Part shown: positions 1 to 64,000 of the stretch, piece by piece
Numbering within the stretch: position 1 is the stretch's first letter
Layout: each line of letters opens with the position of its first letter
Source: Candidatus Yanofskybacteria bacterium RIFCSPHIGHO2_01_FULL_44_22
GTDB lineage: Bacteria; Patescibacteriota; Minisyncoccia; 2-02-FULL-40-12; GWA2-44-9
Assembly (NCBI GenBank): GCA_001794205.1
Contig: MGJJ01000019.1
Coordinates: 1,353 to 65,352 of the forward strand
Direction of reading: 5' to 3'
Length of the DNA: 64,000 nucleotides
Translations under genes and position numbers: made by a program
The notes under the pieces: model-generated
The model's input: only the letters and a program-made list of their open reading frames with translations
What the model was told of the DNA's origin: nothing
Databases searched by the model: none

Positions 1-1247
1 CCAAATTTTTCAAAGGTCCGGGTTCGGAAACATTATTTGACCGTGCCCACAACATGTTTGTTGAAATTTTGGTAACGATGGGTTTGACGGGGTTTTTTGC
101 TTATATTTTGCTCTTTTTGGCAATGGCGCAAACATTGAAAAAAATAAAAAAATTGCCAAATTCTGCTGTTTATTCTATTGGTTTTATATCGCTTATGGTT
201 GTTTATGTCATTCACAATTCTTTTATTTTTGATACCTCGGGGAATTTTATTGTTTTTTTCGGCATTCTCGGTTTTGTTTCGGCCCTTCCATCGTTATTGG
301 AGCCGCCGGCCGGAAATAATAAACCGGCCGTTCAGCCCGCCGGACAGCGCGGTTTAGGTAGCCTGTATTCATTTTCTGCGGTTGTTTTATTTATTGCCGT
401 TTCGGCCTTAATTTATAAAACCAACATTTTGCCGGCCAAAGCGAATTATACGACCACGCGCGCCATTATTATCGGATGGAGCGGAGATTTTAACGGCGCC
501 GTCAAGAAATATCAGGAAGCTGTAGCTTACGATGTTCCCGGAAAATATGAAATCAGACACCGGTTCGGCCAATATCTTCTGGAACGGGGAGTAAGCGCGT
601 CGCCGGAAGCGCTCCAGATAGTCATTGATGCAATTCAAAAAAACGCCGACGAAAACCCGCTTGATTATCTGCCGCAGTTATATCTGGCGCGGCTGAATAT
701 TTTGCTTGGCCGAGACCAGCCCGATTCTCCGTATAACGACGAATCATTAAAGCATTCCACAAAAGCTCTGGAACTTTCTCCCACCTTTGTCAGAACTTAT
801 TATGAAGTCGCTCAAGCCCATCTGAATAAAAAAAACATAGCCAGGGCGGCAGAGTATTTTAAAAAGGCGGTTGATTTGAATCCGGATGTGGGCCTGTCGC
901 TTTGGTATTGGGGAATCGTGGAATACGACCTCGGCAACACCAAAATCGGTTTGGAAGCCATTGAGCAGGCCATTGATAAAGAATTTAACGTCGCCGAGTC
1001 CGACTATCTCCGCTTGATAGCCGTTTATTTGAGACAAAACGATTACAAAAAAATCATCTGGGCCCAGGAAAAGCTTGTTGCCTTAAAACCCAATAATGCT
1101 CAATATCATGCTTCCTTAGCGGCAGCTTATGTCAAAGTGGGCCGGATTGACGATGCCGTCAAGGAAGCCCGCGAAGCAGCCCGGCTGGATAAAATGTTTG
1201 AGGCCGAAGCCCGCAGTTTTATTCGAAGTTTAGGCAGGGAATTCTGA
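1..1247 (+). CDS. Membrane protein with Wzy/O-antigen-ligase-like hydrophobic segment and C-terminal TPR repeats; 5' end lies outside the window (reading frame open back to position 1)
   Basis: The frame has no stop back to the window edge. The N-terminal part is hydrophobic (LTGFFAYILLFLAMAQTL...). The C-terminal ~250 aa is TPR-like (AVAYDVPGKYEIRHRFGQYLLE..., AQAHLNKKNIARAAEYFKKAVDLNPD). Stop at 1247. Confidence 0.6.
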   Translation, partial: KFFKGPGSETLFDRAHNMFVEILVTMGLTGFFAYILLFLAMAQTLKKIKKLPNSAVYSIGFISLMVVYVIHNSFIFDTSGNFIVFFGILGFVSALPSLLEPPAGNNKPAVQPAGQRGLGSLYSFSAVVLFIAVSALIYKTNILPAKANYTTTRAIIIGWSGDFNGAVKKYQEAVAYDVPGKYEIRHRFGQYLLERGVSASPEALQIVIDAIQKNADENPLDYLPQLYLARLNILLGRDQPDSPYNDESLKHSTKALELSPTFVRTYYEVAQAHLNKKNIARAAEYFKKAVDLNPDVGLSLWYWGIVEYDLGNTKIGLEAIEQAIDKEFNVAESDYLRLIAVYLRQNDYKKIIWAQEKLVALKPNNAQYHASLAAAYVKVGRIDDAVKEAREAARLDKMFEAEARSFIRSLGREF

Positions 1248-1291
1248 TTTCTTTGTTTTTCGGTACCCCAACAATTTAACGAAAGTGTTTT

Positions 1292-1433
1292 GAGAACCCT
1301 TGCCGCACGAAAAGACACCGGTCGGTTTCCCCGGCGGGAAAACCGCCGCTCGGCTCTCGGGCTCGCTCTCTCGCTTTGCTCGAACCGTGCCCGCTCGCCC
1401 TCCGAGACGCTTTTCTTGGCGGCAAGGGTTCTC
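1292..1433. other. GC-rich structured element: 15-bp perfect inverted repeat (gagaacccttgccgc / gcggcaagggttctc) enclosing 112 nt, inside a 500-nt GC-rich convergent intergenic region (1248-1748)
   Basis: Read directly from the sequence. The local GC content is much higher than that of flanking genes. Only Arg-rich spurious ORFs cover it. Confidence 0.45.
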
Positions 1434-1748
1434 TGTCCTACCCCCATGTCGGACTTAGGGGGAAAAAGAGCGCGTTCTCCGCTACTTAGCCTTGATTGGT
1501 AATTGGCATTTGGTTGAGAAAAGTCAAAGGAAAAACGCCAAAAAGATTTAAATAAGATTTGTGAATTTTGTCCAAATTCCACTATTTTACCCTGCCCCGA
1601 CCCGTTTTGAGGAACGCCTCGGAACCAGTCCCAGCTTGGTTTCCGCCTTTTGGGCGGATGAGAGACGAGGCTGCGGCGAGCCGCCGGAACGAGCCGACAG
1701 CCGATTCCGAAAAGCGGGTTAGGGCGGGGGAAAAAATAATCGGAATTC

Positions 1749-3074
1749 CTACTTCCCCGATTGCTGAAGAGCGATGCGGGCGGTTTTAAGGGCGATGCCC
1801 AAATCCAAAAACAACGAACGATTCTTGATGTAGTAAAGGTCGTATTGGAGTTTTTCGGCGGCATCCTTGACCGACGAGCCATAGCGGAAATTTATCTGGG
1901 CCCAGCCGGACAAGCCCGGCTTTATCAGATACCTCTCTTCATAAAAAGGAATTTCTTTTTTAAGGATTTCGTGGAATTCCGGCCTCTCGGCCCGGGGACC
2001 GACAAATGACATTTCCCCTTTGATTATATTCCAAAGCTGGGGCAGTTCATCGAGCCGCGTTTTTCTTAAAAATCCGCCGACCCGGGTGGCTCGCGGGTCG
2101 TTATCCGCCGCCCAAACAGCGCCGGTAAGTTGTTCCGCGTCTTGCCGCATGGTACGGAATTTCAGCATTTCAAACGTTTTGCCGATTTGCCCGATTCTTT
2201 TTTGTTTGTAAAAAACCGGACCCCTTGAATTAAGCTTGACGGCGAGAATTAAAAACGGATAAAAGACCAGAGAAATCGTTCCCAAAATTGCGGCAAAAAC
2301 CGCGTCCATAAATCTCTTGGCCGTTTCATATGCCATCTTGTTGCCCTCGCTTAAATTTTCCAAAAACCAAACTTGGTCAATTGCTCCGAGAGGCACCCTT
2401 CCGGTAAGCCGCTCGTAAAAAGACGCCAAACTATAAAATGTTATTTTCTGCCCCAGGGATTTGTAAAAGATATTTATTATTTCCGGTGATTGATACGCTT
2501 CCGGCCCGATGACCACCGTATTGATTTTATCCTGCAAAATCAGCCGTTCCAATTCGCCGGTTCTTATTTTTTCCACATCCACAACCTGTTTTAAATCGTA
2601 TCCAAGCTGGGGGTTGTCTTTGATAAATTGAGCCAGCTCGGAGGTCTGTTGGTTGTCGCTTGCAATCAGGGTCGGCCTTTTAAACTTTTTTTCGGCAATC
2701 CCGTTAAAAAGGCGGCGGTTGCCCAATTCCAATAAAGTGAAAATCGCAATGAGGAGAACCAGATTTGTTTTGGGGGTTATTCCAAGAAAAGGAATCAGGT
2801 AGAAAAAAAACACCGAAATGCTTCCGGCAATGGTTATGGAGCGAAAAAAAACCGAATAAAATTGGGCGTTATTGCGGAAATGCCTCGGTTCGTAGAGGCC
2901 GGCTATATAAAATACCAGAAGCCAGACGGTAAAAATTATACTGAAAGAGACCAAATGAAGATTCAGCCAATAACCGAACTTTTCATCATAGTCGCGATAT
3001 CTTATCGCCAAAGTAACAAGAAGAGCGGCATAAAAAACTATAATATCTAAAATAAAAAGAGTAATTTTGCGCAT
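1749..3074 (-). CDS. Undecaprenyl-phosphate sugar phosphotransferase (WbaP/exopolysaccharide polyprenyl glycosylphosphotransferase family)
   Basis: N-terminal transmembrane helices. The C-terminal bacterial sugar transferase domain carries conserved stretches (ILAVKLNSRGPVFYKQKRIG, DELPQLWNIIKGEMSFVGPRAERPEF, IKPGLSGWAQI). Confidence 0.85.
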   Translation of the reverse strand: MRKITLFILDIIVFYAALLVTLAIRYRDYDEKFGYWLNLHLVSFSIIFTVWLLVFYIAGLYEPRHFRNNAQFYSVFFRSITIAGSISVFFFYLIPFLGITPKTNLVLLIAIFTLLELGNRRLFNGIAEKKFKRPTLIASDNQQTSELAQFIKDNPQLGYDLKQVVDVEKIRTGELERLILQDKINTVVIGPEAYQSPEIINIFYKSLGQKITFYSLASFYERLTGRVPLGAIDQVWFLENLSEGNKMAYETAKRFMDAVFAAILGTISLVFYPFLILAVKLNSRGPVFYKQKRIGQIGKTFEMLKFRTMRQDAEQLTGAVWAADNDPRATRVGGFLRKTRLDELPQLWNIIKGEMSFVGPRAERPEFHEILKKEIPFYEERYLIKPGLSGWAQINFRYGSSVKDAAEKLQYDLYYIKNRSLFLDLGIALKTARIALQQSGK

Positions 3075-3193
3075 TTATTTAATTGTGCATTATTCGTGAA
3101 TAATTGTCAAATGTTGACTTTTGTGTTGTAAAATTATAAACTGGCGCTACTTACCATCATAATATATTATTATTTATCAGTCATAAACTAAAA

Positions 3194-4186
3194 ATGACCG
3201 AGAAAACAAATAAAATCAAAATTGGCATAATTGGCTTGGGAATGGTCGGTGAACCTTTGCGAAAATGGTTTGAGGAAATTAACGGCTGTAAAAGAGGCAG
3301 AGACTTGTTTTGTTATGATATAGCCCCCCAAAAAGGTTATTTTGACGATGTAAACAGGGCCGATGTTATTTTTGTAGCCGTACCGACGCCCTCAAACCTG
3401 GACGGAAGCTGTAATTTGTCTTTTGTTAAAAACGCAGTCGGGAAAATTAAAAACGGAAAAATTGTGGTGATAAAATCAACTGTTGCTCCCGGCACGGTGG
3501 AAGAACTTCAAAAAAAATATCCCCAAAAGAGGTTCATTTTTAATCCCGAATTTTTGACCGAAACCCAGGCGTGGGAAGATTTTATTTCTCCCGACCGGCA
3601 AATTATCGGCTCTACGGCAAAAAGCGCGACTGACTCCGTTGAAATTTTAAATCTTTTGCCGAAGAAAAATTTTATCCGGCCGTGGACCTCCGATTATGTG
3701 AAAAAATCAGTCAACGCCACCGAAGCGGAATTGGGCAAGTACGCTTCCAATGTGTTTGGATTTATTAAAGTTATCTACGGCAATATTTTGGCCGATACCT
3801 GTTATGCGGTAAATCAAAAATATAAAAAGGAAAAAATAAATTCAGAAGTCCGATACGATAATTTAAAAGAACTTATCGGCGCCGATTTGCGTATCGGTCC
3901 GGCTTGGCTTGATGTGGAACACGGCAATTATTGCGGGGCCGGCGGTTATTGTTTTCCCAAAGACATGAATGCTTTTATTTCTTTTGCCGGCGAACTTGCC
4001 GAAAAGCTGGAAAAGAGAAAGTTCGATAAAGAATTTCTCAAAGTTTTTAAAAAGGGGATTGCCGTTTTGCAAACGATACGCGATTACAACAAAGAATTGT
4101 TAAAACATCAGGGTTTGACCGCGGAAGAAGTTTCAAGGCACAATAAGGAAATAATCACGGAAAAAAGAAAAAAGATACGAATATGA
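3194..4186 (+). CDS. UDP-glucose/GDP-mannose dehydrogenase family protein (short form)
   Basis: N-terminal Rossmann motif (KIGIIGLGMVG). The NPEFLTE...DFISPDRQIIG stretch and the GGYCFPKD catalytic Cys motif are present. The protein is shorter than canonical Ugd, so the C-terminal UDP-binding domain is reduced or absent. Confidence 0.7.
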   Translation: MTEKTNKIKIGIIGLGMVGEPLRKWFEEINGCKRGRDLFCYDIAPQKGYFDDVNRADVIFVAVPTPSNLDGSCNLSFVKNAVGKIKNGKIVVIKSTVAPGTVEELQKKYPQKRFIFNPEFLTETQAWEDFISPDRQIIGSTAKSATDSVEILNLLPKKNFIRPWTSDYVKKSVNATEAELGKYASNVFGFIKVIYGNILADTCYAVNQKYKKEKINSEVRYDNLKELIGADLRIGPAWLDVEHGNYCGAGGYCFPKDMNAFISFAGELAEKLEKRKFDKEFLKVFKKGIAVLQTIRDYNKELLKHQGLTAEEVSRHNKEIITEKRKKIRI

Positions 4187-5085
4187 AAATCGTAGTTACC
4201 GGCGGAGCGGGGTTTATCGGTTCTCATCTCGTAGATGCTCTCGTTGAGCGAGGGTTTAAGGTTCATGTAATTGACAATCTTTCCGGCGGGAAAAAAGAAA
4301 ATGTGAACAAGAAAGCCGTTCTCCATATCGCCGACATCCGCAATCTCAAAGAAATTAAACCTATCATCAGGGGCGCCGATTATGTTTTTCATCTTGCCGC
4401 CTTGCCGCGCGTTCAATATTCCATAGAAAATCCAGAAGAAACCCACGATGTAAATGTCAGCGGCACATTGAACGTTCTTTTGGCGGCTAAGGACGGCGGT
4501 GTCAAAAGAGTTATTTATTCCGCTTCAAGTTCGGCTTACGGCGACCAAAAAAGAATGCCCTTACTTGAAAATATGCCCGCCGCTCCTAAAAGTCCCTACG
4601 GTCTCCAAAAATATATCGGAGAATTATATTGCAGGCTTTTTTCGGAGGTTTACGGCCTGCCAACCGTTTCTTTGCGCTATTTCAATGTTTACGGTCCGAG
4701 ATTCAATCCCGAAGGGCCGTATGCTTTGGTAATCGGCAAGTTTATCCTCCAGCGCAAATTGGGCCAGCCGTTAACGATTACGGGCGACGGCAAACAGACC
4801 CGCGATTTTACTCATGTTTCCGATGTGGTGCTGGCGAATCTGTTGGCGATGGAAAGTAAAAAAGTCGGCCATGGTGAAGTGATGAATATAGGCGCTGGAA
4901 GCAACACCACAATCAACAAGTTGGCAAAATTAATCGGCGGTCAAAGTAAGCACATTGCGTTCCGCCTTGAACCCAAAAATACTCTTGCCGGCACCTCGTT
5001 GGCTTTTAAATTGTTGGGGTGGAAACCGCAAATTAAAACCGAAAACGGCATAAAACAACTTCTTCGCGAAGAGGGCCTGATATGA
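4183..5085 (+). CDS. NAD-dependent epimerase/dehydratase (UDP-sugar 4-epimerase-like)
   Basis: MKIVVTGGAGFIGSHLVDAL Rossmann start. YxxxK-type short-chain dehydrogenase/reductase (SDR) core (SPYGLQKYIGE). The ATGA start overlaps the upstream stop. Confidence 0.85.
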   Translation: MKIVVTGGAGFIGSHLVDALVERGFKVHVIDNLSGGKKENVNKKAVLHIADIRNLKEIKPIIRGADYVFHLAALPRVQYSIENPEETHDVNVSGTLNVLLAAKDGGVKRVIYSASSSAYGDQKRMPLLENMPAAPKSPYGLQKYIGELYCRLFSEVYGLPTVSLRYFNVYGPRFNPEGPYALVIGKFILQRKLGQPLTITGDGKQTRDFTHVSDVVLANLLAMESKKVGHGEVMNIGAGSNTTINKLAKLIGGQSKHIAFRLEPKNTLAGTSLAFKLLGWKPQIKTENGIKQLLREEGLI

Positions 5086-5098
5086 TATAATGGTCTGA

Positions 5099-6790
5099 AT
5101 GTTGTTGCGTCACAAAAAAATCAGAATATTTATCGGAGCGGCAATATTTTTGGCGGCTCTTTTTTTGTCGGCAAACATTCAAGTTTTGCCTGCGCAGGCG
5201 GGCGATATTCTCGGCCAAAATAAGAATTTTTTCGTGAACTCCGAATACGACAAATTCAATCGGACGCAAATTTCAGCCACATTGGCGGCCGTTTCGGAAC
5301 AAGCCTATTTTTTCATCGAGGATATTTATTGGAATGGTTTAAGTTTTGAGCGAAAAGAGGCCCTGATTTCCAACATTGCCCCTCTTGCCGGCGCGTTTGA
5401 TAATGACATTTATCCAAAAGAAAGGGAATTTTGGGGGTCGGAACCGAACCCAGGGGTGGATGGCGACTCCAAAATTACGATTGTCGTGGAACAATTGGTA
5501 AGCGGCAACGGTGGGTATTTTGATACTCTGAACGGTTATGACGCCCCCGAATCCAACAAAAGAGAAATGTTCTTCGTGAGCGCCGCCGCCGTGCAGGATA
5601 ACCTCCGAAACGCCAAAATATTTTTGGCCCACGAATTTCAGCATCTTGTTTCTTTTAACCAGAAAGATATTATGCGGAATATTTCCGAGGATGTGTGGCT
5701 GAACGAATTGCGCTCGGAATATTCAGTCACCATAGCGGGTTTTAATGAGCCTTATGCCGGTTCCGGTCTTGAAAGACGAGCTGAACTTTTCATGTCGCAG
5801 CCGTCAGACAGCCTGACGGAATGGCCCAACTCTTCGCTTGATTATGCCCAAGCGGCTTTGTTCGGAGAATATCTGGTGGAGCAATATGGGTCGGAAATAT
5901 TAAAAGATACTTTGCGCAGTTCCGCTGCGGGCATTGTTTCCATCAATCAGTTTTTGGCGGATAAAAATTATAAAGAACGGTTTGGCGACGTGTTCGGTAA
6001 TTGGGCAATTGCCAATTATTTGAACAGCGCCTCGGTCGATAAAAAATACGCCTACACCTTATCGGGTCTTCAAAGAGTAAAAGTAAATCCGGCCAGCAAC
6101 GTTTATTTGTCGGGCGCTTCGTATAATTTTTATGAAACCTTAAAGCCTTGGCAGGCGAACTGGCATAAATTCAACGTTGCCTCGTCGATTATGGATTCTA
6201 AAGCAATCAAAATTGATTTTGCCGCCGGTGCGCCGTTTAAGTTTTATTATGTCGATAATTTGGGACGGACGGGCGCCTTGGCTAATCCGGCTTATATTGA
6301 CGACCCCGGCGGACTGGCTGATTTTACGCTTATTCCCGTCAACCAAAGCAAAACATCTGACTTTAGTAAAAATGAACAAGCGGCGCCGATTACTTTCAGT
6401 ATTAATTTTGTGGAAAGCGGTTTGGGCCGTCGGCTGTCGATTATTGAGAACGGCTCTCTGATTAAAAAACCGAGAGAGGGTGAATTGTATGTGATTGAAG
6501 GAAAATATAAAAGATACTTAAGCGCCGGTGCGCTTGCATCATACGGCCATCTTGACCCGACCAAGGCTATCGAGGTTGACGAAGGAACGCTCAATTCTTA
6601 CACAACCGCGAATTATGTTCGCGCGCTGAACGACAAAAAAGTTTATGCGGTGTGGCCCGACGGGACTAAACACTGGCTTAACATGAGCGGCGAATATTTT
6701 ACTCAATCCGGCCGCGATTGGGGCTCCATTTTTACGATTAACGACGCCGAATTTCAGTTTTACAAAACCGGCCCGGATATTGTAAAATGA
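5099..6790 (+). CDS. Secreted hypothetical protein with HExxH motif (possible zincin-like metallopeptidase)
   Basis: N-terminal signal-like hydrophobic segment (IRIFIGAAIFLAALFLSANI). A single HEFQH motif follows a hydrophobic stretch (KIFLAHEFQHLV). I could not place it in a family. Confidence 0.5.
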   Translation: MLLRHKKIRIFIGAAIFLAALFLSANIQVLPAQAGDILGQNKNFFVNSEYDKFNRTQISATLAAVSEQAYFFIEDIYWNGLSFERKEALISNIAPLAGAFDNDIYPKEREFWGSEPNPGVDGDSKITIVVEQLVSGNGGYFDTLNGYDAPESNKREMFFVSAAAVQDNLRNAKIFLAHEFQHLVSFNQKDIMRNISEDVWLNELRSEYSVTIAGFNEPYAGSGLERRAELFMSQPSDSLTEWPNSSLDYAQAALFGEYLVEQYGSEILKDTLRSSAAGIVSINQFLADKNYKERFGDVFGNWAIANYLNSASVDKKYAYTLSGLQRVKVNPASNVYLSGASYNFYETLKPWQANWHKFNVASSIMDSKAIKIDFAAGAPFKFYYVDNLGRTGALANPAYIDDPGGLADFTLIPVNQSKTSDFSKNEQAAPITFSINFVESGLGRRLSIIENGSLIKKPREGELYVIEGKYKRYLSAGALASYGHLDPTKAIEVDEGTLNSYTTANYVRALNDKKVYAVWPDGTKHWLNMSGEYFTQSGRDWGSIFTINDAEFQFYKTGPDIVK

Positions 6791-6797
6791 TTACACT

Positions 6798-7124
6798 ATG
6801 CGATTAATTATTTCTGCCAAAAACATTGCTTTGGACGATGCCCTAAATGTGTTTATTCGTGAAAAAATAGGGAATTTGGATAAGGTAATCGGAAATGACA
6901 AATCCGAGGCCAAGGTTGAAATAGGCAAACCGTCCCGCCATCATCGCAGCGGGCCGGTGTTTTACGCCGAAGTGAATCTGCGACTTGGCGGCAATCTTCT
7001 GCGCGCCTCCTGCTCACATGAAGATTTGCGCAACGCCATTGTCGACGTGAAAGACGAGCTTCAGGCGCAGATAAAGAAATTTAAAGAAAAAAGAAAAGAT
7101 GCAGCCAGACAGCCTAAGAAATAA
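6798..7124 (+). CDS. hpf: Ribosome hibernation promoting factor / RaiA (YfiA/HPF family, short form)
   Basis: MRLIISAKNIALDDALNVFIREKIGNLDKV... is typical of the sigma-54 modulation protein/HPF family. Size is ~108 aa. Confidence 0.8.
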   Translation: MRLIISAKNIALDDALNVFIREKIGNLDKVIGNDKSEAKVEIGKPSRHHRSGPVFYAEVNLRLGGNLLRASCSHEDLRNAIVDVKDELQAQIKKFKEKRKDAARQPKK

Positions 7125-7127
7125 TTG

Positions 7128-7150
7128 CGAGGGGCTTGCCCCTCGTTTTT
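7128..7150 (+). terminator. Rho-independent terminator after hpf (cgagggg-cttg-cccctcg followed by TTTTT)
   Basis: A 7-bp GC stem plus U-tract was read from the sequence. It overlaps the first, probably unused, part of the long secA ORF. Confidence 0.7.
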
Positions 7151-7154
7151 ACTT

Positions 7155-9920
7155 ATGAATTTTCTAAGCAAAATATTTGGAGACGCCAATGAGAGATATA
7201 TCAAATCGCTTCAGCCGATTGTCGTTCGAATAAACGGACTTGAGAAAGATTTTGAAAAACTTTCCGGCGAAGAACTAAAAAATAAAACGGCGGAATTTCG
7301 CAAACAATTAGCGGACGGCAAAACTCTTGACGCTCTCTTGCCCGAAGCGTTTGCGGCCGTCCGCGAGGCGTCAAAGCGTACGCTGAATCAGCGCCATTTT
7401 GACGTCCAACTGTTCGGCGGAATCGTCCTGCATCAAGGCAAAATTGCCGAAATGAAAACCGGCGAAGGCAAAACCCTTGTGGCGACGCTCCCGGCTTACC
7501 TGAATGCTATTACCGGCAAGGGTGTCCATATTGTTACAGTGAACGATTATCTTTCTCGTCGCGACGCCGTTTGGATGGGTCAGATTTACCACGCTCTCGG
7601 TTTGTCGGTGGGTTGTATCAACCACGATTCCAGTTTTTTATACGACCCCCGGCACAGCGAGAAAATACATGAATTGGAAAATAATAAATCCGACGCGCCT
7701 GTTCCAAGCCCCGAATCGGAAGAAGCGCTGTTGGACAAAGAAAGAGATTTGGCCGGCTCCTTTCACGTCGTTCACGAATTTTTAAGACCGGCAACGAGGA
7801 GAGACGCTTATGAGGCAGACATTACTTATGGCACCAACAACGAATACGGTTTTGATTATTTAAGGGACAATATGGCCTATGAATTGGCGGGCATAAGTCA
7901 ATCAAAGGGCCACCATTTTGCCATCGTTGACGAAGTTGATTCCATCCTTATTGACGAGGCTCGCACGCCCTTGATTATTTCGGCGCCGGACACGGAATCA
8001 ACCAAAATGTACGAGACATTTGCCAAAGTTGTGCCGAGATTGGTTGAAAATGACGATTATAATATTGATGAAAAATTAAAAGCTGTCTCAATTACCGAAA
8101 ACGGGATTGAAAAAGTGGAAAAAATGCTTGGCTTGAAAAATATTTACGAAGAAGGAGGCGTCAGAAACGTCCATCATTTGGAGCAAGCTCTAAAGGCGGA
8201 AATTTTATTCAAACGCGACAGGGATTACGTCGTAAAAGATGGAGAGGTGGTTATTGTGGATGAGTTTACCGGCCGGTTGATGCCCGGCCGGCGCTGGTCG
8301 GAAGGCCTTCATCAGGCGGTTGAAGCCAAAGAGGGGGTAAAAATAGAAAGAGAATCCCGCACTCTTGCCACCATTACTTTTCAGAATTATTTCCGCTTGT
8401 ACGATAAATTGGCGGGCATGACCGGAACCGCCCGGACTTCGGCCGAAGAGTTTCACAAAGTTTATAATCTCGGCGTGGTGGAAGTTCCCACGAATAAATT
8501 GATGATAAGAAAAAACGCGCCCGACAGGATTTATAAAACCGAGACCGGAAAATTTCGCGCCATTGTCAGGGAAATAAAAGAACGGCACGAAAAAGGCCAA
8601 CCGGTTCTTGTCGGCACCGTGTCAATAGAGAAAAACGAATTGCTTTCAGCTCTTTTGGGCCGTGAGGGGGTTCCTCATAATATTTTAAACGCGAAAAACC
8701 ACGAGAAAGAAGCTGAATTTATCGCCCAAGCCGGAAGATTATATTCGGTAACGGTGGCGACTAACATGGCCGGCCGGGGCGTGGATATAATTCTTGGAGG
8801 CACTCCTCCTGATGCTGGCGAGGCCAAAAAGGTTCGTGAAGCCGGAGGTCTGCATGTCATCGGCACCGAACGCCACGAGGCCAGGCGGATAGACGACCAG
8901 TTGCGCGGACGCGCCGGCCGGCAGGGCGACCCGGGTTCGTCCCAGTTTTTCATTTCAACCGAAGATGATTTGGCAAGAATATTCGGCGGAGACCGTTTGA
9001 AAAGAATTATGGAAACCTTGGGGGTAGGCGAGGACGATGTTATAGAAAACAGATTTGTTTCCAATGCCATTGGTCAGGCCCAGTCGCGGATTGAAGGCCA
9101 CAATTTTGATATTCGCAAATATGTCTTGGAATACGACGATGTAATGAACAAGCATCGCGAGGCGATTTACCGTCTGCGCAAAGATGTTTTATCGTCGGTG
9201 GGCAATAAAGAAAAAATATTGGAATATTTGGATAAACAGATTGAAAATATAGTAAATTTCCACACCCAAGGACAGGAGTATCAGTGGAACGTGGAAGAAA
9301 TCGCTGAATCGGTTAAAGCGCTGTCTGGTCTTGAATTGCATTCCGAACTTGTTGAAATCGCGAAAACCGGCAGTTCGGAAAAAGTGGGCGAATATCTCAA
9401 AACTCAAATTTCAAAACTTTATGAAGCAAAAGAGAAAGAACTTAACGCGGAAAATATGCGTCCCGAACGAAGCCGCGAGGGCACGCAGCGTGCTTCTGCT
9501 TCGTACGGGATGCGTCAGCTTGAGAAACTAGTTTTATTGAGAACGATTGACGAGTTGTGGATGGACCACATTGACGCGATGGAATATATGCGCGACTCGG
9601 TGCGTTTGAGGGCTTATGGCCAGAGGGACCCGCTGGTTGAATATAAAACAGAAGGCCACAAGATGTTTCAGCAATTAACCGGCGCGATTGAAGCGGAAGT
9701 GGCGAATTTGATATTCAAAGTCGGATTTTTTAATAAGCCCAAACAGGTAAAAACAGAAGAAGGCCGTCCAAATATAATTTCCGGCGAAGAAAACATGATT
9801 GAACAAGAATCCAGATTAAACTTAGACCAGCAACCGGTAGAAACTGAATCTAAAATCGGCAGAAATGAACTTTGTCCCTGTGGGTCGGGGAAGAAATATA
9901 AAAGGTGTCATGGGAAGTGA
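7155..9920 (+). CDS. secA: Preprotein translocase ATPase SecA
   Basis: Canonical SecA N-terminus (MNFLSKIFGDANERYIK). DEAD-like motor motifs (MKTGEGKTLVATLPAYLNA, IVDEVDSILIDEARTPLIIS). C-terminal zinc-binding tail (CPCGSGKKYKRCHG). The ATG at 7155 was chosen because the upstream ORF start overlaps the hpf terminator. Confidence 0.95.
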   Translation: MNFLSKIFGDANERYIKSLQPIVVRINGLEKDFEKLSGEELKNKTAEFRKQLADGKTLDALLPEAFAAVREASKRTLNQRHFDVQLFGGIVLHQGKIAEMKTGEGKTLVATLPAYLNAITGKGVHIVTVNDYLSRRDAVWMGQIYHALGLSVGCINHDSSFLYDPRHSEKIHELENNKSDAPVPSPESEEALLDKERDLAGSFHVVHEFLRPATRRDAYEADITYGTNNEYGFDYLRDNMAYELAGISQSKGHHFAIVDEVDSILIDEARTPLIISAPDTESTKMYETFAKVVPRLVENDDYNIDEKLKAVSITENGIEKVEKMLGLKNIYEEGGVRNVHHLEQALKAEILFKRDRDYVVKDGEVVIVDEFTGRLMPGRRWSEGLHQAVEAKEGVKIERESRTLATITFQNYFRLYDKLAGMTGTARTSAEEFHKVYNLGVVEVPTNKLMIRKNAPDRIYKTETGKFRAIVREIKERHEKGQPVLVGTVSIEKNELLSALLGREGVPHNILNAKNHEKEAEFIAQAGRLYSVTVATNMAGRGVDIILGGTPPDAGEAKKVREAGGLHVIGTERHEARRIDDQLRGRAGRQGDPGSSQFFISTEDDLARIFGGDRLKRIMETLGVGEDDVIENRFVSNAIGQAQSRIEGHNFDIRKYVLEYDDVMNKHREAIYRLRKDVLSSVGNKEKILEYLDKQIENIVNFHTQGQEYQWNVEEIAESVKALSGLELHSELVEIAKTGSSEKVGEYLKTQISKLYEAKEKELNAENMRPERSREGTQRASASYGMRQLEKLVLLRTIDELWMDHIDAMEYMRDSVRLRAYGQRDPLVEYKTEGHKMFQQLTGAIEAEVANLIFKVGFFNKPKQVKTEEGRPNIISGEENMIEQESRLNLDQQPVETESKIGRNELCPCGSGKKYKRCHGK
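9462..9509. mobile_element. 48-nt palindromic mini-element (MITE-like) inserted in-frame in secA, flanked by 6-bp direct repeat ATGCGT (9456-9461 and 9510-9515)
   Basis: Element cccgaacgaag...cttcgtacggg has an inner hairpin gcacgcagcgtgc. A near-identical copy lies in ruvA (27385-27432). It encodes PERSREGTQRASASYG inside an otherwise conserved SecA segment (NAENMR|QLEKLVLLRTIDELW). Confidence 0.6.
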
Positions 9921-9942
9921 AAAATGAAAAAGCCCCGACCAA

Positions 9943-10341
9943 TTATGGGGCGGAGCGTTGGAGAGTTTGTGCGCACTTTGAGCACTTCAATCTTTTTCCC
10001 TTGAGAAAAAGCTTCAATTTGCGAAGAACCTCCTGGAAGTGATTGTACGAATATTGCGGCTGCGTTTTAAAATATGCTCTCCAGATTGCTAAAGTAATTT
10101 GTTCAATCTGTCTCGGATAAAGATAAAATGAAAATCTTTCTTTCCGGCCGCCAGTGTGCGATTCTTTGACGGAAAACTTTAGATAGCAACCTCCGTCGCG
10201 CGCAAGTCCTTTTATTGCTACCATGTCTTCAGGTACATTCAAGTCAATGGAATCGTCCGGTTCAAACCAGTGAAATACAATCTGCCGGCCGACAAGGCTT
10301 TCTCTTGCACAATTATTTTTACGATTTAACTGTTTGGCCAC
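9943..10341 (-). CDS. Hypothetical protein (132 aa), divergent from the nuclease cluster
   Basis: GTG start preceded by a strong SD (agaggagggg). Terminator hairpin gcccc-ataattggtc-ggggc plus TTTTT lies at the 3' end on the minus strand. No recognisable domain. Confidence 0.5.
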   Translation of the reverse strand: MAKQLNRKNNCARESLVGRQIVFHWFEPDDSIDLNVPEDMVAIKGLARDGGCYLKFSVKESHTGGRKERFSFYLYPRQIEQITLAIWRAYFKTQPQYSYNHFQEVLRKLKLFLKGKRLKCSKCAQTLQRSAP

Positions 10342-10554
10342 GAACCCCTCCTCTTATAAAGAACTTCATAGGACCTTGCTTGCGGTAATGGTAACAAACT
10401 ATTGTTTTTTAAGCAATATCATCAACGGCGCCGTGGAATATTTTTCTTTTGGGACGGGCGAGAAAAGCGAAAAGATTGCATCCGCTTGCGTCTGTTGAAC
10501 AAGGGGCAGGGGGGCGGAATGCTTTTAATTTTTATTTTGTTAGGTTAAGATTAA

Positions 10555-11283
10555 TTGAACATGACAGCAAAAATCCAAAACACGATAAAAATATCCAGAA
10601 GTGGACTAAAATTATTTCTTGATTGCCCGAGGTGTTTTTGGCTGGATGTCCATCACAAGATAAAACGCCCGCCGGGATATCCGTATACTTTATCGGCGGC
10701 GGTGGATTATTTGGTGAAACAGGAATTTGACAAATATCGGGTGGACGGCAAGCTGCCGCCTGTTTTTGCGAAAGAAGAACTGGACGCAAAATTATTTTCC
10801 GGAGACAAACTGGCGGATTGGAGAAATAATTTTCGGGGCGTTTCATATTTTGATGAAAACCTGAACGCAATATTGTACGGCGCCGTTGATGATGTGCTTG
10901 AATTTTCCGACGGCTCTTTGGCGGTAGTTGATTATAAATCATCCGGTTCAAAAGAGATAACAATTTACGACGATTACCAAAAACAGATGGAGATTTATTC
11001 CTGGTTGTTGCAGAGAAACGGCTATCAAACCCAGCCCCACGCGTATTTTGTTTTTTATGTCGTCCAGAAAGACGGCGGCGGGTTTACCAATGTTTTGCCG
11101 TTCAGGGAAGAATTAAGGCGTGTTGACGTTAAACCTGATTGGGTCGGCGATACATTTGAAAGAGCGATAGAAACCGCGCGCCAGGAAACTGCGCCGGTAA
11201 ATTCCGACCATTGTGACCACTGTCATTATGTTGACCGGGTGGTAGAAGTTAGAGGGGCGATTCCTTGGGATAGCAATATTTAA
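10555..11283 (+). CDS. Cas4-like PD-(D/E)XK nuclease (RecB-family exonuclease fold with putative Fe-S Cys ligands)
   Basis: N-terminal Cys pair (CPRCFW). DxK motif (VVDYKSSGS). QxxxY-like motif (MEIYSWLL). C-terminal CDHCHY cysteines. This is the arrangement typical of Cas4/DUF83-type nucleases. Confidence 0.65.
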   Translation: MNMTAKIQNTIKISRSGLKLFLDCPRCFWLDVHHKIKRPPGYPYTLSAAVDYLVKQEFDKYRVDGKLPPVFAKEELDAKLFSGDKLADWRNNFRGVSYFDENLNAILYGAVDDVLEFSDGSLAVVDYKSSGSKEITIYDDYQKQMEIYSWLLQRNGYQTQPHAYFVFYVVQKDGGGFTNVLPFREELRRVDVKPDWVGDTFERAIETARQETAPVNSDHCDHCHYVDRVVEVRGAIPWDSNI

Positions 11284-11380
11284 AAACTCGAACTTTCACT
11301 ACCCGGTTGAAATGGCTTCCCAGCACAAAATTACGCCAGATTTAAACATTTAATTTTCCCCGTTTGTTCCATTCAACTCT

Positions 11381-11424
11381 TTTTCTATTATTTACCGTTC
11401 GTACGAACGGTAAATAATAGAAAA
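11381..11424. repeat. 44-nt perfect palindrome ttttctattatttaccgttc-gtac-gaacggtaaataatagaaaa (bidirectional terminator and/or operator)
   Basis: Read directly. It is flanked by T-run and A-run and shares arms (CTATTATTT) and core (TTCGTACGAA) with the palindrome at 12034-12088. Confidence 0.75.
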
Positions 11425-11495
11425 AGCGGAAGCGACTGTTCAAATATTCTGACATTCAAACAATGCTTGCGGAAACAATAAATGTTTAAAAATTC

Positions 11496-12029
11496 ATGAA
11501 AGAAAAATTTATTATTCAATTTTTAGAAGAATTGGTAAGTGCGCTTGGGGAGTTGAGTCGTTCTTTGAGCAGGATTTCTTATAAGGGATTCAGGTATAGC
11601 GATTTTAATACGAACTTGCTTGACCATGGTAAACGATACTCCGGTTTTAAAAATCTGGAACGGCGCGGCATTATAAGAAGAAAAAACGGCGATGAGTTTA
11701 TTTTTACAAAAAACGGGCAAAAGTGGTTTCAAGAATCGCATGCGCGATATTTTAAAAACAAAAACAACGGAAAATGGGACGGCAAGTGGCGAGTTGTGAT
11801 TTTTGACATTCCCCAAGAATTACACAAACAAAGAATAAAATTTCGGACAAAATTATTGAGCTTAGGCTTCAGCGCGTTGCAAAAGAGCGTTTTTGTTTTT
11901 CCTTATCCATGCGATAAGGAATTGGGGGACATATGTGAAAAGCTTGGTATAACTGATTATGTTGACAGGATTGTTGCCGAATCGATTGGTTTCTGCGAAT
12001 CGGGATTTCTTAAAAAATTTGGTTTATAG
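11496..12029 (+). CDS. PaaX-family-like transcriptional regulator (wHTH plus PaaX-type middle domain)
   Basis: WDGKWRVVIFDIPQELHKQRIKFRTKLLSLGFSALQKSVFVF resembles the PaaX WDGKW...GFG region. The N-terminal part is winged-helix-like. Confidence 0.6.
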   Translation: MKEKFIIQFLEELVSALGELSRSLSRISYKGFRYSDFNTNLLDHGKRYSGFKNLERRGIIRRKNGDEFIFTKNGQKWFQESHARYFKNKNNGKWDGKWRVVIFDIPQELHKQRIKFRTKLLSLGFSALQKSVFVFPYPCDKELGDICEKLGITDYVDRIVAESIGFCESGFLKKFGL

Positions 12030-12033
12030 CGTA

Positions 12034-12088
12034 ACACAATGTCCTATTATTTCTCTTTCGTACGAAAGAGAAATAATAGGACATTGTG
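12034..12088. repeat. 55-nt perfect palindrome cacaatgtcctattatttctctttcgtacgaaagagaaataataggacattgtg
   Basis: Read directly. Related to the 11381-11424 palindrome. It lies between the PaaX-like gene and the downstream nuclease gene. Confidence 0.75.
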
Positions 12089-12196
12089 GACAAAATGGCC
12101 AACAGCAGCAGAATCTTTACTCTGCATAAGGCCACACACGGCATAAGGCCGCACACACTCCTTTTTTAATTTAATACACCTGTTATTATTACTTGC

Positions 12197-13639
12197 ATGA
12201 ATCAAAAACCCAAAATCACCGCCGAGCATTTTTATAAATTTTTCCAGTGTCCGCACTGGATTTGGTATGACATTTACGGCGACGCCAAACAAAAAAAACA
12301 CACCCCGCCCCTTTTGGATATTATTTACAAAGGCAAAGTGTCCGAAGCTGAAAAAATTCTAAGCCAGCGCAAACAATTTGAACAGGTAAGGCCGGAGCTG
12401 ATGCGCGACATAGAGGAAGGTTTTTTGGCAACGCTTGAGCTGATGAAACAGGGCAAGAATATCTATCACGGCGTTTTGATGAATGAGGACTGGGTGGGAA
12501 TGCCGGATTTATTGGAAGCCAGACCGGGCAAGTCGGATTTGGGCGCTTGGCATTATGTCGTTTATGACGTTCAGCAGTCGCTTGAATTGCGGGATGAATT
12601 TCGTTTCCAGCTTGTTTTTTACAGCCTGATACTGGAACGGATACAAGGCGTGCGCCCGAGCCACGCTTATATCATAGACCCCGAAGGCAACGAGCGGGCC
12701 TTTTTAATTGACGATTATGTGGAGCAATTCCATCTGTCTCTTGCCCAGATTGAAAAAATTCTGGAAGGCGAAAAACCACTGCCGTTTTTGAAGAGCGGCT
12801 GTCGGCGTACTCCCTGGTATTCTCTTTGCGTTTCCGAAACGGAAGGCTGCAGCGACGTGTCGCTGGTTTACCGCTTGAGCCAGGCGGACCAACGCCACCT
12901 TTACGATATCGGCATAAAAACTATTTTTAATTTGGCTGAGGCCGATGTCAATGATTTAAGGATAAAACTCGAAGATTGGCCGTTCGACAAAATCGTGCGA
13001 TTAAACAATCAGGCCAAAGTGCTTGTTTCGCGGGAACCGCTTATATTAAAAAAGGGCGAATTTCCGTCCGTTAAGAATGAAATATATTTTGACATTGAGA
13101 GCGACCCGACCAGAGACATAGATTATCTGCTTGGTATTTTGGTCAAATCCGGTGGCAAGGGAAACGGTGAGTATCATTATTTTCTAGCCCACAACAAAGA
13201 GGAGGAACCGGAAATGTGGAAAAAGTTTCTGGATTTTCTCGCCGAACTCGACGACTTCGTTATCTATCATTACGCGTTTTACGAGAGGCGGGTTTTTGAC
13301 CGCTTGGCATCTCGCTATGGCGCTCCGGAAAGCTTGGTCGCCAAGTTTAGGGAGAATACGATTGATATCCACTTGAAACTGGTTGAATCGGCGGTTTTGC
13401 CCCTGTATTTTTACAGCCTCAAAGACGCGGCCAAATATTTGGGCTATCAATGGAACGACCCGGAAGCCGGCGGCGCCGAGTCGGTAGTTTGGTATAATGA
13501 TTGGTTGGACAAACACAATAACGCCGTTTTGAAAAAAATTCTCAAATACAACGAAGACGACGTCAGGGCGACTCTGCGTATTAAAGAATGGCTGGAAACG
13601 CAGGCGCCCAAAAAATCCAGAGAAAAATTGGAAGAATAA
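12197..13639 (+). CDS. TM0106-type putative nuclease: N-terminal Cas4-like PD-(D/E)XK domain fused to C-terminal RNase H-like (YprB-type) domain
   Basis: N-terminal FFQCPHWIWYD plus later Cys cluster (CRRTPWYSLC...C). The C-terminal segment has RNase H-like exonuclease signatures (EIYFDIESDP..., YHYAFYERR). Architecture is inferred. Confidence 0.6.
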   Translation: MNQKPKITAEHFYKFFQCPHWIWYDIYGDAKQKKHTPPLLDIIYKGKVSEAEKILSQRKQFEQVRPELMRDIEEGFLATLELMKQGKNIYHGVLMNEDWVGMPDLLEARPGKSDLGAWHYVVYDVQQSLELRDEFRFQLVFYSLILERIQGVRPSHAYIIDPEGNERAFLIDDYVEQFHLSLAQIEKILEGEKPLPFLKSGCRRTPWYSLCVSETEGCSDVSLVYRLSQADQRHLYDIGIKTIFNLAEADVNDLRIKLEDWPFDKIVRLNNQAKVLVSREPLILKKGEFPSVKNEIYFDIESDPTRDIDYLLGILVKSGGKGNGEYHYFLAHNKEEEPEMWKKFLDFLAELDDFVIYHYAFYERRVFDRLASRYGAPESLVAKFRENTIDIHLKLVESAVLPLYFYSLKDAAKYLGYQWNDPEAGGAESVVWYNDWLDKHNNAVLKKILKYNEDDVRATLRIKEWLETQAPKKSREKLEE

Positions 13640-13712
13640 TATTTTAAAAAAATAAAAATCGCCCAAGGTTCGGCCCCTTGAACATATTTTCAGGCGTGTT
13701 ATCATCTCGACA

Positions 13713-15029
13713 ATGATAAATTCCCGGTTGCTAATCGGAATAATAATCATATCTCTTTTTCTTTTCGGTTTTGTTTTTCCCCAGGCCGTAAACAAGGGGG
13801 CCGATTTCGTTAATGGCAAAACGTCCCTCGGTTTGCCCCATTTTTGGAATATGCCGTTCCGTTTCGGTCTCGATTTGCTTGGCGGAACGCATCTTTTGTA
13901 CCAGGCCGACCTTTCGGCCATCGAGCAAAAATCAGAAGCCATGCAGGGGATACGGGATGTGATAGAACGAAGGGTGAATTTTTTCGGCGTGGCCGAACCG
14001 GTTGTCCAAATCCAGGGAGACGACCGCTTGGCGGTCGAATTGGCCGGCATAAAAAACGTCAATCAGGCAATCCGGCTTATCGGCGAGACGCCGTTCCTGG
14101 AATTCAAAGAAGAAAAGCCCGATACCCAGGCGATTCTGGAGGCCCAACAGAAAGGAGAACGGCTGAACGAGGAACCTTTTCAAAACACCGGTTTAAACGG
14201 CCGCCATTTGGCCAAAGCCCAGCTTGTTTTTGACCCCCAGACTTACGCGCCGGAAGTCAGTCTTGATTTGAATGAAGAAGGGGCTAAGCTGTTCGCGGAA
14301 CTGACCAAAAGAAACCTGAATAAAATCATAGCCATCTATCTTGACGGCCTTCCGATTTCAACGCCGGTTGTCCAATCGGAAATTCCCAACGGAAAGGCGA
14401 TTATCTCTGGCAAGTTTACTCCGGCGGAAGCCAAACTCCTTGCCACTCGCCTGAATTCCGGCGCCCTGCCGGTGCCGATAAAATTAATAAGTCAGCAGAC
14501 TATCGGCGCTTCGCTCGGAGCCGCTTCTCTGACCAAAAGCCTTAAGGCCGGCGTTTGGGGTTTGATTTTGGTCGGCGCGTTCATGATTTTTTTCTATCGT
14601 CTGCCCGGAATTGTTTCGGTGATTGCCCTCATTGTCTATGTGTTGATAGTTTTGACGATTTATAAATTGGTACCCGTCACGCTTACTCTGGCCGGCATTG
14701 CCGGTTTCATTTTGTCTTTGGGCATGGCCGTTGACGCCAATGTTCTGATTTTCGCCCGCATGCGGGAAGAGCTGAAGGCCGGGAAAAGTCTTAACCAGGC
14801 GACCCACGAAGGATTTTCCAGAGCTTGGCTCTCAATCCGCGACAGCCACATTACGACTTTCATCGGCGCCCTGGTTTTGTATTTGTTCACCACCTCAATC
14901 GTAAAAGGATTTGCTCTCACTTTGGGCATAGGCGTTCTTACCAGCCTGTTGACTGCCACGGTGGTAACGAGAAACTTTTTAAATTTGTTCATCGGGCAGA
15001 GATTCGAAAAAATAAGAAGGCTATTTTAG
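13713..15029 (+). CDS. secD: Protein translocase subunit SecD
   Basis: LGLDLLGGTHLLYQADLS periplasmic start and a C-terminal 6-TM bundle (GIAGFILSLGMAVDANVLIFARMREE). Confidence 0.9.
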   Translation: MINSRLLIGIIIISLFLFGFVFPQAVNKGADFVNGKTSLGLPHFWNMPFRFGLDLLGGTHLLYQADLSAIEQKSEAMQGIRDVIERRVNFFGVAEPVVQIQGDDRLAVELAGIKNVNQAIRLIGETPFLEFKEEKPDTQAILEAQQKGERLNEEPFQNTGLNGRHLAKAQLVFDPQTYAPEVSLDLNEEGAKLFAELTKRNLNKIIAIYLDGLPISTPVVQSEIPNGKAIISGKFTPAEAKLLATRLNSGALPVPIKLISQQTIGASLGAASLTKSLKAGVWGLILVGAFMIFFYRLPGIVSVIALIVYVLIVLTIYKLVPVTLTLAGIAGFILSLGMAVDANVLIFARMREELKAGKSLNQATHEGFSRAWLSIRDSHITTFIGALVLYLFTTSIVKGFALTLGIGVLTSLLTATVVTRNFLNLFIGQRFEKIRRLF

Positions 15030-15039
15030 AAATATCAAC

Positions 15040-15945
15040 ATGAAAGCAATTTATAAAATTATGTTTTTCTTTTCTCTGGCCCTGACGATAGCGGCTGTTT
15101 CGGCGGTTGTCGTTTTCGGATTGAATCTCGGTGTGGATTTCAAGGGCGGCAGCGTCATGGAGCTTAATTTTAGAAATGAAAGACCGGACATCGAAGACTT
15201 GCGGAAAGCAATATCGGATTGGACGGCGTTTAAAGATGCGGTTTTCAGTCCGGCCGGAGAAAACGGATTACTTATCAAGGGAGGCGAAATATCAGAGCAA
15301 ACCCACCAGGAAGTCATTCAAAAAATTGCAGCCGCGTTTCCTTCAGCCGGTTTGGAAGAGCAGAAGTTTGATTCGGTCGGTCCGGTAATCGGTTCCGAGC
15401 TTAAACGCAAAAGCGTATCCGCCATTTTTCTGGTCCTTGCGGCGATTATTGTTTACATTGCGATTGTGTTCAGAAAACTTTCGCGAACAATCTCCGGCTG
15501 GGCGATGGGACTGGCGGCGGTGGTTGCCCTGCTTCACGACATGCTTATTCCGGTCGGGGTTTTCGCTTTTCTCGGCCAGTATTACGGAGTGGAAATAAGC
15601 GCCGTATTCGTGGCGGCGGTTTTAACGATTTTAGGCTATTCGGTTTCCGATACCGTGGTGGTATTTGACAGGGTCAGAGAGAATATTATAAAACAGGGTG
15701 TGGGCGAGAGAGGCGAGGGATTCGGAGCGGTGGTTCACAAGAGCATACTTCAAACCCTCACCCGTTCTCTCAATACGACCTTTACCACTTTGCTTTCCTT
15801 GGTAGCCATTTATCTGTTCGGCGGCGAGAGTATAAGGTTTTTTGCCCTTGCCTTGATTATGGGAATTTTCCTGGGTGCCTATTCGTCAATCTTTGTGGCT
15901 TCTCCGCTCTTGATTTGGTGGAACAGGCGGACTGGCCGCCGGTAA
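15040..15945 (+). CDS. secF: Protein translocase subunit SecF
   Basis: GLNLGVDFKGGSVMEL start, SecF-type TM domain (GYSVSDTVVVFDRVREN), adjacent to secD. Confidence 0.9.
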   Translation: MKAIYKIMFFFSLALTIAAVSAVVVFGLNLGVDFKGGSVMELNFRNERPDIEDLRKAISDWTAFKDAVFSPAGENGLLIKGGEISEQTHQEVIQKIAAAFPSAGLEEQKFDSVGPVIGSELKRKSVSAIFLVLAAIIVYIAIVFRKLSRTISGWAMGLAAVVALLHDMLIPVGVFAFLGQYYGVEISAVFVAAVLTILGYSVSDTVVVFDRVRENIIKQGVGERGEGFGAVVHKSILQTLTRSLNTTFTTLLSLVAIYLFGGESIRFFALALIMGIFLGAYSSIFVASPLLIWWNRRTGRR

Positions 15946-16000
15946 GCGCTTCTTGTTGACCTAAATTTTATTCTGTAGTATTATAAAATAACAACAAACT

Positions 16001-17056
16001 ATGGCCCAAAACTTATCCGTTTCAATAAACAAAATAGTCGCAAGTCTGGTGAAGAATTTGTCTCCTCGCAATAAGGACATTATTTCCCGCCGTTTTGGGC
16101 TTAAAAACGGCAAAAAAGAAACTCTTGATTCTATCGGTAAAAGTTACGGGATTACCAGAGAACGGGTCAGACAGATTGAAGAATTCATACTTAAGCAGCT
16201 TGCCGGGTCAGCCAAAAACAGCAGCGAGGCTGAAGAATACGTTTCCCTGGCGAACCGAATCATTGACGGCGCCGGAGGCGTAATAAAAGAAAGCGAATTG
16301 TTCAGGAATTTCAGCGGTCATGAAAAAGAATCTTCAGTGAACGCTTCTTTGGTCCTGCTTCTTTCTTTCGGAACGGCTCCGTTGAGAATTTCCGAAAGCG
16401 ACGGTTTAAGGATTTTTTGGGCGCTTGATGAACGGCGCCTCGCGGCTTTTAAAAATGCCGCCGCCTCCGTTGAAAATATTTTAGCCGCCAATAAAAAACC
16501 CGTTGCCGAAGCGGCCTTTGTTTCTATGGTTAAAAATGTCACCGGTTTCGACGGCGGAGAATTGTCGTCTGTCCATCTCGACACCCTTCTTTCCATAAGT
16601 AAAAATATCGGCAGAAACATTTATGGCGAAGTTGGTCTTTTGAACTGTGCAGAAATCAAGCCGAGGGGCGTGAAAGATAAGGCATATTTAATTCTAAGAA
16701 AAGCGAATATTCCCAAGCATTTTGCCGATATCGCCAAATCAATCAATGTCGCCGGCTTTTTCGGTAAAAAAGCCAACGTCCAGACGGTCCACAATGAATT
16801 GATAAAAGACGGACGGTTTGTTCTTGTCGGAAGAGGGATGTACGCCTTGGCTGAATGGGGTTATAAATCCGGAACCGTGAAAGACGTGCTGGTGGACATT
16901 TTAAAGAATTCTCCCAAACCACTTTCCAGGACGGCCTTGCTAACAAGCGTAATGAATGCGAGAATGGTAAAAGAGAATACGGTTCTGCTCAATCTTCAAG
17001 ATTCAAAAATTTTCGCGAAAAGAGAAGACGGAACCTATACTCTTAAAAAGGCTTAA
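16001..17056 (+). CDS. Sigma-70 region-4 (HTH) domain protein with large C-terminal extension
   Basis: ISRRFGLKNGKKETLDSIGKSYGITRERVRQIEEFILKQL matches the sigma region 4.2 HTH. The remaining ~270 aa are uncharacterised. Confidence 0.6.
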   Translation: MAQNLSVSINKIVASLVKNLSPRNKDIISRRFGLKNGKKETLDSIGKSYGITRERVRQIEEFILKQLAGSAKNSSEAEEYVSLANRIIDGAGGVIKESELFRNFSGHEKESSVNASLVLLLSFGTAPLRISESDGLRIFWALDERRLAAFKNAAASVENILAANKKPVAEAAFVSMVKNVTGFDGGELSSVHLDTLLSISKNIGRNIYGEVGLLNCAEIKPRGVKDKAYLILRKANIPKHFADIAKSINVAGFFGKKANVQTVHNELIKDGRFVLVGRGMYALAEWGYKSGTVKDVLVDILKNSPKPLSRTALLTSVMNARMVKENTVLLNLQDSKIFAKREDGTYTLKKA

Positions 17057-17062
17057 TTTACC

Positions 17063-18316
17063 GTGGAGCAACTAAGTTTTACTTTTGAGAGCCTGAATTC
17101 GGCTCTCGACATTCTCGCGTCTTTTTGGTGGATTTATTCCCCCTTTTTGCTTTTTTTCGGTTTGACTGCCGCATTCCAGACCTATACCAGAACGAAATAC
17201 ATCCAATCGCTCAAGTGGACGCTATTGGAGTTTCGAATTCCCAAAGAAATACGCAAAAGCCCCAAATCAACCGAGCAGATTTTTAATGCCTTGCACGGGG
17301 TTTTCATCCCTCTCAAATGGCACGAGAAATTTTTTCAGGGCAGGGTAATCGACTGGTTTTCTTTTGAAATTATCGGTTCCGGCGGAGAAATACATTTTTA
17401 CATAAGGACCCCTGAAGCCTATAAAAAGCTTGTCCAGTCCCAAGTATATGCCCAGTATCCGGACACGGAAATTAAAGAAGTGGCTGAAGAAAATGATTAC
17501 ATAACAAATTTATCCTCTTTTCTTCCCAATGATAAAAACGATATTTGGGGCGCGGAACTTGTTTTGAGCAAAGAAGACGCTTTTCCAATCAGAACTTATC
17601 CGGAATTTGAAGAAGTGGCGGTCGGTCGGGAGGACGTTAAAAGGGTTGACCCGATGGCCTCCTTGGCTGAAGTTTTAAGCAGTCTCCAATACGGGGAATT
17701 TATCGGCATTCAGCTTTTAATAAGGCCAACGGGAGATGCCTGGATTAAAAAAGGCCAGGCGGCAGTTGATAAAATAATGGGCAAGGAGGTCAAATCAAAG
17801 CCGGATTTTATGTCCAAACTGATTTTTGCTTTGGATGAATTTATTCCCGGCCATGTTCCTTCGACCCAAAAAGAAGAAAAAAGAGAATCGTCCCAGCTTA
17901 CGCCCGGCAAACAGGATATTTTGAAGGCGATGGAAAAAAGTTTTGCCAAGCTTGGTTTTGAAAGCGGCATTCGGTTTGTTTATACGGCGTCTAAAGAAGT
18001 TTTTCATCGCGCTCATATTTCCGGAGTCATGGGCGCTTACAAACAATTTACATCCCAATCGCTTAACGGCTTCAGAATGAATATCAAGACCGCTCCTTTG
18101 GCCAGGTGGCCGTTTAAAAAACAGAAAATTTTTAACAAGAAAAGAATTTTGTGGAAAAAATTCAGGAAAAGAATGATGACCGTAAGACCGTTTGTTCTGA
18201 ACGTGGAAGAACTGGCGACCATATTCCACTTCCCCGACTTTGGTGTTGAGGCGCCGCTTTTGCCGAGAGTGGAAACTAAAAAAGGCGAACCGCCGGTCGG
18301 ATTGCCGATATCGTAA
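17063..18316 (+). CDS. Hypothetical protein with single N-terminal TM helix (possible membrane partner of downstream ATPase)
   Basis: N-terminal hydrophobic segment ILASFWWIYSPFLLFFGLTAAF. No recognised domain. It sits 37 nt upstream of the VirD4-like gene. Confidence 0.45.
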   Translation: MEQLSFTFESLNSALDILASFWWIYSPFLLFFGLTAAFQTYTRTKYIQSLKWTLLEFRIPKEIRKSPKSTEQIFNALHGVFIPLKWHEKFFQGRVIDWFSFEIIGSGGEIHFYIRTPEAYKKLVQSQVYAQYPDTEIKEVAEENDYITNLSSFLPNDKNDIWGAELVLSKEDAFPIRTYPEFEEVAVGREDVKRVDPMASLAEVLSSLQYGEFIGIQLLIRPTGDAWIKKGQAAVDKIMGKEVKSKPDFMSKLIFALDEFIPGHVPSTQKEEKRESSQLTPGKQDILKAMEKSFAKLGFESGIRFVYTASKEVFHRAHISGVMGAYKQFTSQSLNGFRMNIKTAPLARWPFKKQKIFNKKRILWKKFRKRMMTVRPFVLNVEELATIFHFPDFGVEAPLLPRVETKKGEPPVGLPIS

Positions 18317-18353
18317 TTTTGGCTATTGTCTATGGACTATAGTCAATGGTTAA

Positions 18354-19973
18354 TTGCTTTTTATGATTACTCCGCCAGACAACGATATATTGCTTCTTGG
18401 AGAGACCAATTTCAGGAATGATAAAATTCGGTTTGGAATTAAAACCGACGACCGGAGACGGCACATGTATGTGGTTGGCTCAACCGGCATGGGAAAATCA
18501 GAATTTTTGAAGACCATGGCCATTCAGGACATTGAAGCCGGCCACGGTCTCGCTTTCATTGACCCGCACGGCGACCCGGTGGTTGATTTATTGGAGTTTA
18601 TTCCGAAAGAAAGAATCAAAGACGTAATTTATATCGACCCGGGCGATTTGGCCTTTCCGATTGCGTTTAATGTGATGGAAAGCGTTGATTTTGATTATCG
18701 TCACTTGATTGCCGCCGGTCTTTTGGGAGTTTTTAAAAAAATCTGGGTTGACGCCTGGTCGGCGAGAATGGAATACATTCTCAACAACACTATCTTGGCG
18801 CTTTTGGAATATCCCGGCTCCACTCTGCTTGGCATCAATAAAATGCTTGCCAGCAAGGAATATCGGAAAAAAGTTGTTGCCAATATAACCGACCCCATCG
18901 TTAAATCATTTTGGGTTGAAGAGTTCGCCAAATATGCCGACAAATTTGCCACTGAAGCGACAGCGGCCATTCAGAACAAAATCGGCCAGTTTATTTCCAA
19001 CAATCTTATCAGAAACATCATCGGCCAGCCGAAATCCACCCTGGATGTCAGGAAAATAATGGACGAGGGGAAAATTCTGCTGGTCAATATTTCGCGGGGC
19101 AGAATCGGAGAAGACGCCTCACGCCTGCTCGGTGCGCTTTTGGTCACCAAAATACAATTGGCGGCTATGTCGCGGGTAGATGTTCCGGAGCCGGAAAGAA
19201 AAGACTTCTTTCTTTATGTGGACGAGTTTCAGCACTTTGCGACTGAATCGTTCGCCAATATTTTATCGGAGGCGAGGAAATACCATCTAAGTTTAATTAT
19301 GGCTCATCAGTACATCAAACAAATGGAAGAACCAGTTTGCGACGCCGTATTCGGCAATGTCGGCACGATTATCTCTTTCAGGGTTGGCGCCGAAGACGCC
19401 GAGTTTCTTGAAAAATGGTTCGCGCCGGACTTTATGATGTCCGACATCGTCAATCTCGGCAAACAAAATATTTATCTTAAGCTGATGATAGACGGCGTTT
19501 CTTCGCGGGGTTTTTCGGCGGCAACTTTACAGAGGTTTGAAAAATCGGAGCGGACTTTTAAGGATGAAATTATAGAGTTCTCGAGAAAAACTTACGCCAC
19601 TCCCAAGAGCGAAGTGGAGAAAGATATAGCCGAATGGGCCGGAGCGGCCAGAGAAGAGAGCGGGGAAGAAACAACAACCAGACCGGCGTCGAGAGATGAA
19701 AGACGCGGCAAAGAATTTAGCGGAAGACCGCGGAGCGGAAACTTTCCTCCGCCTCGCCGTGAATCCGTTGAACCGGCTCGCCGCGATTTTCGTCCGCGTC
19801 AAAGCCAGCTTCCAAAAAGAGAAACACCAGCCCCCGTTTCCCTTAAAAGCGCTTTTGGCGGGGGAGCGGTGGATTTTAAGGGTAGGAAATTCGGCGGCGG
19901 TCAGTCGGTTCCCAAGAAAGAAGTTGACACCGCCGAACTCAAAAAGATTCTGAACGAGGCGTTGAAAAAATAA
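18354..19973 (+). CDS. FtsK/HerA-superfamily ATPase resembling type IV secretion coupling protein (VirD4/TraD/TrwB-like), without N-terminal TM segments; Arg/Pro-rich disordered C-terminal tail
   Basis: Walker A (GSTGMGKSE) and Walker B-like (FLYVDEFQHF) motifs. The C-terminal ~110 aa is low complexity (RPASRDERRGKEFSGRPRSGNFPPPRRE...). Confidence 0.6.
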   Translation: MLFMITPPDNDILLLGETNFRNDKIRFGIKTDDRRRHMYVVGSTGMGKSEFLKTMAIQDIEAGHGLAFIDPHGDPVVDLLEFIPKERIKDVIYIDPGDLAFPIAFNVMESVDFDYRHLIAAGLLGVFKKIWVDAWSARMEYILNNTILALLEYPGSTLLGINKMLASKEYRKKVVANITDPIVKSFWVEEFAKYADKFATEATAAIQNKIGQFISNNLIRNIIGQPKSTLDVRKIMDEGKILLVNISRGRIGEDASRLLGALLVTKIQLAAMSRVDVPEPERKDFFLYVDEFQHFATESFANILSEARKYHLSLIMAHQYIKQMEEPVCDAVFGNVGTIISFRVGAEDAEFLEKWFAPDFMMSDIVNLGKQNIYLKLMIDGVSSRGFSAATLQRFEKSERTFKDEIIEFSRKTYATPKSEVEKDIAEWAGAAREESGEETTTRPASRDERRGKEFSGRPRSGNFPPPRRESVEPARRDFRPRQSQLPKRETPAPVSLKSAFGGGAVDFKGRKFGGGQSVPKKEVDTAELKKILNEALKK

Positions 19974-19984
19974 ACCCCAAACAA

Positions 19985-20010
19985 AAATTCCAGCTAAAAC
20001 TGGAATTTTT
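19985..20010 (+). terminator. Rho-independent terminator (attccag-ctaaaa-ctggaat + TTTTT)
   Basis: Read directly. It lies just downstream of the ATPase gene stop. Confidence 0.65.
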
Positions 20011-20072
20011 GTCGGGATAGCTCTTTTTTTATTTGTTAAAACTAAAAATTTATGCTATTTTAGTTTGATAAA

Positions 20073-20145
20073 CCGCCCCTAGCTCAATTGGCAGAGCAGC
20101 TCCCTTTTAAGGAGAAGGTTCCGAGTTCGATTCTCGGGGGGCGGA
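20073..20145 (+). tRNA. tRNA-Lys (anticodon UUU)
   Basis: Manual fold: 7-bp acceptor (CCGCCCC/GGGGCGG), D-arm GCUC/GAGC, anticodon loop CUUUUAA, T-arm CCGAG-UUCGAUU-CUCGG, discriminator A. CCA is not encoded. Confidence 0.9.
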
Positions 20146-20180
20146 CTGTTTATTTAGGCAAATAATATTGTTATGTCTAA

Positions 20181-20423
20181 ACTTTAGTTGATGAAGCATC
20201 CTATAAAAAAGTGCAAGACATTGCCGTTCGGACGCATCAAATTTTAAATTGCCGTGGTTATTCAAGAACGGACATGATTTTGGCGGGCGCCGCGATTTAT
20301 GTTTTGGAAACAAACACCCTTCCGGGGCTGACTCCAAATTCGCTTCTTCCCAAAGCCGCTCAATACGCCGGCATAACCCTTTCTCAACTCATAGATAAAA
20401 TTATTGAGAATGCGTTGACGTAG
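20181..20423 (+). pseudogene. ddl: 3' fragment (last ~80 codons) of D-alanine--D-alanine ligase (ddl) immediately downstream of tRNA-Lys
   Basis: Translation ...VQDIAVRTHQILNCRGYSRTDMILAGAAIYVLETNTLPGLTPNSLLPKAAQYAGITLSQLIDKII matches the Ddl C-terminus. The frame is closed by a stop at 20178-20180 with no N-terminal 200+ aa. Confidence 0.65.
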
Positions 20424-20582
20424 AAACAATTTCCGCCTCTGCTCCTCTTCTCATACTCCAAATCACCCCACAACCTCCCTAACGGCTTCGGGGTGCCTCT
20501 CTTTCTGTTTGCGAGAAGAAACGCAATCCAGAAAGAGAGACACGCCCTCCGATAGATAGGTTTATACATGCTTTGTAGAAAA

Positions 20583-20611
20583 CAAAAAGCCGATTGTTAG
20601 TCGGCTGGGAT
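20583..20611 (-). terminator. Rho-independent terminator for the minus-strand RHH gene (agccgac-taacaa-tcggct + TTTTT on minus strand)
   Basis: Read directly from the reverse complement. Confidence 0.5.
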
Positions 20612-20628
20612 TTGATTTGGGAGTTAGT

Positions 20629-20847
20629 TTATATCATGTGAAACTGATCCAACAAAGCAGTTTGTCTTTTCTTGGCCGCCTCAAGTTCTTTCTGGAAATT
20701 TGGTTCCGACTTTCGTTCTTCAATATAAGCAATAACAGCCTTTTGTATCAAACTTGCCAATGTTTCATCAAATACGATTGCAAGAGCTTGTAAACGCTGA
20801 AGGTCCAACACGGACATCCGAACCGAAACAATCACATTTTTGGACAT
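20629..20847 (-). CDS. Small ribbon-helix-helix (CopG/antitoxin-like) protein, orphan
   Basis: The N-terminal beta-strand-like KNVIVSVRMSVLDLQRLQALA followed by helices is typical of RHH DNA-binding proteins. No adjacent toxin ORF. Confidence 0.45.
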   Translation of the reverse strand: MSKNVIVSVRMSVLDLQRLQALAIVFDETLASLIQKAVIAYIEERKSEPNFQKELEAAKKRQTALLDQFHMI

Positions 20848-21082
20848 AACAACCTCCCAAAAGATGTTCTATAAAAAAGATACACTTGTCTGTGGTTTTT
20901 GTCAATTAGACGCAACTCGCTGGAAGTTGCGGACTGTCGGTTCTGAAAAGCGGTATGCGGTCGGAGCGGAATTATTGGAAAACATATTAGATGGGGATTT
21001 TAAATAATAATAAAAAGTTAAAAACTTGCTCACGCAAGTTTTTATGTTAAGATGAACTTATAAATAGAAATATAAACTTAAA

Positions 21083-22471
21083 ATGACGCGAACCTCAATT
21101 TTAGAAACAAAAGACCTCGTCGGACAAGAAGTCATGTTATGCGGTTGGGTGCATAATCGCCGAGACCACGGCAAACTTATTTTTATTGATTTGCGGGATA
21201 GAAGCGGGATAGCGCAAGTCGTTTTTGTTCCAAGCGGAGCTGATTATGAAATGGCCAGCCGGTTGAGGGCGGAATGGGTAGTGCGCTTGAAGGGTGTGGT
21301 CAAAGCCCGTCCGGAGAAAATGTTTAACGATGAAATTCCCACCGGCCGGGTTGAAATAGAACCAATTGAGCTGGAAATATTAAACCGGGCGGAGACCCCT
21401 CCGTTTCCTATAGATACCGACGGTTATGATATCGGGGAAGAATCGCGGATGTCTTATCGTTTCGTTGATTTGCGCCGTCAAAGAATGGCAAACAATTTGG
21501 CTGTCCGTCATGCGGCAGCTTTATTTATCCGCAATTGGCTGTCGGAAAAAGGATTCCTTGAAGTGGAGACGCCGATTCTCACCAAATCCACTCCCGAGGG
21601 CGCGCGCGATTTTGTGGTCCCGTCCCGTCTTTATCCGGGCGCATTTTACGCTTTACCCCAATCACCCCAGCAGTATAAACAGCTGTTAATGGCTGGCGGA
21701 GTTGAAAAATATTTTCAGTTGGCCAGATGTTTCAGGGACGAAGATACCAGAGGCGACCGCCAGCCGGAATTCACCCAGCTTGATATGGAGATGAGTTTTG
21801 TTGAACGCGAAGATGTAATGCAATTGAACGAACAATTACTCATAGAAATGGTGAAAACGATTTATCCGCAAAAAAGAATTCAGGAAATACCGTTTCCGCG
21901 GATTAGTTATAAGGAGGCGATGGAAAAATATCAAACCGACCGCCCCGACGTTAGAAAGGATAAAAACGACCTTAACCTATTAGCATTTTGCTGGGTGGTT
22001 GACTTTCCATTTTTCGAAAAAAATGACGAAGGTAAATATACATTTACTCACAATCCCTTCTCGGCTCCCAAGCCGGAATTTATGGAAGATTTAATGACAA
22101 AGAAAAACATCGGCGATATTTTAACTACCCAATACGACGTTGTCCTAAACGGCTGGGAAATAGGCGGCGGCAGTATTCGCAACCACCAATCGGAAGCGTT
22201 AGGGAAAGTTTTTGAAATAATGGGTTTTGAAGAAGGAAGAATCGCAAATAATTTTGGGCACATGCTGACGGCTTTTAAAAACGGCACTCCGCCTCACGGC
22301 GGGATTGCCTGGGGGTTTGACCGACTGGTGGCTCTTTTAAACAATGAGCCCAATATCAGAGAAGTGATGGCTTTTCCTAAAACCGGCGACGCCAGGGACT
22401 TGATGATGAGTTCACCTTCGGAACTGGAAGAAAAACAGTTGAAAGAGCTGCATTTAAAAATATCCAAATAG
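21083..22471 (+). CDS. aspS: Aspartyl-tRNA synthetase, short archaeal/non-discriminating-type (462 aa)
   Basis: OB-fold N-terminus. Class II motifs (FRDEDTRGDRQPEFTQLDME, GGGSIRNHQ). No GAD insertion domain. Confidence 0.9.
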   Translation: MTRTSILETKDLVGQEVMLCGWVHNRRDHGKLIFIDLRDRSGIAQVVFVPSGADYEMASRLRAEWVVRLKGVVKARPEKMFNDEIPTGRVEIEPIELEILNRAETPPFPIDTDGYDIGEESRMSYRFVDLRRQRMANNLAVRHAAALFIRNWLSEKGFLEVETPILTKSTPEGARDFVVPSRLYPGAFYALPQSPQQYKQLLMAGGVEKYFQLARCFRDEDTRGDRQPEFTQLDMEMSFVEREDVMQLNEQLLIEMVKTIYPQKRIQEIPFPRISYKEAMEKYQTDRPDVRKDKNDLNLLAFCWVVDFPFFEKNDEGKYTFTHNPFSAPKPEFMEDLMTKKNIGDILTTQYDVVLNGWEIGGGSIRNHQSEALGKVFEIMGFEEGRIANNFGHMLTAFKNGTPPHGGIAWGFDRLVALLNNEPNIREVMAFPKTGDARDLMMSSPSELEEKQLKELHLKISK

Positions 22472-22472
22472 A

Positions 22473-23417
22473 ATGTCCAAAACGCTTTTACTGATGATTC
22501 TCATAGCTTTTTTAATTGTCATTAATTTTTTATTTATTTTTAATTCTGACGACTCTGGTGATTCCCCCTTAAGTAATGCGGCCGGTTTAAACAAAAATGT
22601 TTTCAGCGCGAGCCAGGCTTATGTGTTTCCGCTGGCCGAATCAAATTATATGCCCCTTTTAAATTCCGGTTTTGCCCGGCCGATTATTAACGCCAAATCA
22701 GCCGTTCTTTATGATTTGCGGGCGGAAAGAGCGCTCTATGAAAACAACACGAAACAAAAACTTCCTGTCGCCTCGCTTACTAAAATATTAAGCGCAGTCA
22801 TTGCTCTTGAAAATCTTGATTTGGCCGACATTGTAATTATTCCGCAGGAGGCCTTGCGGGTTGATGAGGAAAAACAGACTCTATATTTGGACGAACGCCT
22901 GACCGTGGAAAATTTGCTGAAATTAATGCTTATAGAATCATCCAATGATTCCGCAAAAGCCTTAGCTTTATACGCCGGCGAAAAGGGAATTGATTTTACG
23001 GCCAAGATGAACGAAAAAGCATTTGCCCTCGGAATGGTTGATTCATTTTTTTTGGATACGGCCGGATTAAACGACGAAGCTTATTCAACGGTTGAAGATT
23101 TGGTTAAATTGGTGAAATATGCTTTGAAGTATGAATTAATTTGGGACATTTTGGCGAAAAAAAATGTCATTATCAAATCAGAAGACGGCCGGATAGAACA
23201 TCAAGTTAAAAATACCAATCATCTTTTTGGAGTACTGCCGGATATTTTCGGCGGTAAAACCGGCTATACCGACGGGGCCCTCGGATGCATGATTTTAGTG
23301 GTGGATATTCCCGGAGAAAATGATAAAATTATCAGCGTGGTGCTTGGTTCTTCCGACCGGTTTGGAGATACGGCCAAATTAATCAATTGGGCTAAGGCCG
23401 CCTGGCGTTGGGAATAG
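22473..23417 (+). CDS. Serine-type D-Ala-D-Ala carboxypeptidase (PBP5/6-like, peptidase S11 family)
   Basis: N-terminal TM/signal segment. SxxK motif in LPVASLTKILSAV. Overall S11 layout. Confidence 0.7.
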   Translation: MSKTLLLMILIAFLIVINFLFIFNSDDSGDSPLSNAAGLNKNVFSASQAYVFPLAESNYMPLLNSGFARPIINAKSAVLYDLRAERALYENNTKQKLPVASLTKILSAVIALENLDLADIVIIPQEALRVDEEKQTLYLDERLTVENLLKLMLIESSNDSAKALALYAGEKGIDFTAKMNEKAFALGMVDSFFLDTAGLNDEAYSTVEDLVKLVKYALKYELIWDILAKKNVIIKSEDGRIEHQVKNTNHLFGVLPDIFGGKTGYTDGALGCMILVVDIPGENDKIISVVLGSSDRFGDTAKLINWAKAAWRWE

Positions 23418-23421
23418 AAAC

Positions 23422-24483
23422 ATGAACGAACAAATTTTCACAGTAGTCAACGTTGTCAGAATATTTGCGCTTGCAGCGCTGGCCTTTTTCGTTAACTTGC
23501 TGATTACATATTTTTGGACCAAAATTTTACTGAAATATTTTAAACCGGGCAAAGAAATAGAACGGAAAGATGCGCCGGTTTTCAGCAGTTTGCACAAAAA
23601 AAAGGAAGGAACACCGACAATGGGCGGGCTGCCGGTATGGGTGACGGTGGTTTTTCTGACCGTCATTTTTTATTTTTTGTCGAATATTTTCGACGGTTTC
23701 TGGCCGCAGCTTAATTTTCTTTCCCGAGGTCAGACCCTGCTTCCGCTCGGATTTTTAATTTTTGCCGGATTGGTCGGCATGGCTGATGACGTGCTCGGTA
23801 TTTTTAAACGAGGAGGGTTGAGTTTGAAAATACGTTTAGCCGTTTATACGGCGGTGGCCGGAATCGGAGCGTGGTGGTTTTATTTTAAACTTGACCGGGA
23901 CATGATTACTGTTCCTTTTTTGGGTGATTTTGCGGTTGGTTGGTGGTATTTGATTTTTGCGGTGGTCGTGATTATCGCCACGGCGTTTTCCATGAACGAA
24001 ACCGACGGTCTGGACGGTTTGTCGGGCGGGGTTTTTATGACCATTTTCGCCGCCTTAGCAGTTATAGCTTTTGACCAAGGCCGTATGGATTTGGCCGTTT
24101 TTCTGGCGACCATTATGGGGGCGCTGACCGCATTTTTATGGTTTAATATTTATCCGGCCAAATTTTTTATGGGTGATACCGGCGTTATGGCTCTCGGATT
24201 TGTTCTTGGGGTAGTCGCTCTTTTGACCAATACGGCCCTGCTTTTACCGGTCATAGCCGTAATTCCCTTGGTTGAATCATTGTCGGTGATTATTCAGACG
24301 ATTTCCAAAAAACTTCGCAAAAAGAAAATATTCATTTCTACGCCCATTCACCACACTTTCGAAGCTCTCGGCTGGCCGGAAACCCAGGTGACGATGAGGT
24401 TTTGGATGATTTCCGCCATCGGTGCCATTGTCGGCTTGATTATCTTTTTGGTGGACAGCAAAATTCCTCCGCTGTGGAGATAG
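23422..24483 (+). CDS. mraY: Phospho-N-acetylmuramoyl-pentapeptide transferase MraY
   Basis: Polytopic membrane protein with MADDVLGI, NETDGLDGLSGG and GDTGVMALGF motifs. Confidence 0.85.
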   Translation: MNEQIFTVVNVVRIFALAALAFFVNLLITYFWTKILLKYFKPGKEIERKDAPVFSSLHKKKEGTPTMGGLPVWVTVVFLTVIFYFLSNIFDGFWPQLNFLSRGQTLLPLGFLIFAGLVGMADDVLGIFKRGGLSLKIRLAVYTAVAGIGAWWFYFKLDRDMITVPFLGDFAVGWWYLIFAVVVIIATAFSMNETDGLDGLSGGVFMTIFAALAVIAFDQGRMDLAVFLATIMGALTAFLWFNIYPAKFFMGDTGVMALGFVLGVVALLTNTALLLPVIAVIPLVESLSVIIQTISKKLRKKKIFISTPIHHTFEALGWPETQVTMRFWMISAIGAIVGLIIFLVDSKIPPLWR

Positions 24484-24505
24484 GCGGCCGATTAGTTCTT
24501 GTTGT

Positions 24506-25582
24506 ATGCACAAAAAACTTCTTTGGCTTATATTTATCCTGCTTGCTTTCGGTCTGATTATTTTATCATCGGCCGGTCTTATTGACGGGCAAAAAAAATT
24601 TAATTCCTCCTATTATTATCTTTTCCACCAGCTGGAATTCGGCGTTCTGCCGGGATTGGTTTTTATGTTTGCCCTCTCGCGGCTTAATTACAAACATTTT
24701 CGCAAAATTTCTCTTTTATTGCTGTTTCTCGCTCTTTTTTTAATGATTCTTGTTTTTGTGCCGTCCTTGGGCCAGGGATTGAAAGGCGCGACTCGGTGGC
24801 TGAATATGGGTGGAATTACTTTCCAGCCGTCGGAGTTTTTAAAATTGGCGATGGTAATATATCTGGCGGCTTGGTTCGGCGGGCGGGACGAAAGAATAAA
24901 AAACTGGGTTTACGGAATGGCTCCGTTTTTCATCATTATGGCTTTTGTGACGCTGCTTTTGGTTCTTCAGCCCGATATCGGCACGTTGATAGTCGTAATG
25001 CTTATCGCCGGAGGAGTTTATTTTTTCGCCGGAATAAAATTCAAGCAATTTTTAATAATTATGCTTGCAGTATCCGCGATTTTGACCGCCTTGGTTGTTC
25101 TTGAACCGTACCGGTTCAATCGCATTAAGGCCTTTATCAATCCGTCGGTCGACCCGAGGGGAATTTCATACCAAATCAACCAGTCGTTCATTTCCATAGG
25201 GTCGGGCGGAGTATTTGGGCTTGGTTTCGGCAATAGCCGGCAAAAATTCGGTTTTTTGCCTGAAGTGGCGGGGGATTCCATATTTGCGGTTATAGCCGAA
25301 GAACTTGGTTTTATCGGTTCGGCATTTACCATCGGGTTGTTTGTAATTTTATGTCTGATTTTAATTAAAATCGCCAAAAATGCGCCCGATAAATTCTCCT
25401 CACTTTTGGTGATGGGGATAAATATGTGGATTATGTCTCAGGCCTTCGTAAACATTGCCGCCATATCGGGCCTGGCGCCTCTTACCGGCATTCCTCTGCC
25501 CTTCGTGAGTTACGGCGGAACGGCCATAATTTCTCTCTTGGGCGGATTGGGGATTGTGTTAAGCGTGGCGAAGAGGAGTTAG
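24506..25582 (+). CDS. ftsW: SEDS-family peptidoglycan polymerase (FtsW/RodA)
   Basis: 10-TM FtsW/RodA/SpoVE signature (PSEFLKLAMVIYLAAWF, GTAIISLLGGLGIVLS). The gene symbol is chosen from adjacency to mraY, and RodA is not excluded. Confidence 0.8.
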   Translation: MHKKLLWLIFILLAFGLIILSSAGLIDGQKKFNSSYYYLFHQLEFGVLPGLVFMFALSRLNYKHFRKISLLLLFLALFLMILVFVPSLGQGLKGATRWLNMGGITFQPSEFLKLAMVIYLAAWFGGRDERIKNWVYGMAPFFIIMAFVTLLLVLQPDIGTLIVVMLIAGGVYFFAGIKFKQFLIIMLAVSAILTALVVLEPYRFNRIKAFINPSVDPRGISYQINQSFISIGSGGVFGLGFGNSRQKFGFLPEVAGDSIFAVIAEELGFIGSAFTIGLFVILCLILIKIAKNAPDKFSSLLVMGINMWIMSQAFVNIAAISGLAPLTGIPLPFVSYGGTAIISLLGGLGIVLSVAKRS

Positions 25583-25605
25583 CTTCGCTCCCCCTTTTAT
25601 TTTTC
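25567..25605 (+). terminator. Terminator-like hairpin after ftsW (gcgaag-loop-cttcgc followed by CCCCCTTTTATTTTT)
   Basis: Read directly. A distal complementary arm (25658-25677) suggests possible alternative pairing. Confidence 0.45.
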
Positions 25606-25743
25606 ACACATAATACAATCCTATTAAATTGTGAGGTGATTCGGATTGTGGAAAATGAAAAAGGGGAGAACCGAAGCCGTAAATTAAGAGGCAAAGGCGC
25701 ATTAGATTTTTTTGTTAAATCGTGTTAGTTTGGAGGTAAAAAT

Positions 25744-26370
25744 ATGGAAAAAACATTAGAACAAATTTCTCAGAATTTTCTTTCCCAGGTGCAATTGTCG
25801 GCCGCACAAGCGGTAAAACCGTTTATTTTAGCCACAATTGGTTTGCCGGGTTCAGGAAGGACGACAGTAGCCCAAATGATTGCCGGTAAATTGCCGGGTG
25901 CTGTTTTAATCAGTTCCGACTCGGCCAGGTACTTGTTGAAAGAAACCGGTTTGCCCTGGGGAGAAAACGTAAGGCAAATTTTAAAAATGGTTGCCGTTGA
26001 TTTATTGAAAAAAGGATATGGTGTTGTTTTTGACGGCAATGCCGCAGACGAAGACGATAGGAAAAACATTGCGGAAATAGCCAACCAAACCGGAGCTAAA
26101 GTTTTCTATGTTCGAATAAACAGTAATCCCGAAATGGCAAAAGAAAGAAAGCGTGCTCAATATGAAAATCCCTCCTGGGTTTCCGGATTCGAACGGTTCA
26201 GAGTCAACACAACTGAAAAAATGCTGAAAAACATTGATGACCGCGTTGAGCTGCACAGGAAGCTTAACTCGGCGGATATTCCGAACCTGCTGGGAGAAAT
26301 GGAAAATAACGGTTCAAAAGAAGAACTGGATGAACGGGTTGACCGGCTTGTTGCGAAAATACTGCTCTAA
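25744..26370 (+). CDS. P-loop NTPase / putative kinase (AAA_33 / zeta-toxin-like fold)
   Basis: Walker A ATIGLPGSGRTTVAQ near the N-terminus. Small alpha/beta kinase-like size. Confidence 0.5.
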   Translation: MEKTLEQISQNFLSQVQLSAAQAVKPFILATIGLPGSGRTTVAQMIAGKLPGAVLISSDSARYLLKETGLPWGENVRQILKMVAVDLLKKGYGVVFDGNAADEDDRKNIAEIANQTGAKVFYVRINSNPEMAKERKRAQYENPSWVSGFERFRVNTTEKMLKNIDDRVELHRKLNSADIPNLLGEMENNGSKEELDERVDRLVAKILL

Positions 26371-26390
26371 AACTCGGATGATCAAACTTA

Positions 26391-26412
26391 AAACCGCCCT
26401 CCGGCGGTTTTA
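26391..26412. terminator. Bidirectional rho-independent terminator between the convergent P-loop gene and rpsT (aaaccgcc-ctcc-ggcggttt)
   Basis: A-run before and T-run after a 5-8 bp GC stem. Confidence 0.7.
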
Positions 26413-26414
26413 TA

Positions 26415-26669
26415 TTATTTTAGCAACTTGGCGGCTTTGGACTTGAGGCGCGAGGCCTTGTTTTTTTTTATGACTCCGCCTTTGGTCGCCTTGTCCAGTT
26501 TTTTATAGAGTTTTGGCAAAAGTTTCTGCATATCGTCTTTTTTGCCGGAAGCGGCAAGTTTCTTAAATTCTTTCGCAACCATTTTATAAGCGTTAATTTT
26601 GCGCAGATTTTCCACTCTTCTCTTTTTTGATTGTCTTAAGGCCTTTTCGGCCGATTTTGTTATTGGCAT
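26415..26669 (-). CDS. rpsT: 30S ribosomal protein S20
   Basis: MPITKSAEKALRQSKKRRVENLRKINAYK... is typical of bS20. 84 aa, Lys/Ala-rich. Confidence 0.9.
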   Translation of the reverse strand: MPITKSAEKALRQSKKRRVENLRKINAYKMVAKEFKKLAASGKKDDMQKLLPKLYKKLDKATKGGVIKKNKASRLKSKAAKLLK

Positions 26670-26685
26670 TTTTATAACCTGCGCG

Positions 26686-26730
26686 CCAGAAACAGGGAGC
26701 CCGAAATTATTGGGCTCATTCTGTTTCTGG
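26686..26730 (-). promoter_or_regulatory. 45-nt extended hairpin in the rpsT 5' leader (ccagaaacag..gagccc-loop-gggctc..ctgtttctgg), ending 11-16 nt upstream of the rpsT start codon
   Basis: Read directly. It is not followed by a U-tract on the coding strand, so it is unlikely to be an intrinsic terminator. Confidence 0.4.
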
Positions 26731-26808
26731 TCTTTCAGGTTTGTCCAATTTCTGCGTTAAAACTTCCGCGTCTTACTCGCCATATTTATAATATGGCTCG
26801 CTCGATGC

Positions 26809-27156
26809 TCAGTTTCGCCTTAAACTTGGCCAAACGCGCAAGGTCCTAATAGTATAAAGATATAAAAACAACGGGTTTATCTTATCATACTCGGCTTTTT
26901 TATGCAATTTTTTGTTTTTGGGAAAAAATTCTTTTAGTTCTTTGTAGAGCTGGGCGGCAAGAGTTTTGTTGTGGGAAATGACCAATGTCGGCCGGCCGTA
27001 ATTTTCTATTACTTTTGCCAAGGTGAATGTTTTACCGGAACCGGTTACGCCCAAAAGCACCTGGTGTTTTTTTCCGGATTTCAAACCCTCGGCCAGTTTA
27101 GTTATCGCGGCTGGTTGGTCGCCAGTAGGTTGATATTTTGATGAAAGTTTGAACAT
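26809..27156 (-). pseudogene. uvrB: N-terminal remnant (~90 codons) of excinuclease ABC subunit B (uvrB); reading frame diverges after FFPKN and terminates
   Basis: [24 protein letters not shown]...[44 protein letters not shown] matches the UvrB N-terminus. The expected AVEYFVSYYDYYQPEAY continuation is absent in all three frames. Confidence 0.7.
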
Positions 27157-27246
27157 TGAGCTTTATAATGCTAATCTACAAATGATATCCGAATGCTACG
27201 AATAATAATTCGGGTGTGCGCATTTGTAGCGCGCTGTTCGCATACT

Positions 27247-27885
27247 ATGATTAGCTTTCTTGAGGGCAAAATTGAATACTTGGGGGACAAATTCGTCATT
27301 TTAAGCGCGGGGGGCATAGGATATAAGGTGAGTATAGTCCCCAATCTGCTGAATATTCTATCAAAAAGTCAAGCCGGGGTCAACCCCGAACGAAGTCGCG
27401 AGGGCACGCAGCGCGCCTCTACTTCGTACGGGGTCAATACCGTTAAAATGTTTATCCATTCCCAGCTAAATATGCGGGAAGGCACCTTTGATTTGTATGG
27501 GTTTGATAAAAAAGAAGATTTGGACCTGTTTAATACTCTAATTTCCGTTTCCGGCATCGGACCCAAAAACGCTCTTAACATCATGTCATCGGTGGAACCG
27601 AGGCATCTTAAGGCGGCGGTGGTCAATGATGATGCCGATTTTTTGAAAAAAGTTTCCGGCCTTGGCCCAAAAACCGCCCAAAGATTAATTTTGGAATTGA
27701 AAAATAAAGTTGATTATTTGGAAGATATTGACGGACTTGATTTGGGACAGGAGGGCCATGCCATGGAGGCTTTGCTTGCCCTTGGTTACAGCGCAAATCA
27801 GGCGAAAGATGTTCTCAAAGAAGCAAAAGGAGAGACGCTGGAGAATCGGGTGCGAGATGCGTTAAAAATTTTAGGGAAGAAATGA
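27247..27885 (+). CDS. ruvA: Holliday junction DNA helicase subunit RuvA (carrying an 18-aa in-frame mini-element insertion in domain I)
   Basis: MISFLEGKIEY start. HhH motifs (ISVSGIGPKNALNIMS, VSGLGPKTAQRLILELK). C-terminal RuvB-interaction helix (LALGYSANQAKDVLKE). The ATG at 27247 is preferred over the upstream ORF start. Confidence 0.85.
   Translation: MISFLEGKIEYLGDKFVILSAGGIGYKVSIVPNLLNILSKSQAGVNPERSREGTQRASTSYGVNTVKMFIHSQLNMREGTFDLYGFDKKEDLDLFNTLISVSGIGPKNALNIMSSVEPRHLKAAVVNDDADFLKKVSGLGPKTAQRLILELKNKVDYLEDIDGLDLGQEGHAMEALLALGYSANQAKDVLKEAKGETLENRVRDALKILGKK
27385..27432. mobile_element. Second copy of the 48-nt palindromic mini-element, in-frame in ruvA; flanked by direct repeat GGGGTCAA (27376-27383 / 27430-27437), total insertion 54 nt
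   Basis: cccgaacgaagtcgcgagggcacgcagcgcgcctctacttcgtacggg matches the secA copy at about 44 of 48 positions. It encodes PERSREGTQRASTSYG and duplicates codons G-V-N. Confidence 0.6.
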
Positions 27886-28859
27886 GCAGAACATTTTTAC
27901 AAACTGCGGAGTGGCTGGATTTTCAGAAATCATTGGGCCGCAAGGTCTGGCATTTTGACGACGGGAAAATAAGGGCCAATATTATCAAGCACGATTTGCC
28001 CTTAAAAAAAAGCTATCTTTATATACCCCACGGGCCGGAAATTATTTTTGACGAAATTAAATCCGGCTTATCAAACGAACTCAAAAATTTTATCGGTTAT
28101 CTCAAAAAAACAGGCAAAGAGGAAAGAGCTATTTTTATAAAAATGGAACCACTTTTGGATATGGTTCCGGAGCTTTTGCATCAAGCCGGCATAAAAATCA
28201 AGAAATCTTCCAAAAAGGTCCAGCCTCAAAAAACAGTGGTGTTGAATCTTGGCTTGGAAGAAAATGAGCTTTTATCGCGAATGCACCACAAAACAAGATA
28301 TAACATCAATCTTGCGGAGAAAAAAGAATTAAAACTAATTGAAAGCGATGATGTAAAATCTTTTTGGAAATTGTTGAAAAAAACGGCGAAGGCCGACCGT
28401 TTTACCACCCATAATTTTGAATATTACGAAGGGTTGCTTAATTTTTTTAAGGATGGTGAAATTACCGCCAAATTATTTATTGTTAATTACGAAAATAAAC
28501 CGATTGCGGGAGCAATAGTTATGCTGTACGGAGACATAGCGTATTATTTGCACGGCGCTTCCGACCGCGATTACCGCAGTTTAATGGCGCCTTATTTTAT
28601 GCATTGGGAGATTATTAAATTATTAAAAGAGACCCCGAAGGAGTTGCTTCGCAACCCTACGGGGCAGGCAAGCGACCAGGGACAAGGGACAAGGTGTAAA
28701 TATTACGATTTTTGGGGAATTGATGCCAACAAATGGCCCGGGGTGACACGATTTAAACTGGGCTGGGGCGGAGAAACGGTTGAATACCCCGGCTCATTTG
28801 ACCTGCCGATTTCCAAAATTTGGTATTGGATATATAAAATAGCCAAAAAAACATTTTAA
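27882..28859 (+). CDS. FemAB-family peptidoglycan interpeptide-bridge aminoacyltransferase (Fem/MurM-like)
   Basis: N-terminal FLQTAEWLDFQKSLGRKVWHF and YLYIPHGPE are typical of PF02388 Fem proteins. It is adjacent to a Mur ligase gene. Confidence 0.65.
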   Translation: MSRTFLQTAEWLDFQKSLGRKVWHFDDGKIRANIIKHDLPLKKSYLYIPHGPEIIFDEIKSGLSNELKNFIGYLKKTGKEERAIFIKMEPLLDMVPELLHQAGIKIKKSSKKVQPQKTVVLNLGLEENELLSRMHHKTRYNINLAEKKELKLIESDDVKSFWKLLKKTAKADRFTTHNFEYYEGLLNFFKDGEITAKLFIVNYENKPIAGAIVMLYGDIAYYLHGASDRDYRSLMAPYFMHWEIIKLLKETPKELLRNPTGQASDQGQGTRCKYYDFWGIDANKWPGVTRFKLGWGGETVEYPGSFDLPISKIWYWIYKIAKKTF

Positions 28860-30163
28860 TGTTCAAAGAAGGTCTATTGGATAAAATTTTATATAAAGTT
28901 AAAAAGCTGATTCCGAAATCGGTTTTTAATTTTTTTGCACCGCTTTATCATGCCGGCTTAGCTTATGCCGGAGCGGTAATTTACGGGTTTCCGTCCCGTA
29001 AAATGAAAGTAATCGGCGTTACGGGAACCAAAGGCAAATCAACGACGGTGTTTTTAATAGCAAAAATTTTGGAAAATTCCGGCAAGAAAGTTGCCGCTAT
29101 CGGTTCGCTCGGATTTAAAATAAAAGAACGGGAATGGCCCAATACTTTGAAAATGACCATGCCGGGCCGTTTTAAATTGCAGAAATTTCTTCGGGAAGCC
29201 CGAAAGGCCGGCTGCAAATATGTCGTGTTGGAAGTCACCTCCGAGGGCATCAAACAGAAAAGACATCTTGGAATTAAATTTGACTGCGCCGTTTTTACGA
29301 ATTTGCATAAGGAACATATAGAAAACCACGGCTCCTTTGAAAATTACAGGAAAGCAAAAGAAGAACTGTTCAGGCTCACCCCAAACAATCATGTATTGAA
29401 TGCCGATGACGCATCGGTTGAACATTTCAGCAAGTACTCCGCCGATAAAAAAATACTCTTTGGAATAAAAGGCGGCGATATGAAAGCAAGCTGCATTGTC
29501 AGCGGCAAAATGGGCGTGGAATTTGAAATTTACGGCACCATGTTTAAAACCAAGCTCTTCGGCGAATTCAATGTTTATAATTGTTTGGCGGCGCTTTCCG
29601 TCGGGGCGGTTTACGGTCTTGATTTGCCGGCGATGAAACCGGCGATTGAAAGAATCGAGGAAATTCCCGGCCGAATGCAGTTTGTGCAAAAAGAGCCGTT
29701 TGCGGTAGTGGTGGATTATGCCCATACGCCGGACTCGCTGGAAAGCGTCTATAAAGCGCTTTCAAGTCCAAAACCTCAAAGGTTGATTTGCGTTTTGGGG
29801 GCGGCGGGAGGCGGGAGGGATAAGTGGAAAAGGCCGGAGTTCGGCAGAATCGCGAAAAAATATTGTGATGAAATAATATTAACAAATGAAGACCCGTACG
29901 ACGAGAACCCGCTTTCAATTTTAAAAGAAATTGAAAGCGGGTTCTCGCAATTACCAATTACCAATTACCAATTACCAAATTATGAAATAATTCTTGACCG
30001 GCGGGAGGCGATAAAAAAGGCGATAAACAACGCGGAAACGGGTGACACGGTGATTATTACCGGCAAAGGTTCGGAAACGTCCATAGCCGTGTCAGGTGGC
30101 AGAAGAATTCCCTGGTCTGACGCTCAAATCGTCCGGGAGCTGATTGACGCAGCCAGCCGATAG
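28859..30163 (+). CDS. Mur ligase family protein (MurE/MurT-like; central ATPase domain without a long N-terminal domain)
   Basis: P-loop KVIGVTGTKGKSTTVFLIA. Mur ligase middle domain (DYAHTPDSL) and C-terminal domain. Confidence 0.8.
   Translation: MFKEGLLDKILYKVKKLIPKSVFNFFAPLYHAGLAYAGAVIYGFPSRKMKVIGVTGTKGKSTTVFLIAKILENSGKKVAAIGSLGFKIKEREWPNTLKMTMPGRFKLQKFLREARKAGCKYVVLEVTSEGIKQKRHLGIKFDCAVFTNLHKEHIENHGSFENYRKAKEELFRLTPNNHVLNADDASVEHFSKYSADKKILFGIKGGDMKASCIVSGKMGVEFEIYGTMFKTKLFGEFNVYNCLAALSVGAVYGLDLPAMKPAIERIEEIPGRMQFVQKEPFAVVVDYAHTPDSLESVYKALSSPKPQRLICVLGAAGGGRDKWKRPEFGRIAKKYCDEIILTNEDPYDENPLSILKEIESGFSQLPITNYQLPNYEIILDRREAIKKAINNAETGDTVIITGKGSETSIAVSGGRRIPWSDAQIVRELIDAASR
29947..29980 (+). 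repeat. Heptanucleotide simple-sequence repeat (caattac)x4 plus partial copy, inside the Mur ligase coding region
   Basis: Read directly. It encodes LPITNYQLPNYEI. The unit length is not a multiple of 3. Confidence 0.85.
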
Positions 30164-30215
30164 GTTTATTATTTTTTCATCCAAGTGTTTCTTTACAATT
30201 GCAGGAAGGTGAACT

Positions 30216-30830
30216 ATGCCGGGGCGTTCATCCATTCGGGAGCTTCAGAAGTATTATTATTCGATTTTCGGAGACCGGTGCACGCTCGACCATATTATCC
30301 CCAAAAGCCGCAACGGTCCCCATAAAGAATTTAATTTGTTCCCTTTCGACAAAAACAGGCATCAGGCCTGGCATGCTCTTTTTTGGAACATGACCGTCTT
30401 TGAAGTCTGGGAACGACTGGGCGAAATTCATAATTTGATATTCAATTCGCCGACAAGCAGAATCAGACCGGTGTGGTTTGACGTTTGCAAATTGGAAAAA
30501 GGCGGTGTGAACAAAAGATTGGCATTTAAAGGTCTTAAAATAAAAGTCATCGCTAATCCCACGGACGTTAACGTTCTTAAGAAAAATTGGCTGTGTTGTT
30601 TTAAAAGTACAAAACTGGATGATGCCGTTAACTTTGTGGCGTACAAAATGCTGTTCATTATCTTCGGCAGAAAAGTGGCGGAGATGGCTCTGCCGGAAAA
30701 TAATGAAGATTTTTCAGGGATGATGAGAAACATAATTTCGGTTGACGTCAGAGCGTTGGAATGTCTGGGTGTTTTGGATATTCGGCTTCTGGAAAGAACC
30801 GCAAACGAGCTTACACGCAGATTCGCTTAG
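30216..30830 (+). CDS. HNH endonuclease domain protein (stand-alone)
   Basis: HNH core CTLDHIIPKSRNGPHKEFNLFPFDKNRHQAWH (Cys/Asp-His...Asn...His). The remaining ~140 aa are uncharacterised. Confidence 0.55.
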   Translation: MPGRSSIRELQKYYYSIFGDRCTLDHIIPKSRNGPHKEFNLFPFDKNRHQAWHALFWNMTVFEVWERLGEIHNLIFNSPTSRIRPVWFDVCKLEKGGVNKRLAFKGLKIKVIANPTDVNVLKKNWLCCFKSTKLDDAVNFVAYKMLFIIFGRKVAEMALPENNEDFSGMMRNIISVDVRALECLGVLDIRLLERTANELTRRFA

Positions 30831-30848
30831 CCCCTTAAGGGCTTTTTT
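30830..30848 (+). terminator. Rho-independent terminator (gccc-cttaa-gggc + TTTTTT)
   Basis: Read directly, immediately after the HNH gene stop. Confidence 0.7.
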
Positions 30849-30878
30849 GTTATTCCGATTGGTGGTATTATTTTTAAT

Positions 30879-31370
30879 GTGGAATCATACCCTCAACAAC
30901 CGCAGGCGGAGCTAACCGCCAGAAGGGAAAAGAAAATCCCGACTCTTAGCGGACCCGGAATTTTTTGGGTGTTTATTATCATTGTTCTGGTTTTAACGGC
31001 GGTTGCCATAAATTTGCTTGGCAATCCCGGAGGCGGGGACGGTTTGGCCTCCATCCCGCCGTCAATCGACGAAACTCCAGGCGAGACCAGACAGCCGAGA
31101 CTTTACACCGTTTCTTACCGGGCTGGCGTGTTTAGCCCCACCAATTTGAAAATACACTCCGGCGACACGGTGCGGTTCAAAAATGACGGCCTTTTGTCGA
31201 TACGAGTGGTTTCCGACCCTCATCCGGAACACAACAACCTTGTCGGTTTTGACAGTATCGGCGATATTCCGCAGGGAAGTTATTTCTCATTCACTTTCGC
31301 GGCTAAGGGAATTTTTGGATATCACAACGAAAAAAATATAAACGAAGCGGGAACGATAATAATAAGATAA
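30879..31370 (+). CDS. Hypothetical membrane-anchored protein with small beta-rich (cupredoxin-like) C-terminal domain, no Cu-ligand Cys
   Basis: N-terminal TM (IFWVFIIIVLVLTAVAI), Gly/Pro linker, beta-strand-like C-terminus. Weak assignment. Confidence 0.35.
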   Translation: MESYPQQPQAELTARREKKIPTLSGPGIFWVFIIIVLVLTAVAINLLGNPGGGDGLASIPPSIDETPGETRQPRLYTVSYRAGVFSPTNLKIHSGDTVRFKNDGLLSIRVVSDPHPEHNNLVGFDSIGDIPQGSYFSFTFAAKGIFGYHNEKNINEAGTIIIR

Positions 31371-31374
31371 GCCG

Positions 31375-31653
31375 ATGAAGAATCCTCTGACAATGCGGGT
31401 GGAATCTTCGATGGGGGCGGTTTTTATCGTTCTTTTGGCGGCTTTTTTCGTGGGGCTGTTTTTTATCGCCTTGAAAAATTTCCGAAGCGATACCGAAATT
31501 TTAGACGCCCAGGAAACCAGGATTAAGGTCGTTTCCGCAACTGAAAGATTTTTAATGGAATCGTGGATGAAAGAAAACCAAATTTCTTTTCCCGAAGGTA
31601 AAAATCTGCGCTATCTTATTCCGCAGTATCCTTCGCGGCCGTGGCTGAAATGA
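31375..31653 (+). CDS. Small hypothetical membrane protein (92 aa)
   Basis: Single TM (AVFIVLLAAFFVGLFFIAL). No homology recognised. Confidence 0.3.
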   Translation: MKNPLTMRVESSMGAVFIVLLAAFFVGLFFIALKNFRSDTEILDAQETRIKVVSATERFLMESWMKENQISFPEGKNLRYLIPQYPSRPWLK

Positions 31654-31702
31654 CAAGAATGAACAGCGAATAGACTATGGCTAATGGGCAAGAAACAAGA
31701 AA

Positions 31703-32539
31703 ATGATTTTCAATTTCAGATTATTCATTAAGGAGTGCGTTATTTTTGCCGCCACTTTGGCGGTTGGCATTTTGTCCGCCGAACGTCTGGCGGTTTCCGC
31801 TTTTACCGGAACGGCTTTTGAAACGTTCGCATTTTCCTTATGGGATATTATTGCCTTAGCCGTCGCCATTCTTGTTTTTGTTTTGGCTTTAAAATACAGG
31901 AAAATCGGCAGCTTTTTATTTCAAGGTATTTTGGTTTTCATAATCTTGGGCGGAGCGCAGGTTGTTGCCGGAGTTTTTCTGAACGCTCCTTGGGATTTTT
32001 TGGCGGCGGTTATTCTGCTGGCGGCGTTTTTAATCGTTCGCAATGTTTTGATGCACAATGCCGGCGTGCTTTTGGGAATTGCCGGCTTGGGAGCGGCCGT
32101 AGGCGTCGGCATCCATCCCCAAACGGCGATTTGGCTTCTGGTAATTTTATCGGTTTACGACATTCTGGCCGTATACAAAACCAAACATATGGTCCGAATG
32201 GCCAAGGCCATGCTGGAAAGCGGCGCTATTTTCGGTTTCATAATTCCTTTTGAGTGGAAGGGATTTTTTTACGGCAAAAAGGAGGCCCAGGCGCGCGCCG
32301 GGGAAAAATTCATGATTTTGGGTTCCGGCGACAGCGTTGTGCCCTTGTTTCTGGCCGCATCTCTTGTTAAAATTTCATTAGGGCAGGCGATTTTAGTGGG
32401 CCTGTTCGCGATTGGCGGCCTTTTCGTCACCCACTTGATTTTTATCAATCAAAAAGAACGAAAACCGATGGCCGCCCTTCCGCCCATTGCCACTTTTGCG
32501 ATAATCGGATATCTTTTGGCGGCCTTTTTAAATCTTTAA
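31703..32539 (+). CDS. Polytopic membrane protein with presenilin/signal-peptide-peptidase-like intramembrane aspartyl protease motifs (YD ... GxGD ... PAL-like)
   Basis: VYDILAVYKTKH (YD), FMILGSGDSVVP (GxGD) and AALPPIA (PAL-like) are spaced ~55 and ~50 aa apart within a 7-9 TM protein. Confidence 0.5.
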   Translation: MIFNFRLFIKECVIFAATLAVGILSAERLAVSAFTGTAFETFAFSLWDIIALAVAILVFVLALKYRKIGSFLFQGILVFIILGGAQVVAGVFLNAPWDFLAAVILLAAFLIVRNVLMHNAGVLLGIAGLGAAVGVGIHPQTAIWLLVILSVYDILAVYKTKHMVRMAKAMLESGAIFGFIIPFEWKGFFYGKKEAQARAGEKFMILGSGDSVVPLFLAASLVKISLGQAILVGLFAIGGLFVTHLIFINQKERKPMAALPPIATFAIIGYLLAAFLNL

Positions 32540-32549
32540 ATATTTTAAC

Positions 32550-33920
32550 GTGATTCTTACTTTTCACGGAGGAGCAAAAATTGTAACCGGCGCCAATTAT
32601 CTGCTGGCTCACGGCGATAAAAAAATTCTTGTTGACTGCGGCTTGTTCCAGGGCTCGCGCTATGCCGAGGAATTGAATTACGAAAAATTTGCTTTCAACC
32701 CGGCGGAGATTGATTTTGTTTTTGTCACTCACAGCCACACCGACCACTCGGGACGCTTGCCCAAACTTTATAAAGAAGGTTTTCGGGGCAGGATAATCGC
32801 CACCAGACCAACCCTTGATATGATAAAAACGGCGCTGCCGGACAACCTTACTTTGATAAAAGAAGAAGCGGCCAAGGATGGCCATGAACCTCTTTTCACC
32901 GCCGATGATTTGGCAGAAGTTTTAAAACTGGCGGAAGGTTTTAATTATGAAGAAGAAATTAAACTGGGAAACGGTCTGACGGCCCGTCTTTTGGACGCCG
33001 GTCATATTTTGGGGTCGTCGATTGTAGAAATTTCTTTTGGAGACAAGAAAATTTATTTTTCCGGCGACCTTGGCAATCCGCCGACGCCGCTCCTTAAGCC
33101 CACAGTTTTTGTTAAAAACGCCGATTATGCGATTGTGGAATCGGCCTACGGCGCGAGGATTCACGAAGACAAAAGAGAAAGAAAGGAAATACTGGAAAAA
33201 GTCATTGAAGAAACCATCACCAACGGCGGTACATTGATGGTGCCTTCGTTTGCAATGGAAAGAACCCAGGAGCTTTTGTATGAATTGAACGAGCTCATCA
33301 ACCATAATCGAATTCCGCGAGTGCCGATTTTCGTAGACTCGCCTTTGGCCATCAATCTTACCGAAGTTTATAAAAAATATCCGGATTATTTTAATAAAAC
33401 TGCCGCTTACCTTATTAATTCCGGGGATGACATATTTAATTTTCCGGGATTGAAATTTACCAGGACAGTTAACGAGTCGAAAACCATTAACGACATTGTC
33501 GGGCCGAAGGTGATTATCGCCGGTTCCGGCATGTCCAACGGCGGACGGATTTTACATCACGAGCAAAGATATCTGCCGGACCCGAAATCAACCATTCTGT
33601 TTATCGGCTATCAGGTGGAAGGAACTTTGGGCAGAAAGATTCTGGATGGTCAAAAAGAAGTTTCCATATTCGGACAAATGGTGCCGGTTAATTGTCAGGT
33701 AAAAGCAATCGGCGGATATTCCGCCCATGCCGACCAAAATATGCTTACGGAGTGGATTAAAAGCGCGGCTGTCGGCGGAAAGTTAAAAAACGTTTTCATC
33801 GTTCAGGGCGAAGAAGATTCCGCCCGGGCTCTGGCGGACAGAATCAAAAAAGAGCTTGGCGTCAACTCCACTGTGCCCGATATCGGTGCGAGTTTTGACC
33901 TTGAAGCGGGAATCGGATAA
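32550..33920 (+). CDS. MBL-fold beta-CASP ribonuclease (RNase J / CPSF-like)
   Basis: HSHTDHSG metallo-beta-lactamase motif. Beta-CASP-type downstream motifs (GYSAHADQ). Size 456 aa. Confidence 0.75.
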   Translation: MILTFHGGAKIVTGANYLLAHGDKKILVDCGLFQGSRYAEELNYEKFAFNPAEIDFVFVTHSHTDHSGRLPKLYKEGFRGRIIATRPTLDMIKTALPDNLTLIKEEAAKDGHEPLFTADDLAEVLKLAEGFNYEEEIKLGNGLTARLLDAGHILGSSIVEISFGDKKIYFSGDLGNPPTPLLKPTVFVKNADYAIVESAYGARIHEDKRERKEILEKVIEETITNGGTLMVPSFAMERTQELLYELNELINHNRIPRVPIFVDSPLAINLTEVYKKYPDYFNKTAAYLINSGDDIFNFPGLKFTRTVNESKTINDIVGPKVIIAGSGMSNGGRILHHEQRYLPDPKSTILFIGYQVEGTLGRKILDGQKEVSIFGQMVPVNCQVKAIGGYSAHADQNMLTEWIKSAAVGGKLKNVFIVQGEEDSARALADRIKKELGVNSTVPDIGASFDLEAGIG

Positions 33921-33938
33921 ACTTAAAATAACATTGTT

Positions 33939-34691
33939 TTGGTAAAAATTTTAAAAGATTCAAACATATCCATGGACAATACAAACAAAAAAGGCAACCT
34001 GAACGTACCGGCTCATAAACTGCCGAAGGCGAAAGAACCCACAGATTTCCGTTCGTCCCTTCACTGGCGGGTTTTCAGAATTTTATCGGAATTCATAGAA
34101 GGCTGGCAGTTCCTGGCCGATTTTAAAAAGACCGTAACTTTTTTCGGTTCGGCAAGATTTCCGGAAGGAAGCCAATGGTATGAGGAAGCTCGGAAGCTTG
34201 GAGAACTGGCCGCGAAAGACGGCTTTGCGATAATCACCGGCGGAGGGCCGGGGATTATGGAAGCGGGCAACCGCGGCGCCGCGGAAGCCGGAGGAAAATC
34301 TGTCGGGCTGAACATTAAATTGTTGTCAGAACAAAGAATAAATCCGTACGTTAATCAAAGTTCCGCTTTTCATTATTTTTTTGTTAGGAAGGTGATGCTT
34401 TCTTACGCAGCCAGGGCTTACGTGTTTTTTCCCGGCGGTCTCGGCACCCTTGATGAGGTTTTTGAGATTTTAACCCTTATTCAAACAAAAAAAATATCCA
34501 ACAAAATTCCCGTTGTTTTGGTCGGGAAGGAATTTTGGGAGCCGATACAGAAATTGATGCAGGAGGAAATGTGCCAGAAACTGCACTCTATTGACGAAGA
34601 AGACTTAAAGTTGTACACTATTGTCGATAACGCTGAAGACGCGTTTGAAATAGTTAAGAACGCTCCATCTCGGGAAGATTTTTTCTATTGA
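33939..34691 (+). CDS. LOG-family protein (TIGR00730 Rossmann fold; cytokinin riboside 5'-monophosphate phosphoribohydrolase-like)
   Basis: VTFFGSARFPEGSQWYEEARKLGELAAKDGFAIITGGGPGIMEA and YVFFPGGLGTLDE match the LOG family PGGxGTxxE motif. Confidence 0.8.
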   Translation: MVKILKDSNISMDNTNKKGNLNVPAHKLPKAKEPTDFRSSLHWRVFRILSEFIEGWQFLADFKKTVTFFGSARFPEGSQWYEEARKLGELAAKDGFAIITGGGPGIMEAGNRGAAEAGGKSVGLNIKLLSEQRINPYVNQSSAFHYFFVRKVMLSYAARAYVFFPGGLGTLDEVFEILTLIQTKKISNKIPVVLVGKEFWEPIQKLMQEEMCQKLHSIDEEDLKLYTIVDNAEDAFEIVKNAPSREDFFY

Positions 34692-34763
34692 TTCTCGGCT
34701 CGGCATTATCATTTTTTTCTCTCTGCCATAGTCTATTTACCATAGACCATAAATTTTTTATTT

Positions 34764-37094
34764 ATGAACGATTTTAGGCTCAACAATATTTTAATACCGG
34801 AAGAACTGCCCCTGATTGCGCTTAAGAACACGGTCTTATTCCCCAAAGCAATCACTCCGATTGTAATTCAGCGGCCGAAATCAACGGCTTCTCTTGAACA
34901 AGCTCTATTGGCCGACCGGCTGGTGTTTTTTGTCACTCAAAAAAATATAGAAGATGCCGTTGAACAGAAAGACTTATTTCAAATCGGAACTGTCGGTCGG
35001 ATAGTTTCCGTCTTCAAACTCCCCGACGGCTCGTCAAAAGTCGACGTGGAGGGGTTGGTTAGGGCGCGCATAAGCGATTTTTTAACCGAAGAACCGTTTT
35101 TTAAAGTAAAAATAGAGCCGTCGCTTCTTCTGGTTAGGAATAATCTGGAAGAAAAAGCCATGCTTAGGAGGGTGCTTGACCAATTTGGCCACGTTTCCGA
35201 AATAAAAACCTTTCCCGCGATTATGCCGGCGGTGGTTTACATGATGTCGCAGATTCGGGATATCGAGCAGATAATCAGCCTTATTTCCATTAATCTGAAC
35301 CTGGAAACCGAAAATCAGCAAAAAATATTGGAATTGGAAAGCGCGGCTGACGCCTTGAGAAAATTAAATGACCTTTTGGCGCGGGAGATTGAAATCCTTG
35401 AAGCCGAAAGAAGCGTCGCCAAAGAAACAAAAAAACAAATCGGAAAAATGCAGAAAGAAATTTTTCTGCGGGAACAGCTTAAAAGCATTGAAAAAGAACT
35501 TGGTGTTGACGACGAAAAGGGTGAGGCGGATTTATTGAGGGGTAAAATTATAGCGGCCGGTATGCCCAAAGAGGTGAAAGAAAAAGCGCTGAAAGAGTTG
35601 AACCGGTTGGCAAAAATGCCGGCTTTCAATCCCGAAGTTTCTTATTTGCGGACATACCTCGACTGGCTGGTGGAGTTGCCCTGGTCACGAAAGGACAAAG
35701 AAGACATCAATCTTAAGGAGGCAGAAAAAATTCTGGACGAAGACCATTATGGTCTGAACAAAGTAAAGGAGAGAGTCTTGGAATATTTGGCGGTTCAAAA
35801 ACAGGTCGGCAAGCTCAAGGGCCCGATTTTGTGCTTAGTCGGTCCGCCGGGTACCGGCAAAACATCAGTCGGTCAGTCCATTGCCCGGGCGTTGGGAAGA
35901 AAATTTATACGCGTATCGCTCGGCGGTTTGCGCGACGAAGCGGAAATCCGGGGTCACCGCCGGACCTATGTCGGAGCGATGCCCGGCAGAATTATCCAGG
36001 GTATTCACAGCGCCAAAACCGTCAATCCGGTTTTCATGCTTGATGAAATAGATAAAGTCGGTATGGATTTCCGCGGTGACCCGTCAGCGGCTCTTTTGGA
36101 AGCCCTTGACCCTCAGCAGAACCACTCTTTTTCCGACCATTATCTGGAAGTGCCTTATGATTTGTCGGATGTGATGTTTATTACTACGGCAAACATTTTG
36201 GATACCGTTCCTCCGGCTCTGCGCGACCGGTTGGAAATAATAGAATTTCCGGGTTATTCGGAGGACGAAAAACTGCATATTGCCAAAAATTTTCTTCTGC
36301 CCAAGCTTTTCCGGGACCACGGTCTGAAGAAAAAAACTCTCGTTTTTAACGATGCGGCCTTGGCCGACATTATCAGACAACATACCCGCGAAGCCGGCGT
36401 AAGAGACCTGGAAAGGCAATTAGCGGCGATAATACGAAAAGTGACCAAAAAACTTGTCGAACTGCCGTCGAGCCGTCAATTTGTCATCACCCAAAATGAG
36501 CTTCATAAATATCTGGGGCCGGCCAAATACACCCACCAGATTGCCGAAACCAAAGACGAAATCGGCGTAGTTACCGGTCTGGGTTGGACGCCGGTTGGCG
36601 GCGAAGTTTTTTCTATTGAAGTCGCTAAAATGCCGGGCCACGGCAAGTTGATTCTAACCGGCCAATTGGGAAATGTTATGAAGGAATCAGCCCAGGCGGC
36701 TTTAAGTTATGCCCGGGCTTATGTTTCCAAACTCGGCGTCAAGGAAAATTTCATCAAAGACGACATCCATATTCATGTTCCTTCGGGAGCGATTAAGAAA
36801 GACGGGCCCTCCGCCGGTACGGCCATTACCACGGCGCTGGTTTCTTTGTTTCTTAAAAAAGCGGTTCATAAAGAAGTTTGCATGACCGGGGAGGTAACCT
36901 TAAGAGGCAAAGTATTGGAAATAGGAGGAGTCAAAGAGAAAATTTTGGCGGCCCATCGCGCCGGACTTAAGATTGTTATCGTTCCGGCGGAAAACAAAAA
37001 AGATATGGGCGACATTCCCAAAGAAGTCAAAAAAGACCTCAAATTCGTTTTCGTGAAAACGATGGAGGACGTGCTCAAGGCGGCGCTCAAATAA
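34764..37094 (+). CDS. lon: ATP-dependent Lon protease
   Basis: LON N-domain, AAA+ Walker A (GPPGTGKTS), C-terminal protease domain with Ser-Lys dyad (DGPSAGTAI...KIVIVP). Confidence 0.95.
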   Translation: MNDFRLNNILIPEELPLIALKNTVLFPKAITPIVIQRPKSTASLEQALLADRLVFFVTQKNIEDAVEQKDLFQIGTVGRIVSVFKLPDGSSKVDVEGLVRARISDFLTEEPFFKVKIEPSLLLVRNNLEEKAMLRRVLDQFGHVSEIKTFPAIMPAVVYMMSQIRDIEQIISLISINLNLETENQQKILELESAADALRKLNDLLAREIEILEAERSVAKETKKQIGKMQKEIFLREQLKSIEKELGVDDEKGEADLLRGKIIAAGMPKEVKEKALKELNRLAKMPAFNPEVSYLRTYLDWLVELPWSRKDKEDINLKEAEKILDEDHYGLNKVKERVLEYLAVQKQVGKLKGPILCLVGPPGTGKTSVGQSIARALGRKFIRVSLGGLRDEAEIRGHRRTYVGAMPGRIIQGIHSAKTVNPVFMLDEIDKVGMDFRGDPSAALLEALDPQQNHSFSDHYLEVPYDLSDVMFITTANILDTVPPALRDRLEIIEFPGYSEDEKLHIAKNFLLPKLFRDHGLKKKTLVFNDAALADIIRQHTREAGVRDLERQLAAIIRKVTKKLVELPSSRQFVITQNELHKYLGPAKYTHQIAETKDEIGVVTGLGWTPVGGEVFSIEVAKMPGHGKLILTGQLGNVMKESAQAALSYARAYVSKLGVKENFIKDDIHIHVPSGAIKKDGPSAGTAITTALVSLFLKKAVHKEVCMTGEVTLRGKVLEIGGVKEKILAAHRAGLKIVIVPAENKKDMGDIPKEVKKDLKFVFVKTMEDVLKAALK

Positions 37095-37145
37095 AAAAGT
37101 CGGTTCTTTGTTTGTCTTGATTTTTTAACATGCTATACTCTTGGA

Positions 37146-37616
37146 ATGGAATACGTCATTCTTCTCAAAACTTTTATTGCGGCGGGGCTGGGGGCGGTTA
37201 TCGGTTTTGAAAGGGAGATGTCCCACAAAGTGGCGGGCTTGAGGACGCATACTTTGGTGTGCATGGCTTCGGCTCTTTTAACCTCGCTTGCCATTGACGG
37301 ATTCATTGAATATCTGGGAACGACGCCTTATGACCCGTCTCGAATCGTTTCCAATATTATTGTCGGCATCGGTTTCATCGGAGCCGGCGCTATTTTACGG
37401 CAGGGTTCGCGGGTGCAGGGGACTACCACCGCCGCCAGTCTTTGGGCCGTTGCCGCTGTCGGCATTACCGTGGGGCTGGGTTTTTTCAGGGAAGCCGCTG
37501 TTGTGGCCGCCGTTATTTTTTTAATTCTGCGTTTTTTGCGGGCGACGGAAGAAAAAATAATAAGCAAACTTAGGCACATGGACGGTGAAGAACCGGATGA
37601 ATCTACTGAAGAATAA
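37146..37616 (+). CDS. MgtC/SapB family membrane protein
   Basis: LKTFIAAGLGAVIGFEREMSHKVAGLRTHTLVCMASAL is typical of the MgtC N-terminal domain. Confidence 0.8.
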   Translation: MEYVILLKTFIAAGLGAVIGFEREMSHKVAGLRTHTLVCMASALLTSLAIDGFIEYLGTTPYDPSRIVSNIIVGIGFIGAGAILRQGSRVQGTTTAASLWAVAAVGITVGLGFFREAAVVAAVIFLILRFLRATEEKIISKLRHMDGEEPDESTEE

Positions 37617-38742
37617 AAATTTTTTACGGGCGACCGCCGCCTTGGTCGGCACAATGGTTGGTGTTGGGATTTTCGGCATTCCTTTTGCTTTTTCAAAAGC
37701 CGGTTTTTGGACCGGTTTTTTATTTTTAATTTTGATAGCCGCTATCACGCTTTTGGCAGATTTAATGTATGGAGAAGTGGTTCTGCGGACTCGGGCCAAA
37801 CACCAATTGGTCGGTTATACCCAGTTTTATCTCGGCCCGTTTTTTAAAAAAGCCCTTTTTTTTACGGCCGCCTTAAGCACTTATTCGGCTCTGTTGGCTT
37901 ACATCATCATTTCCGGCGATTTTATGAATAATGTTTTTTCTTGGGTTTTTTATGTTTCGCCGGAATCTTACAGCATAATTTTTTTTGTCGTCTTGTCCTT
38001 GCTGATTTTAAGAGGTCTTAAAACTGTTTCTTGGGCGGAGCTTTTGCTGACCGCTCTATTTTTTGCGGTTGTCCTGGGCATTTTTTTTCTTAGTTTGGAT
38101 AAACTGAATTTCTCAAATTTTAAAGGCGGCGCTTTGGAATTTTGGTTTTTGCCGTATGGAATTTTATTGTTTGCTTTTGCCGGCCTGCCGGCCGTTCCGC
38201 TCCAAAGGGAAATATTGGGCAGCGGTTCGGAACGGCTTTTTAAAAAATCTATTTTTGCGGCGGTGATTTTGGCGGCGGCGCTGTATTTCGTCTTTGCTTT
38301 TACGGTACTGGGAATTTCCGGGGACACTACCACGCCGGATGCAATTTCGGGGCTTTTTGGTCCGCTGGGCGGCGCCATAGTCTTCTTGGGTTCGGTTTTC
38401 GGTCTTCTGGCCGTCAGTACTTCGTATTTGATGCTTGGCACCGCCTTTACGGAAATTTTTCATTTGGATTTCAAACTCTCAAAAACGGCTTCCTGGTTTT
38501 TGACGGTTTTGCCGCCGTTTGTTCTTTTTTTGGGCGGAATGCGGACATTCATCGATGTTGTGAGTTTGGCCGGTTCGGTCGGCATAGGGCTGGAAGGGGC
38601 GATTTTGGTTTTTCTGTTCATGAAAGCGAAATCAAAAGGCGACCGCGAACCGGAATACAGTCTGCGAGTTCCCAAGTGGCTTTTGTTCGGTTTAATCGGT
38701 ATGTTTATTGCCGGTTCGGTGTATGCCATATTTATTAAGTAA
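37585..38742 (+). CDS. Amino-acid permease-like polytopic membrane protein (aromatic amino acid/Aa_trans-like)
   Basis: ~11 predicted TM segments. The N-terminal TMVGVGIFGIPFAFSKAG is typical of amino acid transporter families. The 5' end overlaps the MgtC gene in another frame. Confidence 0.55.
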   Translation: MKNRMNLLKNKNFLRATAALVGTMVGVGIFGIPFAFSKAGFWTGFLFLILIAAITLLADLMYGEVVLRTRAKHQLVGYTQFYLGPFFKKALFFTAALSTYSALLAYIIISGDFMNNVFSWVFYVSPESYSIIFFVVLSLLILRGLKTVSWAELLLTALFFAVVLGIFFLSLDKLNFSNFKGGALEFWFLPYGILLFAFAGLPAVPLQREILGSGSERLFKKSIFAAVILAAALYFVFAFTVLGISGDTTTPDAISGLFGPLGGAIVFLGSVFGLLAVSTSYLMLGTAFTEIFHLDFKLSKTASWFLTVLPPFVLFLGGMRTFIDVVSLAGSVGIGLEGAILVFLFMKAKSKGDREPEYSLRVPKWLLFGLIGMFIAGSVYAIFIK

Positions 38743-38768
38743 ATTGATGATTGTTAATTGTTATTTGA

Positions 38769-39317
38769 TTGATGACTAAATATCAAAATGTGTCCAAAAC
38801 TCAGGCGGTTCGCAGGGGTTCCATAGCGCCCCGTCGGAAACGCGCTCCAAAAGACGAGCAGGAGTTTGGTTTGGCTGGAAGCGGTTATATTTTATGTTCC
38901 GATTGCAAGAGCGTTTTTTTTGACAAGTCGTGGCATCATCGGCTGGACGAGGACAAGCATTTTTCGGCAGAAAAAAATAAAAACATAAAATTTGCGATTT
39001 GCCCGGCTTGCGATATGCTGAAAAAGAAGGAATATGAGGGAGAGCTGATAATCAGAATCAAGAATCAAGAAGCAAGAATTAAAAAAGACGAAGTGTTAAA
39101 TTCAATTCAGAACTCCGACGAAATGGCGCGGGAAAGAGACCCGATGGACAGGGTGCTATGGACGGAAAATAACGGCGATGAAATCAAAGTTTACACCTCC
39201 GAAAATCAGCTTGCCGTCATAATCGGCAAAAAATTGGACTCATCTTTCCCCGGCGGGAAACTTAAAATAGAACACAGTCACGGCGAGGATTTAATAAGGG
39301 TTTTCTGGGAAAGATAA
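38769..39317 (+). CDS. Hypothetical protein with Cys-pair zinc-ribbon-like motifs
   Basis: CSDCKS...H and CPACD pairs. Otherwise charged, no family recognised. Confidence 0.4.
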   Translation: MMTKYQNVSKTQAVRRGSIAPRRKRAPKDEQEFGLAGSGYILCSDCKSVFFDKSWHHRLDEDKHFSAEKNKNIKFAICPACDMLKKKEYEGELIIRIKNQEARIKKDEVLNSIQNSDEMARERDPMDRVLWTENNGDEIKVYTSENQLAVIIGKKLDSSFPGGKLKIEHSHGEDLIRVFWER

Positions 39318-39420
39318 CCGCTTCGCTTTGCCTCCTCCTGCATTTTCCATGCTTCGAAGCATCCTACAACCTCCTCCGCGCTTCGGAGCGCCGTCTTTTT
39401 TCAATCTGCTCGGCCGTTTA

Positions 39421-39462
39421 GGATAAACAAGGGATTTCTTGCAAGAAATCCCTTGTTTATCC
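39421..39462. repeat. 42-nt perfect palindrome ggataaacaagggatttctt-gcaagaaatcccttgtttatcc nested inside an 11-bp inverted repeat (gccgtcttttt 39390-39400 / aaaaagacggc 39483-39493)
   Basis: Read directly. It lies in a 325-nt noncoding region that also holds a 14-nt palindrome atgcttcgaagcat (39348-39361) and the hairpin gcgcttcggagcgc (39378-39391). Confidence 0.8.
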
Positions 39463-39643
39463 TGGCCTGCGAGAACTTATTCAAAAAGACGGCACATCCT
39501 CCGCCGGTTGATTGTGTAAGTGGCTGATGCTTGAGCGAGAAAGGTCAAACGAATCAATACATCCGAGGCACTTGAGAAGGTGAGGAGGGGGCAAGAAAAT
39601 GGGGCGGAGCGGTGATTGAGTAAAATCATGCTATAATAATTCC

Positions 39644-41035
39644 GTGAATATTTTCAGGAAAATTGAAGAAATTTTATTTTATTTCCTTCTTTTTGCCATT
39701 CCGTTTCAGGCGCGGAAGATATTATGGCAGCAGAATTGGTATTTTAACGAGTGGCAGGCGATATCACTTTATCTTACCGATTTAATTTTACTTGTCTTAT
39801 TTGTATTCTGGGTTTTATTTAATTTTCGCGGTAGGCAAATTTTCAATTTTCAATTTTCAATTTTCAATAAATTTCCCAATTTCCCAATTTCCAAATTTTT
39901 TCAGTCAGATTTTTTTCTTACAAGCTTTCTCATTGTAGCGGCAATTTCAATCAAAAATTCAAGCAATGCGGTCATAAGTTTATTTCAATTTGTTAAATTG
40001 GCCGAGTTTATCGCTTTTTATTTTTATCTCAAGCACTACGCTTTTTTTAGATTCAGTTTTGTCAAAGCCCTTTTAGCTGTTTTTATTGGTGGCGCCGTTC
40101 AGGCCGTTATCGCCATTGGGCAATTTATTAAACAATCTGATTTGGGATTAAGGTGGTTGGGCGAGAGTGCGCTTAGTTCGAATTTGAGCGGCGTGGCTTC
40201 GTTTTTTAACTCCGCCGGCGAAAAAATTATTCGCGCTTATGGCGCGACTCCTCATCCCAATATTTTGGCGGCGTACCTGTTCCTGGCTATTTTTATTTTT
40301 TATTTTTTGCGGCTTTATAAACCGCAAGCTCTTCGTAACCTTAGTGGAGTAGGGCTTATGATTTTCTATAGTGTTTTACTTTTGGGGCTATTTTTCTCAT
40401 TTTCCCGAACCATTATTTTTTTATGGGCGGCCGGTTTTGCGGCGCGAGCGGCGTTGATATGGTTTAAAAAGGATTTCAGAACCGAATTTTGGCGGGATTC
40501 AGCCGTACGGCGCAGGCTTATCTTAATTTTAATCGCGACCATTATTACAATGGGCATCTTTGCAGTCGTCTGGTGGCCGGAAGTTTCCAGCCGGCTTAAA
40601 TTATCGTCAAGCGATGAGGCGGTGCGGTTGAGAATCTTTTACGGCAAAGAAGCTTTGAAATCAGGCTCAAATTGGTTTGGCGTCGGAATCGGTAATTTCG
40701 TCAATTGGCTCTCGGCGCTTGAACCGAATTTGTCCCGCCAGCTTTACCAGCCGGTCCACAATATTTATCTTCTGATTTATTCGGAAACGGGCATGTTGGG
40801 CCTGGCGTCATTTGTTTTATTTTTGATATTTTTAATAAAAGATTTTCTAAATAGAACAAAAATGAAAGAACTTTATAATTATTCGTTTTTGCTGATTTTC
40901 GTTTCAATTTTGATTATCGGTTTCTTTGACCATTTTCTTTTTACGATTCAGCAAGGGAGATTTATCTTTTGGCTGGGAGCGGCTTTATTGACTTCTAATT
41001 TCCAGGAGATTTTGTATTATAGAAAAAATGCCTAA
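39644..41035 (+). CDS. O-antigen ligase/polymerase (Wzy_C) family membrane protein
   Basis: ~11 TM helices and a large periplasmic loop. The N-terminal region contains a low-complexity insert encoded by heptamer repeats. Confidence 0.7.
   Translation: MNIFRKIEEILFYFLLFAIPFQARKILWQQNWYFNEWQAISLYLTDLILLVLFVFWVLFNFRGRQIFNFQFSIFNKFPNFPISKFFQSDFFLTSFLIVAAISIKNSSNAVISLFQFVKLAEFIAFYFYLKHYAFFRFSFVKALLAVFIGGAVQAVIAIGQFIKQSDLGLRWLGESALSSNLSGVASFFNSAGEKIIRAYGATPHPNILAAYLFLAIFIFYFLRLYKPQALRNLSGVGLMIFYSVLLLGLFFSFSRTIIFLWAAGFAARAALIWFKKDFRTEFWRDSAVRRRLILILIATIITMGIFAVVWWPEVSSRLKLSSSDEAVRLRIFYGKEALKSGSNWFGVGIGNFVNWLSALEPNLSRQLYQPVHNIYLLIYSETGMLGLASFVLFLIFLIKDFLNRTKMKELYNYSFLLIFVSILIIGFFDHFLFTIQQGRFIFWLGAALLTSNFQEILYYRKNA
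39836..39893 (+). repeat. Simple-sequence repeats in coding region: (aattttc)x4 followed by (aatttccc)x2
   Basis: Read directly. It encodes QIFNFQFSIFNKFPNFPIS near the N-terminus of the Wzy-like protein. Confidence 0.85.
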
Positions 41036-41642
41036 TCGTCTAAACGACAACAGAACCGAATTGCTCAAACAAATTAGAGACGAAGTTGTTAATTTTAAAA
41101 ATTCGCCGTTATATCAAGAAAGAATAAAGAACAAAGTTTTTCCGGTGATAGGCGAAGGGAGCCATTATGCCAAGATTATGTTCATTGGCGAGGCGCCGGG
41201 CCGGAATGAAGCTCAAACCGGCCGGCCATTTTGCGGCGCGGCTGGTAAAATTCTTGATGAGTTGCTTGCCTCGGCGGGCATAAAAAGAGAAGATGTTTAT
41301 ATCACCAACATAGTCAAAGACCGGCCGCCGTTTAATCGCGACCCCCTGCCGGAAGAAATCGAAGCCTATGCCCCTTTTCTTGCCCGCCAGATAGAAATCA
41401 TTAAGCCGGAAATAATCGCTACTTTGGGCCGGTTTGCCATGGCTTACATTATGAAACGTTTCAGCTTGGAGAATAGCCTTGATTCCATAAGTCGTTTGCA
41501 CGGCAGAATATTTGAAACTGAAGCGTCTTACGGTAAAATCAAGGTTATTCCTCTTTATCATCCTGCCGTTGCCGTTTATAATGCGAATACCAAAGAAGAA
41601 CTGCTTCAAGATTTTCAAACATTGAGGTCCGGCATCGAATAA
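41028..41642 (+). CDS. Uracil-DNA glycosylase family 4 (Fe-S type)
   Basis: GEGSHYAKIMFIGEAPGRNEAQTGRPFCGAAGKILDELL and the HPA motif region are typical of family 4 UDG. The start overlaps the Wzy gene by 8 nt. Confidence 0.85.
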   Translation: MPNRLNDNRTELLKQIRDEVVNFKNSPLYQERIKNKVFPVIGEGSHYAKIMFIGEAPGRNEAQTGRPFCGAAGKILDELLASAGIKREDVYITNIVKDRPPFNRDPLPEEIEAYAPFLARQIEIIKPEIIATLGRFAMAYIMKRFSLENSLDSISRLHGRIFETEASYGKIKVIPLYHPAVAVYNANTKEELLQDFQTLRSGIE

Positions 41643-41669
41643 GTCGGATAAAAGGCAGAACTTGCGCAT

Positions 41670-42344
41670 ATGGAAGGATTATTAAATTTTTTTCAAGACA
41701 ATTTCCCGTTTCTGATTTCCCACCGCTATCTTTTTCTTTTTCTTGGCGGGGCCATTGAGGGTTTAAACACGATGGTGTTGGGCGGATTTTTGGCGTCCGT
41801 CGGAGGTATCGCCCTCTTGCCGATTTTTTTCATCTTCGTGGCCGGATATACTCTCAACGGTTACATTTGGTATCTGGTTGGCTATTTGGCCGGCGCCAAG
41901 CCGATTGACAAATGGGGCCGCAAAGACCCCAAAAGCCGGAAAATCATAGAAAAAGTTGAAGAGTATTTTGAGCGATACAGCGGACGAGCCATAGTAATCA
42001 CGAAATTTACCTTTTCTCTCACCATCGCGACGCTTATTATGGCCGGTTCTCTGAAATACAACTTGAAAAAATTCAGCTGGTATAATTTTTTGGGGTCAAT
42101 AGGATGGGTTGCGGTGACCCTGTTTATCGGATATTTTTTCGGCCAAAGTTATAAATTCTTCCTGGTTTATCTTAGGAATCTCACTTATTTTATCGTGTTT
42201 TTGGGAGGAGCGGTGGCGCTGATTTATCTTTTAAAATTATTTTTTAAATCAACATTTGTAAGGACGCTTTTTATAAGCGAAAAAATCAAAGAATTCAGCG
42301 AAAAAATAAAGGATGGATTTGATAAGTTTCTATCTGACCGGTGA
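41670..42344 (+). CDS. DedA/VTT-domain family membrane protein
   Basis: RYLFLFLGGAIEGLNTMVLGGFLAS matches the DedA signature. 4-6 TM. Confidence 0.8.
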   Translation: MEGLLNFFQDNFPFLISHRYLFLFLGGAIEGLNTMVLGGFLASVGGIALLPIFFIFVAGYTLNGYIWYLVGYLAGAKPIDKWGRKDPKSRKIIEKVEEYFERYSGRAIVITKFTFSLTIATLIMAGSLKYNLKKFSWYNFLGSIGWVAVTLFIGYFFGQSYKFFLVYLRNLTYFIVFLGGAVALIYLLKLFFKSTFVRTLFISEKIKEFSEKIKDGFDKFLSDR

Positions 42345-42394
42345 GGGGCTGTGGATTGTTTTACTTGACCGTTTGTGGTATCATTTAAATACAT

Positions 42395-43609
42395 ATGAAT
42401 ATTGGAAAAATTGCTCGTTTTTTCTTTGTTTTGGCGTTTATCGGAGCGGCCGGTTTTGCGCAAGCCGCCCAGGACGACACTCGTTATTTTGTTAAATCTA
42501 CCGCCGGTTTTTGGAAAAAATCATTTGGAGTAAGACACGCTTTTACCGAAGGTTTTACCGCCGATTTATCGGATTTTCAGTTGAAATTGGCTAAAATATT
42601 TGGCGTGGAAATAGAACCGGTAAGAAAGTTAAGCATTTTGCCGGCGGCGGAGCCGGAGCAGCAGCAGCCTGTTCTCAAGGGAGGCAAGCCTTTCGATGCC
42701 GTTCGGGGCAAGCCATCTGTCAGACAAATGCCGTCGGAAAGCGTTCCTTGGGGCGTTAAGACTGTTTATAATGACCCGTTTCTTGCCAAATCATCGGGTG
42801 GCGCCGGCGCAAAAGTGGCTGTTTTGGATTCCGGCGTATTAAGAACTCATTTGGATTTGAAAAACCGAATTTTGGATTGCAAAGATTTTACCGCCGCGAA
42901 AACTCCGGTTGTTGACGGAAAATGTGAAGACAAAAACGGCCACGGCACTCACGTCGCCGGCATTATTGCCGCCGACGGTGGAAGCGACGGACTGGGTATT
43001 TACGGAGTTGCTCCGGAAGCGGAATTGATGATTTACAAAGTTTGCGGCAACAACGGTTCTTGCTGGGCTGATGATATTGCCGTAGCTATGAAATTGGCCG
43101 CTGACAACGGAGCCCAGATAATCAACTTAAGTTTGGGTTCAGATGCTCCAAGTCCGCTAATAACGGATGCTACCGTTTACGCCGCGCTAAAAAATGTTAT
43201 GGTTGTGGCGGCCGCCGGAAACGACGGGCCGTATGCCGGCAGTATTGATTATCCGGGAGCTGACCCGAATGTAGTCGGAGTTGGCGCCTTAGACATTAAT
43301 TTGTCGATTCCGGAATGGAGTTCGCGGGGCAATAATTCAATTTCTACGCCTTATGTCATGGAAGACCAAGACATTGAGTTTGCCGCTCCGGGGGTTAACG
43401 CAGAATCAACTTGGAAAGACGGCGGCTATGCCATTTTATCGGGGACGTCCATGGCCGCTCCTCATGTGGCCGGTCTAGCCGCCAAACTCTGGCAGGCCGA
43501 TGCTTTAAACCCAATGGCTGCCACCCGCGACCTGCTTCATAAATATTCCATTGACCTATTGCCGTTTGGCGATGATGATTCGTCCGGTTGGGGATTGCCG
43601 AGGCTCTAA
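42395..43609 (+). CDS. Secreted subtilisin-like serine protease (peptidase S8)
   Basis: Signal peptide. Catalytic triad contexts VAVLDSGV (Asp), HGTHVAGIIAA (His), GTSMAAPHVAG (Ser). Confidence 0.85.
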   Translation: MNIGKIARFFFVLAFIGAAGFAQAAQDDTRYFVKSTAGFWKKSFGVRHAFTEGFTADLSDFQLKLAKIFGVEIEPVRKLSILPAAEPEQQQPVLKGGKPFDAVRGKPSVRQMPSESVPWGVKTVYNDPFLAKSSGGAGAKVAVLDSGVLRTHLDLKNRILDCKDFTAAKTPVVDGKCEDKNGHGTHVAGIIAADGGSDGLGIYGVAPEAELMIYKVCGNNGSCWADDIAVAMKLAADNGAQIINLSLGSDAPSPLITDATVYAALKNVMVVAAAGNDGPYAGSIDYPGADPNVVGVGALDINLSIPEWSSRGNNSISTPYVMEDQDIEFAAPGVNAESTWKDGGYAILSGTSMAAPHVAGLAAKLWQADALNPMAATRDLLHKYSIDLLPFGDDDSSGWGLPRL

Positions 43610-43680
43610 AAATATGCAAATTGAATGAAAATTAAAAAGCCGCTTTTGCGGCTTTTTAACTTCTTTGATAGAATTAAAAC

Positions 43681-44307
43681 ATGAGAATCAATCATGTGAT
43701 AAAAACTTTAGTCATTTCTGATTTTTTGACTAATGCCGGTTTTAGCGTGTTTGCTCCGATAATCGCGGTTTTCGTTACAAAACAAATTGAGGGCGGCTCT
43801 CTTGAAATAATAGGTTTTGCGGCGGCTATTTTCCAGGTTTTTAAATCCGTGCTTCAAATACCGATTTCCAGATTTTTAGACAAAGACCACGGCGAATTTG
43901 ACGATTTTTATTCAATGATTTTTGGAAGTTTATTGATTGCTTCAGTTCCATTTTTATATCTTTTAGCGTCACAACCTATTCATGTTTATTTAATTCAAGC
44001 GGTTTATGGCGCAGGAGCGGCATTTGCCATCCCTCCCTGGTACGCTATTTTTACCCGCCATATTGATAAACTCAAAGAAAACCAAGAATGGTCATTGGAC
44101 TCGATAGCTATTGGCATCGGAGCGGCGACCTCTGCCGCTTTAGGCGGAATTCTGGCGAACCGTTACGGGTTTCAAACAGTTTTTATTATCGGCGGGTTTT
44201 TGGCAGTTCTCGGAGCAATACAGCAAATGAGAATTTATAAAGATTTGCGCGAAAAAGTTGCTCATGACGAAGTAAAACCCCAGCCGGACAAAGTTCCCGG
44301 CAGTTAA
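43681..44307 (+). CDS. Six-TM membrane protein resembling one half of an MFS transporter
   Basis: Hydropathy pattern only. It could be a truncated MFS gene. Confidence 0.35.
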   Translation: MRINHVIKTLVISDFLTNAGFSVFAPIIAVFVTKQIEGGSLEIIGFAAAIFQVFKSVLQIPISRFLDKDHGEFDDFYSMIFGSLLIASVPFLYLLASQPIHVYLIQAVYGAGAAFAIPPWYAIFTRHIDKLKENQEWSLDSIAIGIGAATSAALGGILANRYGFQTVFIIGGFLAVLGAIQQMRIYKDLREKVAHDEVKPQPDKVPGS

Positions 44308-44389
44308 GTTATTCTTTATTTGTCTGATTCTCAAAACTCTTTCTCGGCACGTCCTTTTTGGGGTTAACCGACAGTTATTATTTTAATTA

Positions 44390-46147
44390 ATGAATCAAAA
44401 TCTTGCGAAAATATTGCGTGAGATATCGGTGCTTCTTGAAATAAAAGGAGTCGAATTTAAGCCTCAAGCTTATGAAAAAGTTGCCCATTCGATTGAAATG
44501 CTTGAAGAAGACGTCAAAGATATTTATCAAAAAGGCGGCCTCAAGGCTCTTGAAGAAATTTCTGGTGTCGGCCGGGGGATTGCCGAGAAAATTGAAGAAT
44601 ATATCAAGAACCGCCGCATTAAAGACCATGCATTGTTAAAAAAAGAAATCCCCGTTGACATAGACGAATTATCGACAGTTGAAGGCGTCGGCCCCAAAAT
44701 GATACTTAGGCTGTATGAGGAATTGAAAATAAAAACCCGCGACCAGCTGGAGAAAGCGGCCCGAGCCGGAAAATTACGCGGTCTTGAAGGTTTTGGCCAA
44801 AAAACGGAAGAAAACATTCTGCGAAGTATTGATTTTTTAAAAAAAGAACACGGCCGCTTTATTCTCGGTTTCGTAATGCCGGAGATGCGGGCGATTGTGG
44901 AAAAAATAAGAAAGGTGCCTGGAGTGGAAAGAGCTGAATTTGCAGGTTCAATCAGGCGGATGCAGGAAACCGTAGGCGACCTGGACATTTTGGTTATCTC
45001 TAAAAAACCTTCGTTGGCGATGGATTTTTTTGTTACCATGCCGGAAGTGGCGGCGATTTACGCCAAAGGCAATACTAAATCCTCGGTAAGACTGAAAATG
45101 GGCATGGATGCAGATTTGAGAGTTCTGCCGCCGGAATCTTTCGGCGCCGCTTTGCAGTATTTCACCGGCGATAAATATCACAATGTTCAGCTTCGCCAAA
45201 TTGCCATAAAACAAGGTTATAAGCTGAACGAGTACGGCTTATATAAAGGGAAAAAACTGGTGGCCGGCCGAACCGAAGAAGAAATATACGAAAAATTAGG
45301 GTTGGCCTGGATGCCGCCGGAATTGCGTACCAACGGGGGCGAACTTGTGGCTGCTCTTCGGCCAGTTCGACAAGCTTGTGGCGAGCAAGCTCAAGGTAAA
45401 CCGGATGGATTGCCTAAACTTGTTGAGTACGGCGACCTGATGGGCGATTTGCAGATACAGACCGATTGGACCGACGGAGAAAACTCCATAAGGGAAATGG
45501 CGGAAGCCGCCAAAAAACAGGGTCTGAAATACATTTGCATAACTGACCACACTAAAACGCTTGCTATGACCGGCGGAAGCGATGAAAAAAAATTGTTGCG
45601 CCAGATGGCCGCGATTGACGAAGTCAATCGCAAATTTAAAGGTTCTGGTTTTAAAGTTCTAAAGGGCGCGGAGGTTAATATAATGAAGGACGGGACTTTG
45701 GATATTAATGATGAGACATTGGCCAAGCTTGATGTCGTGGGCGCTTCGGTTCATTCCAATTTTAATATGCCCGAGAAAGACATGACGGCAAGAATAATCA
45801 GAGCGATGGAAAATCCCAATGTGGACATAATTTTTCATCCTACCGGAAGAGTGATAAAAAGACGCGAGGCCTATAAAGTTAATATGGATGAATTGCTAAA
45901 ATCAGCCAAACGCACTAAGACGGTTATGGAAATAGACGCCTTTCCCGACCGGCTGGATTTGAAAGATGAATATATAAGAAAAGCTGTTGAACTTGGCGTA
46001 AAATTAGCCATAGATTCCGACGCCCATTCCGTCGCTCATTTCTCATATCTTGAATTTGGCGTTGCTCAAGCGCGCCGCGGCTGGGCTGAAAAGTCAGATA
46101 TTATTAACACAAGGGACTGGCAAGAAATGCTTAAACAGTTAAAATAA
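44390..46147 (+). CDS. polX: DNA polymerase X family protein with C-terminal PHP phosphoesterase domain
   Basis: N-terminal HhH (NLAKILREISVLLEIKGVEFKPQAYEKVAHSIE). Pol-beta-like nucleotidyltransferase (GSIRRMQETVGDLDILV). PHP domain (ITDHTK...HSNF...DSDAH). Confidence 0.85.
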   Translation: MNQNLAKILREISVLLEIKGVEFKPQAYEKVAHSIEMLEEDVKDIYQKGGLKALEEISGVGRGIAEKIEEYIKNRRIKDHALLKKEIPVDIDELSTVEGVGPKMILRLYEELKIKTRDQLEKAARAGKLRGLEGFGQKTEENILRSIDFLKKEHGRFILGFVMPEMRAIVEKIRKVPGVERAEFAGSIRRMQETVGDLDILVISKKPSLAMDFFVTMPEVAAIYAKGNTKSSVRLKMGMDADLRVLPPESFGAALQYFTGDKYHNVQLRQIAIKQGYKLNEYGLYKGKKLVAGRTEEEIYEKLGLAWMPPELRTNGGELVAALRPVRQACGEQAQGKPDGLPKLVEYGDLMGDLQIQTDWTDGENSIREMAEAAKKQGLKYICITDHTKTLAMTGGSDEKKLLRQMAAIDEVNRKFKGSGFKVLKGAEVNIMKDGTLDINDETLAKLDVVGASVHSNFNMPEKDMTARIIRAMENPNVDIIFHPTGRVIKRREAYKVNMDELLKSAKRTKTVMEIDAFPDRLDLKDEYIRKAVELGVKLAIDSDAHSVAHFSYLEFGVAQARRGWAEKSDIINTRDWQEMLKQLK

Positions 46148-46153
46148 CATCAA

Positions 46154-47287
46154 ATGGCTTATCGAATTTTACTTGCAGGAGGAGGCACGGGCGGGCATGT
46201 TTTTCCTTTAATGGCCGTGGCTGATGCGTTAAAAGAGAAAGCCGGACAGAACGGGGTTGATTTGGAATTATTAGTCATCGGTGGGGGTCAATTTTTTGAA
46301 CAAGCAGCCGTTGAACGGGGATTGGCGTTCAAAGAAATATTGGCCGGCAAATTAAGACGCTATGTCAGCCCGCTTACGATTTTAGATATTCTAAAAATGC
46401 CGGTAGGTTTTTGTCAGTCATTGTGGCATGTTTTTCGATTTATGCCCGACGCAATTCTTGCCAAAGGGGGATATGCTTCTTTGGCGCCGGCTCTTATCGG
46501 CAGACTGTTTTTTATTCCTTTGTTCATTCACGAATCCGATTCCGTGCCCGGTTTAACCAATAAGATATTGGGCAAACTTGCCAAGACGGTTTTCGTTTCT
46601 TTTCAATCAACGGAAAAATATTTCAAAGTCGGCAAAGCGGTTTTAACCGGCAATCCCGTCAGAAAAGAAGTCTTGGGCGGCAATCATGAAGAAGGATTGA
46701 ATTTTTTCAAACTAAAACCGGAAATGAAGACGGTTCTAATTTTGGGCGGCAGCCAAGGCGCCCAAACCGTCAACAGGATAATTTTTGATTCATTGGTAAT
46801 GTTGACGAAAAATTTTCAAATTATTCACCAATGCGGCGCCGGCCAAGAGCAGTCGGTAAGAACGGAAACGGAAAAAATCATCAAGGAGGGCGAGGGCAAA
46901 TATGCCGATGCCATTCGCTCTAATTATCGGCTGTTTCCTTTTCTTGAAGCCGAACAAATAAAATCGGCTTATGCGGCCTGCGATGTCGTGATTTCGCGGG
47001 CCGGCGCCGGTTCAATATTTGAAATTGCCGCAGTCGGCAAACCGGCGATTCTTATTCCGATTGCCAATTCCAGCTCCGACCACCAATTGGCCAATGCTCG
47101 GGAATTTTCCGCCTTCGGCGCGGTGGTTGTGGAAGAAGACAATTTGACGCCGCATATTTTGCTCAATCAAGCTCAGTCGCTGCTCGAAGATGGAAATTAC
47201 AAAAAAATCAGTGAGAAGATTAAAAGTTTTGCCAAACCCGATGCGGCTGTTCAAATCACCAAAATGATGCTATCACACATAACGTAA
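46154..47287 (+). CDS. murG: Undecaprenyldiphospho-muramoylpentapeptide beta-N-acetylglucosaminyltransferase MurG
   Basis: ILLAGGGTGGHVFPLMAVADAL G-loop. GT28 C-terminal domain (ILGGSQGAQ). Confidence 0.9.
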   Translation: MAYRILLAGGGTGGHVFPLMAVADALKEKAGQNGVDLELLVIGGGQFFEQAAVERGLAFKEILAGKLRRYVSPLTILDILKMPVGFCQSLWHVFRFMPDAILAKGGYASLAPALIGRLFFIPLFIHESDSVPGLTNKILGKLAKTVFVSFQSTEKYFKVGKAVLTGNPVRKEVLGGNHEEGLNFFKLKPEMKTVLILGGSQGAQTVNRIIFDSLVMLTKNFQIIHQCGAGQEQSVRTETEKIIKEGEGKYADAIRSNYRLFPFLEAEQIKSAYAACDVVISRAGAGSIFEIAAVGKPAILIPIANSSSDHQLANAREFSAFGAVVVEEDNLTPHILLNQAQSLLEDGNYKKISEKIKSFAKPDAAVQITKMMLSHIT

Positions 47288-47314
47288 TATTCTTAATTCT
47301 AAATTCTTTTCATA

Positions 47315-48151
47315 ATGTGGTCGGCCATCGGACACGAGAAAAACAAAAAATATTTTGAAAATATCATTAACAATGGTTTTTTGTCGCACGCTTATCTTTT
47401 TACCGGCCAAGAAATGACCGGAAAGAAGAAATTTGCCGAAGATTTATGCGCTGCCCTAAACAATCGGCCGAATTCAAATAATCCGGATTTCAAAGGGGTT
47501 TATCCGCGTTTTTCCGAAGGGGAAACAAAAATTTACATTGAAGACATGCGAGAGATAAAATCTTTCTTGTCTTTGAGGCCCTATTACGGTCCGTATAAAT
47601 TCGTTTTGATTGACGATGCCGACCGGCTTACCGATGAGGCCGCCAACGCGTTTTTGAAAACACTGGAAGAACCACTCGGCAATTCTATTTTGTTTTTGAT
47701 AACTTCAAAACCGGATTCCCTTTTGCCGACTATATCGTCTCGCTGTCAGCCGGTCAGATTTTTTCCGCAGACCGACAAGCAAATTGCCGATTTTATCTCC
47801 GCCAATTATGAACTTAACGGAAACGATGCCGATTTTGTCCGTAAGCTGGCCGGAGGCCGCCTTGGCTGGATAAAGAATGTTCTGGGCGGCGGCAACCTGG
47901 AAACAATCAAAAAAAACATAGACGATTTTCAAAAAATTTTAAAACAGGGGATTTTTGAAAAAATCCAGTTTGCCAAGAAAATTCACGAGAACGGGAATTA
48001 TGTTGCCTTGGCCGGTCAGTGGCTTGATTGGGCTTATTCGTTTGGCGCCGGCAAGAAAACGCTTAGGGGACTTTTAAAATTAAACCGTTTTCTCTCCCAG
48101 CCCCAATTCAATCATCGCCTCGTGTTGGAAAATTTCTTGGTGAATATATAA
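47315..48151 (+). CDS. holB: DNA polymerase III delta-prime subunit-like clamp-loader protein
   Basis: HAYLFTGQEMTGKKKFAEDLCAAL P-loop-like region plus the SRC motif context (ISSRCQPVRF). Confidence 0.7.
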   Translation: MWSAIGHEKNKKYFENIINNGFLSHAYLFTGQEMTGKKKFAEDLCAALNNRPNSNNPDFKGVYPRFSEGETKIYIEDMREIKSFLSLRPYYGPYKFVLIDDADRLTDEAANAFLKTLEEPLGNSILFLITSKPDSLLPTISSRCQPVRFFPQTDKQIADFISANYELNGNDADFVRKLAGGRLGWIKNVLGGGNLETIKKNIDDFQKILKQGIFEKIQFAKKIHENGNYVALAGQWLDWAYSFGAGKKTLRGLLKLNRFLSQPQFNHRLVLENFLVNI

Positions 48152-48197
48152 TTATTACAGTTATTACAGGTCCGACCTGTAATAGAGACCTGTAATA
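48152..48197. promoter_or_regulatory. Operator-like repeat array: 2x TTATTACAG, then 21-nt palindrome attacaggtc-c-gacctgtaat, then 2x GACCTGTAATAGA
   Basis: Read directly. It sits between holB and a small basic ORF, with a candidate promoter TTGCGT...TATCCA downstream. Confidence 0.5.
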
Positions 48198-48275
48198 GAC
48201 AGAAAAATTTGCGTTTTTATCCATTATTGGTTACACTGGTGATTAATTCGTTGTTTGTCAAAAAGGAGATTAATT

Positions 48276-48440
48276 GTGAATAAGAAAAGTATCACAAGAA
48301 ATATCAAAAAAACGAAAAATCTCGGAAAAACGCTGAAACAAAAAGACCTTAAAGTTATAATAGAATTAGTCAGGCGGGTCGTTGAATTCAAGAAATTGCA
48401 GAAGGAATTGAGGCAGGCAGGCAAAAAGCCGAAAACATAG
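48276..48440 (+). CDS. Small basic hypothetical protein (54 aa, Lys/Arg-rich)
   Basis: GTG start 7 nt downstream of a strong SD (AAGGAG). No family recognised. Confidence 0.45.
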   Translation: MNKKSITRNIKKTKNLGKTLKQKDLKVIIELVRRVVEFKKLQKELRQAGKKPKT

Positions 48441-48518
48441 TATCCCGAAGGGGATATTTTTTATTCAGTTATCTATTGCCCATTAGCCATCGGTGTTTTT
48501 TTATGCTACCCTATCATC

Positions 48519-49076
48519 ATGGCTTATAAAGATTTAATCAACCGGCGAAAAAAAGATTTTGACGGTGTTTTAGAATTCGCCAAAAATGAAGCGGCGGGGA
48601 TAAGGACCAGCCGGGCCAGCTCATCATTGGTTGAAGACATTCAGGTTGATTATCTCGGTTCGCGGTTAAAAATTAAGGAATTGGCCGCGATAAACATTCC
48701 CGAACCGCGGTCAATTTTAATCCAGCCGTGGGACAAGGGTGCCATTCCGGCAATAGAAAAAGGAATCAGAGATAGCTCATTGGGTTTAAATCCCATTATT
48801 GATTCCGGCGGCATCAGATTAAATTTGCCGATGCTTACCGAGGAAAGACGGCAGGAATTCATAAAGCTGTTGAAACAGAAAATGGAGGAAGCCCGGATTA
48901 AAATCCGTCAAATCAGGGAAGATATTCTGAAAAAGGTTCAATCGGAAATCCGCGAGAAAAAAGCCGCCGAAGACGATGTTTTCCGGGCCAAAGACGAGTT
49001 GCAGAAAATCATTGATGACTTAAATAAAAAAATAGACGAACTGTTCAAGAAAAAAGAACAAGAGTTGCTTCAGTAA
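48519..49076 (+). CDS. frr: Ribosome recycling factor
   Basis: 185 aa. MAYKDLINRRKKDFDGVLEF...IPEPRSILIQPWDKGAIPAIEKGIRDSSLGLNP is typical of RRF. Confidence 0.9.
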   Translation: MAYKDLINRRKKDFDGVLEFAKNEAAGIRTSRASSSLVEDIQVDYLGSRLKIKELAAINIPEPRSILIQPWDKGAIPAIEKGIRDSSLGLNPIIDSGGIRLNLPMLTEERRQEFIKLLKQKMEEARIKIRQIREDILKKVQSEIREKKAAEDDVFRAKDELQKIIDDLNKKIDELFKKKEQELLQ

Positions 49077-50161
49077 TGATTACCGCTGTTATTTTCATAA
49101 TCGTCATAAGTATTCTGATTTTTGTCCACGAGTTTGGGCATTTTCTTTTTGCCAAAAGAGCCGGAATGAGAGTAGAGGAATTCGGATTCGGTTTTCCGCC
49201 CCGGCTGTTTGGAATTAAAAAAGGCGGAACCGTTTATTCCATAAATCTGATTCCGTTCGGAGGATTCGTAAAAATTTTGGGCGAGGGCGGAGAACGGGCG
49301 GATGACCCGGAAAGTTTTGCCGCCAAGCCGATTCGGTCGCGTTTGGCCGTCGTGGTTGCCGGCGTGACGATGAATTTTCTTTTGGCCGCCGTCCTTTTGA
49401 TGTTCGGCAATTTTCTGGGCTTGAGAATCGGTCTTATTGACGGCCTGTTTGCCGCCGATAAAGTCAGCGATAAGAAAATCCAGATAATTCAAATTGCCCA
49501 GAACAGTCCGGCTCAAAAGGCCGACCTTCGCTTGCTTGACGAAATCACCGGCTTTAAAAAAGACGGCGCCGCCGGCCCATTTTCTTCGGTAAAAGAAGTT
49601 CAGGATTTCGTTTCAGCCAGCGCCGGCGGCCGGGCAGTTCTTCTGCTCAAGCGCGGCGGACAGATTCTGGAAAAAGAAATTGAACCACGGGCCAATCCTC
49701 CGGAAGGAGAAGGGGCTTTGGGTATTTCTTTGGCCATGACCGGCGTCGTGTCCTATCCCTGGTATGAATCGGTCTGGCGGGGGATTTACGATGCGGTGAT
49801 ACTTACCTTGAATACGGCGCTTGGGTATTGGTCTTTAATTAAAAACTTGTTGTTCAACGGCAAGTTGATGGCTGACGTTTCGGGGCCGCTCGGCATTGCT
49901 TCGCTGACCGGCCAGGCCGCCAGAATAGGCTTTAATTATTTGCTCCAGTTTGTCGCCATGATTTCCGTTAATTTAGCCGTTTTGAATCTTATTCCGTTTC
50001 CGGCGCTGGACGGCGGCCGGGCTTTGTTTTTGATTTTAGAAAAAATAAAAGGTACGGCCCTTAACCGGAAAATTGAAAATATGGCTAACGCAATCGGTTT
50101 CACCCTTTTGATTGCCTTAATGATTTATGTGACAATTAAAGACATAATCAGGTTTTTATAA
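49076..50161 (+). CDS. rseP: RIP zinc metalloprotease RseP (site-2 protease, M50)
   Basis: HEFGH in the first TM. PDZ-like middle segment. LDGG motif in the C-terminal TM (NLIPFPALDGGRALF). Confidence 0.85.
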   Translation: MITAVIFIIVISILIFVHEFGHFLFAKRAGMRVEEFGFGFPPRLFGIKKGGTVYSINLIPFGGFVKILGEGGERADDPESFAAKPIRSRLAVVVAGVTMNFLLAAVLLMFGNFLGLRIGLIDGLFAADKVSDKKIQIIQIAQNSPAQKADLRLLDEITGFKKDGAAGPFSSVKEVQDFVSASAGGRAVLLLKRGGQILEKEIEPRANPPEGEGALGISLAMTGVVSYPWYESVWRGIYDAVILTLNTALGYWSLIKNLLFNGKLMADVSGPLGIASLTGQAARIGFNYLLQFVAMISVNLAVLNLIPFPALDGGRALFLILEKIKGTALNRKIENMANAIGFTLLIALMIYVTIKDIIRFL

Positions 50162-50163
50162 AA

Positions 50164-51459
50164 ATGCGTTTTTCCGGTCTTTTCACCAAAACACTGCGCG
50201 AAATTCCCGCCGAGGAAACGGCAAAAAACGCCCAACTTTTGTTGCGGGGAGGTTTTGTGTTTAAAAACTCCGCCGGCGTTTATTCTTTTCTGCCTTTAGG
50301 CTGGCGGGTGATGTCCAAGGTCATCAAAATTATCCGAGAAGAAATGAATGCCATCGGCGGACAAGAAATGTTTATGCCGGCTCTGGTGGAGAAAAAATAT
50401 TTGGAAGCGACCAATCGCTGGAATCTTGATGTCGGATTTGATGTAGTAACCAAAAAGAATCCGGATGCCGATTCGACGGGCTCACGGCAAGCCGGTTTTG
50501 CTCTCGGTTGGACGCATGAAGAAGTTTTAACGGCCATTGCTTCCAAATACGTCAGTTCTTACAAAGACCTGCCTTTTGCCGCTTATCAGCTTCAAACGAA
50601 ATTCAGGAACGAAGCGCGGGCCAAATCCGGCCTTTTGCGCGGTCGGGAGTTTATGATGAAAGATTTGTACAGTTTTCACGCCGATGAAAAAGACCTGTTT
50701 GATTACTACGAAAAGGTCAAAGAAGCTTATATGAAGATTTTTGAACGCTGCCATCTGCGGGCGATTTATACCGTAGCCGGCGGCGGAGCCTTTACCATAA
50801 GCAATACCCACGAGTTTCAAATTTTGTCGGATGTGGGCGAAGACACGATTTTAATCTGCTCCCAATGCGAGTATGCCGAAAATAGCGAGATTACAAAATT
50901 AAAAGAGAAAGACGAATGTCCAAAATGTGGCGGCGGCATGTTTGAAGCAAAGGCGATTGAGGCGGGAAATATTTTTCCCTTGGGAACCAAATATTCCGAA
51001 GCGATGGATTTGAAGTTTGTTGATGAAAAAGGAGAAAAGAAATATGTCGTAATGGGTTCTTATGGTATCGGCGTGAGCCGTTTGATGGCAGTGATAGCGG
51101 AAATCCACAATGACGAGAAGGGCATTATCTGGCCGGAAAATGTTGCTCCGTTCAACGCCCACTTGATAACATTATTTGGCAAAGATAATGACTTTCAAGA
51201 AGATGTTAAGAAGAAAGCCGAAAAACTTTATGAAGATTTAAATAAAAACGGCATAGAAGTTTTATTTGATGACCGGAAAGACAAAAGTCCGGGAGAAAAA
51301 TTAGCTGATGCAGATTTAATTGGCTGCCCGTACAGATTAATAGTCAGTCCAAATACCATAAGTGCGGCTTTATGCGAAGTGAAAAAACGCGCGAATAAAA
51401 AACCGGAGAAGCTCTCAGATTTTCAAAACGTCGAACAATTAATAAAATATATGAAGTAA
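50164..51459 (+). CDS. proS: Prolyl-tRNA synthetase, short form without editing insertion
   Basis: MRFSGLFTKTLREIPAEETAKNAQLLLRGGFV start. Class II motifs. C-terminal anticodon-binding domain. 431 aa. Confidence 0.9.
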   Translation: MRFSGLFTKTLREIPAEETAKNAQLLLRGGFVFKNSAGVYSFLPLGWRVMSKVIKIIREEMNAIGGQEMFMPALVEKKYLEATNRWNLDVGFDVVTKKNPDADSTGSRQAGFALGWTHEEVLTAIASKYVSSYKDLPFAAYQLQTKFRNEARAKSGLLRGREFMMKDLYSFHADEKDLFDYYEKVKEAYMKIFERCHLRAIYTVAGGGAFTISNTHEFQILSDVGEDTILICSQCEYAENSEITKLKEKDECPKCGGGMFEAKAIEAGNIFPLGTKYSEAMDLKFVDEKGEKKYVVMGSYGIGVSRLMAVIAEIHNDEKGIIWPENVAPFNAHLITLFGKDNDFQEDVKKKAEKLYEDLNKNGIEVLFDDRKDKSPGEKLADADLIGCPYRLIVSPNTISAALCEVKKRANKKPEKLSDFQNVEQLIKYMK

Positions 51460-51535
51460 ATCAAAAATCCCCTCAGGGGATTTTTGATTGTTGACAATGA
51501 TTTTGCTATGTTAGTATATCAATTAGTATATCAAT

Positions 51536-52585
51536 ATGTTTAATAAATTTTTCGGTTTTTGGTCAAAAGACATAGGAATTGATTTGGGTACGGCAAACAC
51601 CCTTGTTTATGTTCGCGGCAAAGGAATAGTCATCAATGAGCCGTCCATAGTCGCCGTTAACCAAAAAACCGGCAAAATTTTAGCAATCGGAAAAGAAGCC
51701 AAAGCGATGGTCGGCCGCACCCCGGGTTATATCGCCATTTTCCGCCCTCTTGTTTCCGGCGTTGTTTCTGATTTCGAAGTGACCGAACAGATGCTCAAAT
51801 ATTTTATCGATAAAGTTCATCAGGACGGTTTTGCCCTTATTCCCCGGCCGCGGGTGGTGATAGGCGTGCCGTCGGGCGTGACGGAAGTGGAGAAAAGAGC
51901 GGTGGAAGACGCGGCTTACAATGCCGGCGCGCGGGAGGTATATCTTATAGAAGAGCCGATGGCGGCGGCAATCGGAGCTCGTTTGCCGGTGCATGAAGCG
52001 GTGGCCAACGTCATCGTGGATATCGGCGGGGGCACGACTGAAGTGGCGGTAATCTCAATGGGCGGGGTAATCGCTTCACGGTCTTTGCGGATTGCCGGCG
52101 ACAAACTTAACGAAGACATTCTGCGCTATATGCGGGAAGAAAAAAAATTATTAATCGGCGAAGCCACTGCCGAGCAGCTTAAATGTTCTCTTGGTTCGGC
52201 GTTTGCTTTGGACGAAGAACTTGAGGGCCGTGTTCGGGGGCGGGATTTGATTTCCGGTCTGCCAAAAGAAATGACGGTGTCTTCCGAAGAATTGCGGGAA
52301 GCGATGGAAAGGTCGGTCGGCGCCATAGTTTTAGCCGTTAAAAACACTATCGAAGAAACTCCGCCGGAACTTACGGCCGACCTGTTCAATAGACACATTT
52401 TTCTTGCCGGCGGGGGAGCGCTGTTGAGGGGACTGGATAAACATATCGCCGAAGAAACCAAATTATTCGTTAAAATTGTCGATGACCCCTTGGCGGCGGT
52501 GGCGCGAGGCTGCGGTTTTGTCCTTGAAAATGTCGGTCAATTAAAGTCGGTTCTTGTTTCAACCCAAAAAGACGAATTCATATGA
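51536..52585 (+). CDS. mreB: Rod shape-determining protein MreB
   Basis: DIGIDLGTANTLVYVRGKGIVINEPSIVAV phosphate-1 motif. Actin fold throughout. Confidence 0.95.
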   Translation: MFNKFFGFWSKDIGIDLGTANTLVYVRGKGIVINEPSIVAVNQKTGKILAIGKEAKAMVGRTPGYIAIFRPLVSGVVSDFEVTEQMLKYFIDKVHQDGFALIPRPRVVIGVPSGVTEVEKRAVEDAAYNAGAREVYLIEEPMAAAIGARLPVHEAVANVIVDIGGGTTEVAVISMGGVIASRSLRIAGDKLNEDILRYMREEKKLLIGEATAEQLKCSLGSAFALDEELEGRVRGRDLISGLPKEMTVSSEELREAMERSVGAIVLAVKNTIEETPPELTADLFNRHIFLAGGGALLRGLDKHIAEETKLFVKIVDDPLAAVARGCGFVLENVGQLKSVLVSTQKDEFI

Positions 52586-53400
52586 GTCGTTTTTCCGCCG
52601 GAAACCAAACTTTTTTTTATTTGTTTGCAACTGCAACGGCAGTTATTTTTTTAATCAAATTTATTTTCGGCGGATATGATTTTTTGTATCCTGATTTCGC
52701 AGAGGGATATTTTTCGGCGGCTTGGAGCAAGCTGGAAATTTTTAAAAAAATTTCAACCGAAGCTCTGAAATGGCGGGAACTGGCAAATGAAAACGAAGAA
52801 TTGCGGAAACAAAATAAAGAATTGACGCAAAAAACGACGTTAGCCGGCGCGCTGGAAGAGGAAAATAAATTTTTAAGGCGGACGGTCGGGATAACCGCTA
52901 AAATTCCGGGCCGGTTTGTTTTGGGCGGCATATATAATTTAAACTTAACCCCGTCGGATTATAATGTTTTGCTGAATCGGGGTTCAAAAAACGGGGTTTC
53001 GGAAGGCGATATTGTTATTACGGCTGAAGGAATTTTAGTGGGACAAGTAAAACAAGTTTTTGGCGCTTTCTCAAAACTTTTGTTTATCACCGACCCAGCT
53101 TTTAAAATAAGCGGAAAGATTTCCCGTTCGACCAACTCACGGCAAGCCGGCTCTGAAACTAAGGGGCTGGTTAAGGGCCGGCTCAATGAGGAGCTTTATT
53201 TTGACCTTATAACCAGAAAGGATACCGTAAAAGAAGGCGATTTGGTGGTTTCTTCCGGCGATGACACGTTCCCGCCGGCGTTAATTATCGGAACGGTTTC
53301 TTTCGTTGCGGCAAATGAAACCGGAGTTTTTCAAACCGTTAAAATCAGGCCCGCGGTGAATGGAGAGTCATTAGCCAAAATTTTGATAATGATGAGATGA
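52582..53400 (+). CDS. mreC: Rod shape-determining protein MreC
   Basis: N-terminal TM, coiled-coil (ELANENEELRKQNKELTQK), beta-rich periplasmic domain. Overlaps the mreB stop. Confidence 0.8.
   Translation: MSRFSAGNQTFFYLFATATAVIFLIKFIFGGYDFLYPDFAEGYFSAAWSKLEIFKKISTEALKWRELANENEELRKQNKELTQKTTLAGALEEENKFLRRTVGITAKIPGRFVLGGIYNLNLTPSDYNVLLNRGSKNGVSEGDIVITAEGILVGQVKQVFGAFSKLLFITDPAFKISGKISRSTNSRQAGSETKGLVKGRLNEELYFDLITRKDTVKEGDLVVSSGDDTFPPALIIGTVSFVAANETGVFQTVKIRPAVNGESLAKILIMMR
53125..53150 (+). repeat. Single copy of the 24-nt coding repeat unit (cgttcgaccaactcacggcaagccgg; STNSRQAG) also found in tandem at 60107-60189
   Basis: Read directly. It lies within mreC. Confidence 0.8.
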
Positions 53401-53936
53401 AAAATATAAAAATTTTTATTTTGTTTTTTGCCGTCTTTATTCTTGATACGGTCGTAATGCCTGCGCTTTTCAATTTTAAAGAAAATATTGCCGTGTTTCT
53501 GTTGATTTCGGCCTGGCTTGCGGCTAACGCCGGTAGCACTGGAATTTTGGCCGGAGTTTTTATGAGTTTTGGGGCGGAAATCCTGTCCGGAGCCAATCCG
53601 GGCGTTTTTGTCTTATCTTTTTTAGCGGCGGCCCTTATTTTTTTTATTGCGGTCAAGTTCATAATTCTCGGACAAGATGGAATTTTTTCGCATTCCGCCA
53701 GGGTTTATTTTCAAAAATTAATCGTTACTATCGGGATATTTATTGTATTTGCCCTGTTGTCAATTTTAATAAACAACCTGCTTTATGCCGCCAATGGTTA
53801 TTTTTTATTGATATCCGCAATGGCGGTTAACGCCAAAATGATTGTTTACATTATCGTTTGGAGCGCGATTTTTACGGTCTTATTAAACAGAAAGAAGCCA
53901 AATGCCGAATCTCGCTTTCTTAATTCTTTATTCTAA
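53397..53936 (+). CDS. mreD: MreD-like small polytopic membrane protein
   Basis: Position immediately after mreC. 5 predicted TM. No strong sequence signature. Confidence 0.5.
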   Translation: MKNIKIFILFFAVFILDTVVMPALFNFKENIAVFLLISAWLAANAGSTGILAGVFMSFGAEILSGANPGVFVLSFLAAALIFFIAVKFIILGQDGIFSHSARVYFQKLIVTIGIFIVFALLSILINNLLYAANGYFLLISAMAVNAKMIVYIIVWSAIFTVLLNRKKPNAESRFLNSLF

Positions 53937-53950
53937 ATTGTATTCCGCTC

Positions 53951-55882
53951 ATGTTTTTAAAACGTTCAACTTATTCACTCGAAATAAATCAGGACGATTG
54001 GGCCTCGCCGGAAGAAACCCTGCTTGATGCCGGCAGTGATTATGCCGACCTGGAAAAACCGATTCCCGATTTTTATTTTAAGTTCATCGCCGTTGCCACT
54101 CTGATTCTTTTCTTCGCGGTTGCGGCTTTGTCTTTTAATTTAAGCGTTTTCAAACATGATAATTTTGAAAAAATTGCCGCTCAAAATAAATCGGTAAGTT
54201 TTGCCGTATCTCCTCCGCGCGGCGCAATTTTTGACCGGCTTGGTCGGTCTCTTACGGAAAATGTTCCAAGTTTTGGTCTCTTGGCGGTTTCCCGCGAATT
54301 AAAAAATTCTGTTCCGGAAGAGGCCAATCTTGAAAAATTGGCCCAAATATTAAAATTTTCCGCGGAAAATTTTGAAAAGACGATTTCTGACGGCAGTAAA
54401 ACCAACTCTGTCTTTTTTGTCGCCGCCGACCTTAATAAAGAACAAATTTTAGCCGTTGAAAACGGAATTTTTAAAGGATTTCATATTATTCCCGACTTAA
54501 AACGCCGATATGTTGACGGCAAGCAATTTGCCCACATTATTGGTTATGTCGGAAAGGTTAATGGAAATGACCTGCGCCGGGACGCTTACTATGAATCGGT
54601 TGATTTTATGGGCCGGACCGGGATTGAAGCGGAATATGAAAAAATTCTGCGGGGCGAACATGGCCGGCTTCTTTTTGACGGCGGCGTGGAGAACGGAAAA
54701 ATAGTAAATCGGGAAACCTCTGCCGGCAGCAATTTGGTGTTGAATATAGATTACGCTTTGCAGAAAAAACTTTATAACGAGACCTATAATATTTTAGCGG
54801 CTAACGGCTTGGCTAAAGCGGCAGCCGTAATTCAAAACCCGCAAAACGGAGCGGTGCTGGCCCTGGTCAGTTTTCCGGATTACGATAATAATGATTTTGC
54901 GGCCGGCCTTTCTGACCGGGAAGCGGACAGTATTTTAAAAAACAAGAATCAGCCTCTTTTTAACAGGGTTATCGGCGGATTGTACAATCCCGGCTCGACA
55001 ATAAAACCCTTAATGGGTTTAATGGCGCTTGAAGAAAAGATTTTCGCGCCGCAAGACAATATCAGAGATTGCGTCAGCCTTACCGTTCCCAATCCTTTTG
55101 ACGCCGATTCTCCTTACGTCTTTAAAAATTGGCGCTCGGAATCGGGTCTTTTTAACTTGCGCAAAGCGATTGCCAATTCCTGCAACATTTATTTTTTCAT
55201 TGCCGGCGGAGGCCATAAAAGCATAAAAGGTTTGGGCGTGGAAAGAATCACAAAATATTTAACAGCCAGTCTGGCGGCCCAACAACTCGGCATTGATTTG
55301 CCGGGCGAGGAAGCCGGTTTTATTCCCGGTCCCGATTGGAAATTGGCCGAAAAACGCGAAAGCTGGTATTTGGGAGACACCTACAATATTTCAATAGGTC
55401 AGGGCGACCTGTTGATTTCACCTCTCTGGCTAAACAGTTATATTTCGGCCATTGGCAACGGGGGCACTTTTTATAAACCGCAAACGGCCCAACGGATTCT
55501 TGATGCCAACAAAAATACAATTCAGATTTTCCAACCGGAGAAAATAGGTCAGCTTCAGTTTAAACAGGACAATATCCTGGAAATTAAAAGCGATATGGAA
55601 GAAACGGTTCTTTCCGGAACGGCCAAAGCGCTTCGTGATTTGCCGGTGCGGGCCGGCGCCAAAACCGGCACGGCCGAAGTGGTGAAAAATAAAAAAATCA
55701 ATTCTTTGTTTTCCGCGTTTGCTCCGTGGGAAAATCCGGAAATTGCCATTACGGTCCTCGTTGAAGATGCCGCCTCAAACCAGGGTTTAGCGGTTCAGAT
55801 AGCCCACAATGTTTTGAAATGGTATTTCGGGCAATTCTTACCGCAACCGGTTGAATCCTCACCGGTCTCGGAATCCCATTAA
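53951..55882 (+). CDS. mrdA: Penicillin-binding protein 2 (peptidoglycan D,D-transpeptidase, elongasome)
   Basis: N-terminal TM, dimerisation domain, transpeptidase motifs STIKP (SxxK), SCN (SxN), KTGTA (KTG). Confidence 0.9.
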   Translation: MFLKRSTYSLEINQDDWASPEETLLDAGSDYADLEKPIPDFYFKFIAVATLILFFAVAALSFNLSVFKHDNFEKIAAQNKSVSFAVSPPRGAIFDRLGRSLTENVPSFGLLAVSRELKNSVPEEANLEKLAQILKFSAENFEKTISDGSKTNSVFFVAADLNKEQILAVENGIFKGFHIIPDLKRRYVDGKQFAHIIGYVGKVNGNDLRRDAYYESVDFMGRTGIEAEYEKILRGEHGRLLFDGGVENGKIVNRETSAGSNLVLNIDYALQKKLYNETYNILAANGLAKAAAVIQNPQNGAVLALVSFPDYDNNDFAAGLSDREADSILKNKNQPLFNRVIGGLYNPGSTIKPLMGLMALEEKIFAPQDNIRDCVSLTVPNPFDADSPYVFKNWRSESGLFNLRKAIANSCNIYFFIAGGGHKSIKGLGVERITKYLTASLAAQQLGIDLPGEEAGFIPGPDWKLAEKRESWYLGDTYNISIGQGDLLISPLWLNSYISAIGNGGTFYKPQTAQRILDANKNTIQIFQPEKIGQLQFKQDNILEIKSDMEETVLSGTAKALRDLPVRAGAKTGTAEVVKNKKINSLFSAFAPWENPEIAITVLVEDAASNQGLAVQIAHNVLKWYFGQFLPQPVESSPVSESH

Positions 55883-55977
55883 ATTTGCGCTTCCATTCCG
55901 TTTGTGTTAAATTAACTTCTTATTATCTGCCGGAACTGTGCTTGGGCTGCCGGGCAGATGCCAAATAAAACAAAACC

Positions 55978-56436
55978 ATGGATAATCAATATTTTAGTCG
56001 CGAAGGGCTTGAAAAATTAAAAAACGAGCTTGAGGAAAGATTGACTGTTATCAGGCCGGAAATTGCCAGCCGCATTAAAGAGGCCAAAGAACTCGGCGAT
56101 TTGTCGGAAAGCGCCGAATATGAATCGGCCAAAGAGGCCCAGGCGGCAAACGAGGGGAGAATCGAAGAAATTAAAGAGATTCTGGAAAACGCCGTAATTG
56201 TCACCGGCTCAAGCGGCAGCGGCATTGCCGACGTAGGTTCATGCGTAAAAACCGAATCCAAAAACGGTTCGCAGGAATTCGTAATTGTCGGCGCGTCGGA
56301 ATCAAATCCCGGACAGGGATTTATCTCAAACGAATCTCCTTTGGGCAGAGCTTTTTTGGGTCACAAAAAAGGGGATAGCGTTGAAGTTAAAACTCCCAAG
56401 GGCGTTGTGGAATATAAAATCACGGAAATACGATAA
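55978..56436 (+). CDS. greA: Transcription elongation factor GreA
   Basis: Coiled-coil N-domain (LSESAEYESAKEAQAANEGRIEEIKE) and FKBP-like C-domain. Confidence 0.9.
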   Translation: MDNQYFSREGLEKLKNELEERLTVIRPEIASRIKEAKELGDLSESAEYESAKEAQAANEGRIEEIKEILENAVIVTGSSGSGIADVGSCVKTESKNGSQEFVIVGASESNPGQGFISNESPLGRAFLGHKKGDSVEVKTPKGVVEYKITEIR

Positions 56437-56500
56437 CGCCCCCATGTCTTTTTAGAATGAAGGTTTTGTATCGCCGTTTTTTTTGTTATGATTGACTTGT

Positions 56501-56633
56501 CCCCTCACTCACTTAATAGATATTTCTGTGAGCTGTCGGGGATTATAAAGCTAATTACGCAACAAGTTGCAGCTTATCAAACTATAAAAAGTGGGGTAAG
56601 AAATAACAAAGCAACTATTAAGTGAGTGTGGGG
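56501..56633 (+). promoter_or_regulatory. lysS 5' leader with long-range helix: cccctcactcacttaatag (56501-56519) complementary to ctattaagtgagtgtgggg (56615-56633), which covers the lysS SD and start region
   Basis: Read directly (19 nt, 1 mismatch). A possible translational sequestration element. No T-box consensus found. Confidence 0.4.
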
Positions 56634-58130
56634 ATGGCCCTGGAAGAGATACGTAAAACTAAAATTGAAAAAGTTGAAGCCGCAATAAATGCCGGTCTGG
56701 ACCCTTATCCGGCTGTTTGCAACCGAACGCATAAAATATCCGAAGCTCTGGCTGATTTTGAACGATTAAGTCAAGACAAGAAAATTATTACTCTGGCCGG
56801 CAGAGTAATGGCCATGCGTGAACACGGCGGTTCCGTCTTTTTTGACATTGACGACGGTTCTGAAACCGACGCCGCAAACCGCTTGTCTTCGGATGGGCAG
56901 ATTCAGGTCCATGTGAAAGAAGACGTTATCGGCAAAGAAAAATTTGGATTATTCAAAACCTTAGTCGATATTGGAGATTTCCTCGAAATCCGTGGTTTTT
57001 TGTTTAAAACCAAAAAAGAAGAAAGAACTCTGGAAACGGAGGATTTTCGCCTGTTATCCAAAGCCCTTCTACCGCTTCCGGAAAAATGGCACGGCCTTCA
57101 GGATGTGGAAGAAAGATACCGAAAAAGATATCTGGACATGCTTTTCAACAAAGAAATTAAGCATAAATTTATGCTTCGCTTTAAAATCATCGGCTTGTTG
57201 CGTGATTTTTTCAAAGACAACGGATTTTTGGAAGTCGAAACACCCATTCTCCAGCCGCTTGCCGGCGGCGCCAGCGCCAGGCCCTTCAAAACCCACATGA
57301 ATGACCTGAATGTCGACTTATATTTGAGGATAGCTCCCGAATTGTATTTAAAGCGTCTTTTGGTGGGAGGCATGGAAAAAGTTTTTGAAATAGCCAAGAA
57401 TTTTCGCAATGAGGGCATGGATCGCGAACATAATCCGGAATTCAATATGCTTGAAGCCTACGCCGCCTATAAAGATTACCGATGGATGATGGAGCTGACG
57501 GAAAAGATGATGGAATTTTTAACCCGAGAAATATTCGGTAAAACGGAAGTCGAGTACGGAGGCGCGAAAATTGATTTTAAGAAACCTTATAAACGTCTGC
57601 AATTCAACGATATCATCAAGAAATATGCCGGTCTGGATTACGATACGGCCGATGGAGGCGATTTTAAAAAAAGGGCCGGGGAACTGGGCCTTAAAATAGA
57701 AAAAACGGCGACTAAGGAAAATATCGCCGACGAGATTTACAAGAAGCTGGCCCGGCCGCAAATCATCAACCCCGTCTTTGTGGTTGACCACCCTCTGGAG
57801 CTTTCGCCGTTAGCCAAGAAACTGCCGGAGAACGCCGGCCATGTCGCCAGATTTCAGCTTTTGGCCGCCGGTTTTGAATTGACAAACGCGTTTTCCGAAC
57901 TCAACGACCCCCAAGACCAGCTTGAGCGGTTCCGGCTCCAGGAGCAGAAAAGAAAAAAGGGCGACGAAGAAGCACAACGCCTGGACAAGGATTTTGTCGA
58001 AGCGTTGGAATACGGCATGCCTCCGGCGGCCGGCATCGGCATCGGCATTGACCGGCTGGTCGCGCTTTTGACCGATTCTCACTCACTTAGGGAAATTCTG
58101 CTGTTTCCGATTATGAAACAAAAAGAATAA
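56634..58130 (+). CDS. lysS: Lysyl-tRNA synthetase, class II
   Basis: OB anticodon-binding domain, class II motifs (FRNEGMDREHNPEFNMLE, GMPPAAGIGIGIDRLV). An alternative GTG start lies at 56622. Confidence 0.9.
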   Translation: MALEEIRKTKIEKVEAAINAGLDPYPAVCNRTHKISEALADFERLSQDKKIITLAGRVMAMREHGGSVFFDIDDGSETDAANRLSSDGQIQVHVKEDVIGKEKFGLFKTLVDIGDFLEIRGFLFKTKKEERTLETEDFRLLSKALLPLPEKWHGLQDVEERYRKRYLDMLFNKEIKHKFMLRFKIIGLLRDFFKDNGFLEVETPILQPLAGGASARPFKTHMNDLNVDLYLRIAPELYLKRLLVGGMEKVFEIAKNFRNEGMDREHNPEFNMLEAYAAYKDYRWMMELTEKMMEFLTREIFGKTEVEYGGAKIDFKKPYKRLQFNDIIKKYAGLDYDTADGGDFKKRAGELGLKIEKTATKENIADEIYKKLARPQIINPVFVVDHPLELSPLAKKLPENAGHVARFQLLAAGFELTNAFSELNDPQDQLERFRLQEQKRKKGDEEAQRLDKDFVEALEYGMPPAAGIGIGIDRLVALLTDSHSLREILLFPIMKQKE

Positions 58131-58131
58131 T

Positions 58132-59382
58132 ATGCTCGACATTAAATTTATCCGTCAAAATCCGGAGGCCTTAAAAGAAGCGGTGCGCAAAAAACACGTT
58201 GATTTTGACGTGGAGCATTTGCTGGCCGTCGACTCAAGAAGGCGGGAATTGCTTGAATCGTCGGAATCTTTGAAAGCGGAGCAGAATAAGAGGTCAAAAG
58301 GCCCGCAATCGCCCAAAGACCTTGAAGAGCTTAAAGGCATCAAGGAAAAAATAAAAATTTTGGAAACCGAGCTGACGGTAGTGGAAAATGAATTTCAGAG
58401 CTTAATGCTTCTTGCGCCGAACATACCGGACGAAACCGTGCCGGAAGGCAAGTCCGACGCCGACAATAAAGAAATAAGAAACTGGGGCAAAATTCCGAAG
58501 TTTGATTTTAAGCCGAAAGACCACATTGAACTGATGAAAGAACTTGACCTTCTGGACATTGAACGCGGGGCCAAAGTTTCCGGTTTCCGTGGCTACTTCC
58601 TGAAAAACGAGGCCGTCCTCTTGTCTTTTGCTTTATGGCAATTTGCCGCGGAGCGGCTTTTAAAAAAGGGTTTCCAGCCGTTGTTTGCGCCCGCCATTGC
58701 GAAAGAATTTAATTTTGTGGGAACCGGCTGGCTGCCGCAAAGCAAAGACGAAGTTTATAAAGTCGGCAACGATGAATATTTAACGGGCACTGCGGAAGTT
58801 TCGGTAATGGGCTATCGCGCCGATGAAATTTTAAACGAGAAGGCCTTGCCCCAAAAGTATGTCGCCTTTTCACCATGTTTCAGGTCCGAGGCCGGTTCGT
58901 ACGGAAAAGACACAAAAGGCATTTTGCGAGTCCATGAATTTTACAAACTGGAACAAGTTGTTTTGTGTCGAAACAGCCGCGAGGAATCGGTAAAATGGCA
59001 CGAAGAGCTGACCAAAAACGCGGAAACGCTTCTCCAAGAACTCAAACTGCCGTACCGAGTGGTGATAAACTGCTCCGGAGATTTAGGACTGGGCCAGGTT
59101 AAAAAATACGATATTGAAACCTGGATGCCCTCACAGGAAAAATACCGCGAGACTCACTCCTCGTCGTATTTTTATGATTTTCAATCGCGCCGCTTAAATA
59201 TCAAGTATCGCGACGATGAAGGAAAAACTCATTTTGTCCATTCTTTGAACAATACCGCCTTGGCGACTCCGCGTCTTCTGGCGAATTTAGTTGAAAATTA
59301 TCAGACCAAAAAGGGGACTGTAATTATACCCAAGGTTTTAAGGAAATACATGGGCGGGGTTAAAGAAATTAAAAAGAAGTAG
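58132..59382 (+). CDS. serS: Seryl-tRNA synthetase
   Basis: MLDIKFIRQNPEALKEAVRKK coiled-coil N-arm, class II core (FRSEAGSYGKDTKGILRVHEF). Confidence 0.9.
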   Translation: MLDIKFIRQNPEALKEAVRKKHVDFDVEHLLAVDSRRRELLESSESLKAEQNKRSKGPQSPKDLEELKGIKEKIKILETELTVVENEFQSLMLLAPNIPDETVPEGKSDADNKEIRNWGKIPKFDFKPKDHIELMKELDLLDIERGAKVSGFRGYFLKNEAVLLSFALWQFAAERLLKKGFQPLFAPAIAKEFNFVGTGWLPQSKDEVYKVGNDEYLTGTAEVSVMGYRADEILNEKALPQKYVAFSPCFRSEAGSYGKDTKGILRVHEFYKLEQVVLCRNSREESVKWHEELTKNAETLLQELKLPYRVVINCSGDLGLGQVKKYDIETWMPSQEKYRETHSSSYFYDFQSRRLNIKYRDDEGKTHFVHSLNNTALATPRLLANLVENYQTKKGTVIIPKVLRKYMGGVKEIKKK

Positions 59383-59399
59383 TTGAAGGTTGATTTCTT

Positions 59400-60293
59400 A
59401 TGCGTCCGGCTGACATCAAAACCATACGTGAAAGGAGTGATTTTGGGCGCCGCGCAAGGCGTCCGTTTATTTTTTGGCTCGCGGCAGTCGGAGCTTTGGC
59501 GCTGGCCGCCTCCGCGGTTCATATTCTTTTCTTTGCCGATATCCTGCGGATACAAACAGTTTCAATATCGGAAAACGGCCGGATATCAGAAAGCTCCGAC
59601 GGTAAAGCCATTTTGGCTGCGATAAATTCGGTTCTGGAAGAAAAAAAAATCGGCTTTTTAAAAATTGCGGAAAACATCCTGTTTTTTGACAGGTCGGCAA
59701 CGGAGAAACAATTATCGGAAGACTTGCTCTTTATAAAAAACATAAAAATAAACAAGCTATTTCCGCATGGGTTGGCCGTTGAGTTTTCTAAAAAAATTCC
59801 AATTGGCGTCTGGTGTTTTAAAGATGGCGGCTGCCGGTATTTTGACGCGGCCGGCTCAATGTGGGGAGAAGCAGAAAAATCTTCAGGATTTCTCCTGTTG
59901 TCGGTAGATGATTTGCGAAACGGCGGCAATACCGCAAAAAGCGCCGCGGTCGATGCCGCTTTTTTTATGCCGCTTCTTAAAATTAATGAATATTTGCCGG
60001 CGGTGAACCTTAAAATTAAAAATGCGGAGATTCCGGAAAATTCACTTGGCGAATTTAAGGTTTTTACCGACAAAAATTATTTTCTGTTTTTTGATGCCGG
60101 TTCGACCAACTCACGGCAAGCCGGTTCGACCAACTCACGGCAAGCCGGTTCGACCAACTCACGGCAAGCCGGTTCCGACATCGCCGGCCAGCTGGAAAGT
60201 TTAAAGATGTTGCTGGAAGAGCGGGGAAAAGACACCGGTTTCAACCCTCAATATATAGACTTAAGGATTGGGGGAAGAATTTATGTAAAATGA
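59400..60293 (+). CDS. Membrane-anchored hypothetical protein, possibly FtsQ/DivIB-like (POTRA), carrying an octapeptide tandem repeat
   Basis: Basic N-terminus, single TM (PFIFWLAAVGALALAASAV), beta-rich ectodomain. The FtsQ assignment is weak. Confidence 0.4.
   Translation: MRPADIKTIRERSDFGRRARRPFIFWLAAVGALALAASAVHILFFADILRIQTVSISENGRISESSDGKAILAAINSVLEEKKIGFLKIAENILFFDRSATEKQLSEDLLFIKNIKINKLFPHGLAVEFSKKIPIGVWCFKDGGCRYFDAAGSMWGEAEKSSGFLLLSVDDLRNGGNTAKSAAVDAAFFMPLLKINEYLPAVNLKIKNAEIPENSLGEFKVFTDKNYFLFFDAGSTNSRQAGSTNSRQAGSTNSRQAGSDIAGQLESLKMLLEERGKDTGFNPQYIDLRIGGRIYVK
60107..60189 (+). repeat. 24-nt tandem repeat (ccggttcgaccaactcacggcaag) x3.4, encoding (GSTNSRQA)n in-frame
   Basis: Read directly. 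Three perfect copies plus a partial one. Confidence 0.9.
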
Positions 60294-60374
60294 ACCCCCC
60301 TCATTATTGCTTTTTATTTGGTTTTGTGGTATAATTAAAAGCAGGGTGGAATCGTAACAACAAGGAGGTGAACG

Positions 60375-60650
60375 GTGGCTGTTGCGAAGATTGACTCGCG
60401 GGAGTATCGGGTAGAACATGTTGAACGTCCTGATGGGATAGCCGTAAGGGTTGACATCAGGGTTTACAACCGATTGTACGAGTTTCGCTTGGCGGAAAAA
60501 CTGCCGATACTGACCTTTTCAACGAAAATAGTCGGCAAGTTTGATGACTATTACGCCGGCGGAAAGGTGGATTTGGACGGTCTGTATCACAGGGCGCGTA
60601 AACAAGCCCTGGGTATCTTAAAGGATTGCAGGCGTCAACGCGCCGATTGA
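60375..60650 (+). CDS. Hypothetical protein (91 aa)
   Basis: GTG start with a strong SD (aaggaggtg) 5 nt upstream. A terminator hairpin follows. No family recognised. Confidence 0.5.
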   Translation: MAVAKIDSREYRVEHVERPDGIAVRVDIRVYNRLYEFRLAEKLPILTFSTKIVGKFDDYYAGGKVDLDGLYHRARKQALGILKDCRRQRAD

Positions 60651-60685
60651 GGTCCCTTCTCGGGGCCTCTTGATTTTTTATACGG
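60649..60685 (+). terminator. Rho-independent terminator (gaggtccc-ttctc-ggggcctc + TTGATTTTTT)
   Basis: Read directly. It lies between the convergent 91-aa gene and the GT39 gene. Confidence 0.5.
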
Positions 60686-60715
60686 CGGGAGTATGGCGCG
60701 AAGGCCTTTTCCATT

Positions 60716-62524
60716 TTAAAGAGAGGGATTGATTTTCCAAACAAAGATAGAATTGCCGATGATGGCGGCGGGCTTGCGGCCCAAAAGCCAAATGTAATTC
60801 TGGTCCGGTTTATTGATTGTTCCCATAAAAAATGTAGCCGAAACGGCGATATGTCCGCCATCGGGATATTCTTTCAAAAAATCCTCTGCGCTTTTATATT
60901 TTCCGGCCGACATCCAGACATATTTGTCTTTTAAGTAATAATACGGGTCGGCCCAGCCGAAATAATCAAAGTTAATTTTAGAAATATTATTCTTATTCAC
61001 CCAATCGCCAAGGCGTTTTAGGTCTTGTCCCCAATCAATATTGGAGTCAACCACATACCAATGTCCTCCGGGAATATGGCCGACTTGTCCTTCCGAAGCC
61101 CAAGACGGGCGAAGGAGGGCAACTTGATTAAAATAGGTGAGATAATATGGATAAACACGGATATTTTCTACGAGGTACCAACCCAAAAGAGTAAAAAGTG
61201 TAAAGTAAAAAGTATAAAGAAATTTCTTGCTTTCAACTTTTAACTTTCGACTTTGGACTATTTTTATAATCTGTCCCGCCACAAGAATATAAACAAACCC
61301 GTAGATGGGCAGAAGATGCCGGACGCCGATGTTAAGATTGGCGCGCAGGCTTGAATACCAATAAATCGCGAGCCACAATATCATGGCGAATTCGTCAAAA
61401 TGATTTTTTATCCAATATCCGGCGCTTTCGATTTTTAACTTTCGATTTTTAACTTTTGCAATAATGGCTGTTACGGCAATGATTACGAATCCCCAGAACG
61501 GCAAGGGCTCCTTCATAAAGTACACGATTGGAAAATATTTTTTCCAGGCGACATTTCTGACTTCGCCGAGAAAATAAGTGTCGTTGCCGCCGATGCTCCG
61601 CTGGGCCACCATCAAAAGACCCAATCCGTATTGAGCGAGGGGGCGCAGGAAAGGTTTATCCGAAGCCCAGACAACCGGAGCGGCAAACGACCTGTTGCCG
61701 TAAGATAAAAGATGATTGGTCGTGTCGTATTTTTGTTTTTCCGGAGGGTAATTGCGGGTATGAAGAGCGTAAACCGGCCAGACAATCAATCCGAAACCGG
61801 CCATAAAAACGGCAGCGGCAAGAAAAATATGTTTGGCCAGATTCAGGATTTTTTCTTTTTCGGTGAGTGCCCACGCCATTGCCAGAATTACAAAAAACGG
61901 CACCAACAGAAACGCCGAAAATTTGGTAAGCTGGGCCGTACCGAAAGCGGCCGCCGCCAGCAAGAAATTTGCTTTCGTTTTGTTTTTTAAAAAGCCGACG
62001 AAGAAATAAGAAGCGAACAGAATTCCGAAAAGCGCGGGAGTATCGGTAGTCACAAAACGGCTGTGAGCGATTACCGTCGGCGAAAAAGAAAATAAAAAAA
62101 GAGCCAGAATGCCCGCCTTACCGCCGTAAAGTTTTGAGGCCCAATAAAATACCAGAATTGCCGCCAGAACAAAAAATAATAACATCGGCATTTTGGCGGC
62201 GCGGACAAGCTTAACGGCGTCATTGCCCGAATTAAATATTAAATTTCTGCCGAAATTCCACTGGCCGTTGATATCCTGCGTCCAGAATTGCGTTTGAAAG
62301 GCCGCCTGATTCAGGTTCAGCGGCAAAAGGGCCAGTCCGGCGAGGTCTTTGGCTAAGGGCGGATGTTCCGGATTCAGGCGATAATCGCCCTTTACCGCAT
62401 AAGAATAGCCGGCGCCGATATGGGGAATTTCATCGACTATCGGCGAATCGTTCCAGACACTATCAACGGCCAAAACTACCGCTGAAACGATAATAATTAT
62501 AGCTACAATATTAAAGCGGGGCAT
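60716..62524 (-). CDS. GT39/GT83-type (ArnT/PMT-like) phospholipid-carrier-dependent glycosyltransferase
   Basis: N-terminal TM followed by the DE-containing loop (VDEIPHIGAGYSYAVKGDYRLNPEHPPLAK). Many TM helices. C-terminal soluble domain. It contains 15-nt tandem insert repeats (KVKNR|KLKIE at 61417-61449). Confidence 0.8.
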   Translation of the reverse strand: MPRFNIVAIIIIVSAVVLAVDSVWNDSPIVDEIPHIGAGYSYAVKGDYRLNPEHPPLAKDLAGLALLPLNLNQAAFQTQFWTQDINGQWNFGRNLIFNSGNDAVKLVRAAKMPMLLFFVLAAILVFYWASKLYGGKAGILALFLFSFSPTVIAHSRFVTTDTPALFGILFASYFFVGFLKNKTKANFLLAAAAFGTAQLTKFSAFLLVPFFVILAMAWALTEKEKILNLAKHIFLAAAVFMAGFGLIVWPVYALHTRNYPPEKQKYDTTNHLLSYGNRSFAAPVVWASDKPFLRPLAQYGLGLLMVAQRSIGGNDTYFLGEVRNVAWKKYFPIVYFMKEPLPFWGFVIIAVTAIIAKVKNRKLKIESAGYWIKNHFDEFAMILWLAIYWYSSLRANLNIGVRHLLPIYGFVYILVAGQIIKIVQSRKLKVESKKFLYTFYFTLFTLLGWYLVENIRVYPYYLTYFNQVALLRPSWASEGQVGHIPGGHWYVVDSNIDWGQDLKRLGDWVNKNNISKINFDYFGWADPYYYLKDKYVWMSAGKYKSAEDFLKEYPDGGHIAVSATFFMGTINKPDQNYIWLLGRKPAAIIGNSIFVWKINPSL

Positions 62525-62546
62525 AGAAATAAATTGCTAATTTCTG

Positions 62547-64000
62547 TCATTCAAGGGGTATAACTGTGGCGTTGCGGTCATATTTTCCGGCTTTAAATTG
62601 GTCTTCGGTCATATAATATATATTTTTGGCTTTTTGTTTGGCGGGGGTGTAGGTATCGGTTAAAAACATGATTGTCTGGGCCGGCATGGATACGCCGTTG
62701 ACTTTAATGCCGGGCGCGTTAACCAGCACGTATTTTTTTATGTTCGGCGGGGATTGATTTAACTGCTTGGCGACGGCCAGATAATTATAGTTGAAAGCCG
62801 CCGCTGTGGTTTTATCTTTACCCCAAACGATAAAATACCGCCAAAATTCAAAAATTGCCAATGAACTTAAAAATATCGCCAGCGACAATGCCACGACTGC
62901 TTTTGTTTCCGGATGATGGCCTTGGCCGTAAAGATTCGCCGCTTCATGGCTATCGGTCGCTTTGTGCCAATCGCTTAACTTGTCAAAAACCCAGGCAATC
63001 CCTTTTGCGGCCAGAAGAATGGCCACCGGCAAGACGCCGACGGTTCTCAAGACGTGAGGCGCTTCAGTTGATAAAAATCCCGGCAGCAGCATTATAAAAA
63101 ACCAGACGAAAATCAAAGTATGGGTCACGGAAAAATGGCCGTGTTTTCTCTTCAGCCAATGGCCCAATTCATTGATGAAGCCGATTGCAAAAAATATGCC
63201 TATGGGCCAGGGGAAAAGCGGAGCGCCGGCGATATTATGCCGCTGATTGAAATCACCGCTGAAATTAAACATGCCCAAGGTTTTTATTACGCTTAATCCC
63301 AATTCTTTCAGCGGGGAATCCTGGGCGAATACGGAAACGGAAGCTCTTTCCCCGGCAAAAAACCGGTCCGGATTCTGCCAAAAGTCAAAACCCATGGGGA
63401 GAGCGACAATTATCGCGGTTACGGCCAACAAAGCAAAACCGCCCAAAAGACGGGTCTTGGCATATTCGTATTTTGAATGGGCAAACGAGTAATCTTTTTT
63501 AATAAACTGCCAATAATTCAAAAAAACGGCTATGGCAATAAGCGGCGCTATCCGGTAGGAAATATAGGTATAAAATCCAAGGCCGCCGAAAATACCGGCC
63601 CAAAAATAATTTGAAAAGCGGTTCGTTTTCAGTCCGCGCCACAAAAAGAAAAACAGATAAACTAAGATGAACGGAACCATAATCGTTCTGAAGCCGATTC
63701 TTGATAAATTGACGTGCCAAAAAGAAACGGCGAGCAGAAATCCGGCCAAAGCGGCAAGCCGCCATTCAAACATTTCCCGCACCAACAAGTACAGTCCGAT
63801 AACCGTTAAAATCCCGATGAGCGCCGAAACGAAACGCAAGGACCAGGGATGGGCGCCGAAGGCCCATATGGATAAGGCCTGAATATTGATGAACAGTCCT
63901 TCGCGGCCGTTGTTTTCGGGATAGAATATTTTGAAATCTTTTGTTTCCAGCGCTTGGACGGCATTGTTGCCGTTCATCGCTTCATCGGGATAAAGGCCCG
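62547..64000 (-). CDS. Second GT39/ArnT-like glycosyltransferase; N-terminus lies beyond the window end
   Basis: Polytopic membrane protein (ALSIWAFGAHPWSLRFVSALIGILTV...). The ORF is open to the window edge. Paralogous arrangement with the upstream GT39 gene. Confidence 0.75.
   Translation of the reverse strand, partial: GLYPDEAMNGNNAVQALETKDFKIFYPENNGREGLFINIQALSIWAFGAHPWSLRFVSALIGILTVIGLYLLVREMFEWRLAALAGFLLAVSFWHVNLSRIGFRTIMVPFILVYLFFFLWRGLKTNRFSNYFWAGIFGGLGFYTYISYRIAPLIAIAVFLNYWQFIKKDYSFAHSKYEYAKTRLLGGFALLAVTAIIVALPMGFDFWQNPDRFFAGERASVSVFAQDSPLKELGLSVIKTLGMFNFSGDFNQRHNIAGAPLFPWPIGIFFAIGFINELGHWLKRKHGHFSVTHTLIFVWFFIMLLPGFLSTEAPHVLRTVGVLPVAILLAAKGIAWVFDKLSDWHKATDSHEAANLYGQGHHPETKAVVALSLAIFLSSLAIFEFWRYFIVWGKDKTTAAAFNYNYLAVAKQLNQSPPNIKKYVLVNAPGIKVNGVSMPAQTIMFLTDTYTPAKQKAKNIYYMTEDQFKAGKYDRNATVIPLE

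Follow-up and report, generated by a model that had tools for sequence, protein, structure and literature searches.

The closest known parallel to a heptanucleotide repeat in the coding region of a glycan-modifying enzyme is the O-acetyltransferase NeuO of E. coli K1, encoded on the CUS-3 prophage, in which a heptanucleotide AAGACTC VNTR lies in the 5' coding region (PMC13001214). Full-length NeuO is made only at copy numbers that differ by multiples of three, with three units encoding a seven-residue repeat, and neuO, which switches at a measurable rate, has been recorded with 3–53 copies, 65.6% of genomes being OFF and neighbouring lengths accounting for 2–5% within one culture (PMC13001214). 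In Haemophilus influenzae, heptamers are found in the hmw1A and hmw2A promoters, as AACAACC in a TonB-dependent receptor gene, and as AATTTTG x14 in hmw1A, with heptamer loci carrying 6–38 copies (13–38 for hmw); the repeat sometimes lies inside the ORF with frameshifts, and out-of-frame states have been observed (PMC2651432). For the longer repeat units, the cut-off applied by PhasomeIt is at least 5 units (PMC6321876). Heptamers are also the most abundant 5–11-nt repeat class in most prokaryote genomes, an abundance attributed to polymerase slippage (PMC4679880), and a second study describes the predominance of heptanucleotide repeats among the longer prokaryote simple sequence repeats (SSRs) (PMC4692102). 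These 5–11-nt SSRs, which include cyanobacterial and Beggiatoa heptamers, are mostly intergenic and often built from one specific unit such as TAACTGA. Our literature search found no paper on simple sequence repeats in Patescibacteria.

The repeat described here begins about 65 codons into a Wzy_C/O-antigen-ligase-like gene within a 64-kb window, by which we mean the whole stretch of DNA analysed (Table 1). Tandem Repeats Finder (TRF) reports a period-7 array of AATTTTC with 4.4 copies and a 100% match, followed by a period-8 array of AATTTCCC with 3.6 copies at a 95% match, the perfect stretch of which (39870–39892) holds 2.9 copies. Together the two tracts form codons 65–85, translated QIFNFQFSIFNKFPNFPISKF, with three AATTTTC units giving the peptide NFQFSIF. 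Both repeats are real, and an earlier sequence-only reading, which had placed them at 39836–39893 and about 60 codons into the gene, was within a few bases of the 39838–39898 found here. Perfect repeats with a period of at least 4 nt and at least 4 copies occur only twice in the window, as the AATTTTC tract and as a (CAATTAC)x4.43 tract in a MurE-like ORF, with composition-matched simulation yielding 0.00 such repeats per window under a Markov model of order 1 and 0.00–0.02 under one of order 3; chance is excluded as the source of the AATTTTC tract. The tract was found again with equal copy number in independent ENA, JGI and NCBI assemblies, and is therefore not an assembly artefact. Programmed frameshifting at a slippery-like AAATTTT was considered and rejected, with the annotated frame reading straight through.

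Table 1. Coordinates, within the 64-kb window, of the features discussed in the text.
Feature	Position	Strand	Basis or remark
Wzy_C/O-antigen-ligase-like membrane protein gene	39644..41035	+	463 aa, GTG start
TM2–TM3 loop coding region (residues 57–88)	39812..39907	+	AlphaFold model and orthologue alignment
Heptamer tract (AATTTTC)x4.43, perfect	39838..39868	+	31 nt; direct reading and Tandem Repeats Finder
21 nt (three heptamer units) missing from short allele	39838..39858	+	gap position in repeat arbitrary
Octamer tract (AATTTCCC)x2.9 perfect, 3.6 copies at 95%	39870..39898	+	Tandem Repeats Finder
G/T SNP (S94I)	39924	+	sole parsimony-informative SNP in 2.17 kb
Pfam Wzy_C region (residues 244–391)	40373..40816	+	profile match; includes conserved loop with invariant R317, R330 and H372
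Comparison tract (CAATTAC)x4.43 in MurE-like ORF 28859..30163	29948..29978	+	Tandem Repeats Finder

The 463-residue product is identical to OGN04977.1 of Candidatus Yanofskybacteria (Patescibacteria/CPR), and has 436 homologues, for most of which PF04932 is precomputed. A hmmscan search of the full-length protein against the Pfam and NCBIfam profiles gave no match, and trimming of the low-complexity N-terminus produced a match to Wzy_C (PF04932; E=6.2e-10, 39.5 bits, cut-off 31.7). Wzy_C was matched by 20 of the 21 sequences in alignment A1, these being all 20 orthologues, with the full-length window protein as the exception. The full-length miss most likely reflects a filter effect of the low-complexity region, and the Wzy_C family assignment, judged from profile and sequence similarity, holds. 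Conservation within the family is strong, with conserved motifs including RAYGTTPHPNILA, YQPVHNIYLLIYSETG, and GLFDHFLWTLQQGR, and the gene, found in ~230 species-representative genomes, is a conserved core gene, apparently present in single copy. An AlphaFold model, used solely for helix order and loop confidence, contains ~12 long helices and a 322–381 loop at a mean pLDDT of only 63.6; at this moderate model quality, Foldseek against the PDB returned only a weak FtsW match (E=0.029) and no WaaL or Wzy structure, and a profile search of PDB sequences found nothing. The gene shares its last 8 nt with the UDG gene that follows it, which starts at 41028, with MgtC, an amino-acid permease, and an NMD3-like protein encoded upstream, and UDG, a DedA/VTT protein, and a subtilase downstream; this neighbourhood is no glycan island.

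Within the model, residues 63–86 have pLDDT values below 50 and lie between helices 36–62 and 89–104. Helix counting from the 322–381 loop, which we take to be extracytoplasmic by analogy with WaaL, together with the positive-inside rule, suggests that the modelled 63–88 loop is probably cytoplasmic. Across 91 distinct orthologues the loop carries a mean of 4.25 K+R against 1.51 D+E, and is net positive in 86 of the 91. A cytoplasmic loop would offer no target for antigenic variation, and the surface variation proposed in the sequence-only reading finds no footing in a K/R-rich loop that, by helix parity, would not be surface-exposed.

Copy number, tested for invariance across strains, proved to vary between close relatives, as the sequence-only reading would have it. 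The 90%-identity protein cluster contains 463-aa members with 4.4 copies (~21 same-species contigs) and 456-aa members with 1.4 copies (~8 same-species contigs), the shorter form lacking exactly NFQFSIF; the carriers of the short allele are the proteins P0122, P0127, P0128, and P0130, and the loci L001, L002, L109, L110, and L111. Apart from a 21-nt gap of three heptamers, L001 and L002 match the window exactly across 440 nt, and eight same-species contigs compared over 2.17 kb differ by 8 SNPs and one 21-nt indel, and nothing else. These strain-level data were taken from exact protein look-ups, a JGI metagenome scan with the protein having returned no same-species contig (best match 76%). Mis-assembly of the repeat in strain mixtures might be thought to produce such a difference in copy number, with contig L003 breaking at the tract in a fold-back and a sister-species contig (L005/L025) ending within the loop. 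However, the 31-nt tract is far shorter than the reads and than the k of 141 suggested by record names (k141_...), and each allele is present in several independent assemblies with identical flanks, leaving an assembly origin with almost no weight in our assessment.

The SNP listed in Table 1, 66 nt from the tract, occurs with the 21-nt indel in all four combinations, with both alleles present in several independent samples and each on both SNP backgrounds. All four combinations imply that the 21-nt deletion recurred or that recombination took place within 66 nt; the tract is therefore a hotspot of mutation compared with the DNA around it, and the deletion probably occurred twice. This four-gamete argument is weakened by a 153-nt indel ~300 nt upstream of the tract, which also reassorts among the same contigs and makes recombination or mosaic assembly possible at longer range; the recurrence argument is accordingly limited to the tract–SNP pair, whose 66 nt fit within a single k-mer if k was 141 as the record names suggest. 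The short allele retains only 10 nt of the heptamer repeat, so that the likely direction of change is from long to short; the change to the short allele appears effectively one-way, re-expansion from so little repeat not being easy. Unit number in the octamer tract is equal in the short allele and in a sister species (L004: AATTTCCA units), and one strain carries a C-to-A change at 39885 within the octamer tract.

Both tracts have units that are not divisible by three (7 nt and 8 nt) inside a reading frame, with simulated changes of 1 or 2 units in either tract truncating the product at 70–122 aa, and the simulated gain or loss of 4 heptamer units likewise ending the protein at 70–122 aa. A contingency locus of the kind known from NeuO would exploit this property, with single-unit slippage in either tract turning the Wzy_C enzyme reversibly OFF and ON in part of the population and so altering a surface glycan, for instance in interactions with phages or a host; the alleles of 4.4 and 1.4 copies would then be two ON states reached via transient OFF intermediates. 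The position of a non-triplet unit early in the gene speaks for such a switch, as does the instability of the tract among near-identical strains, in which it has probably mutated more than once. However, none of the ~29 contigs carries an out-of-frame allele, these being consensus assemblies that show the majority allele of each sample and would hide OFF variants present at a few percent, and the tract keeps the frame in every one of the 15 proteins of the 90% cluster. Nine predicted out-of-frame products, representing changes of 1, 2 or 4 heptamer units or of 1 or 2 octamer units, are absent on exact look-up from a collection of ~15 billion proteins, a type of collection in which frameshifted products are harder to find, and a 7.4-copy allele is likewise absent from this collection. 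Where contingency loci show both ON and OFF lengths in natural populations, these consensus assemblies show ON lengths only, and the 4.4 heptamer and 2.9–3.6 octamer units present fall short of the at least 5 units usually taken to mark a hypermutable length, and the heptamer copy number is also well under that of proven heptamer switches (3–53 in neuO, 13–38 at hmw). Furthermore, the 1.4-copy allele is left without a repeat, which renders the observed change effectively one-way. The on/off switch of the sequence-only reading is thus sound in its mechanics, in that changes of one or two units truncate the protein, but the only variation seen is a three-unit change that keeps the frame.

Candidates for truncated or OFF alleles were examined individually. 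The N-terminal 65 aa, used as a query for truncated alleles, retrieved only three candidates, all short proteins and none with a frameshift at the tract, a weak negative given so few candidates: P0140 was rejected as cut by a contig end, P0138 as joined at codon 43 to unrelated sequence, and P0139 as a protein without a contig. P0129, a 345-aa protein with the TTG start expected of a gene caller after a frameshift, was rejected as a fold-back artefact, its contig L003 starting with the upstream flank duplicated in inverted orientation and fused at the tract.

Comparison with the described systems divides along similar lines. As in NeuO, a 7-nt unit occupies the N-terminal coding part of a glycan-modifying enzyme, and NeuO thereby provides a precedent for a heptamer switch in such an enzyme. 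In contrast to NeuO, only 4.4 or 1.4 copies are present, with no OFF allele seen in the assembled contigs against 65.6% of neuO genomes OFF, and the repeat encodes an internal loop of a polytopic membrane protein specified by a core gene, whereas neuO is a prophage cargo gene. The heptad (poly-psi) domain typical of NeuO has no equivalent here, with at most one extra heptad, NFQFSIF, separating the alleles. As in H. influenzae, a heptamer SSR is associated with a surface-structure gene and its copy number is strain-dependent; unlike the H. influenzae loci, the tract in the window is short and never out of frame. The nature of the gene also speaks against switching: it is a conserved core gene, apparently single-copy, with ~230 species hits, and it lies outside any glycan island and overlaps the start of the UDG gene. 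We regard an ON/OFF contingency switch at this tract as mechanically possible but unsupported, and on balance as unlikely.

The loop itself varies widely among orthologues, with lengths of 10–74 residues across the 91 sequences. Perfect heptamer runs of at least 2.3 copies reach a density of 1.30 per kb within the loop, compared with 0.061 per kb in the remainder of 346 kb of loci, making the loop a 21-fold hotspot for heptamer repeats. L040 carries two arrays, (AATTTTC)x4.3 and x3.3, L060 carries (AAATTTC)x4.6, and L013 carries (CGAATTA)x4.6; these perfect arrays of at least 3 copies are all in frame, and shorter heptamer arrays occupy the same loop in approximately ten further loci. Repeat units differ between species (AATTTTC, AAATTTC, CGAATTA, CAAATTA), and the heptamer-bearing species fall in several clades of the gene tree, interspersed with relatives whose loop is minimal. 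The autocorrelation of pooled loop DNA peaks at period 7 (0.352, versus 0.278 in the rest of the gene) and next at period 8, and the period-3 codon peak, at which the rest of the gene has its maximum, is missing from the loop. In these respects the locus departs from the general run of prokaryote 5–11-nt SSRs, since here the units are diverse, many arrays lie in ORFs, and arrays recur in one orthologous loop as a hotspot.

Tandem heptamers are not the only insertions in this loop. The sister species carries GC-rich hairpins, one of which interrupts a heptamer array, L050 contains two tandem 34-nt units, and L027, L029, L035, and L039 share a perfect 37-nt palindrome with inverted TTATCCACA boxes. 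Rickettsia palindromic elements are inserted in frame into protein-coding genes, and the orthologue loops similarly hold in-frame hairpin or palindromic insertions; in contrast to the Rickettsia elements, the tract in the window is a tandem repeat, and no palindromic element of the orthologue-loop type is present in the 64-kb window. The loop tolerates almost any sequence, and indels accumulate there. Two orthologues are frameshifted in the loop, L021 by an 89-nt deletion and L050 by a 68-nt insertion, and in each of them a long, intact ORF with a start codon of its own lies downstream. Such frameshifted orthologues, and the recurrence of heptamer arrays at the same site in several species, might be taken to favour the contingency switch considered above, however neither frameshift is a change in repeat-unit number.

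The presence of both alleles in several independent samples and on both SNP backgrounds also invites an explanation in terms of function, in which the count of in-frame NFQFSIF heptads tunes the enzyme's activity, its stability or its binding to partners and selection keeps both alleles; repeat length in NeuO has been reported to raise catalytic activity (PMC13001214). We consider such tuning of loop length possible but very unlikely, with many close orthologues lacking the loop or having an unrelated one (the minimal loop has 10 residues), the units differing by species such that they encode no shared peptide, the loop being modelled at low confidence, and the loop DNA showing no codon periodicity.

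Alternatively, coding could be incidental and the heptamer array could act as DNA or RNA, as a binding site (for instance of a single-strand-binding protein of the cold-shock type), an internal promoter or a pause site. CspB can bind heptamer direct repeats with one protein per heptamer (reviewed in PMC4679880), TTGAAA hexamers appear on the minus strand of the tract, one of them with a weak promoter-like score, and in L072 a reverse-complement heptamer unit is located just upstream of the orthologue's start. Nevertheless, promoter and terminator scanning of the tract region gave only weak consensus matches, with the promoter-like match reaching 9/12 and the scan returning 4 sites where shuffled sequence would give 1.6. 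Moreover, ~8 contigs do without three of the 4.4 units, and the unit sequences differ among species, making a nucleic-acid element a highly improbable explanation.

Heptamers are enriched throughout the window, with 13 period-7 TRF arrays observed against 2.3 expected at a score of at least 30, and 6 against 0.13 at a score of at least 36, lying both inside ORFs and between them. Period 7 is, in addition, the only period among those of 5–10 nt to reach at least 4 perfect copies in the 346 kb of related loci. A genome-wide period-7 excess is likewise characteristic of the prokaryote 5–11-nt SSRs (PMC4679880, PMC4692102). Enrichment across coding and non-coding DNA alike points to a general mutational bias and not to a surface-variation programme: the heptamer preference is genome-wide and not specific to surface genes, which leaves the SSR-mediated programme put forward in the sequence-only reading without a basis. 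The equally long heptamer in the MurE-like ORF, cited there alongside the AATTTTC tract, is invariant, with no length variant among the cluster members and an identical protein on 24 contigs, and one strain with the short Wzy_C allele carries this same invariant MurE-like protein. Two imperfect heptamer arrays 600–900 nt upstream of the AATTTTC tract are also invariant in the same strains. Whether a tract visibly varies depends on the amount of change acceptable in the surrounding protein. Perfect coding arrays cluster at ~4.3–4.6 copies, as seen in the two in the window and in those of L040, L060, and L013, a clustering that fits allowed states of 1.x, 4.x, and 7.x copies.

The explanation we favour, and hold to be reasonably probable, is that a slippage-prone coding repeat sits in a permissive loop where selection retains only the changes that keep the frame, giving rise to a length polymorphism. 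Replication slippage would generate and remodel the heptamer-then-octamer coding microsatellite, yielding indels of one, two or three units, and, the Wzy_C gene being needed, only frame-keeping changes would reach appreciable frequency. With a 7-nt unit, the allowed step would be three units, that is, 21 nt or one NFQFSIF heptad, and the outcome would be a polymorphism in loop length, represented by the 463-aa and 456-aa alleles, with no ON/OFF expression. Throughout the clade, slippage together with the insertion of small hairpin or palindromic elements may have built and rebuilt the loop. Slippage as the mechanism is what we infer from this pattern, and loop length would presumably be neutral. 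To grow from 1.x to 4.x copies while avoiding out-of-frame intermediates, an array would have to gain several units at a time. The neighbouring 7-nt and 8-nt tracts (7+8=15) might in principle offset each other's frame changes, and no such compensation was seen.

Two observations sit less comfortably with frame-filtered slippage. Similar AT-rich heptamer arrays persist at the site in orthologues only 40–55% identical, a persistence that might reflect selection for a mutable tract, and L021 and L050 show that inactivation or splitting at the loop occurs in nature. The loop may be read as a contingency site maintained by selection across Yanofskybacteria, at which heptamer arrays would be regenerated time after time because low-frequency OFF or split-protein cells escape phage or change host attachment, a reading we rate as quite unlikely. 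It is a possibility that frameshifts in the loop are non-null, with two halves, as in L021 and L050, reassembling in the membrane.

On the frame-filtered reading, several consequences would follow for the annotation and study of these organisms. The low-complexity loop hides a Pfam match, the length polymorphism would be useful for strain typing, and the locus would caution against calling every non-triplet repeat a phase switch, coding heptanucleotide repeats as such being already known from NeuO. Were the tract a contingency locus after all, ultra-small, host-dependent CPR bacteria would switch envelope glycans stochastically, with a bearing on their phages and hosts, and a selection-maintained contingency site would give the Candidate Phyla Radiation its first described case of SSR-driven phase variation. 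If frame-filtered slippage is instead correct, the locus would be a clear case from nature of mutation bias working together with frame selection, in which a bias towards slippage of 7-nt units restricts coding repeats to steps of three units, building a hypervariable loop across a CPR lineage.

In the sister species (70–76% identity), the loop between TM2 and TM3 of the Wzy_C-family protein, whose coding region in the window holds the heptamer and octamer arrays, exists as three alleles. Several GC-rich hairpins (for example CCTCGCGGTTTGCCGCGAGG) lie in the loop of one allele, with the heptamer array of the sister-species loop broken up by the hairpin TCCGCCAACTGGCGGA. Another allele lacks one 27-nt hairpin and keeps the reading frame, and that of L021 has an additional 89-nt deletion that shifts the frame, leaving ORFs of 117 aa and 423 aa. 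The frame is likewise shifted in the orthologue L050 by the loop insert at 1684-1748, which consists of a 34-nt GC-rich unit present twice in tandem (68 nt). Removal of this insert restores an in-frame loop, WVINKVKITIQNLKFLKSD, and the 396-aa ORF downstream of it has its own ATG; no copy of the 34-nt unit was found in any other fetched locus.

Coordinates of repeats, inserted segments and loop alleles in the window and in related loci
Feature	Position	Remarks
Sister-species loop alleles	L004 ~620-860; L005/L025 1-200; L021 ~620-760	
153-nt intergenic segment	window 39401-39553	TCAAT on both flanks
Perfect 24-nt repeat x3.3 (GCCGGTTCGACCAACTCACGGCAA)	window 60096-60175	within ORF 59400..60293 (+)
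Heptamer and 14-mer array cluster	window 61186-61456	within ORF 60716..62524 (-)
Perfect ~37-nt palindrome	L027 1024-1058; L029 1692-1726; L035 1659-1693; L039 1656-1690; L033 2397-2431	

Two further observations concern the body of the gene. The proteins P0134 and P0132, from a 3858-nt JGI contig, imply what appears to be a ~60-nt deletion mid-gene (approximately window 40230-40310), which would split the gene into ORFs of 207 aa and 225 aa; either the gene can therefore be disrupted away from the repeat, or the contig contains an assembly error at this point. The orthologue L036 has an in-frame stop at ~1980-1990 (profile position 173), which may mark a pseudogene or be due to a sequencing error or to recoding.

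The short contigs L003 and L105 break or are rearranged inside the first 70 codons. The upstream flank is present as an inverted copy at the start of L003 (1-50), with the junction at the tract, and in L105 (267-494) codons 1-43 are fused to a copy of sequence similar to window ~39440-39520 as well as to genes that are unrelated. The 153-nt segment upstream of the gene, which contains a hairpin with a 19-bp stem (GGATAAACAAGGGATTTCTTGCAAGAAATCCCTTGTTTATCC), is carried by the window, L002, L105, and L111 and missing from L001, L107, and L110. It is an insertion/deletion polymorphism or else a small mobile element. The upstream genes also differ between the same-species contig L001 (1-2400) and the window (37100-39400), with alanyl-tRNA synthetase and Dus replacing MgtC, the permease, and the NMD3-like gene in L001. 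A terminator-like module of ~60 nt (GCGCTTCGGAGCGC, then a T run) is common to the two contexts, and the difference stems either from a rearrangement or from chimeric assembly at this repeated terminator.

An extended -10 box (TGCTATAAT), located at 39629-39646 in the window and retained in the sister species, ends 6 nt 5' of the GTG start codon. As this leaves no space for a Shine-Dalgarno sequence, the mRNA may be leaderless. In the orthologue L072, an (ATTGAAA)x3.7 array (1443-1468), whose unit is the reverse complement of AATTTTC, precedes the start codon by 35-55 nt and gives the promoter region a series of TTGAAA hexamers. Elsewhere in the window, the cluster at 61186-61456 comprises (AAAAAGT)x4.9, (CTTTCAA)x4.3, and (CTTTCGATTTTTAA)x2.3.

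The ~37-nt palindrome occupies the TM2-TM3 loop in four orthologues (L027, L029, L035, and L039) and, in L033, another of the gene's loops, whilst that of L042 has a second hairpin nested within it. Its layout, CTGTGGATAACCGACTT-(3 nt)-AAGTCGGTTATCCACAG, is made up of two DnaA-box-like TTATCCACA motifs in inverted orientation, and it is inserted in frame, encoding the peptide VDNRLRKSVIHR. The window contains no copy of this palindrome. It has the look of a small palindromic element colonising coding loops.

Follow-up and report, generated by a model that had tools for sequence, protein, structure and literature searches.

The repeat unit and its copies

How does the same short piece of DNA come to lie, in frame, both in mreC and in an FtsQ-like division gene (ftsQ below) some 7 kb away? 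The question arises from the original prediction, made on a 64-kb stretch of Yanofskybacteria DNA (the window), that a near-identical nucleotide unit had recently spread between the two genes by recombination or replication slippage. The unit itself is readily confirmed at both places. The exact 22-mer CGACCAACTCACGGCAAGCCGG occurs once in mreC (53129-53150) and three times in tandem in the FtsQ-like ORF (starts at 60103, 60127 and 60151), and 100 dinucleotide-preserving shuffles of the window gave no match. All of these copies are in frame, as claimed, and translate as STNSRQAG. The single copy in mreC stood, and the 3.4 copies ascribed to the FtsQ-like gene became 3.3 (TRF, period 24, 100% matches). 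The restriction to two genes did not hold: proS carries a copy that had been missed, which differs from the 22-mer at three positions and keeps the reading frame of the others. The five clear units in these three genes have nhmmer E-values of 7e-10 to 3e-9 (Table 1).

Two further candidates are marginal. One, in polX (E = 0.25, match at 45361-45392), bears a weak similarity to the repeat family; compared with T. thermophilus PolX (3au2), it adds 14 residues between the polymerase domain and the PHP domain, and its CCA/TGG flanks are complementary. The other, a possible antisense copy, gave E = 0.06 with a model built without that sequence.

Table 1. Repeat units, candidate relatives and host genes in the window
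Feature	Coordinates	Strand	Sequence, product or assignment
Tandem array of 3.3 x 24 nt in FtsQ-like gene	60096..60175	+	GCCGG-TTCGACCAACTCA-CGGC-AA; TRF
Product of FtsQ-like array	residues 235-258		(STNSRQAG)x3
Single unit in mreC	53122..53153	+	core TTCGACCAACTCACGGCAAGCCGG at 53127-53150; STNSRQAG = residues 183-190
Single G-variant unit in proS	50467..50498	+	TTCGACGGGCTCACGGCAAGCCGG at 50472-50495; STGSRQAG
Possible diverged relative in polX	45361..45404	+	GCCAG-TTCGACAAGCTTG-TGGC...; other frame, read as PVRQACGEQAQGKP
Possible decayed 1.4-unit copy, antisense	19746..19797	-	C-terminal tail of TraG/VirD4-like ATPase gene; read as PPRRESVEPARRDF
FtsQ-like (POTRA) division gene, host of array	59400..60293	+	orthologues with PF08478
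mreC, host of single unit	52582..53400	+	PF04085 MreC; gene order mreB-mreC-mreD-PBP2
proS (prolyl-tRNA synthetase), host of G variant	50164..51459	+	PF00587, PF03129
TraG/VirD4-like ATPase gene, host of antisense candidate	18354-19973	+	Pfam assignments

Could the unit be a DNA uptake sequence? Such sequences occur about once per 1-2 kb and are species-specific, whereas the window holds five clear copies at three loci in its 64 kb, and the motif is also present in other phyla (see below). When public contigs assignable to the species were scanned with the repeat pattern, matches fell only in proS, mreC and ftsQ, so the element is not abundant in the Yanofskybacteria genome.

Orthologues and empty sites

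Comparison with relatives identifies the units as insertions. MreC orthologues (at most 50% identical) read FKINAKV-AGSDT without the insert, and FtsQ-like orthologues (at most 56% identical) are without the 24 inserted residues. In ProRS, exactly eight residues are missing at the insert site from four orthologues that are 77-79% identical, and one orthologue (P0121/L021) has the eight-residue insert. At the codon level, empty and filled sites differ by clean 24-nt insertions at GCCG(G): the empty mreC sites of two relatives (L021 and L042) read GTT GCC GGT TCC GAT, and the empty proS site GAA GCC G/GC TTT (slash at the insertion point) corresponds to the filled GAA GCC G[ATTCGACGGGCTCACGGCAAGCCG]GG TTC. 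No zero-unit allele was found within the species when alleles were compared across assemblies, so the case for insertion comes from relatives with no more than 80% DNA identity. The proS copy, common to a relative with 80% identity in DNA, is older.

Direct repeats (GCCG, GCCGGTTC), 4-8 nt long, lie on either side of the units, yet they belong to the periodic unit itself. A point against insertion at GCCG(G) is that the left flank of the mreC unit is today TCCCG, not GCCGG. The 11-mer GCCGGTTCCGA occurs in two relatives at the empty mreC site and again in the flank to the right of the ftsQ array.

Variation among near-identical strains

Among strains whose flanking DNA is 99.7-99.97% identical, mreC and ftsQ each have one, two or three units, the kind of copy-number polymorphism that had been named as a point to check. 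Two unit variants, STNS (N) and STSS (S), make up these arrays. FtsQ has [N], [S,N], [N,N,N], [S,S,N] or [N,S,N] across assemblies, in proteins of 281, 289 or 297 aa, and MreC has [N], [N,N], [S,N], [N,N,N] and others, in proteins of 272, 280 or 288 aa. The unit of 24 nt, or eight codons, is a multiple of three, so its number can change without a break in the frame, and the frame is kept in all mreC and ftsQ alleles. The presence of both variants at both loci argues for exchange between the two. In one contig (L025), a 52-nt deletion breaks mreC at the repeat.

The repeats and their differences in number might in principle be artefacts of assembly or sequencing, considering that short-read assemblers can collapse or expand short tandem repeats and that mreC is broken in L025. 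We regard this as extremely unlikely. More than 15 independent assemblies, from ENA, JGI and NCBI, show the same loci, the differences are always of whole units with distinct unit-type patterns, and the longest array, at 80 nt, is below typical read length.

Location of the inserts in the host proteins

The model of the FtsQ-like protein matches the FtsQ structures 5z2w, 6h9o and 2vh1 (Foldseek, E about 1e-11). AlphaFold gives a pLDDT below 50 to residues 236-258 of this protein, between a strand (228-232) and a helix (261-275), and to residues 184-189 of MreC, in a loop between strands 175-181 and 193-200. Both inserts are modelled as low-confidence, exposed surface segments, in agreement with the disorder that had been predicted for them. 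The proposed setting in periplasmic linkers needs amendment on two counts: the MreC insert is placed by the model in a beta-hairpin loop within the beta-barrel domain and not in a linker, and the segments are better called extracytoplasmic.

Do the inserts serve a purpose there? The unit could be a selected functional module, either a flexible, adjustable spacer or a contingency locus, through which the extracytoplasmic loops in MreC and FtsQ would be tuned, be it for divisome and elongasome contacts or for evasion of phage or host factors. Consistent with this idea, MreC and FtsQ are both exposed proteins of envelope morphogenesis, near-clonal strains are hypervariable in unit number, and every sense insertion is in the one hydrophilic frame. 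It is difficult, however, to see why such a module would also occur in the cytoplasmic proteins ProRS, DnaJ and RsmH and antisense in other genes, or why identity would be at the nucleotide level, synonymous sites included. The frame bias is explained by purifying selection against the F/L-containing frame together with the phase of the GCC-GGx target codons, and we find a selected role highly improbable.

A family of mini-hairpins in several phyla

The unit extends well beyond this species. Other CPR bacteria have the 24-mer in frame in DnaJ and RsmH, and it is found in an ORF of a viral contig and in intergenic repeats of Pseudomarimonas (a gammaproteobacterium) and of a Vicinamibacteria MAG (an acidobacterium); it also lies antisense within other genes. 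At uniform base composition, chance alone would give about 0.3 matches to 21 fixed bases in 2 x 596 Gb.

The family layout is stem, TTCGACNNGCTCA, stem, in which the 13-nt loop, TTCGAC-NN-GCTCA, is conserved. This loop is matched in full by the proS unit and the S variant; at its position 9 the N variant carries A in place of G. Complementary flanks are GCCG(G)/CGGC in the window and CCC/GGG, GGTGGC/GCCACC, TGG/CCA, CCT/AGG and others elsewhere. In an alignment dominated by one genome and by pattern-selected rows, the closing pair of the stem is GC in 19 sequences, CG in 15 and UA in one, and the stem covariation score is 0.384 against 0.111 in shuffles (none of 500 as high; slid controls also lower). 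Among loop instances in viral contigs, 220 of 254 have perfectly complementary 3-nt flanks, including stem types that were not selected for.

Related non-coding tandem arrays elsewhere have periods of 21-23 nt (23 nt in L115, 21 nt in L105), inverted doublets of mini-hairpin units occur in L086, and the family is common in environmental and phage contigs. A related inverted doublet matches intergenic DNA of Polaromonas, Methylobacter and Comamonas replicons and gave no match against GenBank phages; two consensus units gave no significant match in a plasmid BLAST search. With its 13-nt loop, covarying complementary flanks and tandem array of 24-nt period, the window unit is one branch of this mini-hairpin family.

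A single unit folds no better than shuffled sequence (z = -0.5), so the hairpin of an isolated unit is weak. The array and the reverse strand likewise fold no better than shuffles, and a strong palindrome of the REP or RPE kind was rejected on these grounds. A permissive Rfam scan (E up to 1) of five repeat-rich loci returned only a tRNA and chance microRNA matches and left the hairpin uncovered. A literature search with the loop DNA strings and peptide translations gave nothing relevant, and broader searches led only to papers on REP, RPE and MITE.

Two other origins were considered and set aside. A tRNA T-arm, brought to mind by the string GGTTCGA, was rejected by inspection, since a T-stem would require a pairing that the 3' strand does not form. 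The other is LigA: the exact reverse complement of the unit encodes the zinc-finger motif C-PACRE[PL]VE-R in several LigA genes from CPR bacteria. By eye, this motif aligns without insertion to the E. coli LigA zinc-finger sequence and therefore looks native; ligA does not lie in the 64-kb window.

The breadth of the family bears directly on the claim of recent spread. Nucleotide identity and copy-number polymorphism are as that claim would have them, but a locally born minisatellite is at odds with a hairpin family found across phyla: slippage accounts for copy number, not for origin. Absence of the unit elsewhere, together with native equivalents in the orthologues at both sites, had been named as the outcome that would count against spread; the unit occurs elsewhere, and the orthologues have no equivalent sequence.

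A purely local coding minisatellite would have arisen by duplication in one gene and passed to the other by gene conversion, with no relation to the wider family. In its favor, no occurrence of the exact N variant (CCAA) was seen outside the mreC and ftsQ genes of this species, and copy number varies as in ordinary VNTRs. Considering that the 21 specified bases recur in unrelated CPR genes and in intergenic repeats of other phyla, that the older proS copy is shared with a relative, and that alleles with one unit have target repeats on both sides and do not duplicate native sequence, we think a local birth very unlikely.

Comparison with known repeats and mobile elements

The GTAG- and CGTC-tagged REPs are short GC-rich hairpin repeats, mostly intergenic, that occur as singles, dimers and clusters in several phyla, and a subset of them is inserted, with the frame kept, in housekeeping genes, among them those for tRNA synthetases, DNA ligase and repair (Di Nocera et al. 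2013, PMC3733652). Their stems are long (at least 8-9 bp) and conserved, their loops are short, and a GTAG or CGTC tag is left unpaired (PMC3733652). The window family resembles them in being a short GC-rich hairpin of several phyla with some copies in frame in housekeeping genes. One difference is that its conserved part is the 13-nt loop, while the stems are variable and 3-7 bp long; a second is that window units form head-to-tail arrays with copy-number polymorphism. The 24-nt unit has a stem of 3-5 bp and a loop of 13-14 nt where a REP has a conserved stem of at least 8 bp and a short loop, no GTAG or CGTC tag lies beside any copy examined, and no RAYT (Y1 HUH transposase) gene is found among the window ORFs.

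The Rickettsia palindromic elements (RPE), reportedly described by Ogata et al. in 2000, are selfish repeats inserted in frame in essential genes of a reduced genome; the peptide they encode is at the protein surface, and the host protein stays functional. The window unit is similarly inserted in frame, at the protein surface, in conserved genes of a reduced genome whose orthologues lack it. RPE, unlike this 24-nt unit from Yanofskybacteria, are palindromes of 100-150 bp that are specific to Rickettsia and are not tandemly variable.

Bacterial coding minisatellites (VNTRs) and contingency loci consist of in-frame tandem units whose length alleles arise by slipped-strand mispairing among near-identical strains. 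The arrays share with them head-to-tail units of identical length, a multiple of three, in frame and polymorphic in number between conserved flanks. Classical VNTRs originate locally and lie in surface or virulence genes, whereas the window unit is an imported interspersed element, common to unrelated genes and taxa, in core genes of cell shape and division.

REPIN/RAYT systems and IS200/IS605 elements depend on hairpins, and the latter recognise a target or cleavage site through base pairing with their own DNA. At the level of sequence, the left flank of the window unit is likewise complementary to the 3' stem. In contrast to both systems, no transposase was found, and the unit is several-fold smaller than their substrates. 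Nor is it a MITE, an element with terminal inverted repeats and a target-site duplication: it has no terminal inverted repeats, its sole symmetry being the short internal stem, and its flanking direct repeats are part of the periodic unit.

How the unit may have arrived and multiplied

The best reading of these results is that of a REP/RPE-like hairpin repeat, selfish or neutral, that is tolerated in protein loops, varies in number by slippage and is moved by short-homology recombination or an unknown enzyme. Each 24-nt unit would be a copy of a short interspersed hairpin repeat, laid out as a 5' stem (GCCG), a 13-nt loop (TTCGAC-NNN-CTCA), a 3' stem (CGGC), an AA spacer and the 5' stem again (GCCGG). 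Insertion would take place at GCCG(G) sites, with direct repeats of 4-8 nt on either side, and in a gene-dense CPR genome copies would persist only when in frame in tolerant surface loops such as those of ProRS, MreC and the FtsQ-like protein. Once established, the unit would behave as a coding minisatellite, its number altered between one and three by slipped-strand mispairing or unequal recombination. Units would also be transferred or converted between mreC and ftsQ, presumably by short-homology recombination or template switching at the shared GCCGGTTC(CGA) junction. The octapeptide STxSRQAG would be a passenger without a function. Of this account, the results show the insertions, the empty sites, the variation in unit number and type, the position in loops and the place in a hairpin family whose stems covary, whereas slippage, the route of transfer and neutrality are inferred. 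Taken as a whole, this explanation (an interspersed hairpin repeat in tolerant loops, slippage with short-homology transfer, and a passenger octapeptide) seems to us probable.

If units can be carried by short homology, would there be any need for an enzyme? The 13-nt loop is conserved across phyla and would be hard to keep by passive recombination alone, which hints at a sequence-specific factor. Perhaps, then, the unit is an actively mobilised micro-element, whose loop is recognised by a trans-acting enzyme (such as an HUH/RAYT- or IS200/IS605-like single-strand transposase) that inserts it 3' of sequence complementary to the 3' stem. Since the unit ends in its own target, GCCGG, re-insertion beside an existing copy would build tandem arrays. 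Such an element would fit with a conserved loop and covarying stems, with copies in phage contigs, and with a left flank that pairs with the 3' stem in three stem types: GCCG/CGGC, CCT/AGG (in the pilin gene of L018) and CCA/TGG (in polX). It would also explain new S-type units beside existing N units, which simple slippage cannot yield. We nonetheless judge it unlikely, given that no transposase or HUH gene lies in the 64-kb window or beside the examined arrays (one of them phage-borne), that a 24-nt unit with a stem of 3-5 bp is far below the size of known transposase substrates, and that microhomology-mediated template switching predicts the same flank pattern.

A more general form of the idea, which we hold to be rather improbable, makes the TTCGAC-NN-GCTCA loop the recognition element of an undiscovered mobilisation system that operates across phyla, through an enzyme or a self-templating single-strand mechanism, and pastes units of 21-24 nt 3' of the complement of the 3' stem. 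If true, this would be a target-by-pairing micro-transposon that writes octapeptides into essential proteins, to our knowledge about ten times smaller than any known mobile element.

Implications

An interspersed hairpin repeat carried in tolerant loops ties the inserts of the window to a family widely found in environmental bacteria and phages. Here the loop is conserved and the stems vary, which reverses the classical REP design and suggests a sequence-specific factor. The length polymorphism of MreC and FtsQ in near-clonal strains provides both a strain marker and a natural experiment on the tolerance of elongasome and divisome loops. Inserts of this kind lengthen the proteins of CPR bacteria, and unrelated proteins share their translated sequences. 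Active short repeats are present even in CPR genomes, the most reduced among bacteria, and here they occupy essential genes, since intergenic space is almost absent.

Copies of the unit in the window

Four exact copies of the 22-mer CGACCAACTCACGGCAAGCCGG lie in the window, against a chance expectation of 0 (100 dinucleotide-preserving shuffles of the window), and the copies in mreC and the FtsQ-like gene keep the reading frame throughout, with the translation STNSRQAG. The exact in-frame nucleotide repeat that the original prediction placed in these two genes is thus confirmed. The tandem array is likewise present, at 100% identity, with 3.3 copies by Tandem Repeats Finder rather than the 3.4 first counted, and a third locus, in proS, had been overlooked. 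The finding is real, and its first interpretation as a mini-satellite spread by recombination or slippage is supported. The unit is laid out in the window as GCCG-(G)-TTCGACCAACTCA-CGGC-AA, followed by GCCGG. The product of the array-bearing ORF has no Pfam match itself; the name "FtsQ-like" is justified by its orthologs, which contain the FtsQ-type POTRA domain PF08478, and by its AlphaFold model, which resembles solved FtsQ structures (Foldseek E ~1e-11).

Repeat copies and other features, in window coordinates
Feature	Position	Strand	Location	Remarks
22-mer, single copy	53129		mreC (52582-53400)	exact match
22-mer, three copies	60103, 60127, 60151		ORF 59400-60293	exact match
Tandem array of 24-nt unit	60096-60175		FtsQ-like gene	3.3 copies
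proS copy	50467-50498		proS	3 mismatches; frame as in mreC and FtsQ-like gene; STGSRQAG
Possible decayed relative	45361-45404		polX (44390-46147)	E=0.25
Possible decayed ~1.4-copy unit	19746-19797	minus		E=0.06
48-nt palindrome	9462-9509, 27385-27432		SecA and RuvA genes	two copies
AT-rich tandem repeats	29948-29978, 39838-39898, 61229-61270, 61424-61465		inside ORFs	periods not multiples of three
Nuclease-related genes	10555-13639			three, clustered

Precise insertion into conserved genes

The units had been taken for insertions, and indeed no equivalent native sequence is present in the MreC or FtsQ-like orthologs compared. All FtsQ-like orthologs (at most 56% identity) are without the 24 residues, and all MreC orthologs (at most 50% identity) read FKINAKV-AGSDT where the window has FKISGKISR-STNSRQ-AGSET. 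In ProRS, exactly 8 residues are missing from four orthologs at 77-79% identity; one ortholog, protein P0121 from a Yanofskybacteria MAG (locus L021), has them.

Comparison at the codon level reveals clean 24-nt insertions. The empty proS site is GAA GCC G/GC TTT and the filled site GAA GCC G(ATTCGACGGGCTCACGGCAAGCCG)GG TTC; two relatives have an empty mreC site, GTT GCC GGT TCC GAT, and the right flank of the FtsQ-like array is GCC GGT TCC GAC. These last two therefore have in common the 11-mer GCCGGTTCCGA, which is similar to the unit-unit junction (GCCGGTTCGAC). Insertion is precise, 24 nt long and at GCCG(G), with flanking direct repeats of 4-8 nt. At L021, where the mreB DNA is ~80% identical to the window, the proS insert is present and the mreC site is empty, which dates the proS event earlier and restricts the mreC event to the window's species.

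The sites were presumed to lie in linkers, and both do have low pLDDT in AlphaFold models. The insert of the FtsQ-like protein (residues 236-258), between a strand (228-232) and a helix (261-275), is the only internal stretch with pLDDT <50, and MreC falls below 50 at residues 184-189. The MreC site, however, is a loop joining two strands (175-181 and 193-200). The proS site lies in a region that varies in length among ProRS orthologs.

Population variation

The locus was collected from >15 independent assemblies by exact-protein look-ups and pattern scans, with flanking DNA 99.7-99.97% identical to the window. Two unit types, N (STNSRQAG; …GACCAACTC…) and S (STSSRQAG; …GACAAGCTC…), both segregate at both loci. 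The FtsQ-like protein is 281, 289 or 297 aa long, with the arrays N (six times), S,N (three), N,N,N (three), S,S,N (two) and N,S,N (one). MreC is 272, 280 or 288 aa long, with N (four), N,N (two), S,N (three), N,N,N (one), N,TTSSRQAG (one) and STSSGQAR,S (two). Copy-number polymorphism, which the original prediction had suggested checking, is found among the assemblies compared, with one, two or three units at either locus. Both unit number and unit type are polymorphic, and the allele lengths and arrays make the two loci hypervariable coding minisatellites.

The 24-nt period allows an array to change copy number inside a gene, and such changes would occur by slipped-strand mispairing or unequal exchange, which are established behavior of tandem repeats. 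Slippage alone, however, cannot give an S unit adjoining an N unit. Three neighboring bases separate N from S, so the pair is unlikely to have arisen separately at each locus, which implies at least one transfer between mreC and the FtsQ-like locus, or from a third copy.

One contig (L025, Ga0209211_10010723) carries a 52-nt deletion in the mreC region corresponding to window 53111-53163 that takes out the unit. It falls between the imperfect direct repeats AAAATAAG and AAACTAAG, and the shifted frame leaves ORFs of 192 aa and 51 aa. The contig may hold a genuine null or minor allele; otherwise a mixture of strains was misassembled.

Occurrence in other genomes

Other genomes carry the unit too. 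A scan for TTCGACNNNCTCACGGCAAGCCGG across 596 Gb, with each species represented by a single genome, gave 12 loci, where ~0.3 chance matches are expected for 21 fixed bases (our own calculation, uniform base composition), and a metagenome scan gave 23 additional loci; the unit, proposed to have spread, is thus not absent elsewhere. It is in frame, in the sense direction, in the DnaJ G/F region of a Nomurabacteria-like clade, where it reads STGSRQAG; a different Patescibacteria MAG has it in RsmH, and a viral contig in a radical-SAM-like ORF. Sense insertions into real proteins are all in the hydrophilic STxSRQAG frame. This bias is probably due to the phase of the target (GCC-GGx) together with selection that disfavors the FDxLTASR frame. 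The unit is intergenic in a cultured gammaproteobacterium, Pseudomarimonas arenosa, in six copies of a ~100-nt repeat whose 20-25 nt modules come and go from copy to copy, and in a Vicinamibacteria MAG it occurs in dense intergenic repeat clusters.

In several CPR (loci L009, L018, L020, L032 and L034) the LigA zinc-finger motif C-PACRE[PL]VE-R is encoded by a perfect reverse complement of the unit over all 24 nt, CCG/CGG stem included; the window has no ligA. The motif looks native, since by eye it aligns to the zinc finger of E. coli LigA and has no insertion there. It may be a source of the unit, a sink (by gene conversion) or a coincidence.

Another antisense family member lies at 6870-6905 of L018, in a Saccharibacteria pilin-like gene (6324-6980, minus strand). 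It reads CCT-TTCGACGAACTCA-AGG-CAAGCC-CCT, with a different, compensating stem, and inserts LALSSSKG directly ahead of the GFTLIE prepilin motif.

A hairpin family with a conserved loop

Judged by sequence comparison, the units evidently belong to a cross-phylum family of predicted hairpin repeats. The Vicinamibacteria locus has 23 copies of TTCGACNNGCTCA, in both orientations, with complementary arms that vary (GGTGGC/GCCACC, GGTCCC/GGGACC, GC/GC). When 39 distinct instances, drawn from every source, are aligned without gaps, the three loop-adjacent pairs covary, the closing pair being GC in 19, CG in 15 and UA in 1. Covariation scored 0.384 versus 0.111 in shuffles, none of 500 shuffles scored as high, and all slid controls fell below the real alignment. 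Considering that a single genome supplies many of the rows and that others were picked by pattern, this covariation is supportive, not decisive. Viral contigs, with at least 120 loci for CCCTTCGACNNGCTCAGGG and 26 for CCGTTCGACNNGCTCACGG, give independent support. Among the viral loci in the matches listed, the 3-nt flanks are perfectly complementary in 220 of 254 loop instances, and for stem types outside the selection in ~46 of ~80 (TGG/CCA, TGC/GCA, GGC/GCC, TCC/GGA and CCA/TGG), with ~1.6% expected by chance. The isolated unit has no significant fold.

Related units also form non-coding tandem arrays with a period of 21-23 nt (L115, L105). They pair up as inverted doublets as well, one example being intergenic DNA of a Mu-like phage; a doublet query matches intergenic DNA of Polaromonas, Methylobacter and Comamonas replicons. 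Between tail genes of the Mu-like phage contig L086 (5450-5700) there are three tandem 70-nt units, each an inverted mini-hairpin doublet (CCGTTCGCCCTGAGCTAGTCGAAGGG + TGGTTCGACAAGCTCACCACGAACGG), so the wider family also colonizes phage intergenic DNA. A scan of five repeat-rich loci against Rfam gave no family that covers the hairpin, and its motif strings are in no paper found in the searchable part of the literature, so a description may exist; the family is apparently uncatalogued.

How might the unit be dispersed? Short-homology recombination or template switching would be favored for both dispersal and exchange between loci, given that GCCGG(TTC) brackets the copies and that the two target sites have 11 nt in common. 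Conservation of the loop across phyla argues for some sequence-specific factor, which leaves enzyme-driven insertion with target pairing as a rival. There are, however, no transposase genes in the window or beside a phage array, and insertion by an enzyme seems improbable compared with the short-homology route.

Possible decayed relatives and other repeats

Two marginal candidates for decayed relatives were scored with a model built without either stretch. The polX stretch, GCCAG-TTCGACAAGCTTG-TGGC...AAGCTCAAGGTAAACC with stem CCA/TGG, weakly resembles the mini-hairpin family; positions 45362-45403 encode 14 residues (PVRQACGEQAQGKP) that T. thermophilus PolX 3au2 does not have, inserted where the polymerase domain gives way to the PHP domain. 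The minus-strand candidate, GCCGG-TTCAACGGATTCA-CGGCGA, is antisense in a plus-strand gene (18354-19973) for a TraG/VirD4/HerA-like ATPase; its translation there, PPRRESVEPARRDF, belongs to the protein's low-complexity C-terminal tail.

A second in-frame insert family is a GC-rich palindrome (CCCGAACGAAG...CTTCGTACGGG; copies 92% identical, DNA fold z = -2.7) that encodes PERSREGTQRAS[AT]SYG in the wing/scaffold domain of SecA and the N-terminal domain of RuvA; the Pfam domain match of each protein is longer in residues than its profile. Copy-number change in the AT-rich intragenic repeats would shift the frame. CAATTAC x4.4 lies in a Mur ligase gene (translation QLPITNYQLPN), AATTTTC x4.4 and AATTTCCC x3.6 in ORF 39644-41035, and related 14-nt repeats in a PMT glycosyltransferase gene on the minus strand. 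The clustered nuclease-related genes encode a PD-(D/E)XK nuclease, a PaaX_M/Cas2-like domain protein and an RNase_H_2 protein with a weak Cas4 match; no CRISPR array is evident in the tandem-repeat output.

Relation to known elements

The closest described phenomena are intragenic REPs, Rickettsia palindromic elements (RPEs) and ordinary coding VNTRs. The unit differs from RPEs in size. It also differs from MITEs, having no terminal inverted repeats, and from GTAG/CGTC REPs, since it lacks a tag and combines a stem that is short and variable with a loop that is long and conserved. The array has all the features of a coding VNTR. Di Nocera et al. 2013 (PMC3733652), who also cite RPEs, describe REPs located within genes for tRNA synthetases, ligase and repair. 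In effect, the element would be a REP/RPE-like in-frame passenger that is minisatellite-like as well. Small in-frame repeats are already known in principle; the useful leads are the 8-residue cassette, variable across the population, that MreC and FtsQ carry in a CPR bacterium, and an apparently uncatalogued conserved-loop family.
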